Below, piece by piece: positions 1 to 64,000 of a DNA stretch of 64,000 nucleotides. The notes beneath the pieces were generated by a model. It worked only from the letters and a program-made list of their open reading frames with translations. It was not told the DNA's origin and made no database searches. Position 1 is the stretch's first letter; every line of letters starts with the position of its first letter. This DNA comes from Tubulanus polymorphus. Its lineage: Eukaryota; Animalia; Nemertea. The stretch spans positions 14,682,275 to 14,746,274 of the forward strand of contig NC_134032.1 of the NCBI RefSeq assembly GCF_964204645.1. Reading direction: 5' to 3'. Made by a program: the position numbers and the translations under genes.

Positions 1-26
1 AGATCACGGTTAGCTTCAATACGCAC

Positions 27-3000
27 CTTCGAGAAATGTTTTTCGATATCCTGCATCAACAGATCGAGTCGTTTGATACCCGGGTGATTGGCTATTTGAA
101 CATGAATTAAACCGTTATCAGCGACGTGTGTGACGACAACCTCTAGAATGCCACCCTCCTAGAAATACACAAAATATTAACAATTTATCCTAGAAATACA
201 TGGAATATGAATACTTAAACCTGGAAATTTTTGACTAATCACTTCGCTTTCAATATCATAAACTCGAATAGCAATGTTTTAAAGTTTCGCAAATATTTTT
301 CTAGATTTTTCTAATTGCGTGAGTTTTCGAGGAAAGGATGAACCCCGATACAAATTGACCATCCTCCCTCGGCAGGGATTAGAACCAGATAGAATCGTTA
401 GAGTTAGCAATGGCATGACCCCCTGCCAGAGTAGACCCGGTGCGCAGGGACATGCGCAGCTTTGCTGCACGAAAACTTGCTGCACCAATCAGATCGCTCG
501 TTGTATAATCGCTTAGGTAAATTTCACGGTGGAACTATAAGTGGGAAAACCCAGGCTAAAATAAAACAGGATTTCTGATTGGTTAATAATGACATCATCT
601 AAGCTGCGCATGTGGTCTAGTGTGGCAGGGTTTCGTACCGCGGCAATCTCAATGTCATCAGGTTCGAATCCCAGCCGGGGGAGGTAAGAAATTGACGGGA
701 AATACCTCCGGTAAAACTGGACTAAACTCTTCGTCGTTGACCGTGTTAGTGATTAGATCGTTGACATTGACGTCTGCTGCAGTAGACGTATCGTACAGTA
801 ACACCGACAGACGATCCGACCGATCTAAAACCTCAGCTATGAATGTTTTATTCAGCAGTATCTGAATAAGGGTCTCGATGACGCTGTCTTTCTCGTTGAA
901 ATCCTCGAGTCCGGCCAGCGAGCACGTCACCGCCTGGAATAATAAACGAAAAACATTTTAATCAACTCAGTTTAAAACAGTAACTGATTAAACATAACCA
1001 ACTTAACTCTGTTTTGAGGGTAACTGTTCTCCAGAGATATCATTCTGTTTTGAGGATTACACGTTCACTACCACCCTGATAATACAGTGCTGCCCCCTAG
1101 AGTTCTACTTCGAATTTACTCCTATGTTGCCAATACAGCTATATCGTAGTGCACTATCGTTCAAATATTGACCAATCAGCACCGATTGAATTTTTTCTGT
1201 AGCAGCTAATTTTGGTTGAATAAACTAATTTCAAACGTGAGTATAAAAATTTGTTTGATTACTACATATTATATGAAGATTAACATATTTGAGGAGGACA
1301 CCCTCGGGCCCTAAGAGCTGTATCTGAAGGGGGATGCCCTCGGTTGCAACTGGAAGAACAATTGTGTCCGCTGAAACATGAATGCGCTAGGGAATAGACA
1401 GGTTTCTGCTACCGCGTCGCAACAAGTTGCTTGAGGTTGTAAGGCAGACCAACGCTAAATTCCAACAAACAAACAAACAAACAATACAAAATTGAAATCA
1501 ATGAGAGCAAACTCAAATTTATTACCATATACTACAATATATGAGCGAATGATGAAGGAAATCAGAAAGAGAAAGAAAATCCTGGGTCGTTGCGCGTATT
1601 GTTAGTTACCAGTATTTCATTATGATTGACAAGTGCTGCCATTTTTCAAGAGGATAATTACTAATTGCATCAATACACCGCAGTGCGATGTTTTTCAAGA
1701 GGATAATTACTAATTACATCAATACACCGCAGTGCGATGTACTAGCAAAATCCATCACTGATTTATACACCGCACTGAAAGGTTTAAGTAAAGTTATTCA
1801 GCACTGATTTATACACCGCGCTGAAAGGTTCAAGTAAAGTTATTCAGCACTGATTTGTACGACTTGCCACAATTCAATATCTTCCTCTAAACTGCCTCCG
1901 TAGGCGACCGTTTCATGCCAAATTTTCTCCAATTTCAAATTCGCTTTTTTCGCTATTTCGGCGAGAATTTCCATGAATCCTAAACCGCTACCGAAACAGA
2001 TAACGGCCCGCCCGCCCGGACGTAGGTGTCCGTGGGCTCCCGTTATAAAACGGCCGATAGCCTCGTAATCTCGGTCAATTAAAGAGCGATCCAACATCGT
2101 TAATTCATCTGCTCTATCGACGGGCTCGTACAGATATGGAGTATGCCAGAAAATTAAATCAAACTTTTCATCTTCGCGAATATTTCCGTAAACGTCGGAA
2201 TATCGCACGTCTCCCGGGACTGCGTAACGCTCAAAATTCACTTTAGTATTCTCTAAAGCTTGTCGATTGATGTCGGTCGCCAACACGTAACTAAGCTTCG
2301 ATTTATTGCGTAAATAATAAACGACGCTGACGCAACCAGTACCGCATCCGATTTCTAACATTCTAGCGCCATCTACTGTCTCTTGCGGTAGATTCAGCGC
2401 CATCGACTCGTAACCCGTCATATAGTAAACGTCGTGAAAATTTACGAACTTCTCGCCGCAAAATTCAAACTCGTGTCGACCTCCGTCTTGTGATATCAAT
2501 TTCTCATTTACTCCAAGCAGACGCCTACAGTCCGCCACGATCTCATTAGTTTTGTCCAATTTCTTCTGATCCAAAGAAGTCGTCATTTTAACAGTTTCTC
2601 CACAAAGCAGTTTATGAATATAACAAGTAAAAATGTGCCTTTATCATTCATTTGTTATCAGAGGTCAGAGTTTTATCTTTAATGTATAAATTGATGCTCT
2701 AGTTTTGGTTCATTCTTATCTCGTTTGACTTTTACCTCCTCATAAAACCAATTCAGCGATCGATCTTCAATCTCAAAAACCAAACCAAATATCGACGGAG
2801 AAAATTAATGGAACATCTAAGAGTGTGCAGATATATTATTTGAAACCATAGGATTTAAATGAAGTGTTAGTTTGATTCTATTGTATTTAATTTCACAGTT
2901 TATAACAGAAAATGAATAAACTGTGATACTAAAACACCAGTCAAATGAGATCAGCTTTTACATATATCACACTATGACTGAACATTGGAGTGAACTGGCA

Positions 3001-6000
3001 CCATTCATGACTGCATGTTACATGCACCAGTCACTAGTGACATGTATCTCTACCAAACCACTAACCCTAGGTCACATGACCACCAGTGACATCATACTCC
3101 TAGCCAGCCAATCAAACCCTAACCCTAGCCCTAGGTCACATGACCACCAATGACATCATGACTCTAGCCAGCCAATCACATATAAACCCTAGGTCAGCTG
3201 ACCAACTGTGACTTGTAATCCTAGCCAGCCAATCACAGATCACCCCTAGGTCAGCTAAACATCTGTGACATGTAATCCTTCTCAGCCAATCACAGTTCAC
3301 CCCTAAGTCAGCTGACCAACTGTGACATGTAATTAGAAGTTTTGTTGAGAGAACAGAAAGCTTTGTCAGTCCCCACAGAAATCCATTCACGCTCTTGGGA
3401 CTTTTAGAGTTATCACTTACATCATTGATACAATCAAAAAAAAGAAATGAATGCATCATTAAATATCTTTTTTTTCATGAATACACAATACAAGAGAACT
3501 TTATTGAACTCAATAAAATTTAATAATGAAAATAATTCAAGAGTGTAATACAATGAAGAACAGACAGGTGACAGTTATATAATAATGCAATCAAAAGGGC
3601 CGGCAGCGCGTAACGCACACAGGGCTCTGTCACCAGAAACCCAGAGTGGTCCAAACGCTTGTCGTATAAACTCAATACAGCTCAAGATCTCCGGATAACA
3701 TTTCACTGTTCGTGCTAGATTTTCACCAGTTTCATATAATTCACTTCATTTGCTTTTTCATTCAGCGCCCTCTACTGTCTGTTCTGGTAAATTCAGCGCC
3801 ATCGTATTGTTTCCCGTCAAATAGTAAACCTCGTGAAAATTAACAAATTTCGCGCCGCAAAATTCAAACTCGCGTCGACCTCCGTCGTCTGCTATCAATT
3901 TCTCATTTACTCCAAGCAGACGTCGATAGTTCTCAACAATCTCATCGGATTCGTCAAATTTTTTCTGGTCCAACATGGGCTCAGTAATTACTAATTATAT
4001 AAGATTTTAGGGATGATTTGGTAAAAGTTACACAGACACTTGCCACAGTTCTACATCGCCGGATAATATTTCACCTAAGAAAATTACTTCATGCCAAATT
4101 CTCTCCAACCTCCGGTTCACTTTCAGCGCTTTTTCCTTAAGAACTTCTATAAATCCAATATGGCTTCCGAAACTGAAAACTGCCTTTCCGCCCGGGCGTA
4201 GGTGAGTTTGGGCCCCAGTAATATAACGCCCGAGAGCCTCGTAGCCGGGGTCGGCCATAGCTCGATCTAACATCGTCAAATCTCCGGCTTTTTCAATCGG
4301 GAGATAAAAACAAGGAGTATGCCAGAAAATCAAATCAAACTTTTCATCTTCGCGAATATTTTCGAACACGTCGGAATATCGCACGTCTCCCGGGACGGCG
4401 TAACGCTCAAAATTCACTTTAGTATTCTCTAAAGCTTGTCGGTTGATGTCGGTCGCCAACACGTAGCTAAGCTTCGATTTATTGCGTAAATAATGTACGA
4501 CGCTGACGCAACCAGTTCCGCAACCGATTTCTAACAATCTAGCGCCATCTACTGTCTGCTCCGGTAAATTCATTACCATCGAATCGAAACCTGGGTAATA
4601 ATATACATTTCGAAAATTGACAAATTTTTCGCCGCACAATTCAAACTCGTGTCGACCTCCATCGTCTGCTATTAACTTTTCATAGATCTCAGCGAGACGT
4701 CGCGATTCCGTAAACATTTCGTTAGTTTTCTCCAATTTATTCTGATCCAAAGAAGTCGCCATTTTAACAGTGTCAGTTTATCGAGTAGAAACAAGCGATC
4801 ATCAGTATATGGACTGAGAGCGCAGTGCCTCGAGTAGACACAATTAGATATGATCATAGTTCAGTTATGAAAATATATCATAGTTACGCTAAAAAACATT
4901 TATGCCTTGTTTCTCCTTTCTGGTGAGTCCACCTTGACCCCACCAGCTGCCTATATACCCTGCTAACCATAACAGACCCAGGGGCCGGTTCCTCAGTCGA
5001 GACTTAAGTCCAAAAATGGTCTTAAATTTTAAGACTGGTCTTAAGTTGTTGGATTGGTTATAGAACTAAGACTTAAATTGGTCTTAAGCCTAAGCCATGA
5101 CTATGGAACTGGGCCCAGCAGTTTTAGAAATGAACTGATTACAAATTTCATCACAGTTAACAACAGTGAACCACCAGCCGATTAGGAGAAACAAAGTATC
5201 ATTTCAGTTTAGCCTTATATAATGTCTGACCTGATTCATGTGTCTGGCGCTCTCATTTTTTTTAAAATATCAAGCTCATCGTCCTATTTAGTTAATTCAT
5301 AGATAAAGGGGTCATCTAAGAAAATCATCTGACAAGAGTAAAGTTCAATATTTCAGGGTTGTACCAGTATTTGCTGGGCCCTGGCTGAAGAGGTGCAGGG
5401 ACCCCCGCTGAGACCTATAGATAAGTTTGGGTTGCACAGTTTCCATAGTAAGATCTACATTATGAAGTGAATGAAGATAACAAGAGGCCCATGGGCCCAT
5501 ACTGCGGTATTAAGTACCCGCTCTCATCTACCAGATAACGAACGAGAAAAATGCGATCGAATAACTTTTTGGACCATTAAATCAGAAATCTGGTGACGCT
5601 ACGTTGTGGGGAATAATTGAAACATTTTTTTAGTCATTTTCAGCTGTTTCTAATGTTTTACGTGAACGGAGTGACAATTTGAAGTTAATATGAAAATGAG
5701 AAGAGTCGGCGCTTTTTTTTCGTACTACTATTTTTTCGATCCATTTTACTAGCATTGGCGAGATACGACTTTTAGAGTCTCAATTTAACATTCTTCATAG
5801 ATAAATATTATTGATTCTTATTGATTTATTCCTGTATCGATGTTATTGTAGTTCCTCCACTGGAAGGATTTGTAATGAACAGAGTTCTCGGAGATTATTT
5901 TGAAACGCTTTTATACAAGATATTTGTATCAATAGACGTCAACCAATGCTGAAAATGATAAAACAAATTTAATTCCCCATCTACATAATGCATACAGCTC

Positions 6001-9000
6001 GAGATCTTCGCACAAAATTTCGCTGTAGGTCAAAGTTTCGTGCCAGATTTTCTCAAGTTTCATATTCACTTCATTTGCTTTTTCGTTCAGAACTTCAATG
6101 AATCCATAACCGCTTCCGAAACTAAAAACTGCCCTCCCGCCCGGGCGTAGATGTTTGTGGGCGCCGGTTACAAAATGCCCGATAGCCTCGTACGCGGGGT
6201 TGACCAAAGCTCGGTCCAGCATAGTTAAATCTGCAGCTTTATCAATCGAGAGATAAAGATAGGGAGTATGGCAGAAAATCAAATCAAACTTTTCATCTTC
6301 GCAAATATTTTCGAACACGTCAGAATATCCGACGTCTCCCGGGACGGCGTAACGCTCAAAATTCACTTTAGTATTCTCTAAAGCTTGTCGGTTGATGTCG
6401 GTCGCCAACACGTAACTAAGCTTCGATTTATTGCGTAAATAATGTACGACGCTCATGCAACCAGTACCGCATCCGATTTCTAACATTCTAGCGCCATCTA
6501 CTGTCTGTTCCGGTAGATTCAGCGCCCCCGTGTTGTAACCCGGGTGATAATACACGTCGCGTAAATGAACGAATTTCACGCCACAAAATTCAAACTCGTA
6601 TCGACCTCCGCCGTCTGCGACCGATTTCTGATTGACTTCTTGCAGACGTCGCGATTCCGTCAAAATCTCGTTAGTTTTCTGATTCAAAGAAGTCGTCATT
6701 TTAACAGTATTTTTTTTTCTTCAGTCTATTGAGAGTAAGAACAATGCACAAGCACAGAATACACCGTAAAATGCTATTCGCTTGAGAGACAGCTGTGTGT
6801 GTGTCTGATCAGATTTATAGCTACGTCTACACTAGCATTTTGTACCCGGGGGGGGGGGTTATGCGTCTCCGCTACTATGCGTCTCCGCTACGCTCCAAAC
6901 ACGGGTTCAATGCAGAGTTTTCTGCAAAACCCGGGTTTTAGAAACCCTTCTTGAAAGAGAAGAGCACACTTCGCATTGAACTCGCGTTTGCCTAAAACTC
7001 CACATTTTTTGCTAGCGTAGACAGTGAACCCGCGTTCAATGCAGGATTCGGGCGCCACAATTGACCTTGAACTTGCACTACAGATGTTGATTCTTATTTA
7101 CCGGAACTGTGTTAGGTGTAGACGCTACTCACAGGTTTTCATTGGACCCGGGTATGTTGAAACCCAGGTACAACGCGCTAGTGTAGACAAGGTTTATGCG
7201 TATACTGCGGTTGTAGTGTTTTTTTTTTTTAAATCAGGTAACTCATTCCATGGGGGACCAGTTATTCAGTTCATTCATTCATAAGTCCAGGGATTATCTC
7301 AGAAAATTGGTTTTACAAACTGCTGCAGTTGATCACACCATCTGATGGGATAGCCAGTAACACGTTGGTCGAGGTCATCGATCAGTTTCAGCTTATCCTT
7401 CTTACTCGGTGAAACTACAAGTCTGTAGGGTCGGTTCAAAAGGGTCAGTTCCTAAATTCAACTGAAGAAAAAAGTTTGACCAAAACCAGTTTATTTTCTA
7501 AGCATTTTACACTTTATTTTTGTTATACAAGAGATATCATATTCACTAACAAATAACTATAGCGTTTAGCAGTACATAATTCTAATTAAGGAAAATGTTA
7601 ATTACATGGTCCCCACAGTTATATGAATTCAAAATTTCCAGGTTTTTCCCAAGAATTTCACGGGTGATTTTTCAATTTTCCCAAATGGAAATGAACACAT
7701 ATCGTCATGCAACAGTCAACATTTTAGCGGTGACAGGTTGATAAAGGTGATTTTCAAGGGAAATTGCTGAAGAGAGCCGCCCTTGGCAAATGCGATACGT
7801 GAAATGTAATGAATTTCCCAAGTATTTCCCTGATTTGAGGAAAATTTTCAAATTCCCAAATATTTCTAAACCGGGAATTATCATTTCAAAATTCCAAAGT
7901 TTTTCCCAATTTCCCCGTTCTGTGGGAACCATGTTATGAATACGTATCATACGGAATAAGCAAAGAAAAGCATCGAAATAAACGTGCAATGTATGCAATT
8001 GCGTCATCTATTACAGCATCAATAAAATAACTAAGATAATCCCCACTTGCCACAGCAGTTTCGTCCGATACCTCATTAGCATATCGTTTAAATATTTTAT
8101 GTAAAGTTACTCGGCACTGATTGGTTCAACCTGCCACAGTATGACATCCTCCTCTACAGTACTGCCGTAATTTATCATTCCGTGCCAGATTTTCTCCAGT
8201 TTCAAATTTTCTTTCTTAATCTTTTCGTTCAGAATTTCAAAGATTCCAAATCCACAAAAAACTGCCCGCCCGCCCGGGCGTAGGTGCCCGCGGGCTTCCA
8301 TTATATAACGACTGATAGCCTTGTACCCGGGGTCGGCCAATGACCGGTCCAGAATCGTCAAGCAGTCGGCTTTATCAATTGGCATGTAAACACAAGGAGT
8401 ATGCCAGAAAATCAAATCAAACTTTTCATCTTCGCGAATATTTTCGAACACGTCGGAATATCGCACGTCTCCCGGGACGGCGTAACGCTCAAAATTCACT
8501 TTAGTATTCTCTAAAGCTTGTTGGTTGATGTCGGTCGCCAACACGTAACTAAGCTTCGAATTATTACGTAAATAATGTACGACGCTGACGCAACCAGTTC
8601 CGCATCCGATTTCTAACATTCTAGCGCCATCTACTGTCTCTTGCGGTAAATTCAACGCCAACGAGTCGCAACCCGTCATAAAGAAAACATTATGAAAATT
8701 AACAAATTTTTCTCCGCAAAATTCAAACTCGTGTCGACCTCCGTTTTCTGTTATCAATTTCTCATTCAATTCTAATATCTGACGACCTTGAGTCAATAGC
8801 TCCGGTACGTCGAGTTTTTCCTGATTGGCAGACGCCGTCATTTTTAACAGCAGTTCTAATAGAGTTTCAGCGAACGTAATTCAGTGCTATCTCAATAAAC
8901 GTTGAACAGTAGATGGCAGAAAAAAAACCAGCGAAAATAAATAAATAATATAAATACCATAAATAACAAAATATAGGACAAATTTCATTATCCAGCTGTC

Positions 9001-12000
9001 ACAGACGAGTCTAATATGGCTCGTGTCTAATTTGAGAGCGCTCGATACTAAACACAAAGCGAAGTGTGTCACTTCTGGAACCTGTAGCAATGACCCGCGC
9101 TAAAATTTGGAAAAAGTTGAAGGCCATGAGTAATGACTGCATAGAACAAACTACATTAAATAGACGTTTTCTATGAAATAAATTGACTTACACTTGAACT
9201 GGATGTAACAGTCAACAGACATTAGACGAAACAGTCGGGCCAAATTGGCACGGAACAGGCTCGCGCCAAATTTGGCCCGTGCCTAATAAGAGAGCGCGTT
9301 CACACGTAAACCATTCACTCGATACTAAACAATGCTCAAACAAAGCGAAGTGGATCATTTCCGGTGCCAGTTGCAATTCAAACGCAATCATTTGTCTGGT
9401 GCTAAAATTTGGCTCGGGCCTCGTCCAACATTTTTGGTCGGGCCAAATTTGGTCCGGGCCCAACAGGCTCGGGCCCATTTTGCACCCGTGTGAACAGTTG
9501 TTCCGGGCCAAATTTGGCCGGGCCAAATATGCTCGTGTGATAGCGGCTACAATCAACTGACATTAGACAAAACAGTCAACAGACATTAGACATTAGACAA
9601 TCAACTCGTGTAGATTTTCACACACTTTTGTCTCGCGTTAAGCATAAATAAATCAGGGCCCGGTTCCATAGACAGGGCTTAGACTTGACTTAAGACCGGT
9701 CTAAGACAAACTTAGTTCTATAGCAAATCTAACGACTTAAGACCTGTCTTAAGGTTTAAGACCACTTTTGTCTCGCGTTCAGCATAAATAAATCAGGGCC
9801 CGGTTCATTAGACAGGGCTTAGACTTAAGACCGGTCTAAGACAAACTTAGTTCTATAGCCAATCTAACGACTTAAGACCTGTCTTAAGGTTTAAGACCAC
9901 TTTTGGTCTTAAGTCTTCACTATGGAACCGACCCCAGGGCCGTATCTCGATAAATTGTGTCCACGTTTTTCCCTAAAGTTACTCATCAGCGCTTATCTGT
10001 AGGATTTCCCATAATTCCAAGTCTTCAACCATTTCTCCAATTTTCACCAATTCGTGCCAAATTTTCTTCAGTTTCAAGTTTGCTTTTTTCGCTTTATCAT
10101 CGAGAACTTCAAGCATACCGTACGCGGCGGAGTAAGCCATTATAACCCTGCCGCCCGGACGTAGGTGTCCGTGGGCTCCGGTTATAAAACGCCCGATAGC
10201 CTCGTAGCCGGGGTCAGCCATAGATCTGTCCAACATCGTTAAATCATCAGCCATTTCCCTCGGCACAAAAGTATAAGGAACGTGCCAGAAAATCAAATCA
10301 AAATTTTCATCTTCGCGAATATTTTCGAACACGTCGGAATATCGCACGTCTCCCGGGACGGCGTAACGCTCAAAATTCACTTTAGTATTCTCTAAAGCTT
10401 GTCGGTTGATGTCGGTCGCCAACACGTAACTAAGCTTCAATTTATTGCGTAAATAATGTACGACGCTCATGCAACCAGTTCCGCATCCGATTTCTAACAT
10501 TCTAGCGCCATCTACTGTCTGTTCCGGTAAATTCAGCGCGATTGGATCGAAACCGTCCAGATAAAAAACATCGAAAAAATTAACAAATTTCACGCCGCAA
10601 AATTCAAACTCGCGTCGACCTCCGTCTTCTGTTATCAATTTCTGATTATTTTCAACCAGTTCTCGGCCCTCTTCTAACATCGCTGTCCGTTTAGCAAGTT
10701 TTTCTTGATCGAGAAAAGTATCTGCCATTTTGCGAAGGAGTATTACTAACGATAAGGATAGTAGTTAGACAGACGTTCAGACAGCAGCCGTAGACAGATA
10801 TTCAGACAGCAATCGTAGACAGACCTTCAGACAGCAATCGTAGACAGACGTTCGGACAGCAGCCGTAGACAGATATTCAGACAGCAATCGTAGACAGACC
10901 TTCAGACAGCAGCCGTAGGCAGACGTTCAGACAGCAATCGTAGACAGACGTTCAGACAGCAGTTGTAGACAGGGATTCAGACAGCAGCCGTAGACAGATG
11001 TTCAGACAGCAATCGTAGACAGACGTTCGGACAGCAGCCGTAGACAGATATTCAGACAGCAATCGTAGACAGACGTTCAGACAGCAGTTGTAGACAGGTA
11101 TTCAGACAGCAGCCGTAGACAGACGTTCAGACAGCAGCCGTAGACAGACCTTCAGACAGAGTCGTAGACAGATATTCAGACAGTTGCAGGTAGTTGGCAG
11201 CGCTCGCTGTCACACTACATCAAATGAGCAGTCAACAAAATTTTGGAAGCATAAAAAAACAGCAATCACTGACAAGTGACATAAACCACACACGTACCGC
11301 GCGCTAGACCCGGATAGGAATAAAAAAATCTACTCAATTTAAAAAATAATTTATCAATAATCTGATAATGAAGTGACCCGAGAACCAGGCTTAAAAAAAC
11401 ACGTTGAAAAGTCCTGAATTGCAAGCGATTATTTCTGATAATTATTATATCCACAGCTGGAATTTCACTTTAAGTAGATTTTCTAAAGAATTGAGTTATA
11501 TCCCACAAAATATCAATAGAATATCAATAGAATATAAATGTGACAGGCGTCTGGTTATCATCACACTGCTGTATTTGAAAGACTCTTCATTCGACACGAT
11601 ATAAAATTCAGAAATCAATTAACGTTTTCGTATAGAGTTTGATAGTTTGATATCTGTTTTATATCAATATTGTAGACAGCTACGTATTCAAGTCTTTTCA
11701 TTCGAATATTCGAGTTCTAAAGGGTATTATTAATAAATCTTAACCCTCCCTCCCTCCATTCTCCACGAAAAAACAACCACCAAACTGCTACTGCTATTAT
11801 ATCTGTTCAGTTCGCAACTGTCTATATGCTGTACATATGAGCCCGAACTAACAAACAGTTTGCCAATTAAGGAGAAATTGGCGATGAGATTTTCATTTTA
11901 TTACCGACTTATCAAAATTCGACAGATTGTGATAATTTTCACAAAAAAATAATCCGCATTTTTAAAAAGATTTTACGATAATTTCGATGAATTATCCGAT

Positions 12001-15000
12001 ATTGTATACAGTTATTGATCGCCGATTGTAAGAATGTTCCACAGTTCTGCGTCTTCGTCTACAGATCCGATAAACACCTTTTCGCTCCAAAATTTCTCCA
12101 GTCTCAAATTGGCTTTCATCGCTTTTTCGTTAAGAACTTCGAAAACTCCGATGGCGCAACTGAAACCGAATATCGCCCGCCCGCCCGGGCGGAGGTGTCC
12201 GCGGGCTTCGGCGATAAACCGACCGACAGCCTCGTAGCCGGGGTCGGCGATACTACGATCCAACACGCTCAATTCGGCAGATTTATCAGCAGACACGTAC
12301 AAACATGGAACGCACCAGAAAATCAAATCAAACTTTTCATCTTCGCGAATATTTTCGTAAACGTCCGAATATCGCACGTCTCCCGGGACGGCGTAACGCT
12401 CAAAATTCACTTTAGTATTCTCTAAAGCTTGTCGGTTGATGTCGGTCGCCAACACGTAACTAAGCTTCGATTTATTGCGTAAATAATGTACGACGCTGAC
12501 GCAACCAGTTCCGCATCCGATTTCTAACATTCTAGCGCCCTCTACTGTCTGTTCCGGTAAATTCAACGTAACCGAATCGTATCCGGGAAAATGAAAGACG
12601 TTTTGAAAATTAACGAATTTCTCGCCACAAAATTCAAACTCGCGTCGACCTCCGGCGTCTGCTATCAATTTCTCATTCAATTCTACCATTTGACGACCTT
12701 CGGGTAGCAGGGCGTCGGCTTTGGCCAATTTTTCCTGTTCGGAAGAAGTTGCCATTTTTGAACGGGTATCAAGCAGAGTTCTAGTATAGACGATTCACAT
12801 TAGATACTACAGAACTGGTTCATGTAGTCACAATGCTTAATACGCTGATAACTATAACACAGATCGTTTTGAAAGCAAAATGTAGGACAAAAATATAATC
12901 GACTGAATAGACGGAATACTAAACAGAATACAGTCAGCAGATCGAGGGGTGGATCTATGGTCTGATTCGGATCGAGGGGCGGATCTACGGGCTGATTCGG
13001 ATCGAGGGGCGGATCTACGGTCTGATTCGGATCGAGGGGCGGATCTACGGTCTGATTCGGATCGAGGGGCGGATCTACGGTCTGATTCGGATCGAGGGGC
13101 GGATCTACGGTCTGATTCGGATCGAGGGGTGGATCTACAGTCTGATTCGGATCGAGGGGTGGATCTACGGTCTGATTCGGATCGAGGGGTGGATCTACAG
13201 TCTGATTCGGATCGAGGGGATGGATCTACGGTCTGATTCGGATCGAGGGGTGGATCTACAGTCTGATTCGGATCGAGGGGATGGATCTATGGTCTGATTC
13301 GGATCGAGGGGTGGATCTATGGTCTGATTCGGATGGGGGGGTGGATCTACGGTCTGATTCAGCGAGGGTTGCATCCATGTAATATAGGGCATATCACATA
13401 CTGAAGTGCACCGCGACTCATCGGAAAATGTGAACTCAGAACCCGCTTAGTTCGGTTGACCTGGGACTGGGAAATCCTTCCCGAATAATATGAAATACGA
13501 ATTATATGCTCTCATCAGAATGGAAATAACTTAGAAGGGACTGAAATTTAGTCCGAAATAAATGAAAATCCGAATAAAACCGATATGAATTAAGCAAGTT
13601 ATACCATACAGAGAACTAGCTATGAATTTAAACTTTTCAGGAATCCATTACTAATAATTTATCTTTTTTTCCTGGTAAAATTTCAGGGCAACAAGACATT
13701 CAAAGGAGGCGCACACAAACCCCTGCACCCTCTGTAAAGGAGGCGCACACAAACCCCTGCACCCTCTGTAAAGGAGGGAGGCGCACACAACCCATGCACC
13801 CTCTGTAAAGGAGGCGCACACAACCCCTGCACCCTCTGTAAAGGAGGCGCACACAACCCCTGCACCCTCTGTAAAGGAGGCGCACACAACCCCTGCACCC
13901 TCTGTAAAGGAGGGGCACACAACCCCTGCACCCTCTGTAAAGGAGGCGCACACAACCCCTGCACCCTCTGTAAAGGAGGCGCACACAACCCCTGCACCCT
14001 CTGTGAAGGAGGCGCACACAACCCCTGCACCCTCTGTAAAGGAGGCGCACACAACCCCTGCACCCTCTGTAAAGGAGGGGCACACAACCCCTGCACCCTC
14101 TGTAAAGGAGGCGCACACAACCCCTGCACCCTCTGTAAAGGAGGGGCACACAACCCCTGCACCCTCTGTAAAGGAGGCGCACACAACCCCTGCACCCTCT
14201 GTAAAGGAGGCGCACACAACCCCTGCACCCTCTGTAAAGGAGGCGCACACAACCCCTGCACCCTCTGTAAAGGAGGGGCACACAACCCCTGCACCCTCTG
14301 TAAAGGAGGCGCACACAACCCCTGCACCCTCTGTAAAGGAGGCGCACACAACCCCTGCACCGTCTGTAAAGGAGGCGCACACAACCCCTGCACCCTCTGT
14401 AAAGGAGGCGCACACAACCCCTGCACCCTCTGTAAAGGAGGCGCACACAACCCCTGCACCCTCTGTAAAGGAGGCGCACACAACCCCTGCACCCTCTGTA
14501 AAGGAGGCGCACACAACCCCTGCACCCTCTGTATTCATAAAGTATCAAACACATATCGCAAATAAAAACCTAGCTATATAAAATGTCATGAATCTGATCG
14601 AGTTGGAAAAGTTCTGAAAAAAAAAATTTTTTTAAATTTAAAATTTGAATTTACCTGATACGAGAGAGTGTTGAATTGCGGTTTAATCGGAAAAATCTGT
14701 TTGACGTCGATCGTATCCGTGTCGCCGTGATCGAGAAAATAACAAACAACGCCGTCGCCTTGACGACTGATGACCTTGATTCTGGATACGACGCCGTCGT
14801 TGAGCATGGCGGCGTAAACCGACCCGACGCTCGGCGACGACTCGCACGCGTACTTGTTACTACGGTAATAATCGCTCATCTCGACCTCGAGGTCGTCGAG
14901 TAGATCCTGAAATTCCAACGAAACATCGTCTCAGTTATCTATTCGTTATTAACCCTTTAGACTCGAGATACTGTTTATTAACCCTTTAGACTCGAGATAC

Positions 15001-18000
15001 TGTTTATTAACCCTTTAGACTCGAGATACTGTTTATTAACCCTTTAGACTCGAGATACTGTTTATTAACCCTTTAGACTCGAGATACTGTTTAATAACCC
15101 TTTAGACTCGAGACACTGTTTATTAACCCTTTAGACTCGAGATACTGTTTTTTAACCCTTTAGACTCGAGATACTATTTATTAACCCTTTAGACTGGAGA
15201 TACTGTTTATTAACCCTTTAGACTCGAGATACTGTCGCCACCAAAAACTGCACCGCCGAACAAACTTGGATTTTTCGCATCAAAATTTCCAAACTACGGA
15301 TATTGTTTTACATAAGACACGGTTTTCAGTTCAGTGGTAAGGCCTGGCTAAAAAGAAATACATAGAAGGACTTTTTCGGCAATCTAAGACCCAACAGGAG
15401 GGACTTTATGACTCGGAAAGGAGTACTCGCCAGTAAAATGAGGAAACTGTGATTATTGTTTACATGAGAGTATATTGAGAAACCAGCGGCGGATCCAGCC
15501 TATCTCGAGTACCGAATGTTGTGTGTGGGGGGAGGGGGATCTTGAGTACCACCTCATTCTCAATACAGTCAATATTTGCCTGTATATGACGTCACATACA
15601 AACATGGATCATGTTTGTCTCTCTCCGATACATGTGGGGGATACATGTGATACCTGGTAGTGAAGTGGTGCACCACAGGCCCTCATTTCCAATTTGTTTT
15701 TTATACGATAATTTCTGTTCTAAAATTGCGGAGATAGCGTCTGAGAGACACTAAAATTTCGAAATTCTTCGGGCGAGGACCCCTGAATTCCCCACCGGGG
15801 CATCGGGCCTTCAACCAGCTACTCGAGAGACACAATATCACTTTAACCCTTTCAGTGCTGACAAATCAATAAATACCCTATAGTGCTCGAGATAATTTGA
15901 AAATTCTAAAAAATTCCGCCCTAGTGTGTTGAATAACGGGAATAGCACTAAAGTGCGTCTACACCGCAGTGCGGTGTATCGTTAGTTATTAGTATTTTAC
16001 TATGTTTGACAGGTGCTGCCATTTTTCAAGAGAGATAATTACTAATTACTAATTACATCGATACACCGCAGTGCGATATGCTAGCAAAATCCATCACTGA
16101 TTTATACACCGCACTGAAAGGTTTAAGTAAAGTTATTCAGCACTGATTTATACACCGCACTGTGGTGTAGACGCACTGAAAGGTTTAAGTAAAGTTATTC
16201 AGCACTGATTTATACACCGCACTGTGGTGTAGACGCACTGAAAGGGTTAAGTAAAGTTATTCAGCACTGATTTATACACCGCACTGTGGTGTAGACGCAC
16301 TGAAAGGGTTAAGCAGTACTCAGATTTGGCCCCTCTGGATCGAACGATCGAGAGATACTTACAGAAAACTTTTCGCCGACTAATCGAACGATCACTTCCG
16401 TCGTGCCTTTGATATGTGACACGAAAACGTCGATAAATTGTTTTTGAGGAATTTCTAATAAATCTGCAAAGAGAGAAATACGTTTGATTAAAGCGCGCAA
16501 CAAAGTGAAACGAACACGAACGTCGATTGGTCTCTTGGCAACAAGAAGCTACTCCCACCCCCATGATAAAATTGACGCGTCCCCGCCTCATTGCGCATGC
16601 GTGCAACAAAATCATAAACGTCTTCATGGCGGTTGTTCTCGCCGCCGATTTATAGCTCAATTTTCGGGAATATTCATCAATCCTTCGACTCGTCAAAAAA
16701 TGGATATAAAAACGACAACTGCACAATTCTACTGATTCGATTAAAACCTATTTGAGATATTTACGCTGAAAATTAAGAGAAATATCTAAAAAAAAGATCG
16801 ATGCCAATCGAATATGAATTGACTTAACTCATTCACTCCAGAATATTCAAATTCAAAATCGCCCGCTGCAGACGGAATTTCCGCCATTTTGGTTTACAGG
16901 GGTAAGTTCCACTGGTACTTCCCATGATCAATAGTGTCAATGACCCGTTGCGTAGGGGATTCCATGGAATTCCCTCACATAATTTATGATAATGTTTACT
17001 CGCATTCTGATTGGTTAAAATCACGTGTAGTTTGAATGTAGGCAGTGTTTACATTTGTGACATCATGAAAGCCGCTCTCAGCAACGGTAAATACCGGCGA
17101 GCTGCTGACAGCCACGTAGTCGTTGAGTTCCCCGGCCAACTCGTAACAGAAAGACTGTATTCATTTACCTGGTTCAACGATTCGCACTTTAACGAGGCCT
17201 CGTTTAACGAGTTCGTCGTTAATCAAAACCCGATCCGAATTCCAGACTTTTACTTCGCACGTTTCATCTGCAAGAAAAACCGAAAATAACCGACAACGAA
17301 AATTATCGAAACCGACCGTCGATCGTTGGCGGGAAGAACTTTCGAATATTTGATCAGAGAATTTACCGGTTATTTCGACAAACTCCATTTTGAGGGGTTT
17401 GTCGCCCCCTCCGACGAGTTCCTCAATGGCAGACGTGCACGGTTGTTCATGATGCCCCTAAACATAGATAAACAAATCATTAAACTCTAGAACCTATTAA
17501 AAGGGTTGAATATTTCGAAGGATATGTTTTAGTTATTTAACATAAGACATAGTAGGCACACCATCAAACTCAGATATCACTCTCAAATCAAAAGAGATCT
17601 GACTTGAACGGAGTCTACTGTACCATCCAACTCAGATATCACTCTCAAGTCAATAGATCCGACTTGAGCGGAGTCTACTGTATCATCAAACTCAGATATC
17701 ACTCTCAAGTCAAAAGATCAGACTTGAGCGGAGTCTACTGTACCATCCAACTCAGATATCATTGTCAAGTCAAAAGATCCGACTTGAGCGGAGTCTACTG
17801 TACCATCCAACTCAGATATCACTCTCAAGTCAAAAGAGATCTGACTTGAACGGAGTCTACTGTACCATCCAACTCAGATATCATTGTCAAGTCAAAAGAT
17901 CAGACTTGAGCGGAGTCTACTGTACCATCCAACTCAGATATCATTGTCAAGTCAAAAGATCCGACTTGAGCGGAGTCTACTGTACCATCCAACTCAGATA

Positions 18001-21000
18001 TCACTCTCAAGTCAAAAATTCGACTTGAGCGGAGTCTACTGTATCATCTAACTCAGATATCACTCTCAAGTCAAAAGATCTGACTTGAGCGGAGTCTACT
18101 GTATCATCCAACTCAGATATCACTCTCAAGTCAAAAGATCAGACTTGAGCGGAGTCTACTGTATCATCCAACTCAGATATCACTCTCAAGTCAAAAGATC
18201 TGACTTGAGCGGAGTCTACTGTATCATCCAACTCAAATATCACTCTCAAGTCAAAAGATCAGACTTGAGCGGAGTCTACTATACCATCCAACTCAGATAT
18301 CACCCTCAAGTCAAAAGATCCGACTTGAGCGGAGTCTACTGTACCATCCAACTCAGATATCACTCTCAAGTCAAAAGATCCGACTTGAGCGGAGTCTACT
18401 GTACCATCCAACTCAGATATCATTCTCAAGTCAAAAGATCCGACTTGAGCTGAGTCTACTGTATCATCCAACTCAGATATCATTCTCAAGTCAAAAGATC
18501 CGACTTGAGCCGAGTCTACTGTACCATCCAACTCAGATATCATTCTCAAGTCAAAAGATCCAACTTGAGCTGAGTCTACTGTACCATCCAACTCAGATAT
18601 CACTCTCTAGTCTAAAGATCCGACTTGAGCGGAGTCTACTGTACCATCCAACTCAGATATCACTCTCAAGTCAAAAGATCCGACTTGAGCGGAGTCTACT
18701 GTACCATCCAACTCAGATATCACTCTCAAGTCAAAAGATCCGACTTGAGCGGAGTCTACTGTACCATCCAACTCAGATACCACTCTCAAGTCAAAAGATC
18801 CGACTTGAGCGGAGTCTACTGTACCATCCAACTCAGATATCACTGTCAAGTCAAAAGATCAGACTTGAGCGGAGTCTACTGTACCATCCAACTCAGATAT
18901 CACTCTCTAGTCAAAAGATCTGACTTGAGCGGAGTCTACTGTACCATCCAACTCAGATATCACTCTCAAATCAAAAGATCCGACTTGAGCGGAGTCTACT
19001 GAACCATCCAACTCAGATATCACTCTCATGTCAAATGATCCGACTTGAGCGGAGTCTACTGTACCATCCAACTCAGATATCACTCTCAAATCAAAAGATC
19101 CGACTTGAGCGGAGTCTACTGTACCATCCAACTCAGATATCACTCTCATGTCAAAAGATCCGACTTGAGCGGAGTCTACTGTACCATCCAACTCAGATAT
19201 CACCCTCAAGTCAAAAGATCTGACTTGAGCGGAGTCTACTGTATCATCCAATTCAGATATCACTCTCAAGTCAAAAGATCCGACTTGAGCGGAGTCTACT
19301 GTACCATCCAACTCAGATATCACTCTCAAGTCAAAAGATCAGACTTGAGCGGAGTCTACTGTACCATCCAACTCAGATATCACTCTCAAGTCAAAAGATC
19401 AGACTTGAGCGGAGTCTACTGTACCATCCAACTCAGATATCACTCTCAAGTCAAAAGATCCGACTTGAGCGGAGTCTACTGTACCATCCAACTCAGATAT
19501 CACTCTCAAGTCAAAAGATCCGACTTGAGCCGAGTCTACTGTACCATCCAACTCAGATATCACTCTCAAGTCAAAAATTCGACTTGAGCTGAGTCTACTG
19601 TACCATCCAACTCAGATATCACTCTCAAGTCAAAAGATCCGACTTGAGCTGAGTCTACTGTATCATCCAACTCAGATATCACTCTCAAGTCAAAAATTCG
19701 ACTTGAGCTGAGTCTACTGTACCATCCAACTCAGATATCACTCTCAAGTCAAAAGATCCGACTTGAGCGGAGTCTACTGTACCATCCAACTCAGATATCA
19801 CCCTCAAGTCAAAAGATCTGACTTGAGCGGAGTCTACTGTATCATCCAATTCAGATATCACTCTCAAGTCAAAAGATCCGACTTGAGCGGAGTCTACTGT
19901 ACCATCCAACTCAGATATCACTCTCAAGTCAAAAGATCAGACTTGAGCGGAGTCTACTGTACCATCCAACTCAGATATCACTCTCAAGTCAAAAGATCCG
20001 ACTTGAGCGGAGTCTACTGTACCATCCAACTCAGATATCACTCTCAAGTCAAAAGATCCGACTTGAGCCGAGTCTACTGTACCATCCAACTCAGATATCA
20101 CTCTCAAGTCAAAAATTCGACTTGAGCTGAGTCTACTGTACCATCCAACTCAGATATCACTCTCAAGTCAAAAGATATCTGACTTGAACGGAGTCTACTG
20201 TACCATCAAACTGAGATCAGAGGAAAGTTTAATAGTTTAATGATACACACCTCTTTTGGAAGAATTCCAAACAACGAACATTTTATTGCTTGAACAGGAA
20301 AACTACAAATGTTCTTTAATATTCGTTTCAGTTTATCTTTAGGGCGATATTCTGTATTTCCGTAATCAATGAACAAAACTTCAGCTTCTGGTTCAAACTA
20401 TAATGAAACAAACACAAATAAACCGTTTGGAAAATCTTGAATATTTCGCGGGACTCAGGATCCAGTTCGACAGTTGTGAGTTAGAGTTAACTCAAATCAA
20501 GATATGTTCAGGCGTTGAGAAGACTTACTTTTGCCGAAGTGCGAGTAGATAGTATTTGAGCTCGGTACCATTGCTGATCCATGGAATATTGAGCCACACA
20601 ATACGTTCCCTTCACCAGCGTCTGAAGACACTTTGGACTGGCTCGTTTCTAGAAAATACCAACCAACAGGGGTCAGTTACTGAAAGGCTCTCAATACCAC
20701 GGTGCATGGGGCAGTGACTGAAAGGCTATAGTTTGAATACCACGGTACATGGGTCAGTTACTGAAAGGCTATCAATACCACGGTACAGGGGTCAGTTACT
20801 GAAAGGCTATAGTTTGAATGCCACGGTACAGGAGGCAGTGACTGAAAGGCTATAGTTTGAATACCACGATACACCGTTGATCGATGCGAGATATTTCCAA
20901 CTATACTCACGTCGTAAATATCACTGATGGCCGCCATGATCTCATCGATGTTCGAGTCACGACGATGAACGTAGAACTCTTGACAATTTTCGTACAACGA

Positions 21001-24000
21001 TAAAAACACTTGAACACTTTCACTAAAACAAACATAAACAATTATAGAAATTAGTTGCTTTTTCCAAAAGTTGGACTAGTAGTCACTGATAAGTATAGCA
21101 TGCAGCCAATCTTAGTTGGACTAGTAGTCACTGATAAGTAGAGCATGCAGCCAATCTTAGTTGGACTAGTAGTCACTGATAAGTATAGCATGCAGCCAAT
21201 CTTAGTTGGACAAGTAGTCACTGATAAGTATAGCATGCAGCCAATCTTAGTTGGACTAGTAGTCACTGATAAGTAGAGCATGCAGCCAATCTTAGTTGCT
21301 TTGTCCACAAATTGGACTAGTAGTCACTGATAAGTAGAGTATGCAGCCAATCTTAGTTGGACTAGTAGTCACTGATAAGTAGAGCATGCAGCCAATCTTA
21401 GTTGGACTAGTAGTCACTGATAAGTAGAGCATGCAGCCAATCTTAGTTGGACTAGTAGTCACTGATAAGTAGAGCATGCAGCCAATCTTAGTTGGACTAG
21501 TAGTCACTGATAAGTAGAGTATGCAGCCAATCTTAGTTGGACTAGTAGTCACTGATAAGTAGAGCATGCAGCCAATCTTAGTTGGTTTTTTCACAAATTG
21601 GACTAGTACGTGGTAGTCACTGATAAGTAGACCTTGCGCCCAATCTATCACATAGTCAACATGGACTTTTGACTAACTACGACTGAAACTAAATTATTCT
21701 CTGACTTCCCAGCGTATTTTTTTATGATACTCTGACTTCACCTAACTCTGTTATATTTTAGCATCTGGTACGAGTTAAGACGAAGTTTATACTGTAATTG
21801 TTGAATATTCGAGGCGCGAACGTAGTAATCAGGAATGGACTGAAATTGCGTCAACTTTTAGCAGACGTAACTTACCCGATTCCGGGGACTCGCGGCGGAG
21901 GTATTTCCGTTTTTTCATTCTGGAAAGAAAACACGCATCAGAATAAAAATTAGTTTCGTTGAAAAAAAAATTAATTTCCAATCCTATGAACTCTTCCTGA
22001 GCCCAGTTTCACGAAAAAGTTTAAGCCTAAAACGGTTAGGTTTGAATTGTTGTCCTCATCAAAAACATGAATTAACCAATAGCGATTCCATCGATAATTC
22101 GAGTTTAACTTTTTTGTGAAACTGTTCCTGGTGTCATATTACCATCGATTTCTACATTATGTGGTAGATAAATATGATTGAATACTCACAGCAAACACGT
22201 ACGAATTATTGGTCACTGAGATGGTACTCTGTAGAACGGGGTATAAAATACATGTATTTTTTGCTCCGACTGGACTGAAATAGAAAATGTATCATCAGCA
22301 ATCGAACTAACTACGCCGGGATTAGCTTCATGGGCCGGAATTAGCTTCATGGGGCAGGATCAGCGCCACTGGGCCGGGATCAGTTTCAAGGGGCAGGATC
22401 AGCGCCACTGGGCCAGGATCAGTTTCAAGGGGCAGGATCAGTGCCACTGGGCCAGGATCAGTTTCACTGGGCTGGGATCAGCTTCACGGGGAAGGGTCAG
22501 CGCCAATGGGCTGGGATCAGCTTCACGGGGCAGGGTCAGTTTCACTGGGCTGGGATCAGCTTCACGGGGAAGGGTCAGCGCCAATGGGCTGGGATCAGCT
22601 TCACGGGGCAGGGTCAATTTCACTGGGTCGGGATCAGCTTCACGGGGAATGGTCAGTGCCAATGGGCTGGGATCAGCTTCACGGGGCAGGGTCAGTTTCA
22701 CTGGGTCGGGATCAGCTTCACGGGGAAGGGTCAGTGCCAATGGGCTGGGATCAGCTTCACGGGGCAGGGTCAGTGCCACTGGGTCGGGGTCAGTGTCACA
22801 GGTCAGGGTCAGTGTCACGGGGAAAAAACCAGTTCTCTTGCTTCTATGAGTTTGAAATTTTCTTTAATAAAATGTAATTATTTCTCTTTGGAGAAAATTA
22901 AGTTTTTTCTTTCGTTTTAAGATTTTCTTACTTTTCCATTTTAACGATATCCATCCATTCTTCGAGTCGATCCTCGATTCGATCGGGTAAAACTTCGTTA
23001 TACTGTTCTTTGTACATCACCTCGAGTCGAGTCGCGAAAAGTCCGTTCGGTTTCGTAGCAACCAACTACAACAATACGCATGGAGAAAATCAACGCGATA
23101 AAAGAAATCGAGAAACGCACGAGACGTTTCCTCAAATTCATACTCACATCTCGGACTCGACTTTTTACGGTTTCAAGGTCGGCGGAGCACGTTAATCTCG
23201 AACTAATTATTGGACCAAATTCGTCTGAAAATTCATCATCAAACTACAGCAACGGTTGACATTCATGAAAATTTTTTAAGTCTTAAAATGATTAATTTTA
23301 AATAGAAGACCACATTGAGAACATGAAGTTGCCAATAGCAAGAGAATTTCTAAGTTTCGTTTTTTTTGTGAAACCCGGTTCCGAATTGCAATCAAGATAC
23401 AACTGGAATATTCCAACTGTCGAACTTGAATCCCGAACTGTGGGAAATCCTGAACTGTGGACTTGAATCCCAAACTGTGGAGGAATCTTGAACTGTGGAA
23501 CTTGAATCTGGGACTGTGGAACTGAAATCCCGAACTGTGGAATTGAATCCCAAACTGCGGAACTTGAATCCCGAACTGTGGAACTTAAATGCTGAACTGT
23601 GGAACTTGAATCTGGAACTGTGGAATTGGTATTGTGGAACTGGATCTTACCTTCGTTATACCCGTCAAGGTTCATATCCTGGAACGACGGACCTCGCGAA
23701 GCGTTCGTCGCTTTCGTTCGTTTAGTTTTTGGTCGCACACCAGATGGCGCTTTCATTTTTTCTACTGCGTCTGCCGAGAAATAAACACAATGTCAAGGTC
23801 ACACATTCGCTAGGTTGAATAGGTGTCAAGGTCATAATCAGTACTCACCAGCAGTAATATCGAATGCGATGCAAGCGTTTTTTGCGGCGAGGTTTTCTGC
23901 GGCTTTTTTTGACGGACAAGTTTCTGAAAATTTATGGAAATATTTAACATTTGCGACTTATCACTTCAAAACATCATACAAATTGATAGATAAGAATCAG

Positions 24001-27000
24001 AGGTAGGGCTCGGCCTTGACCACGACTGTTGAGTCCAGTGCCAAAATATTTAACTGATACATGATAACATTTTCAGACACTTAGACGTATACATAGACCT
24101 GAAGCATATTGCACAGTAACATTGTATATTCAAATCTATGCTTATTTCAGTTCTATAAACTAACACCTTAAAACCAGTGTAAACTCATTTCGGTTCTATA
24201 ACCAATCTAACATCTTAAGACCAGTCTAAACTCATTTTGGTTCTATAACCAATCTAACAACTTTAGACCAGTCTAAACTCATTTTAGTTCTATAACCAAT
24301 CTAACAACAACTTAAGACCAGTCTAAGCTCATCTTGGTTCTATAACCAATCTAACAACTTAAGACCAGTCTAAACTCATTTTGGTTCTATAACCAATCTA
24401 ACAACAACTTAAGACCAGTCTAAGCTCATCTTGGTTCTATAACCAATCTAACAACTTAAGACCAGTCTAAACACATTTTAGTTCTATAACCAATCTAACA
24501 ACTTAAGACCAGTCTAAACACATTTTAGTTCTACAACCAATCTAACAACTTAAGACCAGTCTAAACTCGTTTTAGTTCTATAACCAATCTAACAACTTAA
24601 GACCAGTCTAAGCTCATTTTGGTTCTATAACCGATCTAACAACTTAAGACCAGTCTAAACTCATTTTGGTTCTACAGCCAATCTAACAACTTAAGACCAG
24701 TCTAAGCTAATTTTGGTTCTACAGCCAATCTAACAAGACCAGTCCTGTGATTCAAGAACAACTTAGGTTACTAATGCGCAACTGAATCGTGAGCCTATTA
24801 TGCGATTTCGACCTCGTGACACTTACGATTACATCCAAATGTTTGCCCGTGGATTCTTACTGAACTGATGAAACCATTTTTTGACGGGAGCGTATTGAAC
24901 ATCAAACCGGCTGAAATTAAAATATTTTAAAATGCGATTTAAAGAAAACTAGAGCCCGGGGTCAAAACTGAAACATGAGGACCCAGTTCCACAGTTGTGA
25001 GTTAAGATTTAACTCTCCGAGTTAAATGAACTAACTTTAACTCAGAGTTAACTCTAACTCACAACTGTGGAACTTGGCCGAGGATTCTTAATTACAGGTT
25101 ATCAAAATGATCTCTTTTAAATAAATATTTGAACGAGATATCATTATCAAACAGGGTCCCTATAGATCAGTCATTCCAGAATTCAAGGAGAAGATTTCAA
25201 ATTTCGAGGAGTGTATGTATCAGTTTCAAATCCCAATTAAAGTAAACTCCTCCTAAATCGGTACGATTTATCTCAGTAAACTGTTAATTCAGTCCTTAAT
25301 AAACTTAGTTTCTAATTCAGTTACCGCTTAAACCATTTAATTTAGTGGAATATGCTTGTATCAGGCCTATGACTGACTCAGAATCAGAGGTAGGGCTCAG
25401 CCTTGATCACGACTATTGAGTCCAGTGCCAAAATATTTCACTGATACATGATAACATTTTCATTTCTCTACTGACCAGGCCTAAAACCTTAAAACCTTAA
25501 AGTTGCCAATTTCTCAAAATTCAAGGAGTTTTCAAGGAATTTTGGGCATTTTGCTAAAATTTAAGGATATTCAAGGACCTTGAAAAACATTTTTGGTTTA
25601 GAAGTTTTCGACAAGGAGTCGAAGGGAACCTGAATATTTGAATGAGATATCGCTATCAATATAAAACTCACTGACGATTCCTTTTTTTTGCACGTAACAA
25701 TGAAGTAAAGACTTGAAATTTGTGTGTAGCTCATCCACGAGGAAATCGGGAACCGCTACGTTCCGTTGTATCGGTCGTTGATTGGTGATCGGTCGACCCC
25801 AGGTGGACGCCGACGGGCGTGGCTGCGGCGGCTGCTGCTGCTGGACCTGATTCGAATCTCCTGTTTGTGAAAGAAACGATAAAATCACTTAAGAAGGTAT
25901 TGAACAGTTTTAAACATTCTTATTTCATGAACATCATTCTTACAATTATAACATGAAAATCCTACATCAGAATGAAAAACTTGTCAAATTCTAAATTTGT
26001 TTTGATTTTTGTCACTGTTTTTATATTGCTCAATGTTTATATTCCTCATAATGTTGTTATAGCGCCAGGATTCCTGAAGGCGACTATGAGTTCGAAAGCC
26101 GAATAAACTAAATTAGCTGAACGAAACATTTCTGGTTCTTTTTACTCTTAGTGTACAGGGATTTTATATTATCTTTATACCAGGGACTCAGAGTGTTTCA
26201 TCAATGGTTATAATGAAGACAACATCAGTATTCCTGAAGATGACTATTAGGATATAGTCGAAACGTTGAATAAACTACACTAGCTCAAGGAATACAGTAT
26301 TCCTGAAGATGACTATTAGGATAAAGTCGAAACGTCGAATAAACTACACTAGCTCAAGGAATACAGTATTCCTGAAGATGACTATTAGGATATAGTCGAA
26401 ACGTCGAATAAACTACACTAGCTCAAGGAATACAGTATTCCTGAAGATGACTATTAGGATAAAGTCGAAACGTCGAATAAACTACACTAGCTCAAGGAAT
26501 ACAGTATTCCTGAAGATGACTATTAGGATATAGTCGAAACGTCGAATAAACTACACTTGCTCAAGGAATACAGTATTCCTGAAGATGACTATTAGGATAA
26601 AGTCGAAACGTCGAATAAACTACACTAGCTCAAGGAATACAGTATTCCTGAAGATGACTATTAGGATATAGTCGAAACGTTGAATAAACTACACTAGCTC
26701 AAGGAAAAATTTCAGACTCTCTTTATTCTTAGTCAGCAGGGATTATTCTATTTGAAGAGACACTTACGCCATTTGTTGTTCATATCATTTGGTGACTTTG
26801 AGCGGAATCTAGAAGGAGCTTCACCACTGCCGGCACCAGGCTGAGCGATTCTCTAAACGTTGAAGAACAAAAAGATGTAACATATGAAGAAATAAAGACA
26901 GAATCTTTTATCTTGAATACTTGAAAGATTTTCGGAATACTTTCATAAAAGGCAACAAGGATTCAGTGTCGTGACATGGGGCATTACAGTCCACTAGCTC

Positions 27001-30000
27001 CGTAGATGTGATCACTCTGTGACTGGGTGAACCAGTTTACAGAGAACCCACTAGCTCTGTAGATGTGATCACTCTGTGACTGGGTGAACCCCTTTACCGA
27101 GAACCCACCAGCTGCATAGATGTGATCACTGTGTGACTTGGTGAACCCCTTCATCGAGAACCCACCAGCTCCGTAGATGTGATCACTGTGACTGGGTGAA
27201 CCCCTTTACCGAGAACCCACCAGCTCCGTAGATGTGATCAATGTGTGACTTGGTGAACCCATTCACCGAGCACCTTTTCTGATGGATTCAATGAAACACT
27301 AATGAAAGTGCACAAGTTTTAATAAAACTGTACGATGCATGCATGAAACTCTATGTACATATTGAGCATGCATAAAACATAATCAACTAATCTTACTGAA
27401 TTTTGTTTATTTTCATTGAAAGCGTCGATAAGCGCTTTACTAACTAGAGACTGCGAGCTGATGGAGTTTGACCAATCAAAACTTCTTACTTTCGACATTA
27501 ACGGCTGCGGAGCTGCTGGTCCCCAGCGTGGATACACGGGTCCGTTATATACGGGTCTCGACGGGCTACTCATGAACGACGTATTTTGCCCGAATCTACT
27601 CATTTGAAACGATTTATTGCGGCTGCTGAAAATGAAGAAAATTATGCTCGTAAAACCTTTAATCAATTCGAGCGGTTTCATCGACTGAGTAAGACGAGTT
27701 TAAAGACGAGAAATTCTAGAGTTCCCGAAGATCCGTCATTCCTGGATGGAAGGAGTTTTAAAGGAGAAAATTTCAAATTTCGGGGAAGCATCAGCGCCAT
27801 TTTCATGTCGTAATTACTGTAGACTCCTCCTAGATCAGATCTGGTTTTATAAGAACATTTTATACACTATACATAACCCAACTGTTTCCGATTTGGTAAC
27901 TACTTTCCACTTAGAGATTTCATTACTGCATTGAATGTCTTGAAAGTTCCGAAGAGAAACTAAGCCCCATTTTGCTCATATCAAAGGGGTTTCAAACACC
28001 TTAAAAAGCATTTCGGAGTTTTTAAGAAATCAAGAAGTCGTTGGTAACCTGAAATTGTTGGTCATATTTACCCGTAATTCGAATAATTTCCGGACGTTTG
28101 TGGTTTTCGGTACGTGGTCTAAAATACAACGATCAGATAATTATAATTTAACTCAAACATCGCGAATTTAGAAACGGAATCTTTTTACCATTTTCTTGCG
28201 AGTGGGTTTCCGTTTTTTGCTTTTCTGATTCGAGATCAGTTTCGCAATGTGCGCCGTCTCTTCTGTAACCACGGCGAAACAGATCATCTCGCCATCTTTA
28301 TTCCTTAAAATCATACAAAAAATACAATTAAATACAATCAGACTTGTTTAAAGTCATTATTAGTATAAGTCTTTGTATAACTGAAGTCTTCTTCATTTTT
28401 GAGTCCCAATTTGTGTTTTCAATTCAATTTACTAAGTGTAAGTCATCATTTGGATAAGTCTCATATTACTGAAGTCATCTCAATTTTTGAGTCTCAATTT
28501 CTATTTCTAATTCAATTTACTAAGTGTAAGTCATCATTTGGATAAGTCGTCACATTACTGAAGTCATCTCAATTTTTGAGTCTCAATTTCTATTTCTAAT
28601 TCAATTTACTAAGTGTAAGTCATCATTTGGATAAGTCTCATATTACTGAAGTCATCTCAATTTTTGAGTCTCAATTTCTATTTCTAATTCAATTTACTAA
28701 GTGTAAGTCATCATTTGGATAAGTCGTCACATTACTGAAGTCATCTCAATTTTTGAGTCTCAATTTCTATTTCTAATTCAATTTACTAAGTGTAAGTCAT
28801 CATTTGGATAAGTCTCATATTACTGAAGTCATCTCTATTTTTGAGTACCAATTTCTATTTCTTAGGCCTATTCAATTTACTAAGTGTAAGTCATCATTTG
28901 GATAAGTCGTCACATTACTGAAGTCATCTCAATTTTTGAGTCCCAATTTATATTTGCAATTCAATTTACTAAGTGTAAGTCATCATTTGGATAAGTTGTC
29001 ACATTACTGAAGTCATCTCCAGTTTTGAGTCTCACTTCGTATTTCTAATTCAATTTACTAAGTGTAAGTCATCATTTGGATAAGTCGTCACATAACTGAA
29101 GTCATCCCTATTTTTTAGTCTGTTTTTTTTTATATCCAATTCAATTTACTTCGCGTAAGTTGTCACTCGGATAAGTCAACTGATAAGTCAACTGATAATC
29201 AACGTAAATAAAGATTGTGAGACATACTACGACTTATATCAGTTTCACCATGGCCGATATAGATATTAAAAAGTTTTCAAATCCTTGAAAGTCCATTGGA
29301 CTGATTTTCCGAACAAGAATATTTCATTAATCGATTTAACCGTATTGAAATGAATTATTTTTTAAGTTATGTTTGTCTTTCTTACCTGCTGAATCTGACA
29401 GTGTCTTTCACGGAATGGAGAAAGTCTTCTTGCGTGTTGAATCCAAATTGTTTATACGGAACTGAACTACCGTTGCATTGTCGGTACTCACCTAGAACAT
29501 AAATCAGTTATTACGATAAAAACATATATATAAATCAGTCCTGTATCCCGAGATGCAACGAGATGAACCCCTTCTGGTAGACGTAGGCGTGGCCGCCCCA
29601 AAACCATATCTTCAACTGGTCTTATCTGGGAACAGGCTCAACACACAGCTAACGACCGGTCCAAATGGAAGAAGTTTGTCATGGCTTTATGTCCCAGAAG
29701 GGATAAAGAGAATTAAGTAAGTAAGTATGATAAAAGTTGTTCGTCCAAAGCTTGGTTTCCAGTGGGTAGATTTGCTTGGTTCAAGTTAACCAGTGGATAG
29801 TTGACACCGGTAAGCCAATTTTCACCAGAGATATAGCCACTGGTCAACTCCAAACCTTTCTTTTCAGTACTGGGTAACTGCTGATTTCAATATCAGGGGC
29901 CAGTTGCACAGTTCGTGACTTAAGTCCAAAAGTGGTCTTAAATCTCAATACTGGTCTTAAGTTGTTAGATTGGCGATGGAACTAAGTTGGTCTCAGAACG

Positions 30001-30163
30001 GTCTTAAGTCTAAGCCATGACTGTGCAACCGAAGATAAAATTAATCATAGAAAGTTGACAAATTTCACAATTACTTACTATCTAATTTCCTAATCGGTAA
30101 ACCATCTTTAAAGGGCTGCAGTACAGCCCTCAGCAGCATCTTGACCAGGGTAAGGTCACCCAT
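27..30163 (-). CDS. TDRD7: Tudor domain-containing protein 7-like (LOTUS/Tudor germ-granule protein), 22 coding exons in window, 3' end beyond left edge
   Basis: Hand-spliced GT-AG exons with consistent phases: 30163-30079, 29491-29386, 28303-28189, 28118-28072, 27625-27490, 26852-26768, 25860-25672, 24910-24827, 23923-23849, 23770-23651, 23224-23148, 23065-22932, 22274-22190, 21919-21876, 21022-20911, 20648-20529, 20397-20251, 17457-17169, 16463-16363, 14906-14655, 933-706, 158-27 (921 codons). The N-terminus [96 protein letters not shown] closely resembles the vertebrate TDRD7 N-terminal extended LOTUS as I recall it. Tudor motifs: [36 protein letters not shown] and [14 protein letters not shown]|AVTCSLAGL. 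Confidence 0.9.
606..682 (+). mobile_element. Possible tRNA-derived SINE head
   Basis: A-box-like TGGTCTAGTGTGG and B-box GGTTCGAATCC, but no foldable cloverleaf; intronic. Confidence 0.4.
1300..1484 (+). mobile_element. Probable retroposon (SINE/LINE) 3' end with (CAAA)n tail
   Basis: GC-richer block ending in caacaaacaaacaaacaaacaa; left boundary approximate. Confidence 0.35.
1597..1832. mobile_element. Truncated piggyBac-like MITE abutting the stop codon of methyltransferase copy 1
   Basis: Homologous to the right part of 15847-16308 (gtgctgccatttttcaagag..tacaccgcagtgcgat..actgatttatacaccgcactgaaagg). Confidence 0.75.
1840..2586 (-). CDS. Intronless class I SAM-dependent methyltransferase, HemK/PrmC-like (MTS-type), array copy 1 (248 aa)
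   Basis: Motif I LEIGCGTG, motif II ATDIN, SDVY, motif [19 protein letters not shown]; AAAATG start context; lies in TDRD7 intron 934-14654. Confidence 0.9.
   Translation of the reverse strand: MTTSLDQKKLDKTNEIVADCRRLLGVNEKLISQDGGRHEFEFCGEKFVNFHDVYYMTGYESMALNLPQETVDGARMLEIGCGTGCVSVVYYLRNKSKLSYVLATDINRQALENTKVNFERYAVPGDVRYSDVYGNIREDEKFDLIFWHTPYLYEPVDRADELTMLDRSLIDRDYEAIGRFITGAHGHLRPGGRAVICFGSGLGFMEILAEIAKKANLKLEKIWHETVAYGGSLEEDIELWQVVQISAE
3000..3332. repeat. Degenerate tandem repeat (cctaggtcagctgaccaactgtgacatgtaatcctagccagccaatcaca-like)
   Basis: Repeated motif visible in the sequence; produces spurious ORF 3136-3459. Confidence 0.7.
3670..3976 (-). pseudogene. Internally deleted methyltransferase paralog
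   Basis: The paralog N-terminus (MLDQKK...[11 protein letters not shown]) is joined directly at ~3765 to C-terminal sequence (CTGAATGAAAAAGCAAATGAAGTGAAT..AAAATCTAGCACGAA, cf. copy 3 [18 protein letters not shown]). The SAM-binding core is missing and a TGG>TAG stop is present. Confidence 0.85.
4028..4762 (-). CDS. Intronless HemK/PrmC-like SAM methyltransferase, array copy 2 (244 aa)
   Basis: [34 protein letters not shown]; clear paralog of copy 1. Confidence 0.9.
   Translation of the reverse strand: MATSLDQNKLEKTNEMFTESRRLAEIYEKLIADDGGRHEFELCGEKFVNFRNVYYYPGFDSMVMNLPEQTVDGARLLEIGCGTGCVSVVHYLRNKSKLSYVLATDINRQALENTKVNFERYAVPGDVRYSDVFENIREDEKFDLIFWHTPCFYLPIEKAGDLTMLDRAMADPGYEALGRYITGAQTHLRPGGKAVFSFGSHIGFIEVLKEKALKVNRRLERIWHEVIFLGEILSGDVELWQVSV
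4982..5115. mobile_element. PIF/Harbinger-like MITE family A
   Basis: TIRs gggccggttcc / ggaactgggcc, CAG target-site duplication, internal cttaag-rich palindromes. Further copies at ~9656-9934 (doubled), ~29896-30031, ~33690-33820 and 36119-36245. Confidence 0.7.
5929..6699 (-). CDS. Intronless HemK/PrmC-like SAM methyltransferase, array copy 3 (256 aa, divergent C-terminus)
   Basis: [23 protein letters not shown]; several substitutions at positions invariant in the other five copies. Confidence 0.8.
6819..7195. mobile_element. MITE-like element with inverted termini
   Basis: gtctacactagc ... gctagtgtagac inverted termini with internal related motifs. Confidence 0.55.
7606..7933. mobile_element. 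MITE-like element with inverted termini
   Basis: catggtccccacag ... ctgtgggaaccatg. Confidence 0.55.
8107..8841 (-). CDS. Intronless HemK/PrmC-like SAM methyltransferase, array copy 4 (244 aa)
   Basis: [34 protein letters not shown]; short in-frame deletion in the AVFC..GFG loop. Confidence 0.9.
   Translation of the reverse strand: MTASANQEKLDVPELLTQGRQILELNEKLITENGGRHEFEFCGEKFVNFHNVFFMTGCDSLALNLPQETVDGARMLEIGCGTGCVSVVHYLRNNSKLSYVLATDINQQALENTKVNFERYAVPGDVRYSDVFENIREDEKFDLIFWHTPCVYMPIDKADCLTILDRSLADPGYKAISRYIMEARGHLRPGGRAVFCGFGIFEILNEKIKKENLKLEKIWHGMINYGSTVEEDVILWQVEPISAE
9979..10728 (-). CDS. Intronless HemK/PrmC-like SAM methyltransferase, array copy 5 (249 aa)
   Basis: [34 protein letters not shown]. 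Confidence 0.9.
   Translation of the reverse strand: MADTFLDQEKLAKRTAMLEEGRELVENNQKLITEDGGRREFEFCGVKFVNFFDVFYLDGFDPIALNLPEQTVDGARMLEIGCGTGCMSVVHYLRNKLKLSYVLATDINRQALENTKVNFERYAVPGDVRYSDVFENIREDENFDLIFWHVPYTFVPREMADDLTMLDRSMADPGYEAIGRFITGAHGHLRPGGRVIMAYSAAYGMLEVLDDKAKKANLKLKKIWHELVKIGEMVEDLELWEILQISADE
10767..11183. repeat. 25 bp minisatellite (agacagacgttcagacagcagccgt) just upstream of methyltransferase copy 5
   Basis: ~16 tandem copies. Confidence 0.9.
12012..12755 (-). CDS. Intronless HemK/PrmC-like SAM methyltransferase, array copy 6 (247 aa)
   Basis: [34 protein letters not shown]. Confidence 0.9.
   Translation of the reverse strand: MATSSEQEKLAKADALLPEGRQMVELNEKLIADAGGRREFEFCGEKFVNFQNVFHFPGYDSVTLNLPEQTVEGARMLEIGCGTGCVSVVHYLRNKSKLSYVLATDINRQALENTKVNFERYAVPGDVRYSDVYENIREDEKFDLIFWCVPCLYVSADKSAELSVLDRSIADPGYEAVGRFIAEARGHLRPGGRAIFGFSCAIGVFEVLNEKAMKANLRLEKFWSEKVFIGSVDEDAELWNILTIGDQ
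12939..13362. repeat. 30 bp minisatellite (ggatcgaggggcggatctacggtctgattc)
   Basis: ~14 tandem copies. Confidence 0.92.
13703..14532. repeat. 33 bp minisatellite (aaaggaggcgcacacaacccctgcaccctctgt)
   Basis: ~25 near-identical copies; open in four reading frames; intronic. Confidence 0.95.
14946..15235. repeat. 29 bp minisatellite (ttattaaccctttagactcgagatactgt)
   Basis: ~10 copies; each begins with a TTAA-CCCTTT piggyBac-terminus-like motif. Confidence 0.9.
15847..16308. mobile_element. piggyBac-like MITE
   Basis: TTAA|ccctttcagtgc ... gcactgaaaggg|TTAA; right end internally amplified; a copy in the opposite orientation lies at 37456-37728. Confidence 0.85.
17560..20212. repeat. 60 bp satellite, ~44 copies, filling a TDRD7 intron
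   Basis: Unit cactctcaagtcaaaagatccgacttgagcggagtctactgtaccatccaactcagatat. Confidence 0.97.
20670..20872. repeat. Short tandem repeat (ggtcagttactgaaaggctatagtttgaataccacggtaca-like)
   Basis: ~5 imperfect copies between two TDRD7 exons. Confidence 0.8.
21050..21630. repeat. 45 bp minisatellite (gttggactagtagtcactgataagtagagcatgcagccaatctta)
   Basis: ~12 copies. Confidence 0.93.
22315..22822. repeat. 39 bp GC-rich minisatellite with alternating variants
   Basis: gggctgggatcagcttcacggggcagggtcagtttcact alternating with ...gaagggtcagcgccaat. Confidence 0.9.
23410..23646. repeat. 21 bp minisatellite (aactgtggaacttgaatcccg)
   Basis: ~11 copies; resembles the terminus of MITE family B (aactgtggaactgggtcc). 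Confidence 0.85.
24145..24745. repeat. ~47 bp minisatellite derived from the interior of MITE family A
   Basis: Unit ttctataaccaatctaacaacttaagaccagtctaaactcattttgg matches the MITE interior agttctatagccaatctaacgacttaagacc at ~9850. Confidence 0.88.
24979..25081. mobile_element. MITE family B
   Basis: ggacccagttccacagttgtgagtta ... taactcacaactgtggaact inverted termini; related copies at ~20458, 35395-35597, 36700-37070 and 39170-39370. Confidence 0.7.
26226..26706 (+). ncRNA. Tandem array of seven minimal type I hammerhead ribozyme motifs (69 bp unit; Penelope/retrozyme-like)
   Basis: Each unit reads TATTC-CTGAAGA-T-GACTAT(taggat)ATAGTC-GAAA-C-GTC (or GTT)-GAATA. This gives the conserved CUGANGA and GAAA boxes, stem II, stem I (TATTC/GAATA), an NUH cleavage triplet and a loopless palindromic stem III (ACGT). 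Confidence 0.75.
26990..27272. repeat. ~57 bp tandem repeat (cccaccagctccgtagatgtgatcactctgtgactgggtgaacccctttaccgagaa)
   Basis: ~5 copies. Confidence 0.85.
28345..29180. repeat. ~88-90 bp tandem repeat (aattcaatttactaagtgtaagtcatcatttggataagtc...)
   Basis: ~9 copies; related degenerate copies at ~43700-43760 and ~44260-44510. Confidence 0.88.
29537..29727 (+). mobile_element. 5'-truncated RTE-type non-LTR retrotransposon 3' end
   Basis: Encodes [44 protein letters not shown] followed by a (TAAG)n tail, typical of RTE-clade ORF C-termini. Confidence 0.75.
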
Positions 30164-30757
30164 CGTTGCGCTGATCTGTTGTTGTCGGTAGTTTTGTCTA
30201 AAAAGTAAAGACCACACGATTTAATTTTCCAGCAGGGACAGACTCAGAATGAAAGCAGTTCTGAATAAGCCACTTGGTGGCATCTATGGTACAACTTGAT
30301 TGTAGGTAGGCCTAGTAGGTATAGGCCACTGCCCCGCGCGAGGACTCCCGAGCCTATATATCCGCAAAATAGCGTTTACTAATATAATGCCGCATTATTG
30401 GCAAAATATCCACTTCCTAGACCTAGAATCAAATGTCACAATTTGATGGCAACTTAAGATGGCACAGACTTTTAATATATAGAAGACGTGAAGTCCCTAC
30501 TACCGTTTCATAACTTTCACACGTGACAGAACCTCGGCAGCCTGACTATTAATGTAATGTGATGTGAGCCTGATGTCATCTGGAATCGCTGACTCGTCAA
30601 AATTGTCTTACCAAAAACAGATAATACGAAGGACTTCAGATAATGAAAGCGATTCATTGAAATTAGTACCTCGTAATCAAAAAAACCCACCAGTACAGAT
30701 TGAGCAATTCGAATGAGCCGCACGCGTCTGTTCTGCGCGTGCTTCATAAACCTTTAC

Positions 30758-32009
30758 CAGATTCCCGTAATAAAATGCGATAAGATTCTGTAGAAAGCGT
30801 TGATTGAACTGATTCTATCTACTGACCTGTGATTTGAATTAATATCCGGGGTTATTCCTTAATTTCAGGCTGATGTTTCTGTTTTAAGTCCGAAAGATCG
30901 TTCTTAATCCTGTGGAAATGTGAAGGGCGATTTTTTAATTCTTCGATTAGCCGCGAACAGCGCGTAGATTGTTCCGGCGCCACTGAGCAGCGACGACGCT
31001 TGGAAGCTTCGTTAAAAAAGCAAAACATGTTGCTGAATAGTTGACATGGCGATAGCGTAAGCTTCAACTTCTGAAGTAAAACTCTCATGAACCAATAAAT
31101 ATTGAATTTATCAAAAATGTTAAATACATGATAATTCAAAACAAATAAAGAAACATCCAATGGGTATCCATTAAGATAAAGATACTTTCAACGGATCGCC
31201 AGTACATTTGAAATTTAGTTCTGATCGCCAGACACTGCCCAGACCTCAAATGGGAAATCACCTCTGGAATAGAGGAAGTAGTGGATTCGTTTCGAAAACC
31301 TTTAAAAACAGTCACTAAGATATTTTTATTATCATGATATAACACAAATGTTTAAATAAACTTTATGTTTGAAAGAATCGATTACATAATCGAGTAAACT
31401 TGGTGATATTCCGATCAGGGTGCACCGGACGGATCGTGATTTAGTTTTGGTGATAGTTGCGGTATTCAGATGCTTCCCAGGCTTCCGAATTATATGCCGA
31501 ACTGTCGACGCAGTGAACTTTGGGCACAAGCTTCAAAATGCATCAAAACTTATTCAAATTGTATCGATATCACAACTATTGGTTTATTGAATCTTTAGAA
31601 AATGTGAATTTATCGGTTTTCAGGATTATAAAATTTTCTTTTTGTAAAAGATTTCTTCCCCAGTTTGAAATCCGGTTTGAGTTTTGTTCTAGTTTTCAAG
31701 CACCAGCCAGACTATCAATAAATACGAAATCCTTGTACGAATGGTCGAGATCATAATTTGAGTTTTAGAATTTCAAAACCTATAAAAAAGATGAATTTTT
31801 TCGTTAAAAAATATAAATTATAATTTTTGATGATATTCATTACGTTAACACTAATTTTTTTACTTTTTGTGGATAGAAATATGCTCTACGGACCGGGACC
31901 GAGTTTTAATTCTTTTTTCGACGAGCACGTCACGGAGCCCAAGAACCAAGTTCCACTCAGAGTGCCACGTTTTTTGCTTCGTGCAATTCCTAAAATTTCA
32001 CTAATTTCG
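30758..32009. promoter_or_regulatory. Putative divergent promoter region with non-coding first exons of TDRD7 (-) and MTHFSD (+)
   Basis: Donor GTAAAG on the minus strand near 30757 and CG|GTGAGT on the plus strand near 32009. Both start-codon exons have upstream acceptors (30197 and 33405), so non-coding first exons are required. Confidence 0.45.
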
Positions 32010-32207
32010 GTGAGTTAAATCTTCGCATAAATACGTTTTCCCGAAAGACGAATTAATTGTCTAACGTTGGAAACTATGGAAATGGCGTTAAGAGCGCTAG
32101 AAATGTAATTTATCAGGGGTTAAATTTGACTGCGTCGTTGTGTTCTGTTGCAGACTCGAGGGCCGGGAAAACATGTCCGACACTTCTTTCTTTCTCTCGT
32201 GTTATTA

Positions 32208-32755
32208 CTAATGTCTATTTATTAATGGATGAGACCTGTTTTTCTGGGATATTTTGCTTACTTTTTGGGGTACATACCTCATTTATGTCTTAACAGAATG
32301 CCAAAAATCGCGGACAACAACTGAATATCCGATATATTTCCAGTTCTGTACCAATTAGATGGATTGGCAAAAAGACTCCTTAAGTCCAATTGAATGAGAG
32401 AGAAAATCCTCCATTTTGTCAAATTTCTTGAATTTTTACATTGTCACCATGCCTACAAAATGAAGTTATTTTTCTTGTGGGGTCTCAACAACTAAATCAG
32501 GGTGGCGTAGGCATGGTAACAATGTTCAAATCCAAGAAATTTGACAAAATGGAGGATTTTCTCTCTCATTCAACTGGACTTAAGGAGTCTTTTTGCCAAT
32601 CCATCTAATTGGTACAGAACTGGAAATATATCGGATATTCAGTTGTTGTCCGCGATTTTTGGCATTCTGTTAAGACGTAAATGAGGTATGTACCCCAAAA
32701 AGTAAGCAAAATATCCCAGAAAAACAGGTCTCATCAATTAATAAATAGACATTAG
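32208..32755. repeat. 548 bp near-perfect palindrome (foldback element) in MTHFSD 5' intron
   Basis: Arm 32208-32456 is the reverse complement of 32507-32755 with few mismatches; 50 bp spacer. Confidence 0.92.
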
Positions 32756-33434
32756 AACTGTGTGAAAACAAAAAACTGCTTCGTCTGTTGCTCATTTTAC
32801 TTCTTAGCAACCTTGCATATGTGGATAATTTGAAGCAGAGCTTTTTGCTTACATTTTTTCTCTATTTGAGTTCAATTTAGTTTTGGAATTTAAACAAAAT
32901 TCAGGTACTAAAAACAGTCAATGAGTGAAGCCAAAAAAGAGCTATGCTATAGTCTTATATTCTAGCTAGTTTAGGCTAGATAATTACTTCAAAATATGTT
33001 ATGGTTGAATGATAATTGAACAGGTCTCAGATTTGCAGTTTAACTTAAGGCCTATCTAGTATCTAAGATTTAATTAAAGTTAGATAATAATGTATATGAA
33101 ATCATTTTTAAGTATAAAGTTGTCTGTATCTTGACCTGGCACGATAAAGGCTTAGGCTATAGTTTTTGAAATGAATAAGTTATTCATGAAAAAAGTCACA
33201 AGTGATTCAAATTTCAGCTTTTAATTGCTTAGGCTTTTAGCCTATGTTATGTTGTCAAAGGACAACAGTTTTAGGTTCTCTATAGCTATTTCATGTCCTA
33301 GGGCCATGGGAACCAAAAACCTAAATTTAGGGCCTATCTCTGTAGGCGCTATGAATACAGTTGAATATGAATTTTTGTTTGAACATTATTTTTCTTTTCC
33401 ACAGGGACATTGATCACCCTAATACCTATTGACA

Positions 33435-36400
33435 ATGGCTGAGAACGCAGGAGGTGACAATGCCGCAGTAGCGGAGGTGCCCCCACTATCTCTGCCTGAA
33501 GGTAAAAGAACTTACACCTATTTATGATAATTTTGTTGTCCCCCCTCGAAATATTCTTCATGAGATAATTTTGACTGAGCCTCAATAACTGATGGTAGCT
33601 TAAGTCACATACTCGTCACTGCAGTGGCAAAGGGGTCCAAACATTGCCCACTAATGTGGAGGAACTGGCTGAAATCAACAAGGGCCTCAGGGAGCCAGTT
33701 CCATAGTACAACTTAAGACTAATAGTGGTCTTAAATCTTAAGACTGGTCTTATATTGGCTATAGAACTAAGTGGTCTTAGACTGGTCTTAAGTCTTAAGC
33801 CCTGACTATGGAACCGGCCCCAGAAATTGAACATCACCACAGACTTTTATTCCAGAGAGTTCGTACGGATCAGAGACATCCGATTCCTTGATCCTGAAAT
33901 CCTGTTATGAGGGAGAGGTAGGGTTAGTTGAAGAAGTTGGGTTTGGAATTCACCGATAAAGTGCCTGGATATAGATAAAGCTGATTGTAGTCATCAGCAC
34001 ACACTCAGCTGTTTGTTTTCAGTAGTGAATGATTCTATCTGTTGTACGGTGTGTAGTTAGTATGTATATGTGGGTATTGATAGCTAATATGCACATCTGT
34101 TATCAAACAATCCGGCGGCTGCGTGTCCTGACATGTCCAACCCATGATGAATCTTCCTAGTCGTGACTGCTTAGGGACCGTTCACTAAGGGATCATTAAT
34201 TTATTACGTACGCATTAGGGGAGGGGGGAGGGGTCAGTGCAATAGCGTACTGCAATATTTAATGTATATGAAAAAATGGCCGATTTTGCGTATAGAGGAG
34301 GAGGGGGGTTGAAAAATTCAAATTTTATGCATACGTAATAAATGAATGATCCTGAAGTAAAGTACGCAAAAAATAGTTCTGAGGTCACACTGTTGTATTA
34401 TAATGCCAATCGACGTCCTACCTAGAGAAGTACTTTACGAATGGTACCCGTATGATAACGATATATTTAATTATTTGCGAGATTAGATCAATAATTTTAT
34501 CATACGTATGAAATGATACGAGATGAAACTCTGATATCCGATAGTCTGGGTCATTGCGTCTGACCTTGACCTCCACTATTATAATTGTGTTTATAGGACT
34601 ATATCCAGTGTTTCTACTGACACACAGAACTTTGCGCTGATTCTAAAGTTTAACAACAATGGATTTCGTTTTTTTTTAACACCTCTTCGAGAAAGTGTTG
34701 AACTTTTTTTTTTGTGAACTGGTAAATTTCAGCACTTGTTTTGTTCCATGTGTGGCATTGATAAATGCCAGCAGAAAAGTTCTACCCATAGTTGGTGTTG
34801 AGATGTTATCCCGGGTCAGGTTTTAACTTCAGTGAATTCTGGTTTTGATAAGCAGTATCGACTAGCGTCTATACTAAAAATGTCTTGCTGATATATTTTA
34901 CGATTTAGCTTTTTCCCGGTCGAGGGGGTCGCGAGGCAGCTGGGGCAGTTGTGAGATTCTGCTGTGTCATCGTGGAAGGCCTTTAGAGTTTGAATTCATG
35001 ATCCGGAGCAAGGAATTTAATATTCTCTGACTATTCCGCCCTGAGTTTGAGATCGACGGTCGCCGGTAACACATGTTTGAGACCGTATTGTGTTCGGGTT
35101 GAGATGAGCTAACAGATGTTTAAGCGGCGCCGCCACACCTGCTGCTGCTGCTGCTGCTGTGTAGTGACATTACAAAAAACTTCGCCCTCATTGAAAATTA
35201 ATCGATCTCTTATTGTTTCGATGTTAACAGACCGACAATGATTTAATTAACAATACTTTTCTCGGCTTTTTAGAGGTAACCAAGGCAACAGTACGCAAGA
35301 CTGTATGGGATTACATAATGAAACATCGTTTGGCTAATTTTCCGCTGCCAGTTTATCAGCGTATACCCAATGTGAAGGTAACTTTGTTAACTCAGGATCC
35401 AGTTTCACAGTTGTGAGTTCTAGATAACCCTTGGGTTAAAATTAGTTCATTTTCAATGAGTTAACTCTGAGTGAAATCTTAACTCACAACTGTGGATCTG
35501 GGTCCTGAGTTCTAGATAACCCTTGGGTTAAAATTAGTTCATTTTCAATGAGTTAACTCTGAGTCAAATCTAAACTCGAAACTGTGGAACTGGGTATTGC
35601 TAAAGGCGACTACTGGGATTATGATGAAATGCTGAATAAACCATCGGCTCAAGAAGAAAATCTTTGTTTTGTGGTGGTGGGATTAAAACGTCGCAGTTCC
35701 CGGAAATTCTCTTCAATCAGATGTTTTAATTTGTTGCTATACGTTTCAGGGTGCTGAAGACGCGAGTAAGAAGTTGGCAGAAACGACTGTTTTCAAGAAC
35801 GCCTCTACGATCAAGAGTAACCCAGATAAACCTCAAGAGGCAGCTAGACGACTGGCGTTGGAGGTGAGTGTACCAGGAGCAGGTCGTCATTGCTGCTGCT
35901 GATGATGACGTGTTCAGTTTCGCGAAATAACTCAAATTTGCCTATTTAAACCCGCTTTCGTTTCATGACTGTGACGTATTATGGGACCCTCCTGTTTTTC
36001 AAAAGGACCTGGCTTGTTAATTTCTTATTGAAAACACTACTTAAGGTCACGTTTAAGAATATCAATATATGGACTTTCCAGAGCTTTTAAGTTTTTTTTC
36101 CCCTGAAACCGACCCCTGGGGCCAGTTGCACAGTCGTGACTTGAGTCCAAAAGTGGTCTTAAATCTTAAGACTGGTCTTAAGTTGTTAGATTAGCTATAG
36201 AACTAAGTTGGTCTTAAGTCTAAGCCATGACTATGGAACCGGCCCCTGGGGTCGGTTTCATGAGAACGTTTAAGCTTAAATCAGTTAAGTTTGAATTTTT
36301 GCCCGCATTGGAAACATGAAGTATTAACCAATAGCAATTACACCAATTATTTTAGTTAAAACTGTTTCGTGAAATTGAACCCTGTTCTGACATTTTTCTA

Positions 36401-39400
36401 CGATTGTTACAGTTTTCGCGATTATAAATTTTGTATTTTTTCTTTCTTTTTGGTGTTTAGGCGAATAAAACGCTGTTGGTACCGACGCCGCGTTTACGAA
36501 CGACATTGTTCACCAAGTTAACGCCACCCGAAGAAGCCGATGAGGCGACGATGCAGAAGTGCGCCACCTCGCAGGGAATCCGAGAACACAGTCAACGAAT
36601 CGAGCTCGACGAATCGGTGAAGATCGATCTGATTTTACTCGGTTCGGTCGCCGTATCCAGTAAAGGTAAATATCGCTATGAATCGCCTTTTAACTGTAGA
36701 AACCGATTCCACGGTTGAGTGAGTTAAGATTTGTAGAATTTAGTTCAATCATTGAAAATGAACTTATTTAAGCTCAGAGTTAACTAAGGAAATCAGGGAT
36801 TTTTTTTCTTCGCTAAAGTCAGGGAAATAAGTTTAAAAAAAGCTCAAATTCAGGAAAACTTGGCTATTTTCTTCTCTTTAAAAAACTCGTCTCGGGCTAT
36901 TTTCTTTTTAAAAAATTCCAGTAAAGGTAAAGATCGCTATAAATCGCGTTTTAACAGTAGAAACCGATTCCACGGTTGAGTGAGTTAAGATTTGTAGACT
37001 TAGAGTTCAATCATAGAAAATGAACCAATTTAAACTCAGATTTAACTAACTCATAACCGTGGAACTGGAAATCAGGGATTTTTTTTTTCTTCTCTAAAGT
37101 CAGGGAAATAAGTTTAAAAAAAGCTAAAAATCAGGGAAACTCTGGCTATTTTCTTCTCTTTAAAAAACTCGTCTCGGGCTATTTTCTTTTTAAAAAAATC
37201 GCGCAATTTTGTAAGGAAAAAAAAAGCTTTAAGTCAGATAGATTTGTTGAGATTGCCAGATGGCGCGTAAAATCAAACCGTTTCCGTCTATGTCTTATTA
37301 TTTTACTATCACCAGCGTTAATTGATTGGATTCTTATCGGATGAAGTGATAACAATGTTCACGTCAGGGAACTAGTCAGGGGGAAAATAAGTTAGATAAA
37401 AGTGGTCACCCTGATCGTCGTTAAATCTTCTTTCTCAGGATATCTTATCAGTTTACCCTTTCTCAGTGCGTCTACAACGCACTGTGGTGTATAAATCAGT
37501 TATAGATTTTGCTAGTACATCGCACTGCGGTGTATTGATGTAATTAGTAATTATCTCTCTTGAAAGATGGCAGCACCTGTCAGACATAGTGAAATACTAA
37601 TAACTAACGATACAGCGCCGCGGTGTAGACGCACTATAGTCTCCCGTTAACACATTAGGGTGGAATTTTTTGGAACTTTCAAATTATCTCCAGCACTATA
37701 GGGTATTAATTAGTCAGCACTGAAAGGGTTAATAGTTAGTAATTTTAAATTTCTCGTCTCAGGATATCGTATCGGTAAAGGAGATGGGTTCTTCGATCTG
37801 GAATACGCGATGATGAGATCGGTTGGCGCCGTCACCGACAGCACTCCGATCGTTACGACCGTTCAGGATTTCCAGGTGTTCGATTTACCCGAGTCGATAT
37901 TCAGCGAACACGACATCCGGGTGGATTACGTCATCACTCCGACGCAAGTTATACAATGTGGGTACGTATTATATTTACACCACCACCAGATGGCGTGGCC
38001 GTTTACCGGGGCAAATCGGGGGAAAAGTCTGTCAGCGAATTTTCTTTTCTCTAAAAAAAGTCAGAGAATAGTCTGGGAATTTTGTATAAAAAAGCGAATC
38101 AGATAGATTAGTTGGGATTGGTAGGTCGTGCGTAAGATCTAACATGTCTGTGTCTATTTTAAGTTGATTTGATTCTTAACAGATCGGATCACGGAAAAAA
38201 TGCCCATGTCAGGGAATAGTTCGGGGTAGAAGTGGCCACCCACTGGTATAATAGGACATTGCTGATTATTTTTTCCAAAAAAAGAATTTGACGAGTCACG
38301 TCTCCAAAACTTGCGTCATCGTCCATCAAGTCGGTACGCTAGCGCCACCTGGTTGCACCATCGATTGCTACAGTTGACTGCGGAGTCCTCGTCGTTGAAT
38401 TCAAGGAAATAAGAATTTGAAATAGAAAAGTGTTCGTGTGTTAACAATGGATTGTATTGCGTTTATTCTGTAGGAAACATACCCAACCCCGGGCCATCAA
38501 CTGGTCTCTATTGACGGAGGACCGTCTGAATCGAATCCCGGTGCTCAAAAAGCTGCGTCTGTTTGAACTGAAGGCCGGTAAAGATGTCCGCCTCAAGGAC
38601 GAAGAAGAGGTCAGTCACGTTCTTAAAATTTTACTTAACCCATTAGCACTCAAGTGGAAGGTATCCGCCCTGCGTATTACTCCTCAAGCCGCCCGAATCC
38701 GCCCCGGCACTTTTTTCGTATGCTGCACGAAAACAGTTATAGTGGGATTCAAACCCGATAGGTTTTGATAAACTAGACATCCGAGTCCTCGAAATACCGA
38801 ACATGAAACAACATCCTCCTATTTGAAATTCTCCAGTATTTGGAGTATTAGTACAGAGGGTTTAGATGTTGATTGATAAGATAATTTCATTACTCTCTCG
38901 CAGTTTCCATGGTATGTGATGGAGGGAACGATAATTTTGTTTATAAATATTCGGACGTATTAAGAGAAATATAACTAGCGATATAAACGAGGTTATTTAC
39001 TCTGTATACAAATACGTGTATTATTTACGATACGCTAAAAGGGGATCTATCTCGGCCATCTTGAATACATTGTCGTTCCATTCGATCTGCGTGTAAAAAA
39101 GTGAAAAGTATAAAACTGGTGCCGATTAGCGCGCGTGACGTTTTTCAGTGACGTCATTTTTACATTCTGGGACCAGTACCACTGTTCTGTGTTAAGATTT
39201 TGACTCAAGAGTTAACTCATTGAAAATGAAATAACTTCAACTCAGAGTTAACTCTAACTCGCAACTGTGGAACTGGGTCCTGAGTTCAGAGTTATCTCTT
39301 ACTCACAACTGTGGAACTGGGTCCTGTGTTCAGAGTTATCTCTTACTCACAACTGTAGAACTGGGTCCTGTGCTTTACTAAATTTGGAGTTTTCGATATG

Positions 39401-41207
39401 TTGAAGTTTCTAAACGCGTTTAAATATGGAATGTTTGGCGGCAAATTCAGTAAGTTGGGATGTGTCGATGTTGATGTTTTCAGGCGCCATCTGTTGAGAA
39501 GTTACAAGAAGAAGCAGATGGAATTAACGACGACGACGAGAATGAACCCCCGAATTATTACCGCAGGCGCCGTCGTTACAGGAAGTACGTTTAATTTACA
39601 CCAGGGGGTGCTGGGTAGTGCATTGTAATCACAAGAGGGTGGGCGGACAGTGTAATGAGGATAACAATTCAAACTTAACTGTTTTAGGCTTAAACTTTTT
39701 CGTGAAACTGGGCCCTGGGGCGGGTAGTGCATTTTATCAACACCAGGGGGCACTCATTCATTAATGTGCCTTGTGTTCAGATTTTAAAATATTAACGTTG
39801 TTTTTATTTCGTGCAGCGATTATTCGAACTACAGAAGAAGAGATCGCAGACCGAACTCCGAAGGAGGCGACGGAAGTCAAGGCGAAGAGGGAGGTAGCCC
39901 GTCTCGAGGTGGCAGCAGCGGAGGAGCAGGTGGCGCCACCGATAAAGATGGCCGCGTTAAACGTCGTTTCGGTCGTCGTAGATTCAGCCGTCGCAGACGC
40001 AGAACCAACTCTAACAAAGTACGTGCGAACTCTCCTCCCTCACCACACACACACACACATGTAACTCCTCTTTCTCAAACCTCTTTTATCTCTCCCTCGT
40101 CCTTCCCCTCTCTCTCTCTCACCCTCACTCTCCCTCTCTCCCCTCACTCTCACCCTCTCTCAACCTCACTCTCACCCTCTCCCCTCACTCTCTCCCCTCT
40201 CTCCCCCCTCACTCTCACCCTCTCCCCTCACCCTCTCCCCTCACTCTCCCTCTCTCTCCCCTCACTCTCTCACCCTCTGTCCCTTTACTGCTTCGAGAAT
40301 GCTCTGGTAATTCATGATAGTAGAAAAAAATGAGAAATTGCTCACTCTCTCCCCTCACTCTCACCCTCCCATCACTCACTCACCCTCACTCTCTCACCCC
40401 CATCTTTCTCACCCTCTACTCCTCTCTTTCTCTCACCCTCTACCCCTTACTGCTTTAATGCTCTGGTAATTCATGATTATAGAAAAAAATGAGAAATTTC
40501 AAAGCGTTGAGTTGAAAAAAACAATTACATTGAATCAATTTCATTTTTTTGTGAATCGATTTTCCCTTCGTGAATGAAGCGTTGTTAGAGAGATCAGACG
40601 TCGAAAGTGAAATAATAATTGTTGATGTATTTTATTTCAGGAGAATGATGAAACTGGAGGATCCGAAGGAGAACGAGTCGAAGGAGAGGAGGGCGAGAAA
40701 AAAACCGACCGTCGTCGAAGACCGTTCCGTCGTCCTAATCGACGCGGTAACAGCCAGACGGAGGGCGGTAACAGCGATTCGGCCGGCGACGGTGAATCGC
40801 CGAGCGGTGCAGGTGGCGCCGGCGGTCGACCGCAGCGTCGCTTCCCGCGTACGCGCACGTATTCGGTGTACGTCGGCGGTCTGCCTCCGTCTCTACGCGT
40901 CAGCCATTTTAAGAAGGAGGTCCGCAACAAAGACGTCAACCCGATACAGGTCGTGTGGCACGGCAACAACGGTCACGCGTTCCTCGTATTCATGGGCGAG
41001 GACGAGGCTCACTCGGCGCTCGATCGACTCGGCGACTTCGAGATCACCAACGACAAGGGTAAGAAGAAACTGCGTATCGAGGTAGCGAACCGGAGCCGTC
41101 AGGGCGGCGGCGGCGGCGGGACGGGAGGTAAGTCTCGCGGAGGCGCGGGAGGTGAAAGCGGCGACGGAGGCGACGAGGCGACCGGCAGCGGTCACGACGA
41201 CAACTAA
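33435..41207 (+). CDS. MTHFSD: Methenyltetrahydrofolate synthetase domain-containing protein (5-FTHF cyclo-ligase-like domain plus C-terminal RRM), 564 aa
   Basis: Exons 33435-33501, 35274-35377, 35750-35863, 36461-36665, 37763-37961, 38474-38609, 39484-39584, 39817-40018, 40641-41207 splice in frame. Motifs ANFPLPVYQRIPNVK, PDKPQE, LLVPTPRLRT, KCATSQG, GSVAVS, RIGKGDGFFDLEYAMM, EHDIRVDYVITPT, AGKDVRL; RRM VYVGGLP...GHAFLVF. Confidence 0.95.
34188..34352. mobile_element. Harbinger-like MITE
   Basis: ggatcattaatttattacgta ... tacgtaataaatgaatgatcc inverted termini. Confidence 0.6.
36119..36245. mobile_element. MITE family A copy with CTG target-site duplication
   Basis: CTG|gggccagttgcacagtc ... 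gactatggaaccggccc|CTG, flanked by termini of related elements. Confidence 0.75.
37456..37728. mobile_element. piggyBac-like MITE (opposite orientation to 15847-16308)
   Basis: cccttt..cagtgc ... gcactgaaaggg|TTAA and shared internal sequence. Confidence 0.8.
40062..40450. repeat. CT-rich low-complexity tract in MTHFSD intron
   Basis: ctctcccctcactctcacc repeats. Confidence 0.85.
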
Positions 41208-44200
41208 ACTAAACATCGTTCATCACGCGACCGGCTTTTGACTAATAGATGGCAGCACATGTATTTTTGATTGGTGCTTCGTATGAATGTTTCATTTCGT
41301 TTAAAGTACATATAACCCCCCTTTGTGTGCGTCCAAATTCGAGGCCGTTTTTTTTTTTTTTCTTTTTAAAATTAATTTCAAATTTAGAAACGGCGACAAC
41401 AACACGTTGTTACGTAAAATTGTAAAAATGTAGCGCGGCATATTTTATTTTCTTGCATGGTTTCGGTTTTTGCATTCGGTTCGCGCGCGCGTGCAATATT
41501 TCGATATATTTAGTTCAGTTTTTTGATTTCAATCGAGAATTTAACATGAATTCGAAAAGCAACGACGTCTTAACGCGATATTTCGTTTCTAATAAAAAAT
41601 TATATTTTTATTAATATCGGTTTTTACTCCAAATTTTGAAATGAAAAGAAAATGAAAAATCAAAGAAAATAAAAAGAAATCGGATACGATTTCGAATGAT
41701 TGTTTTTGACGATTGGAGAATTTTAAAAAGAATTAATTGATTTAAAAAAATATGTTACGTCGATTTAACGAATCTTTTTTTGTTGGTTTTTACTACAAAA
41801 AAGAAAGAAAATTTACCCCCCAAAAAAAAGGAGGAATCACGTTTGTGTGTGTGTTGACTTTTTAGTAATGTTAATGATATATAGGGGGCAGTGTTTTCAG
41901 AGTACGGGGAGCGGACTCTAACCCCCTGCCTCCCCCTGCGCCGGTTACCGAATGGCGTACTACCATCAAAATTTGTAGTTATGATTTTGGAGTTTCATAA
42001 AACATTGAACCAACTGACGAGTTTGTGTTCTGTCAGTTCAGGCGTGTATATGGTGTTATTCTAGCCTGGATTATAATATTGTCTCTAAATATTTATTGAT
42101 TTTTCCGATTGTGTCATGTTTGTCGGTCGTTTGATATATCAATAACTAATTTGATATATTGTTAACTAATTTGATATATCGTTAACCGCTATGATATATC
42201 ATCAATAACTAATTCGATATATCATTAACTAATTTATTCGATGAATGAATTTTTCCCGTGTAGTTTTTACGCGTGTTTTTTCCTGCGCGTATTTTTGTTC
42301 AATCTCGCGCGTGCCGGTCGACGTTACGGAAATGATGGTTTCCACGACGACGGGCGCGCGCGCATGCGTAAGAAATTTACGCCGAAAATTATTGTTGCAG
42401 TTTTGTTTCTGTTGGTTTAACTCTGAATTTAATAATAATTAAAAAAAAAAAGAAAAAACCCCTGAACAATAAATAAATCCCAGCAAATAGAACTCGATCT
42501 TTTTGAAAAATAATCGTAATCGTTTTGATGAGTTGTTCACCGCAGTTTTCTCTTGACCTGTCAAAGTTCACCGAAATTCGTTCTGCTCTGAAAAATGCCC
42601 TCGGAATTCAAATTCGGAATAAGAAAAAACGATCGAGTATTTTTTTATCAGAATTCGGAATTTCGTTTAATTTCGCTCAGGCACCTCTGAGAAATATTTG
42701 ATTTTGCTGATTGTAACTTCGATGATGGCATTTATGAACATTAATGAATTTGAAAGCGTTTTGACTGGAATTTGAAGGCTTTATTCTCGAGTCTCGGCTC
42801 TGCTTTATAAGAATGGAAAAAAGAGAAGAGGAAAACCTGTTTTTTTTTGTCACTTTGAATTACGAGAAAAAGATGGGAGTGTATTTAAATGTTTAAAAAA
42901 AAAACCCAGCATTATTATACCCAAGAATCGGACGTATAAATAATATTTCCATGTTCCAAGTTATCATTTGCCTTGTGTTTGATTTTACAGAGAAACTGGG
43001 AATTTTTGCACGCAATGTAAATAATTGATAATAAATTATCATTTTTCCGAGCTGGTCTCCACCGCTGCCCTCTGGTGTCTCTCGCGAGCGAACTTCGGTT
43101 TTCGTAGTCCAGTCTCGGAACGACGGTGGTAGCGACTGATAATAGTTTCCGAAGATGGAACGCGATAATCGAAGTTCGTTCGTCCGCTATTGTAAAATCG
43201 TATTTCTTCTTAATTATCTACTGCTGTAACTACCTATCAGACCACTAGGTGGCGACACCTGACGATTAGAAACATCGAACTTTCGTAGAGAAATCTGGCT
43301 TCGATTTTACCGCTCACTAGAATACGACCTTGAACTCTTTGACTATCGACTGCTTGCGGTTTTTAAAAATCGCGTAACTTTCGGGGAATCCCTGGCGTGT
43401 TCATCTTCCCGCTCATTTTTTGGTGGTACGGTTTCTAAAAATAGTTCATTTTCTCCGCGATCGTTTATTATTATAATTATTAGATCATCGTAAAAACTTT
43501 GTTCATTTTTGCATATCATTTATTTTTTCTACGTAAAACTCTTATTGCCGCGGGCGACAGTTTATGTCGTTCATTTTACGTTTCGAAGGACGGAAGAAAA
43601 GCTTTAATTTGTAACAAAAAAGGCTGAAAAATATATTGAATGATCAATTTTCGAAATACCAAACAAATGACTTAACAGCAGTGAATCTCGTGCTTCAGTT
43701 GTCATCAGAGATGTGTCTTTGTTTTTGAGTACAAATTTGTATTTCTAATTCAAGCTCTTTCATCAATTACTAGTGGCATTAAACTCATCTACAAGTATAT
43801 TATAATTATTATTATTATTATTATTATTATCATTACATAAAAATAATATGTAAATAGTATTTATGATCAAAAAATTTATAGAAATAAAAATATAATTATT
43901 AATTAATTATAATTACAATGCTAACGTAGTGAAGCGAGAGTGAGTTTTTTTTTTTGTTATAAAAAGTGTGCAAAGTTACTTTTTATAGGGGGCGGGCGGG
44001 GAATAGATTTTTAGAAAACGTTCACTTTCACTTTTTTTCCCAGTTAAGAGAAGGATATTTCTGAAGTTTCCCTAAATTAGTTTCTCATCGGCAAATCGAG
44101 TACTTAAAAAAAAAAAAACGATACAAACGGATTTTTCTGATTTCGTCAGGAATCGATGAATCGAATATTCATTTCATGTGACAACTACTCAAAATCTGAT

Positions 44201-45989
44201 GCGTTGCGCAACAAAAAAAGAAAACAAACCCGAAGCTCGTATAATTTAAACGGTCTAAACTCGGATAAGTCGTCAAATAATTGAAGTCATTACGATTTTT
44301 AAAACCATTTCTAATTCAATTTACTAAGTTTAAGTCGTCAATTGGATTTATAAGTCGTCACATCTCTTTTTTTGAGTCTCAATTTTTATTTCTAATTCAA
44401 TTTACTAATTGTAAGTCGTCATATTACTGAAGTCGTCATTATTTATGAGTCACAAAGTTTGTATTTCTAATTCAAATTACTAATTGTAAGTCGTCGTTTG
44501 AATAAGTCATCGATTTTAATGACCGTCCCGAGAGCTATGACGACCAAACTGATTTTGATTGTTCCGCTTCGACCGCGTTACGTTGTTGACAAAAAAGGTA
44601 AAAGTTTTCATCGAATGTTTTAAATGTTGAAAAAAAAATTGTTGTAAAAAAAGACGAGAAATTTTTTTTCGATTCGATTCGATTGAAAACGAATGAATTT
44701 TAGAAGACGGGGATTTGATTAAATGGTTATTATTTTCACGAGAGAAACAAACTATGCAGTTACTGTAATGATATTCAGATAAATAAAAACTTGTAAAAAT
44801 TGAAAAACATCGGTAATCGTTTATTATTCTTTGTTAGGCTAAATAAAAATGATACCTTGTTTCTCCGCAGCGGCCGGGTCAATTTTGTAAAATATGATAA
44901 AATTTATAAACAGTTCATTTCTATAGCGGCCGGGTCTGTTATGGTGAAATTGATCACGATTTTAAAAAAAGTAATGTATAGGGTAGATAGGCGGCCGGCC
45001 GGGTCAACATTAAAGCTCAGCAGAGCGGAGAAACAAGGTATCAATTTGTTTTAGCCTTAGTTTGTTGTATTTGTTGGAAGTCCTTGAAACTGTTGACTGC
45101 ATCTATACAACGACAGGACCCCCGGCCCTCCCCTGGGCAACCAATCTACATGTTACAACTCTGCAGCAAACTGAGACCGGCAAACTCTTATGGACGGACT
45201 GGAAAGAATTGTCGAACCTGAACGAATGTTCGAGTAAAAGACTAGAATTACATCAGGAAAAGATGTAATTTTTGTCTTGAGTTGAGATTGATTTACTATC
45301 CGTTGACTACTGTTAGTAATTTGATCAGTCTTCATCAGGTGTGGAAAATTGGGGTTTCGATTCTGTTGCGTGATATTTTTCTATCTAAGATTGAAACTGG
45401 TATTGGTGAGAGTGTGCTATTCGACAATTAAAAACTAGGACTGTCCCGGGTTCGAACACATGCGATATCGATCCTGATCTCTTTTAGACTGATTGCCTGA
45501 CCCATTCAATATATTCTAACTGAAGGTAGATACCGGCAACCAGTCTACCCAGAGAAAAGAAGGTACATGAAAATAATACAATGTGGTCATAAATTAGATT
45601 CGCGGTTTAGTATCGAAGGGACAGCGGCTGGGGCACGAGGGCCCCTCCCAAAAGGGTTCGGCACCGCTGCGCCAAGATGTCGTGTACTTTGTGTCCCCAC
45701 TGCTGGTGAATTCGATATCAGATATTGGTGCATCTTCACCCGTCAAGGGATTCGAACCCACTACGCTAAAGCTGTTCCCCGAAGGTGGAAGCGAGTTCGG
45801 GAGTGATACTGGACCCCTGGCAAGCGAGGATGGTGCTATGTTTGATAGAAAACCTGGATCAAATCCGTTTAGTAGCGAATAGTCCGCTAGCCGATGAATA
45901 GTGGAATCTACTTCCTGCCGCTGGGTGGTGCACCGGTCGAAAACTGCGGTTTAATATAGTGCGAATTGGTAAATCGATCTGAAGCCGCG

Positions 45990-48900
45990 ATGTCTGGTAA
46001 TTTAAAAGATTTAAACGATGATGCTCAATTTCAGGCTGAACTGAACAGCGCTGGTTCAAAACTGGTCGTCGTAGATTTCTTCGCAACCTGGTAAAGTTGC
46101 CCGACAGACCGGGCCACCACCAAAAAATAAACAAAAATCCATTCCGATTTTTCCGTCAATCGGTGGCTCTTTTGATAAACTATTTACAAATTGATTGAGA
46201 TGTCAAGAAAAACATTTGCCGTATTCATTTGCTTTAACCCTAACCCTATCACTTAACCTCTGTGTACTAACGGATCTGTTTTTATTTGTTGATTTATCTG
46301 TAGGTGCGGCCCTTGTCATCAAATCGCGCCTGTTAAATAAAAGTCGACGTCGATAAATTGACCGTAAGTCCAAGAGAGACAGGTTGGACCGTACTTTAAG
46401 CGTCCAAAAAACCTGTCGTATTTTGCTTTAATGATTTATTGGTCGGTGTTTTAGGAAGTGACGAATCGTTACAAAATCACAGCGATGCCGACCTTCACCT
46501 TTTTCAAATACAAGGTCAAAGTCGAAAGGAAATATCAAAAAGCATTATCAAGAGCCAGGAGAAAGTGATGAAACAGTCGAAGTTAAAGGCCATGTAAGTT
46601 TGTGAAATACAGCAGACTCTGTCTCTTACTGCGGTAAAGTTGAAACCGGTAAAATTCTACCCCGAGTTGGTGTCAAATACTGAGTAAGAGTTTGTGAAAC
46701 ACAGTAGAATCTGTCTCTTACTGCGGTAAAGTTGAGACTGGTAAAATTCTACCTCGAGTTGGTGTCAAATACTGAGTAAGAGTTTGTGAAACACAGTAGA
46801 CTCTGTCTCTTACTGCGGTAAAGTTGAGACCGGTAAAATTCTACCCCGAGTTGGTGTCACATACTGAATAAGAGTTTGTGAAACACAGTAGAATCTGTCT
46901 CTTACTGCGGTAAAGTTGAGACGGGTAAAATTCTACCCCGAGTTGGTGTCACATACTGAGTAAGAGTTTGTGAAATACAGTAGACTCTGTCTCTTACTGC
47001 GGTCAAGTTGAGACTGGTAAAATTCTACCCCGAGTTGGTGTCAAATACTGAGTAAGAGTTTGTGAAATACAGAAGACTCTGTCTCTTACTGTGGTAAAGT
47101 TGAGACTGGTAAAATTCTACCCCGAGTCGGTGTCAAATACTAAGTAAGAGTTTGTGAAATACAGTAGACTCTGTCTCTTACTGCGGTAAAGTTGAGATCG
47201 GTAAAATTCTACCCCGAGTTGGTGTCAAATACTGAGTAAGAGTTTGTGAAATACAGTAGACTCTGTCTCATTCCTCAGCTGTTAACAGATTGGCCGATTA
47301 TGAATATTTAAGATTAAACTCATGAATATTCAAACAGACCTCATAAATATTGAAATGAACCTCATGAATATTTACAGATATCTAAGATGATACAGATGAA
47401 CGGTTCGTAATTTTTTAACGAATCGGACGATCACACGTTGAAACACGCTCTCTCTCCTAAAGGCGGATATTTACAGTCGGACTGCGACGAACAGTTGATA
47501 ATTTCCCTCGAATTCTCACAACCTGTTAAACTACATTCGTTAAAGATGTACGCCCCAGACGGTAAGAGACTCCAGCGTCCCTACGACTCCTTGATTCCTT
47601 TAAACAGGGTCCCCATGTCTCCTTGATTCCTTCAAAACTCCTTTTAAACTGAAAAAGCTGTTAAAAGGTGCTTGAAACTCCTTCAATTTTGAGAAATAGG
47701 CAATTAAAAATTTTTGTAGTTGTACATGCAGACTATGCCTAAATCTGTAAAGTTGGGACCAGGAGTTTTCAATACCCAATCACTGGGTAGGCCAGATACT
47801 GAATTAGAAGCCAAGTTAAGGTAGTGCTGAGGATAATAAAACTTGCTTACAAAACACTGAATTAATGGTTTACTCGGATAAACAGTACCCATTTATGTCT
47901 TTTATGTCTATTTACGTAATTGGGATTTGAAAGTGATGCAGACACTTCCTCACAATTTGAAAGTTTCAGCCTTAAAACTCCTTACATTCAAACTCAAATT
48001 ATTCAACTGAATTTTTCAGACGGAACTGCAGCAAAAACAATTAAACTTTTCGCGAATCAACGGCAAACTTTAGACTTCAACTTGGCAGAGAGTATGGAGG
48101 CAATTCAGAAAACACGGTAAGTTTTAAACATTTGCCCCCTCCCCCAATCTCTCACTCTGAGTCTCCCCATCTCTCTCCATCTTCCTGAGTCTCTTTCATC
48201 TTGTTTCTTTTTGATTTTTCAGATTGACCCCGGACGATGTAAAAGAAGGACTTTAATACCGCTACGATACGTCAAATTCAAAAATGTTTCCAGTGTTTCG
48301 GCGTTCCAGCGTTTCGGTAACAATGAAAATCATTTCATATTTCAACAGTTAAAACAGTTACAGTTTGAATCCGGAAAAAAAACTGAAAAATTACAGCAGT
48401 TTGGAAAAAAAAGCTGCCAAATTCAATGAATTTCTATTAGTCTTATTTAGTCGACTATTGGATGTTAAAGATGGATCTCTAAGATTCTTTTAAAGATTGA
48501 CTCTAGAAAAGGCTGATTTCAACATGATTTGGTTTTTCACCTGAAGCACAAACTACTTGTCGTTAATTCAGAGATTTTTGGAAACATTGAGTTTTATTCG
48601 AGTTAATTGTCTACGCATTATGTTTACTTTCCAGATATTCGTATATGATAATCAAGGAGGTAATGAGACGACCGTTATTAACTATTTAGGATTTATCGGT
48701 TCACCTGTGATGGCTACGAACATGTCCGATTTCAAACGAGTAAGTTTCAAATGGCGACGAAGGCACCCGTCGTAAGATTGTTATTTTCGTCGCCCGGTGT
48801 AGATTGATTTTAAGATTGTTAATTTCAAGATCATTTCAAAAGATGATATTTTCGTTAACGGGTGAAGATTATATTTTCGTCGACCAGCGTAGATCAATTT

Positions 48901-49717
48901 TAAGATGTTATTTTCAAGATGATTTCGTCAGATGTTATTTCCATTGGTGAAGATCTTTATTTTCGCATAATTTAGATAAATGACGCTGACGATGCCAACG
49001 GTGGATGTGGTTGCTGCGGCAACGCAAATGATGATAACAATGATGATGATGATGATGATGATGATTATTTAACCGAGGAAGAAGAGCCTGAATTTATTAA
49101 AACGCGTTTTCAAATGATTTTAATGAGGTTTAATGTTGAATTTAGACAACCGAGTTTCTTAGGTCATTATTTCTCCCTGCCCTAGTAGAGTTTATACACA
49201 AATTTCCAAAAGGGTTGATTTATGAGGATATTTGGTGGATGTTAGGCTCCCCCTTCCTTCTCCATTCAGATTAGATATTTTTGAAATTTACATTTTTCTA
49301 ATGGACACTTACGTTTTGTAAAATATGGTGATTGTTTATTTCACGTATGTTTAGATATTTCAGTCACAGATTTAATCCGAATTTCAACCTGAATTGAGAC
49401 TATGAATTCTGAGATATTTTCACCATCTGTAGAACTCTGTTTACAGTGGAACCTCGTTTACACAATTTATCATTTATTACAAAACTAGAATTTCATTCCA
49501 GATAAGACAATATCAATTATTTCCATACTTGATATAACGAATTATAACTAATGGATTTTCTGTTGCCCTGAAGTTCGTTGCAACGAGGTTCCACTGTATA
49601 ATTTTCTAAATTCAAAAAATGTTTTACAGACTTTTCGACATCAATAATTAACCGCTAAGAAGTACTTTCTTTTTATTATTTCAGGTGGCGGGAAAGAAAG
49701 GCGAGAGTCATCATTGA
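45990..49717 (+). pseudogene. TXNL1: Unprocessed thioredoxin-like protein 1 pseudogene (thioredoxin plus PITH domain), 8 exons
   Basis: Exons ~45990-46090, 46304-46363, 46455-46593, 47378-47561, 48020-48116, 48223-48300, 48635-48739, 49685-49717. Motifs VVVDFFATW|CGPC, KVDVD, AMPTF, NESDDH, LQSDCDEQL, QPVKLHS, IPLRYVKF, ATNMSDFKR|VAGKKGESH. Lesions: frameshifting deletions in exons 2 and 3, TAA at 47408, a frameshift near 48250 and a GC donor at 48301. Confidence 0.88.
46598..47270. repeat. 92 bp tandem repeat in TXNL1 pseudogene intron
   Basis: ~7 copies starting at 46598, 46690, 46782 and onward. Confidence 0.92.
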
Positions 49718-50084
49718 TGGCAAGGGTCAATGTCGAAGTACATTATTTCACCAAGAAACAAAGATTAGGAACTTAGGAAGGGATTAATTTCACCAGAGAA
49801 TTGTGACCACATTACAACAGCGAGCGTATGAATTTGCACGAGGCAAAATCGAAAATTACCACTTTTATTGCATTGTGATTAATAAACTCAATATTATTAT
49901 TATCATTTACTGAATGGTTTTTCTTTTGAGTTTATTTTTCGTCTATCAGAGGACCGGCATCAATGATGACTAATCATGACTTTTCTGACTTATCACAACT
50001 AGTATCCTCATGGACAGACTGTCGACCCTGTTCGCATGATTTGATATCGCCATACTCTTTGACCAAAATAAAAAATGGGATAAG

Positions 50085-50435
50085 TACGGAAGCCCCTAGG
50101 TGACATATGAGATAATTTTTTTCATAATTTCGACTTATTAAGTCGAATTTCGACATAATAAGTCGAATTTCGTGTTAATTAAGTCGAATTTCGACTTAAT
50201 AAGTCGAATTTCGTGTTAATTAAGTCGAAATTCGACATGAAAATAAAACTCAAAATTCGACTTAATTAACACGAAATTCGACTTATTATGTCGAAATTCG
50301 ACTTAATAAGTCGAATTTCGACATAATAAGTCGAATTTCGACATAATAAGTCGAATTTCGTGTTAATTAAGTCGAAATTGTGAAAAAATTTTCTCGTATG
50401 TCACCTAGGGGCTTCCGTACCTAGGGGCTTCCGTA
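50085..50435. mobile_element. Non-autonomous IS3EU-like foldback DNA transposon
   Basis: TIR tacggaagcccctaggtgacat / atgtcacctaggggcttccgta (right tip duplicated), 6 bp TSD GATAAG on both sides, interior made of palindromic ttcgacttaataagtcgaa subrepeats. Confidence 0.75.
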
Positions 50436-51439
50436 GATAAGAGTAGGTTGGAACAAGAAACGAAATTCTAATATGGACTTTCCTAAATTAACATGACGAT
50501 GTACGGCGTTCGATTCAGTATCAAAATTAAAGAAAACAATTTGTTTTTTTTTTAAATTATGAGTGGTAATTAGCATGAAGTTTTTGGCAGAATTTCAGAG
50601 GATCGGTGCTCGTAATTAAAAAAGCCTATCTCCCCTCAAATTGAATCAAGGAGTTTTCATGAAAATTGACGGGATTCTGTGATAACAGCATGAATGATGA
50701 TTAATCATGAATACATGGTATTAATACCATTAATTAGTGGGTTTTCCCCAATGACTCAAATAGACCGCTTTCCTCGTGCGTGGTGTGAGTTAGTTATCTC
50801 GGGGTGCATGAACTGTCCGTGACTAATAAACCAATTTCATTAGTAAATGTTTACGCGGTTTCTATGATATGAAGACCTGTGTTGGTGTGCATCTTTAACT
50901 GAAGTGTTATCGGTCGGTATAATCTATAAATTATTCTATAATTTAAGAAAAAAAACAGGCGGCGGGTTTATAAACTGATAAATTCGGAAGTAGCTATTTT
51001 GGGAATCAAGTAATTTATTTCTTGGCCTTATTAAAGTTCCTCCACTATATTATTCGGCTGACTACTGGCGCGTATTCGACCCGGCAGTGGAACCTTTCAT
51101 AATGTAAAACCATTCAACAATAGAGACACAATTGCGGTTTTTCAGATTTGTTGATATCATTTATACGCGCTATTGAATACGTCACCGACTGACCACGGTG
51201 AGCACAGGCATAGGCCTCATTCACCTCTGCACACTCACACTGTGAACATGCTACCGTGGATTCTCCTCCTGGCGATTTTCGCTGCGCTCCCGCTCGTGCT
51301 CCTGTTCCTGCTTCCTGAGGAACGACGTCTTTATGTTTTGTGTATTACTGTGTGTCTCTGTGCTGTCCTGTACTGTTCTGTGTTTATTAATCCGTTCTTT
51401 TTTGCAGGTTCTAACCCGTTTTATTTTTCAGGGCCGATT

Positions 51440-51700
51440 TCTCTGTCGAATTTCATCGTTTGCTGGAACAAAACTAATGTCCGAAAGCGTCAGCTCTCCT
51501 TCGCCGGTCATGTGTCGAGGATGTCAGACAAAGAGTCGGTCAGGAAATTCTGCCCTCTACACGCCCTCATACGGAACACGAAAACTAGGATGACGAGGCC
51601 TCACTGCCCCCACCTATCTACAAAGTGTGCTGAGTGATGTCAATGACGGGCATATCTGCGGGATTGCGCGGGATACAAGTGGAGCGGTTATACTGGATTG
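51440..51700 (+). mobile_element. Degenerate RTE-like LINE 3' fragment
   Basis: Across frames: RKRQLSFAGHVSRM..ALYTPSYGTRKLG.RGL, resembling the C-terminus of an RTE-type reverse transcriptase ORF. Confidence 0.55.
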
Positions 51701-51989
51701 TCACGCTACTAGCATTCATTGTGTCCTTGTGACCACCCGGATGAGGGATGATTCTACTGTCACGCTCTTTGTTTCTGGTATTCTGAGTCGGCTGAGGGAT
51801 GATTCTACTGTCACGCTCTTTGATTTCTAGTTTCAGTGCTAGTTTTCATTGTGTCCTTGTGATAACCTCGGTCAGTGGATGAAGTCTCTCGTCGGCTTGT
51901 GAGTGCTAGTTTCATTGTGTCCTTGTGATAACCTCGGTCAGTGGATGAAGTCTCTTGTCACGCTTTTGGGTGCTAGTTGAGATCCTGAA

Positions 51990-52245
51990 TCTCAACCCGG
52001 TCAAGCTGGTTGTACTGCACTATTTGTGTTTCGTGCAATTTTACAGGTGTGTCAGTTACTGACGTCGCCCAGTACATCCTGCAGTTAGATGGGGAATGTG
52101 AGGCGTCGTCATCCTGGTTTTCGCGTTCTGTGTGAGGGCGTGTAGAGGGCAGTATATTCCTGGCTGGCTTTTTGTCTGGTGTTCTGGGCATGTGACCGGC
52201 GACGGAGAGCTGTAAAGCTTTCGAACATTAGTTTTGTTCCGTACC
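51990..52245 (-). mobile_element. Second degenerate RTE-like LINE 3' fragment, inverted relative to the first
   Basis: ALYTPSHRTRKPG; nucleotide similarity to 51460-51680 on the opposite strand. Confidence 0.55.
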
Positions 52246-55200
52246 AGGTTTTCATCGCTCTTCTCTTTTTTTTTAATTTCAGGACTCCCAAGATGAAGAA
52301 GAAGATGCTGAAGGTGACTACAACGAAGAGGATGCCGAAAAAAAGAACACTGAATTCAGCAATATTGAAAGTTAAGTTGATACACATGTAAATTACGATG
52401 AGTGATACGAAAAGGATTGTGTAACTACAGAATATTGTTCTTTTACTCATTTCAGGTTAATCCGGAAAGGCCCATCTAAAATCTGCCCACCAGAAGTGCC
52501 CACAAAAGACTCCACCTTGAAGGACCACCAAAGACCTGCCGCAACCGAACCTGGCAGTCTTGACCTCATCCTGCATGGCAACAGGAATGCATACATACAT
52601 AAAGCTAAGTTGATTCTTCATATCTGGGGTAGAATGCATAGGCACTGGTGAGGATAGAGACACTGGTCTAGCTCACCATCTCCGCACTACTTTATTGAAG
52701 CTCTGTGGCCGGTAGTAAATTGAAATGAAGCAAGGCAATGATTGCTTGAATATTTAAAATATTAGACGAAATGATTGAGTGAGGTCCCTTAAATATTCTT
52801 TGGTCTGATAATTAAAATGTAGATTGGTCAGTTATTGATTAAAAGATTTTGTAAGTATGTACAATTAAGGTAAATTCAATATCTTATGTGACATTTGAAA
52901 TTTTTCGAATGTACCGTAGATATTTCAGGCCTCATATGACTATTGTTTAACTGACAATCAAGATATAGATAAGACAATTTACTAATTAACTAATTGCTTA
53001 GATATAAGCAATCATTCAATATCTTATAATGTTTGATGAAAAATTCTTCTGGTGTAGATATTTTAGGGCCCCATATACATTAAGGCTGGCTTTACGTATA
53101 AAGATATATATCAATTAAACTTTATCGTCAGTTAATAGATTTTTTTACAAATAATATTGATACATATGTCATTTATATGTCATTTATAAACATTCAGGCA
53201 CTTAACAGTATATATTATATGCTGCTTTACCCATTACATTAATGAATTTCTGGGGGAAAGATGTATAAAATAGTGTCTAAGGCTGTATCAAGATTTTGTG
53301 TAATATATATGGGGAAAACTATAACTCAATTATGTCCCAGCACTTTGACAAATCTAGAATAAAACAAAGCTTTAATTGGTTCAAATCATTCCCGAAAGCC
53401 ATACTCTGTGCCTTGTTTTGCGCTATGATTATTGTTTAACTGACAATTATCATATATAGCTAGGAAAAATTGCTCATTAACCAATGGCTTAGATCCACAA
53501 TTAAGATGGATTCAATATTTCTAAGATCAAAAACTATTTATCCGGTATACAGGTCCATAATATAAATGTCGTAAAACTGAAAATTTAAATATAGCTGATA
53601 TATGTATGAGCACATCTGAATCAGTCTCATCCACTGATCAGTATTTCCATCTCCAACTGCAGTGCTTATGACAACTGGTCATTTTCTTCACCAAATTGCC
53701 AAAATTTACCTAAACCTAACTGATTCATCTAAAAGCCATACTGTGTGTCAAGTTACGCATAATAGATATTGTTTAACTGACAATTAGAATCAAAGGTCAA
53801 TTACTCATTAATGTATTACTATAAGATATCTACGATTAGGGTAAATTCAATAAGTGAAATTGTTTTTAATTCAGGTCCATGGACATTTAAAATGTAGCTG
53901 ATACATGTGTATCTGAGCACATTTATTTATCTGTATCTAAGTGAACCTATTGTGTCTTCATACAGCTGAATTAGTTTTGATACATATTGCCAAAATCATT
54001 TCACGCAGATTTACTTCCGATCGAAGGGAGATAAGACAAATCTGTACGTGCACAAATACATTCCTGAATTTGGAAGGGAGAATATTTCAATTTCACTGTG
54101 TATGTCAGATTGAGAGCCTTATTCTGACAGGATATCCTAAACTTAGGTCTTATTCCTCTTGCTAATAGCTCTCGTTTACTAACCCCTCTCCTTCAAACTA
54201 TTTTCTAGCATCATGACTCGCACCGCACCAGGGAGGTCCGGTCATAACAAGGTCTTTCGGTCCTTATACACAGTGTACTACTATAAAAGGGAAATAAAGA
54301 TTATATAGCAATTCGGCTTTGAGGGAATTTCTAATTTACCACTTAAATGTGCTTTTATCTTAATTTCTGATGAATTCACCACATCTGAAATTCTACTCGT
54401 GTAGATTTTCAGGCTCCATGTTCAACTGACTATTAAAATGTAGCTAGTATGATTACTAATTAACGGATCGCTTAGATATCTAGAAGATTAATTGAAATTA
54501 ATTCAATGTAATGAATATAAGTGAAAAGTACTTTAAAAATAGTGCAGTGAATGAGACGACTGTATCGTGCAATGTCACCTGCGTAACTGGGCGACATGTG
54601 TGTGGGATCTGTTGAATCAGTTAGGTTTTGGGGAATTCTGTATTCGTCAAACTAGATATCAAAAGCTCTGATGCAAAATAAACATTTTGAAATAGTGATC
54701 AATCGAAACCAGATCTGAAATTCTTGTCGAGTAGAAATATCAAGCCCCGTATAAAATTGTCAGAGGCAATTTTAATTATAGCTAGGAAATTAATTGAGTG
54801 ATAGGTATCTAAGATGAAAATTAATTCAGCATCTTCATATAAGGAAAAAGTGCTCAAATCTAAACCGTAGGGGTTGATAAGAAAACTGTATAATCTAATG
54901 GGTTGATATCTTAAGAAAACAGGGTGTGTTCAGGCTCTGTCTCTTAGACGTAGGATTTATTGAATCTTTTAAGCTTTGCAGAATTCTGGATTTGTCAAGG
55001 CGTTGGAATGATTCAAGGTTTCTTAAATCTGTAGATCCATGTTGACCAGGATCAGTGTGGTCAATGCTGGCAGCGCACAGTTATATTATCATTATTACAA
55101 GATATATATTAGGAGCAATATTTAGAATTACTGGAATGGATTAAAATAACATTCACTGGGCACAGATGTCACCATCAGTGGGTAGAAAACATATCTCTTA

Positions 55201-55984
55201 AAATTTATTAATTGACGATGAAGTTAATTTGATAATACGAACATGGTTTAGCTGACAATCGAAATGTATATAGGGAAACAGTACAAAAACAATTTGATAA
55301 GATTTATTATGCATTACTAAATTTGTTGTAACTCTGGTTTTCCTAGAGATGACTAAAGCATCTTTAGTCGAATTGTTTTTAAACTATAATAATCAACCGT
55401 TGCTTAGATATCTAGAATATAGATGAATTACGATATGAGTTGAATTTCAAATAGATGTTGTTTAATAATTGACTATTATCAAAATCTACTTACCGGTCCA
55501 CATAACTGATCTTATATATATATATATATATATATATGAATTGACACGTTAATTATGATCAGTGATATTCGAAAGGATTTTCTGCTCACAAGATTCTGCT
55601 CTTTTTTTCAGCTATACGAATAATCAACTAGTCTTCAAATGTACAGAATGATCTTCAACCTTGTAATATAGATATTCCAAATCTCGATGTATTAAAATAG
55701 GCAGTCAACTTAATTGACCCCAATCAGTCGCTTACCGGTTCAGACTGGTTGGAAGATTAATTGAATGAAACGGAACCCAATTTCCCAATTATGTGCTCGT
55801 ATTTAAAGAAAAAGAAATTTATGTGAAATCGACCGCCGATCACACAACTATATCTGTACTTCGACTTCCGATTTTGAAAAAAACTTAAAACTACAAAAAA
55901 AATTTAAAATTAGACAAAATTACGACCTTGTAAACTTTCGGACTATTTAGACGAAAATAAGAGCAAAGAAATGTAAATTAGACA

Positions 55985-58900
55985 ACCAACTTAGGAGACC
56001 TCACCGATAATGAACCCGGCAATCACAAAAGGTAACTTAATATATTTGGAATTATTGCAATAAATTCTGAATGAAATATTTTGTCATTACAGGATATCTA
56101 TTTTTGATCATTGCAGCTAAATTTCAACTATGAGAAAAAACCCAGCTCGAGAACAACTACTCGCCCAAAATCGACCAACTTGAACAGCGCACAGATGAAG
56201 CCAACAGAATCGAACTCATTAACGCACAAACTTTAGATGATCCACACCGATAACGAACCCAGCTATCATAAAAGGTAACTTGATATACATGAAATTATTA
56301 CGATTAATTCTTATTGAAATATTTGGTCATTACAGAATATCTTCTTTTAATCATTGCAGCTAAATTTCAACTATAAGAAGAAACCCAGCTTGAGATCAAC
56401 TACTCGTCCAAAATCGACCAACTTGAACAGCGCACGAGGCCAACAGAATCTAACTCATTAACCAACCAACTAATAAGATAATTGCCGATAACAAAACCAG
56501 CAATCATAAAAGGTATCTTGATATACATGAAATTATTACTATTAATTCTTATTGAAATATTTGGTCATTACAGGATATCTTCTTTTAATTATTGCAGCTA
56601 CATTTCAACTACGCGAAAAAACCCAGTTTGAGAACAACTACTCGTCAAAAATCAACCAACTTGAACAGCGCACAGCCAACTAGGATCGAACTCATTAACC
56701 AATCAACTAATAAGATAATCGCCAATAATGAAACTAGCAATCATAAAAGGTAACTTGATATACATGAAATTATTACGATTAATTCTTATTGAAATATTTG
56801 GTCATTACAGGATATCTTCTTTTAATTATTGCAGCTACATTTCAACTACGCGAAAAAACCCAGTTTGAGAACAACTACTCGTCAAAAATCAACCAACTTG
56901 AACAGCGCACAGCCAACTAGGATCGAACTCATTAACCAATCAACTATTAAGATAATCGCCAATAATGAAACTAGCAATCATAAAAGGTAACTTGATATAC
57001 ATGAAATTATTACGATTAATTCTTATTGAAATATTTGGTCATTACAGGATATCTTCTTTTAATTATTGCAGCTAAATTTCAACTATGCGAAAAAACCCAG
57101 CTTGCGATCAACTGCTCGTCCAAAATCGACCAACTTGAACAGCGCACGAGGCCAACAGAATCTAACTCATTAACCAACCAACTAATAAGATAATTGCCGA
57201 TAACAAAACCAGTAATCATAAAAGGTATCTTGATATACATGAAATTATTACTATTAATTCTTATTGAAATATTTGGTCATTACAGGATATCTTCTTTTAA
57301 TCGTTGCAGCTAAATTTCAACTATAAGAAGAAACCCAGTTTGAGATCAACTGCTCGTCAAAAATCGACCAAGTTGAACAGCGCACGAGGCCAACAGAATC
57401 GAACTTATTAACCCACCAACTTTAGATGATCCACACCGATAAAAAACCAAGCAATCATAAAAGGTAACTTGATATACATGAAATTATTACGATTAATTCT
57501 TATTGAAATATTTGGTCATTACAGGATATCTTCTTTTAATTATTGCAGCTACATTTCAACTACGCGAAAAAACCCAGTTTGAGAACAACTACTCGTCAAA
57601 AATCAACCAACCTGAACAGCGCACAGCCAACTAGGATCGAACTCATTAACCAATCAACTAATGAGATAATCGCCAATAATGAAACCAGCAATCATAAAAG
57701 GTAACTTGATATACATGAAATTATTACGATTAATTCTTATTGAAATATTTGGTCATTACAGGATATCTTCTTTTAATCATTGCAGCTAAATTTCAACTAT
57801 GCGAAAAAACCCAGTTTGAGAACAACTACTCGTCAAAAATCAACCAACTTGAACAGCGCACGAGGCCAACAGAATCAAACTCATTAACCAATCAACTAAT
57901 AAGATAATCGCCAATAATGAAACCAGCAATCATAAAAGGTAACTTGATGTACATGAAATTATAACGATTAATTATTATTGAAATATTTGGTCATTACAGG
58001 ATATCTTCTTTTAATCATTGCAGCTAAATTTCAAATATAAGAAGAAACCCAGCTTGAGAACAACTACTCATCCAAAATCGACCAACTTGAACACCGCACG
58101 AGGCCTACAGAATCGAACTCATTAACCCACCAACTTAAGATGATCCACACCGATAACGAACCAAGCAATCATAAAAGGTAACTTGAAATACATGAAATTG
58201 TTACGATAAATTCTTATTGAAATATTTGGTCATTAAAGAATATCTTCTTTTAATCATTGCAGCTAAATTTCAACTATGCGAAAAAACCCAGCTTGAAATC
58301 AACTGCTAGTCAAAAATCGACCAATTTGAACAGCGCACAGCCAACTAGGATCGAACTCATTAACCAATCAACTAATGAGATAATCGCCAATAATGAAACC
58401 AGCAATCATAAAAGGTAACTTGATATACATGAAATTATTACGATTAATTCTTATTGAAATATTTTGTCATTACAGGATATCTTCTTTTAATCGTTGCAGC
58501 TAAATTTCAACTATAAGAAGAAACCCAGTTTGAGATCAACTGCTCGTCAAAAATCGACCAAGTTGAACAGCGCACGAGGCCAACAGAATCGAACTTATTA
58601 ACCCACCAACTTTAGATGATCCACACCGATAAAAAACCAAGCAATCATAAAAGGTAACTTGATATACATGAAATTATTACGATTAATTCTTATTGAAATA
58701 TTTGGTCATTACAGGATATCTTCTTTTAATTATTGCAGCTACATTTCAACTACGCGAAAAAACCCAGTTTGAGAACAACTACTCGTCAAAAATCAACCAA
58801 CCTGAACAGCGCACAGCCAACTAGGATCGAACTCATTAACCAATCAACTAATGAGATAATCGCCAATAATGAAACCAGCAATCATAAAAGGTAACTTGAT

Positions 58901-61900
58901 ATACATGAAATTATTACTATTAATTCTTATTGAAATATTTGGTCATTACAGGATATCTTCTTTTAATCATTGCAGCTAAATTTCAACTATGCGAAAAAAC
59001 CCAGCTTGAGATCAACTACTCGTCCAAAATCGACCAACTTGAACAGCGCACAGATGGGGCCAACAGAATCGAACTTATTAACCCACCAACTTTAGATGAT
59101 CCACACTGATAACAAACCAAGCAATCATAAAAGGTAACTTGATATACATGAAGTTATTACGATTAATTCTTATTGAAATATTTGGTCATTACAGGATATC
59201 TTCTTTCAATTATTGCAGCTACATTTCAACTACGCGAAAAAATTCCAGTTTGAGAACAACTACTCGTCAAAAATCAACCAACTCGAACAGCGCACAGCCA
59301 ACTAGGATCGAACTCATTAACCAATCAACTAATAAGATAATCGCCAATAATGAAACCAGCAATCATAAAAGGTAACTTGATATACATGAAATTATTACGA
59401 TTAGTTCTTATTGAAATATTTGGTCATTACAGGATATCTTCTTTTAATCATTGCAGCTAAATTTCAACTATGCGAAAAAACCCAGCTTGCGATCAACTGC
59501 TCGTCCAAAATCGACCAACTTGAACAGCGCACGAGGCCAACAGAATCTAACTCATTAACCAATCAACTAATAAGATAATCGCCAATAACGAAACCAGCAA
59601 TCATAAAAGGTAACTTGATATACATGAATTTATTACGATTAATTCTTATTGAAATATTTGGTCATTACAGGATATCTTCTTTTAATCATTGCAGCTAAAT
59701 TTCAACTATGCGAAAAAACCCAGCTTGAGATCAACTGCTCGTCCAAAATCGACCAACTTAAACCGCGCACGAGGCCTACAGAATCGAACTCATTAACCAA
59801 CCAACTTTAGATGATCCTCACTGATAACGAACCAAGCAATCATAAAAGGTAACTTGATATACATGAAGTTATTACGATTAATTCTTATTGAAATATTTGG
59901 TCATTACAGGATATCTTCTTTCAATTATTGCAGCTACATTTCAACTACGCGAAAAAATTCCAGTTTGAGAACAACTACTCGTCAAAAATCAACCAACTCG
60001 AACAGCGCACAGCCAACTAGGATCGAACTCATTAACCAATCAACTAATAAGATAATCGCCAATAATGAAACCAGCAATCATAAAAGGTAACTTGATATAC
60101 ATGAAATTATTACGATTAGTTCTTATTGAAATATTTGGTCATTACAGGATATCTTCTTTTAATCATTGCAGCTAAATTTCAACTATGCGAAAAAACCCAG
60201 CTTGCGATCAACTGCTCGTCCAAAATCGACCAACTTGAACAGCGCACGAGGCCAACAGAATCTAACTCATTAACCAATCAACTAATAAGATAATCGCCAA
60301 TAACGAAACCAGCAATCATAAAAGGTAACTTGATATACATGAATTTATTACGATTAATTCTTATTGAAATATTTGGTCATTACAGGATATCTTCTTTTAA
60401 TCATTGCAGCTAAATTTCAACTATGCGAAAAAACCCAGCTTGAGATCAACTGCTCGTCCAAAATCGACCAACTTAAACCGCGCACGAGGCCTACAGAATC
60501 GAACTCATTAACCAACCAACTTTAGATGATCCTCACTGATAACGAACCCAGCAATCATAAAAGGTAACTTGATATACATGAAATTATTACGATAAATTCT
60601 TATTGAAATATTTGGTCATTACAGGATATCTTCTTTTAATCATTTCAGCTAAATTTCAACTATAAGAAGAAACCCAGTTTGAGAACAACTACTCGTCAAA
60701 AATCAACCAACTTGAACAGCGCACAGCCAACTAGGATCGAACTCATTAACCAATCAACTAATAAGATAATCGCCAATAATGAAACCAGCAATCATAAAAG
60801 GTAACTTGATATACATGAAATTATTACGATTAGTTCTTATTGAAATATTTGGTCATTACAGGATATCTTCTTTTAATCATTGCAGCTAAATTTCAACTAT
60901 GCGAAAAAACCCAGCTTGAGATCAACTGCTCGTCCAAAATCGAACAACTTGAACAGCGCACAGATGGGGCCAACAGAATCGAACTTATTAACCCACCAAC
61001 TTAAGATGATCCACACTGATAACAAACCAAGCAATCATAAAAGGTAACTTGATATACATGAAATTATTACGATTAATTCTTATTGAAATATTTGGTCATT
61101 ACAGGATATCTTCTATCAATTATTGCAGCTACATTTCAACTACGCGAAAAAACCCAGTTTGAGAACAACTACTCGTCAAAAATCAACCAACTTGAACAGC
61201 GCACAGCCAACTAGGATCGAACTCATTAACCAATCAACTAATAAGATAATCGCCAATAATGAAACCAGCAATCATAAAAGGTAACTTGATATACATGAAA
61301 TTATTACGATTAATTCTTATTGAAATATTTGGTCATTACAGGATATCTTCTTTTAATCATTGCAGCTAAATTTCAACAATGCGAAAAAACCCAGCTTGAG
61401 ATCAACTGCTCGTCCAAAATCAACCAACTTGAACAGCGCACAGCCAACTAGGATCGAACTCATTAACCAATCAACTAATAAGATAATCGCCGATAACGAA
61501 ACCAGCAATCATAAAAGGTAACTTGATATACATGAATTTATTACGATTAATTCTTATTGAAATATTTGGTCATTACAGGATATCTTCTTTTAATCATTGC
61601 AGCTAATTTTCAACTATGCGAAAAAACCCAGCTTGCAATCGATCAACTGCTCGTCCAAAATCGACCAACTTGAACAGCGCACGAGGCCAACAGAATCTAA
61701 CTCATTAACCAATCAACTAATAAGATAATCGCCAATAATGAAACCAGCAATCATAAAAGGTAACTTGATGTACATGAAATTATAACGATTAATTCTTATT
61801 GAAATATTTGGTCATTACAGGATATCTTCTTTTAATCATTGCAGCTAAATTTCAACTATGCGAAAAAACCCAGCTTGAGATCAACTACTCGTCCAAAATC

Positions 61901-62610
61901 GACCAACTTGAACAGCGCATGAGGCCTACAGAATCGAACTCATTAACCAACCAACTAATAAGATAATTGCCAATAACAAAACAAGCAATCATAAAAGGTA
62001 ACTTGATATACATGAAATTATAACGATTAATTCTTATTGAAATATTTGGTCATTACAGGATATCTTCTTTTAATCATTGCAGCTAAATTTCAACTATGCG
62101 AAAAAACCCAGCTTGAGATCAACTGCTCGTCCAAAATCGACCAACTTGAACAGCGCACAGATGAGGCCAACAGAATCGAACTTATTAACCCACCAACTTT
62201 AGATGATCCACACTGATAACGAACCAAGCAATCAAAAGGTAACTTGATATACATGAAATTATTACGATTAATTCTTATTGAAATATTTTGTCATTACAGG
62301 ATATCTTCTTTTAATTATTGCAGCTAAATTTCAACTATAAGAAGAAACCCAGCTTGAGATCAATTACTCGTCCAAAATCGACCAACTTGAACAGCGCACG
62401 AGGCTTACAGAATCGAACTCATTAACCAACCAACTTAAGATGATCCACACCGATAACGAACCAAGGAATCATAAAAGGTAACTTGATATACATGAAATTA
62501 TTACGATTAATTCTTATTGAAATATTTGGTCATTACAGGATATCTTCTGTTAATTATTGCAGCTAAATTTCAACTATAAGAAGAAACCCAGCTTGAGATC
62601 AACTACTCAT
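55985..62610 (+). repeat. ~238 bp satellite, ~28 units, each with an exon-like (~152-158 nt) and an intron-like (85 nt GT..AG) part
   Basis: AAAAG|GTAACT at 56032, 56275, 56513, 56750 ... 62478; ttcttttaatcattgCAG| at the end of each 85 nt block. Confidence 0.95.
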
Positions 62611-64000
62611 CAGAAAATCTACAAGTAGATGAATACTGATTGACCCATTTGCTGATGAAAACTGCAGAAGCCAAGATTAGAAGTTGAGGAGCCAGCAACG
62701 GATTAATCACTCAACGAAGGATTCTTCTACAAACGGTGGTTGATTTCTATAGAATATTCTATCAGGAGCAGCAGAGACTATAGTGAATCTTATAAACACT
62801 GATTCAGGATAAGCACTGTTTTAAAAGCAGCATAGACAATAGTGCATCTTATTAAGAGCAGCATAAACAATAGTGCATCTTATAAACACTGAAATCCAGG
62901 AGCGGCAAAGACAATAACGGATTTCTGTCGTAAAGTATTGATTTTTTTACTTATCACCCTTTTTCAAACCAGTCTGATATAGTGTTTTAAAGGAAATTAT
63001 TTTATAATGTTTAATGCAATTTGAGAGTCTAATAAAAGCTAAGCTCCATTAATTCACGATATTGGTATTCGATCCTTGGTTGATAGAGAAGTCAAGTTAG
63101 GTTAGTCACTAGGGCTAAATGGTCGCGTCGAGCGCCTTGTTTGGGCTCGCAGGTCTGTTGAGTTAACTCCTAAACTGAGATATAGTTTCAACATGATATT
63201 GTGAGTTTAATCTTTAAAGCTTACCATTGTTTAAACATAGTCAACTATGACTATTTGTCTGTGGAGGTATCATATAGTTATGAAACATAGAACATAACGT
63301 TAGGCCAGTGTTGATGTACAAATATTAAGTATTTGCTGAATTGTAGGTGTATTAATTTGATGGATATATATTTTTGAAGGCCCATGTAACTGATTTCACA
63401 ATTGAATCGTATATGTCGATTTTCACATCGAGTTTTAACTTTGAGCCTCCATCAATCTGTTCGATGATCATAGCTAGTATTTGAAATCAAAAGCTTTATT
63501 TGAAAGGAGACCATTATTTACATTTGAGAGGTAAAGCTAGGAATAACAAGGCATAAAGTTATAGCTAGGACTAATTTTGAACGTTTTAACATTGTTTATA
63601 GCTGTTTGAACTTCTTTTATTGTAAGGGGTAAATCCATATCACAAGATGGCTCTCGTGAATAATCACTTAGCTTCAAATTGGGTGTATAATGATTATTAA
63701 GGAGTGGCAGTGAATCGGTAGTGCTTTTCTAAAATGGGCCCAGAAACTTTACAGTGAAAAAATGCCAGCAGTTGTAAATAGAGGAGTATAAATAATACAT
63801 AATACAAACTACAAGTACATAAATTAATAAAAAGATAAATAAAAAAAACCAATAAATAATAAGTAGTAAAAAATACAAAATACAAGTACATACATAAATA
63901 GATAATATTAAAAAATAGATAAAAATAATAAACAACAATACAAACAAACAACAATTAATATTCTATTTACATGAAAAGGCATTTTTTCAAATATTTATCA

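Follow-up and report, generated by a model that had tools for sequence, protein, structure and literature searches.

Probable gene conversion in the SAM-binding core of an array of old methyltransferase paralogs in Tubulanus polymorphus

Results

Six intact, intronless open reading frames (ORFs) for MTS/HemK-like SAM methyltransferases, each of ∼245 amino acids and all on the minus strand, lie in the 64,000-nt stretch of the nemertean Tubulanus polymorphus genome that was analysed here (the window), and a 240-nt core within each of them is nearly the same DNA sequence in every copy. Comparison of the sequences makes it very probable that this core is homogenised by recurrent intrachromosomal, non-allelic (interlocus) gene conversion among nine copies of the family on contig C8, six of them in the window. 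The array consists of old paralogs from a methyltransferase family of the MTS/HemK superfamily that is lineage-specific and lacks introns, and a Tudor-domain gene surrounds it; that the duplications are ancient follows from flanking synonymous sites that are near saturation and from spacers that cannot be aligned.

The first gene, M1 (1840..2586, 248 aa, core at 2149-2388), has the motif IV sequence HTPY, and its core, with six private changes, is the most diverged of the homogenised set. M2 (4028..4762, 244 aa, core 4325-4564) reads HTPC at motif IV, as does M4 (8107..8841, 244 aa, core 8407-8646), which has lost three codons downstream of the LRPGG motif. M3 (5929..6699, 256 aa, core 6274-6513) shares HTPY with M1 and has a longer C-terminal tail that is unlike that of the other copies, along with private R>G, R>C and W>C changes that lie within the core or at its edge. 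The last two genes, M5 (9979..10728, 249 aa, core 10288-10527) and M6 (12012..12755, 247 aa, core 12318-12557), carry HVPY and CVPC, respectively. BLASTN self-comparison also revealed a minus-strand pseudogene fragment of the same family at 3675..3973, in which the N-terminal ∼72 codons (3759-3973) are fused to a short remnant of the C-terminal end (3675-3765), with no core; the genome search recovered it at C8:14686035-14686250 with 71 per cent identity to residues 4-75 of M1. Homology between units ends 3-35 nt beyond each coding sequence, and BLASTN detected none between the spacers of the six units.

The homogenised block, defined as the best-fitting segment of low synonymous divergence, comprises codons 67-146 of M1. 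Nucleotide identity among copies has a median of 95.8 per cent in the core, where perfect runs have a median length of 72 nt, whereas the N- and C-terminal flanks are only ∼65–67 per cent identical and their perfect runs reach only ∼16–18 nt. The contrast is also seen at third codon positions, where identity across the six copies is 0.87-0.98 in sliding windows at codons ∼61–150 and 0.39-0.66 elsewhere, and codons for the same amino acid differ in 68 of 1107 comparisons (6 per cent) inside the block against 475 of 1315 (36 per cent) outside it (P = 0.003 by column permutation of block versus rest). A segment test for low synonymous divergence gave log-LR values of 173 and 386 (P = 0.003), and identity at fourfold sites is 0.88 in the core and 0.64 in the flanks, the value at saturation being 0.25. 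A previous reading from sequence only had described a near-identical block of ∼250 bp in the six copies, third codon positions included, between diverged ends and spacers; each of these elements is reproduced here, and its block coordinates are accurate to ∼10 nt. A 40-nt string that it had singled out occurs once in each of the six copies without a mismatch, with a chance expectation of 0. A sliding-window comparison, of the kind that it had proposed for synonymous divergence, places the drop in the core.

That reading had treated the six genes as the whole homogenised set, which is right for the window copies and too small for the set. Of ∼24 intact paralogs genome-wide, exactly nine share the block, all on contig C8 and spread over ∼320 kb, the three beyond the window lying ∼19 kb, ∼24 kb and ∼310 kb before its start. 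NG86 pS among all nine spans 0.3-0.77 in the flanks but only 0.03-0.16 in the core, and core pS rises to 0.21-0.45 when the C8 copies are compared with clade-1 copies on contigs C3, C5, C10 and C11. Core DNA identity is 94-97 per cent within C8, 85-90 per cent to other clade-1 copies and 70-77 per cent to clade 2, the last comparison taking in both intact copies and fragments. A genome-wide DNA search found no separate donor cassette: apart from two scraps of ∼40 nt, the core occurs only inside the paralogs. A pseudogene donor is likewise ruled out, since the only such fragment close by contains no core. Only three members of the family are annotated, under the NCBI name ‘release factor glutamine methyltransferase-like’, and the nearest homolog outside Tubulanus (P0004, 39 per cent identity) comes from a 1,050-bp Logan contig of run SRR5023860.

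Several lines of evidence argue that the core has been exchanged between copies. In the flank tree the C8 genes are scattered among copies from other chromosomes: C8_14374k pairs with the C11 copy (support 97/96), M5 and the copies ∼19–24 kb before the window start group with the C10 copy (97/97), and M2 and M3 fall among C3 copies. A C8 clade is rejected by the flanks (delta lnL 199, p-AU 7.6e-31) and is not rejected by the core (p = 0.35). Conversely, the flank grouping of M2, C3_22651k, C8_14374k and C11 is rejected by the core (p = 1.5e-5), although for the other two of three clades taken from the flank tree this short segment gives no significant rejection (p = 0.13 and 0.08). The trees are therefore incongruent in a manner that follows chromosomal location.

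A runs test was carried out with our own implementation of the Sawyer/GENECONV logic, rather than with the GENECONV program, on 427 polymorphic sites defined on all 14 clade-1 copies (lowest attainable P 0.001). The 21 most significant pairs (P ≤ 0.002) were all C8-by-C8, and their significant identical runs lay inside codon columns 70-162 with endpoints that differed between pairs; the run shared by M2 and M4 is 138 nt long and spans 53 polymorphic sites. When the six window copies were tested alone (global SSCF P = 0.0005) the longest runs fell mostly outside the core, because the homogenised sites are no longer polymorphic among the six. Variation within the core is itself reticulate. Thirty-one of its 240 sites vary, 11 of them parsimony-informative, and 44 of the 55 pairs of informative sites are incompatible under the four-gamete test; private changes number 0-6 per copy. 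There is no signal of GC-biased conversion, GC4 being 0.49 in core and flanks alike. Recurrent ectopic conversion confined to the SAM-binding core, which the sequence-only reading had proposed, is thereby supported by the dS contrast, the location-linked tree conflict, the identical runs and the four-gamete incompatibilities.

The enzyme class is clear from sequence profiles and a predicted structure. All six copies match the MTS domain (PF05175) at 42.6–48.5 bits against a gathering cutoff of 23, M1 scoring 48.5. The AlphaFold2 model (pLDDT 90.9) shows alternating beta and alpha elements, with strands at residues 74-79, 98-105, 125-129 and 142-148 corresponding to beta1–beta4, and Foldseek returned >500 matches to methyltransferases. 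The Rossmann-like fold, the GxGxG motif I and the acidic residue that ends beta2 are those of a class I methyltransferase, and both motif I (EIGCGTG) and the LATD motif show little or no variation across 27 sequences. As judged from the model, the homogenised block corresponds to beta1–beta4, the half of the Rossmann fold that binds SAM, and stops a single residue short of motif IV, so that the cofactor-binding label it had been given is correct. Motif IV is N-x-P-F/Y in C10_4172k and in clade 2 (NFPF, NVPF and NAPF in the latter) and H/C-x-P-Y/C/N in the other clade-1 copies. Together the modelled fold and the motif IV seen across the family point to N-methylation as the predicted reaction.

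Discussion

A simple mechanism may account for why exchange is confined to the core. This segment (motifs I–III and the strand into motif IV) is under the strongest amino-acid constraint in the protein, and would therefore retain enough DNA identity for pairing between copies. Repeated short-tract conversion among the nine C8 copies over ∼320 kb has very probably gone on to remove synonymous and non-synonymous differences within it time and again, in a self-reinforcing manner, as homogenised sequence would remain a good substrate for further conversion. Tracts would end at the core edges because the flanks, with their low identity and short perfect runs, fall below the homology needed; such a threshold would probably suffice to confine conversion to the core without any contribution from selection.

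It might be expected instead that selection preserves divergent substrate-binding ends while conversion maintains a shared cofactor module, as in a recognition- or detoxification-type repertoire. The regions that vary (N-terminal helix and hairpin, motif IV loop, C-terminal half) all border the substrate site in enzymes of class I. Motif IV differs between copies, the highest regional dN falls in its loop (0.48, M4-M6), and all six ORFs are intact. However, regional flank dN/dS across 11 pairs lies mostly at 0.15-0.45 and in no region exceeds 1 consistently, and a GY+F1X4 codon model fitted on a fixed topology put omega at 0.255 in the core (tree length 1.88 substitutions per codon) and at 0.317 in the flanks (7.99), all of these being rough values. 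This indicates purifying selection on the flanks at the level of whole regions, and the tract ends can be explained by the homology threshold alone. An adaptive repertoire of this kind is therefore rather unlikely, and the suggestion in the sequence-only reading that conversion is resisted, or diversification selected, in ‘specificity regions’ is not supported. Given that homology dependence can explain why conversion stays within the most constrained segment, a constant core between variable ends is, short of site-level tests, no evidence of diversifying selection. Intact ORFs and dN/dS below 1 do suggest that the genes are expressed and functional.

A bolder version of the same idea, quite unlikely in our estimation, is that the array came from bacteria and forms a lineage-specific repertoire of methyltransferases for small molecules such as toxins, alkaloids or xenobiotics. 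Here the N of the catalytic motif IV would have given way to H or C, conversion would keep a common SAM-binding module and could spread changes at its edges, and selection would diversify the N-terminal cap, the motif IV loop and the C-terminal half.

There is some reason to ask whether the core is constrained at the nucleotide level (through small-RNA targeting, mRNA folding, or an element with a regulatory or antisense role), with no exchange between copies, since core synonymous identity is raised even between chromosomes and between clades. Fourfold-site identity is 0.74-0.79 in the core and 0.50-0.55 in the flanks for comparisons between chromosomes, which amounts to roughly twofold lower synonymous divergence in the core, and 0.51 against 0.30 between clades 1 and 2. 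Conversion restricted to C8 is by itself insufficient to produce this between-chromosome excess, which needs either older or interchromosomal conversion or some synonymous-site constraint. A universal constraint is nevertheless argued against by clade 2, within which the difference between core and flanks is nearly absent (0.49 versus 0.45). The C8 copies, moreover, share their synonymous states with one another and not with their flank-sisters on C10, C11 and C3, and core variants are shared reticulately. No Rfam family is found in the whole window at gathering thresholds, and folding of the core RNA does not surpass that of shuffled controls (z = -0.91). Nucleotide constraint in place of exchange is thus very improbable. 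Codon-usage bias was also considered as a cause and rejected, base composition at fourfold sites being nearly even in the core.

Polishing of the assembly, in which multi-mapping reads pull nine cores toward a consensus, is scarcely credible: short-read polishing can homogenise near-identical repeats, but it blurs only sequences that are already ∼95 per cent alike and cannot create a contrast with ∼65 per cent flanks, nor does it fit private core substitutions (1-6) in every copy but one, subsets of copies that share variants mosaically, a pattern that reaches a copy ∼310 kb away, identity that steps down by location and clade, or tract endpoints that vary between pairs.

Recurrent conversion among the C8 copies is, then, a clean new example of a known process in an unstudied methyltransferase family. 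As domain-scale concerted evolution it is unusually clean, with nine ancient paralogs, saturated flanks and a single 240-nt half-domain exchanged across up to ∼320 kb. It follows that trees or dS values computed from entire genes of this family would come out wrong, the core lending the copies an apparent youth and an apparent monophyly by chromosome. With its numerous intronless MTS-type members, non-canonical motif IV and bacterial look-alikes, the family may also merit attention for nemertean secondary metabolism.

Comparison with known systems

The annotated name of the family invites comparison with HemK2/MTQ2/N6AMT1 (KMT9), the release-factor glutamine N5-methyltransferases. Both have the class I Rossmann fold, the MTS domain and recognisable motifs I–III, and Foldseek TM-scores against N6AMT1 chains are 0.7-0.79 when normalised to N6AMT1. 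In contrast to these enzymes, the Tubulanus proteins carry an extra N-terminal helix and hairpin of ∼65 residues in the AlphaFold2 model, and in place of the catalytic motif IV, NPPY, they have the four H- or C-initial forms given above in the window and NxPF in clade 2. At 52.7 and 55.0 bits, TIGR00537 scores stay far below the curated cutoff of 87, and those for PrmC (TIGR03534) are 44-46 bits against a cutoff of 199. Animals typically carry one HemK2 gene, whereas the Tubulanus family has ∼24 copies.

The best Foldseek matches (E 9e-14 to 1e-12) are instead to GenN (gentamicin 3''-N-MTase, 5u18 and related), apramycin N-MTase (23lq), Asc-Orf2 carbamoyl N-MTase (9l4q) and RsmC (2pjd); the best profile matches are RsmC (2.8e-13) and apramycin N-MTase (1.1e-11), and the nearest look-alike clusters from a language model are bacterial MTS proteins of 230-250 aa. 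Sequence identity to the bacterial natural-product N-methyltransferases and RsmC is only 16-22 per cent, the likeness having been assessed on fold and profile. A bacterial origin by transfer is a lead rather than a finding.

Mosaic interlocus conversion has been described in the tandem HMA4 triplicate of Arabidopsis halleri (bioRxiv 10.1101/2025.10.29.685298), in Caenorhabditis paralogs (PMC3966223) and in the GOT1 paralogs of Tigriopus (PMC3728101). As in those systems, the conversion rate varies along the gene so that homogenised segments lie beside ‘islands’ of divergence, exchange is favoured by proximity on the same chromosome and by local sequence identity, and detection is through conflicting patterns of similarity and GENECONV-type runs. 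Unlike them, the Tubulanus paralogs are ancient rather than young, with flank dS near saturation and unalignable spacers, the participants number nine with one of them ∼310 kb away, and the tract that is converted corresponds to a single half-domain in the enzyme structure.

The methyltransferase array and its family

Six intact open reading frames of 244–256 codons, here M1–M6, lie on the minus strand between 1840 and 12755 at a spacing of 1.9–2.2 kb, and each has a hit to the MTS domain of Pfam (PF05175; 42.6–48.5 bits, cutoff 23). Between M1 and M2 a minus-strand pseudogene fragment of the family (3675–3973) retains the N-terminal ∼72 codons and a short C-terminal piece, the homogenized core having been deleted. 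A Tudor-domain ORF (PF00567, E=1.9e-10) stands just past M6 on the same minus strand (14589–14918), and an ORF at 661–930 has no Pfam match; the remainder of the window holds few ORFs and many minisatellites, which gives it a eukaryotic look. Four minisatellites occupy spacers next to M5, M6 and the Tudor exon; three have periods of 25 nt (10691–11234), 30 nt (12880–13401) and 29 nt (14888–15293), and the fourth, of 33 nt (13645–14670; ∼31 copies at 97–99 per cent identity) gives spurious long ORFs in several frames.

A six-frame search of the 268-Mb genome (77 contigs; the window is C8:14682275–14746274) found about 24 intact paralogs and several fragments. Three lie elsewhere on C8 (14.663, 14.658 and 14.374 Mb), two each on C3, C10 and C7, one each on C11, C5, C4 and C2, and six on C6, five of these inside 60 kb of sequence close to 4.8 Mb. 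That second cluster (C6:4807140–4867700, loci L016–L020) consists of clade 2 paralogs, outside the clade (clade 1) that unites the C8 copies with relatives on C3, C5, C10 and C11, and its genes are near-identical along their entire length (4-fold-site identity 0.95 in the core, 0.99 in the flanks), a sign of recent duplication or of conversion over the whole gene, unlike the core-only pattern of the array. Annotated proteins in the searched collection cover only 3 of the ∼24 intact paralogs and none of the nine C8 copies; two NCBI proteins, each named 'release factor glutamine methyltransferase-like [Tubulanus polymorphus]', have coding loci that coincide exactly with paralogous loci.

A homogenized block between diverged flanks

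The sequence-only reading held that conversion had homogenized the cofactor-binding core, third codon positions included, while flanks and spacers diverged. The 40-mer that it quoted does occur once per copy with no mismatch, and third-position identity across the six copies is 0.87–0.98 at codons ∼61–150 versus 0.39–0.66 elsewhere. A two-breakpoint likelihood scan on synonymous-codon differences, restricted to codon pairs encoding the same residue, placed the best segment at M1 codons 67–146, that is, on the minus strand, at 2149–2388 in M1, 4325–4564 in M2, 6274–6513 in M3, 8407–8646 in M4, 10288–10527 in M5 and 12318–12557 in M6. Far from being uniform, synonymous differences are concentrated outside this block (6.1 per cent inside versus 36.1 per cent outside for the six copies, 5.9 versus 34.2 per cent for all nine C8 copies; column-permutation P=0.003 in both). 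Median nucleotide identity is 95.8 per cent in the block, 66.7 per cent in the N-terminal part and 64.6 per cent in the C-terminal part; homology between units is detectable only to 3–35 nt beyond the coding sequence, and no spacer matches another. The pattern first noted is thus confirmed.

An AlphaFold2 model of M1, built from a 27-sequence alignment (pLDDT 90.9, pTM 0.90), has a long N-terminal helix (residues 4–33) and a hairpin (37–50), followed by a Rossmann fold. Because its strands at 74–79, 98–105, 125–129 and 142–148 are beta1–beta4, the block is, on this model, the SAM-binding half. It ends one residue short of the position of the Asn of amino-methyltransferase motif IV (M1 codons 148–151, window 2134–2145, and equivalents in M2–M6). 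This motif reads NFPF, NVPF or NAPF in clade 2 and NAPY in the C10 copy at 4172 kb; in the window it reads HTPY, HTPC, HVPY or CVPC. In the clade 1 copies other than this C10 copy the Asn is replaced by His or Cys and the aromatic residue sometimes by Cys or Asn. Since the C10 copy keeps Asn though its flanks are sister to the His-bearing M5 group, the His may have spread through conversion at the tract edge or arisen more than once. The nearest solved structures by Foldseek E-value are GenN, Asc-Orf2, N6AMT1/KMT9 and RsmC, and by sequence profile RsmC, apramycin N-methyltransferase and HemK. The NCBI name is unearned, as scores against the HemK2 and PrmC models fall far short of the cutoffs and NPPY is absent.

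Exchange versus constraint

Amino-acid constraint on the core is real, because this is the best-conserved part of the protein throughout the family, and within C8 pN is 0.01–0.04 in the core versus 0.2–0.3 in the flanks. Constraint by itself, however, would shorten distances in the core and leave it with the topology of the flanks, and the core instead groups by chromosome, contrary to flank history. In the flank tree (GTR+G, 507 columns; the core has 234) the C8 copy at 14.374 Mb pairs with the C11 copy (support 97/96), and the C10 copy groups with M5 and the two C8 copies near 14.66 Mb (97/97); M2, M3, both C3 copies and the 14.374-Mb/C11 pair form a moderately supported group (93/93), unresolved inside, with M1 one node outside it (85/83). 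Forcing the nine C8 copies into a clade costs the flanks 199 log-likelihood units (p-AU 7.6e-31) and the core only 2.8 (p=0.35). Conversely, the core rejects the flank clade of M2, C3_22651k and the 14.374-Mb and C11 copies (p=1.5e-5); two smaller flank clades fit it worse by 10 and 14 units (p=0.13 and 0.08). Terminal branches of C8 copies measure 0–0.03 in the core versus 0.012–0.24 in the flanks. Such grouping by chromosome against flank history is the mark of exchange between neighbours.

Synonymous distances behave likewise. NG86 pS in the core is 0.03–0.16 among the nine C8 copies and 0.21–0.45 between these and the clade 1 copies of C3, C5, C10 and C11; in the flanks it is 0.3–0.77 in all comparisons. 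Identity at 4-fold sites (saturation 0.25) is 0.88 in the core and 0.64 in the flanks within C8, 0.79 and 0.55 between C8 and other chromosomes, and 0.74 and 0.50 among other chromosomes. Core synonymous divergence is about two-fold lower also between chromosomes, as it is between the two clades; among clade 2 copies core and flanks hardly differ (0.49 versus 0.45). Any of three processes could produce this: conversion that predates the dispersal of the copies, rare conversion between chromosomes, or mild constraint on synonymous sites in clade 1. No RNA element is indicated, as no Rfam family reaches its gathering threshold anywhere in the window (minimal hammerheads may score below it) and RNA stability of the core is ordinary (z=−0.91). 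No GC bias accompanies the conversion.

Runs of identity argue in the same direction. With polymorphic sites from 14 clade 1 copies (427 sites) permuted in order, each of the 21 pairs with the strongest signal (P≤0.002) joins two C8 copies, which share identical runs of 19–53 polymorphic sites (55–138 nt) inside codon columns 70–162, with ends that vary by pair (116–162 for M2–M4, 95–134 for M3–M6, 70–89 for M6 and the 14.658-Mb copy). Among the nine copies 31 of 240 core sites vary and 11 are parsimony-informative; all four gametes occur in 44 of 55 pairs of informative sites and each copy carries 0–6 private changes, so that the pattern fits many short exchanges better than a single replacement. 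When the whole genome was searched with the core DNA, matches lay only inside paralogs, at 94–97 per cent identity among the nine C8 copies, 85–90 per cent for other clade 1 copies and 70–77 per cent for clade 2 (intact copies and fragments), and no stand-alone donor was found.

An artefact of polishing is very unlikely: polishing can blur only sequences already near-identical, and it cannot explain the grading of identities by chromosome, a participating copy ∼310 kb distant, the pair-specific tract ends or the private core substitutions. The private and reticulate core variants also show the assembled copies to be distinct. Codon bias is rejected because core 4-fold base composition is nearly even.

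Confinement of the tracts

Conversion confined to the SAM-binding half-domain, as first proposed, is therefore very probable, being borne out by the synonymous contrast, the conflict between trees, the identical runs and the reticulate variants. The accompanying idea of a 'variable pocket' repertoire under selection is unsupported at the regional level, flank dN/dS being mostly 0.15–0.45 (11 pairs, unsaturated ones included) and omega about 0.32 in a fixed-topology codon model. Positive selection at individual flank sites is possible; the highest dN is in the motif IV loop (0.48 for M4–M6).

Homologous pairing depends on runs of perfect match. Copies on different chromosomes, which do not exchange, are 87.5 per cent identical in the core, where perfect runs have a median of 28 nt, versus ∼66 per cent and runs of 15–17 nt in the flanks. 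Because only the core keeps long runs, there is no need to invoke selection for diversity, in agreement with flank dN/dS below 1. The segment under strongest protein constraint would remain convertible, conversion itself would maintain that convertibility, and the rest of the gene would drift beyond its reach.

Sequence identity and proximity are known to favour conversion (PMC3966223), and in HMA4 an effective conversion rate that varies within genes yields mosaic divergence (bioRxiv 10.1101/2025.10.29.685298). The process seen here is of this known kind, mosaic interlocus gene conversion, and the array is a clear new instance of it in an unstudied nemertean methyltransferase family.

Follow-up and report, generated by a model that had tools for sequence, protein, structure and literature searches.

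The genome of the ribbon worm Tubulanus polymorphus carries, within one intron of a Tudor-domain gene, six intact methyltransferase genes and a broken copy, which raises the question of whether they form a cassette working with this host gene or belong to an enzyme family of independent genes. The window analysed is a stretch of 64,000 nucleotides (contig NC_134032.1, positions 14,682,275 to 14,746,274 of the forward strand). A preliminary description had read positions 934-14654 as a single intron of TDRD7, the longest of the gene. Window 934-14654 (minus strand, 13.7 kb, GT..AG) is indeed a single intron of a TDRD7-type gene and by far its longest according to tblastn mapping of XP_074656038.1 (RefSeq, 'tudor domain-containing protein 7B-like [Tubulanus polymorphus]'), a protein whose mapping runs from window position 30199 to a point 8.7 kb outside the window, ahead of its first position. 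Indeed (i) a host exon (14655..14906, minus strand, approximately residues 699-782 of XP_074656038.1) ends with ..FNTLSYQ, is followed by the donor gtaaat from 14654 and, searched by itself, covers positions 31-113 of the 121 of Pfam TUDOR, (ii) the next host exon (706..933, minus strand) starts with AVTCSLAGL after the acceptor ttccag and completes the Tudor domain, and (iii) the following host exon (27..157, minus strand) is spliced to 705/706 in a contig of an RNA-like sequencing run (X2). A gene is regarded as nested when the exons on its two sides are part of a single mature mRNA, and the public model XP_074656038.1 is continuous across the 14655>933 junction. A 33-bp minisatellite in 25 copies (13702..14533, no strand assigned) is located in the intron some 120 nt away from the donor and is the source of the repeat ORFs in the ORF list, and no RNA family was detected in the window with Rfam.

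The identification of the host as TDRD7 holds for the name, as NCBI calls the protein TDRD7B-like, but not for the domain layout. TDRD7 proteins are recognised by N-terminal LOTUS/OST-HTH domains and multiple extended Tudor domains, whereas in XP_074656038.1 a single LOTUS domain could be detected (E 1.4e-10), together with a dsrm domain (dsRBD) and four Tudor stretches, which is not the classic arrangement. The LOTUS domain is visible only in the spliced protein, and a six-frame LOTUS scan of the genome did not detect the host gene.

The intron holds the six intact ORFs of 244-256 aa and the broken copy announced by the preliminary description, all on the host (minus) strand: MT1 (1840..2586, 248 aa), MT2 (4028..4762, 244 aa), MT3 (5929..6699, 256 aa, with a divergent C-terminal tail), MT4 (8107..8841, 244 aa), MT5 (9979..10728, 249 aa) and MT6 (12012..12755, 247 aa). 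The broken copy (3675..3973, minus strand) consists of an N-terminal piece of 70 residues (3764-3973) followed by a C-terminal remnant (~3675-3765), the SAM-binding core having been deleted. The spacers had been described as non-homologous, and homology between copies does end no further than about 12 nt outside each ORF; the intervening DNA is unrelated or made of local minisatellites. Most copies resemble each other in ATG context, and five of the six ORFs have poly(A) hexamers downstream. Base composition is host-like, both in GC and in GC3 (0.45-0.49). All six ORFs are missing from the public protein set, in which only 3 of the ~24 family members of this genome are annotated.

By the criteria of the family (Pfam MTS score, motif I and a seven-stranded Rossmann-like fold, here predicted), the six ORFs are class I SAM-dependent methyltransferases. 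All of them match Pfam MTS PF05175 (E 1e-11 to 1e-12; 42-48 bits against a gathering cut-off of 23) and share an invariant motif I of the GxGxG class (LEIGCGTG). The AlphaFold model (pLDDT 89), with strands alternating with helices, matches class I methyltransferases, and the top PDB matches found by Foldseek are a small-molecule carbamoyl N-methyltransferase, RsmC, GenN and HEMK2/KMT9. Motif IV reads WHTPY, WHTPC, CHTPY, WHVPY or WCVPC in the six copies, which belong to a subfamily (A) with His or Cys in place of the catalytic Asn; a second subfamily (B), found elsewhere in the genome, keeps N-x-P-F in the form WN(V/A/F)PF.

HemK-family identity was considered and rejected, every NCBIfam cut-off being missed by a wide margin: PrmC/HemK models gave 44-50 bits against a cut-off of 199 (TIGR03534) and 28-33 against 115.5 (TIGR00536), and the HEMK2/MTQ2 model gave 52.7-59.1 bits against a curated cut-off of 87 (TIGR00537). 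No HEMK2 chain appeared in the PDB sequence search at E<=0.01, and the motif IV of these enzymes, NPPY or (D/N)PP(Y/F), is not present in the six copies. HEMK2/N6AMT1/KMT9 and PrmC (HemK) have in common with the worm enzymes a class I fold with an MTS domain (TM 0.56-0.62), but the latter score far under the cut-offs, lack NPPY, show Asn replaced by His or Cys in all six copies and exist in many copies. HEMK2/PrmC-type genes are expected one per animal genome. The best structural matches, or among the best, are Asc-Orf2 carbamoyl N-methyltransferase (PDB 9l4q) and GenN gentamicin N-methyltransferase (PDB 5u0n and others), with E values of 5e-13 to 3e-11; both are actinomycete N-methyltransferases that tailor small molecules, sharing only 16-19% identity with the worm enzymes, a level from which no substrate can be deduced.

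The nearest relatives of the family are bacterial, and the actinomycete ones are located in chorismate/NRPS natural-product clusters. A single-sequence search matched only Tubulanus, bacterial and metagenome proteins; a profile search gave 2434 matches, and in the top 120 of these every named protein comes from Tubulanus or from a bacterium. No named animal protein outside Tubulanus occurs among the matches of the single-sequence search or the best 120 of the 2434 profile matches. With the paralogue P0001 as query, the clusters retrieved from the Atlas were mostly bacterial, which is taken as a lead only. In the tree, Tubulanus and two unlabelled eukaryote-like contigs (SRR5023860 and SRR5025426) make up one clade (SH-aLRT 98), whose sister lineage is one metagenomic protein on a long branch; the Tubulanus-containing clade is nested in a clade (SH-aLRT 99) of which the other named members are bacterial (actinomycete). 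Among the closest relatives are methyltransferase domain-containing proteins of Streptomyces, Micromonospora and Dactylosporangium (33-41% identity), which share length, fold and motif I and likewise depart from the canonical motif IV (FWSSNY, FWNSNF or YWHSNY, the last with His). Their genes either overlap a neighbouring gene for a PabAB-like ADC synthase or are part of DAHP-synthase/PhzE/PhzD/NRPS clusters. These actinomycete genes are single-copy, in operons or biosynthetic clusters, and of uncharacterised function, whereas those of the worm are intronless, nuclear, of host-like composition and present in ~24 copies.

Horizontal acquisition was judged by nesting among bacterial sequences with absence from other animals, and by physical integration in a host chromosome. 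Integration is evident: exons of a single host gene on a contig of 16.7 Mb flank the intron copies, the family occurs on nine chromosomes and its GC3 is host-like. A bacterial origin of the family by transfer into an ancestor of the ribbon worm is most likely. The homologues on the two eukaryote-like contigs indicate a family wider than Tubulanus; because of them, any transfer may have occurred at various times, and even vertical descent with massive loss, instead of transfer, is conceivable. A comparable case is the N4-cytosine methyltransferase of bdelloid rotifers, a bacterial methyltransferase acquired by an animal. There too, a methyltransferase of prokaryote type has become fixed in the nuclear genome of an animal, but it belongs to another family and acts on another substrate, while the worm shows a large tandem expansion, partial conversion and no evidence of DNA methylation.

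These affinities bear on what the enzymes methylate. They could act on macromolecules in the manner of HEMK2/KMT9, PrmC or RsmC (glutamine or lysine of proteins; amino groups of rRNA, tRNA or DNA) and not on small molecules, as might be suggested by the Pfam MTS assignment, by best NCBIfam similarities that are to HemK2/MTQ2, PrmC and RsmC, by the Foldseek matches to HEMK2-TRMT112 and RsmC (TM 0.56-0.62) and by the N-x-P-F motif IV retained in subfamily B. However, this is improbable, although it survives best among the alternatives: the curated cut-offs are all missed widely, subfamily A, with all six copies, has His or Cys instead of the catalytic Asn, the closest sequence relatives are located in natural-product clusters, and ~24 paralogues with diverged pockets would be unusual for housekeeping modification enzymes.

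The family extends well beyond the host gene. About 24 intact copies are present in the T. polymorphus genome, on nine chromosomes (C2-C8, C10 and C11), ~18 of them at loci outside the host intron. Chromosome 8, with nine copies, holds the largest cluster: besides those of the intron, two are located 9.5-15 kb beyond the host stop codon, so that the array reaches beyond the intron, and one is 310 kb away. Since the same family has ~18 intact copies elsewhere, two of them just downstream of the host gene, its nesting within the Tudor gene looks incidental and is probably a matter of position. The link with a germ-granule gene drawn in the preliminary description is probably positional only. The lineage-specific cassette proposed there is retained as a lineage-restricted family, but one that is not confined to the intron and has two eukaryote-like homologues elsewhere.

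Co-expression with the host, in eggs or the germline, had also been suggested; the messages could, for instance, be processed out of the host pre-mRNA. The window copies are all on the host strand in one intron, and the RNA-like run in which the host mRNA appears spliced has coverage over the intron as well, ORFs included. In reads over window 1-6000, the spliced contig joins 157|705 and stops at 936, which corresponds to the acceptor. Coverage is nevertheless alike over ORFs and spacers, which fits intronic pre-mRNA, contig depth being unable to rank expression; separate methyltransferase transcripts were not seen in these reads over window 1-6000. In a 2015 run labelled as RNA, no reads matched, host exons included. 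The possibility that the ORFs serve as alternative terminal exons of the host was discarded, as no splice-acceptor-like sequence was found upstream of any of the six ATGs. With most of the family located outside the host gene, functional coupling to it appears quite unlikely, and the suggestion was not borne out: nothing found links the enzymes to host expression or germline action.

The copies are under purifying selection. dN/dS is about 0.2-0.35 overall, 0.20-0.33 for unsaturated pairs and mostly 0.2-0.5 in the ends, well below the value near 1 that the preliminary description had named, together with absent expression, as counting against its reading. Non-functional relics, contamination or an assembly artefact, to which the absence of the ORFs from the public proteome and the broken copy might point, are very unlikely given six intact frames with dN/dS well below 1, host-like GC and GC3, a position flanked by exons of a single annotated host mRNA within a contig of 16.7 Mb, and the presence of the stretch in three more runs of the same organism, all from one study.

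Divergence is unevenly distributed along the genes. Gene conversion was recognised by a segment whose phylogeny tracks location while the remainder tracks the paralogue, with low synonymous divergence in that segment. Among all nine chromosome-8 copies, pS in the core (~2146-2403 in MT1) is 0.03-0.19, whereas most pairs reach 0.5-0.7 in the ends; core comparisons with copies on other chromosomes give 0.20-0.47. The core tree groups the chromosome-8 copies, whereas the ends tree rejects this grouping (AU p 5.6e-8). The ends of MT5 are nearest to those of the chromosome-10 copy and of the two copies that follow the host gene. The SAM-binding core has consequently undergone concerted evolution by gene conversion among linked chromosome-8 copies, and the near-identical centre of the six proteins is due to this conversion, not to protein constraint alone. 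GC-biased conversion left no signature, GC3 of the core being close to that of the ends. The border of the homogenised tract falls at motif IV, and no precedent for a conversion border at a catalytic motif was found in the literature searched. Nested intron genes and the concerted evolution of tandem families are both known situations, with which this locus shares same-strand nesting and a conversion confined to linked copies and to a single segment of the gene. What sets it apart is that the homogenised tract matches the module that binds the cofactor and has its border at the catalytic motif.

In summary, the explanation that we favour, and consider reasonably probable, is a tandem array of independent intronless SAM methyltransferase genes of bacterial derivation, making up a diversified panel and nested in the Tudor gene incidentally. 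It builds on the observed anatomy, family size, bacterial affinity, selection and conversion. An ancestor of the ribbon worm would have acquired the family from bacteria, and duplication would then have expanded it to ~24 intact copies, with the largest cluster on chromosome 8, where six copies and one pseudogene may have ended up by chance on the host strand of the longest intron and two others just downstream. The genes would be transcribed independently into small cytosolic enzymes. Gene conversion among linked copies keeps near-identical in DNA the SAM-binding half of the predicted Rossmann fold (strands 1-4, up to DLIFW), while the N-terminal helix and hairpin, the catalytic residues of motif IV and the C-terminal half stay diverged under purifying selection. 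The copies could represent one cofactor module combined with different substrate pockets. A lineage-restricted enzyme family with diversified substrate-side regions is supported. The predicted activity is most probably N-methylation of small molecules, judging from fold similarity and from the genes that surround distant relatives (33-41% identity); the surroundings of the bacterial genes make aromatic amine or acid metabolites possible substrates.

More tentatively, the family could be a tailoring toolkit of bacterial derivation run by the worm for secondary or defensive chemistry, with ~24 enzymes, a SAM module maintained by conversion, varied pockets and the replacement of Asn by His or Cys, in which the boundary at motif IV would itself be a selected feature separating a homogenised cofactor half from a diversifying substrate half. 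Nemerteans are a phylum known for chemical defence. As the preliminary description had anticipated, no published description of this family was found in the literature searched, nor of a methyltransferase transfer in nemerteans. If the enzymes are active, they would constitute a family not yet described in animals, probably of bacterial origin and multiplied into a set of enzymes whose pockets vary, and would be a candidate source of methylated metabolites made by the animal itself. Moreover, the sharp split between a cofactor module homogenised in DNA and diverged substrate modules provides a clean natural case of partial gene conversion in a young family.

The preliminary description had proposed that positions 934-14654 are one intron of a TDRD7-type gene, and this was confirmed by a public protein model that reads across the junction and by the placement of its exons with tblastn. 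Indeed, a single Tudor exon, searched by itself against 1.84 billion representatives, gave as its top match the RefSeq protein XP_074656038.1, 'tudor domain-containing protein 7B-like [Tubulanus polymorphus]', whose sequence runs unbroken over the 14655/933 junction, from the exon at 14655-14906 (minus strand; a Tudor segment ending FNTLSYQ, then gtaaat) to that at 706-933 (minus strand; beginning AVTCSLAGL, preceded by ttccag). By tblastn, this protein extends from window position 30199 to C8:14673517, which is 8.7 kb outside the window (C8:14682275-14746274) on its low-coordinate side; its residues 693-783 and 779-858 match the two exons, with no match in between, and no other intron of the gene comes near 13.7 kb. 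The protein has a single LOTUS domain and a single dsRBD besides four Tudor stretches, and by name the host gene would be TDRD7-like. In an RNA-like run of T. polymorphus, which is a palaeonemertean ribbon worm, a 2547-letter contig splices 157|705 (CT..AC on the plus strand, i.e. GT..AG on the gene's strand) and halts at 936, the acceptor, and other contigs continue into the intron; this contig end fits a splice branch point.

Within the intron, the ORF scan of the window, the Pfam search and self-comparison confirmed six intact methyltransferase ORFs and one broken copy. The intact ORFs (MT1-MT6; minus strand, 244-256 aa) lie within 1840-12755, where the preliminary description had placed them, all six have an above-threshold match to the Pfam methyltransferase small domain, and the other intact intron copies are 66-73% identical to MT1. 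In the broken seventh copy (about 3675-3973), the first ~70 residues remain, as does a short piece of the C-terminus, but the core, the SAM-binding central segment, is gone. The non-homologous spacers were likewise borne out: unit-to-unit homology stops at most about 12 nt from each ORF, and the spacers show no mutual relation, or local minisatellites within.

Membership of HemK/PrmC or HEMK2 was rejected, since the MT proteins reach none of the curated NCBIfam cut-offs (HemK2/MTQ2, 52.7-59 bits vs a cut-off of 87; PrmC, 44-50 bits vs 199) and lack NPPY. AlphaFold gives a confident model (pLDDT 89), whose best PDB matches are all N-methyltransferases: the carbamoyl N-methyltransferase 9l4q of an actinomycete, RsmC, gentamicin GenN and HEMK2/KMT9. 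A single-sequence search returned two Tubulanus, three actinomycete and three metagenomic proteins and nothing else; a profile search gave 2434 matches, and the named ones among the best 120 were without exception Tubulanus or bacterial. A 94-sequence tree unites the Tubulanus family and an unlabelled contig protein, P0165, in one clade (SH-aLRT 98), with a metagenomic protein as sister and an actinomycete clade next out; the enclosing clade (99) stands well apart from a large, mostly unnamed metagenomic group whose few named members are planctomycetes. P0165 and a second homologue, P0276 (60% identical to each other, 39-40% to the worm family), come from public-run contigs L039 (SRR5023860) and L045 (SRR5025426); both have motif IV FWN/FFN-IPF and an acceptor-like polypyrimidine-AG directly ahead of the ATG, and their AT-rich, eukaryote-like flanks indicate that the family is present in at least one other eukaryote. 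The worm genes have a GC3 of 0.45-0.49, like the host, and any transfer would therefore be old.

A fused PabAB-like gene overlaps the bacterial homologue in both Streptomyces and Dactylosporangium, and in Streptomyces and Micromonospora the homologue lies amid DAHP synthase II, PhzE/PhzD/PhzG-like, aryl-adenylating and NRPS genes, a context that points to a possible role in tailoring chorismate-derived aromatic units. At three actinomycete loci (L033, L040, L047), the fused PabAB-like gene (GATase/chorismate-binding), which the homologue overlaps or abuts, lies behind a GAF/HTH_30 regulator; both Streptomyces and Dactylosporangium conserve this layout, and the gene pair seems uncharacterised. 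That the MT proteins act on macromolecular substrates is an unlikely alternative, for which RsmC and HEMK2/KMT9 are the relevant structural matches and against which stand the bacterial gene context and the missed HemK-type cut-offs.

Searched in all six frames, the full genome yielded about 24 intact intronless copies on C2-C8, C10 and C11. These include two on the host strand at C8:14658087 and C8:14663260, 9.5-15 kb downstream of the host stop codon, another C8 copy 310 kb distant, and a C10 copy encoding the RefSeq protein P0001 of T. polymorphus letter for letter; the public proteome annotates three family members and none of MT1-MT6. Two subfamilies were distinguished: A, which includes MT1-MT6, with motif IV F-W-H-(T/V/P/A)-P-(Y/C/N) except in MT3 (FCHTPY) and MT6 (FWCVPC), and B, which retains F-W-N-x-P-F. 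Five subfamily B copies at C6:4807140-4867700 (synonymous divergence, pS, 0.02-0.05 in the ends, the parts flanking the core) are very recent duplicates.

None of the six intron ORFs has a splice acceptor ahead of its ATG, the pre-ATG context is alike in most copies (usually ending aaa; ctgttaaa in four of the six) and poly(A) hexamers lie 3' of five, so that, to judge from sequence, the units look like stand-alone genes and not host exons. Germline expression coupled to the host gene is improbable: the functional link drawn in the preliminary description is unsupported, as the array extends beyond the intron and the family is genome-wide. In the RNA-like run, the ORFs are covered just as the spacers are, and contig depth cannot rank expression.

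Despite the broken copy, a relic or an artefact is very improbable, as dN/dS (0.20-0.33 in unsaturated pairs, mostly 0.2-0.5 in the diverged ends) indicates purifying selection on the ORFs. In some C6 subfamily B pairs, dN/dS in the ends approaches or exceeds 1, with few changes behind it. Among the six intron copies, pS is 0.03-0.19 at codons ~66-147 (about 0.03 around codons 101-130) and 0.5-0.7 in the ends; core pS is also 0.03-0.19 when all nine C8 copies are compared, the one 310 kb off among them, vs 0.20-0.47 between C8 and other-chromosome copies. Furthermore, in the core tree one branch sets the nine C8 copies apart, whereas in the ends tree they are interleaved with C3, C5, C10 and C11 copies, and the ends reject a C8 clade (delta lnL 199, AU p 5.6e-8), a pattern that marks gene conversion between linked copies. 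The tract (~codon 62 to 145) corresponds in the AlphaFold model to strands 1-4 with motifs I-III and terminates at DLIFW, just ahead of the variable catalytic residues; a GC-biased conversion signature was looked for in the tract and none was found.

Elsewhere in the window, 400-800, 1600-1800 and 5000-5200 are dispersed high-copy repeats (depth in the thousands in all DNA/RNA-like runs, many loose ends), and the repeat at ~640-700 has a tRNA-like 'gggattcgaacc' box beside the host exon. Other host introns contain long minisatellites (18085-20125 and 21292-22920), which give rise to repeat ORFs in both orientations. An ORF with RRM-like sequence and a Gly-rich tail (40570-41216, plus strand) lies past the host gene's 5' end, on the opposite strand. 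Seven tandem candidate hammerhead ribozymes (26226-26706) had no Rfam match in the window at gathering scores and none in 26000-27000 at E<=1.

No description of the MT family was found in the searchable literature, in agreement with the earlier statement that no such system was known to its author; the ingredients are each of known kind, namely the acquisition of a bacterial enzyme by an animal, tandemly expanded genes, the nesting of genes and gene conversion over part of a gene. In summary, the array is probably a tandemly expanded, bacterial-derived panel of small-molecule N-methyltransferases, which would combine a common cofactor module with diversified pockets and whose place inside the Tudor gene would be fortuitous.
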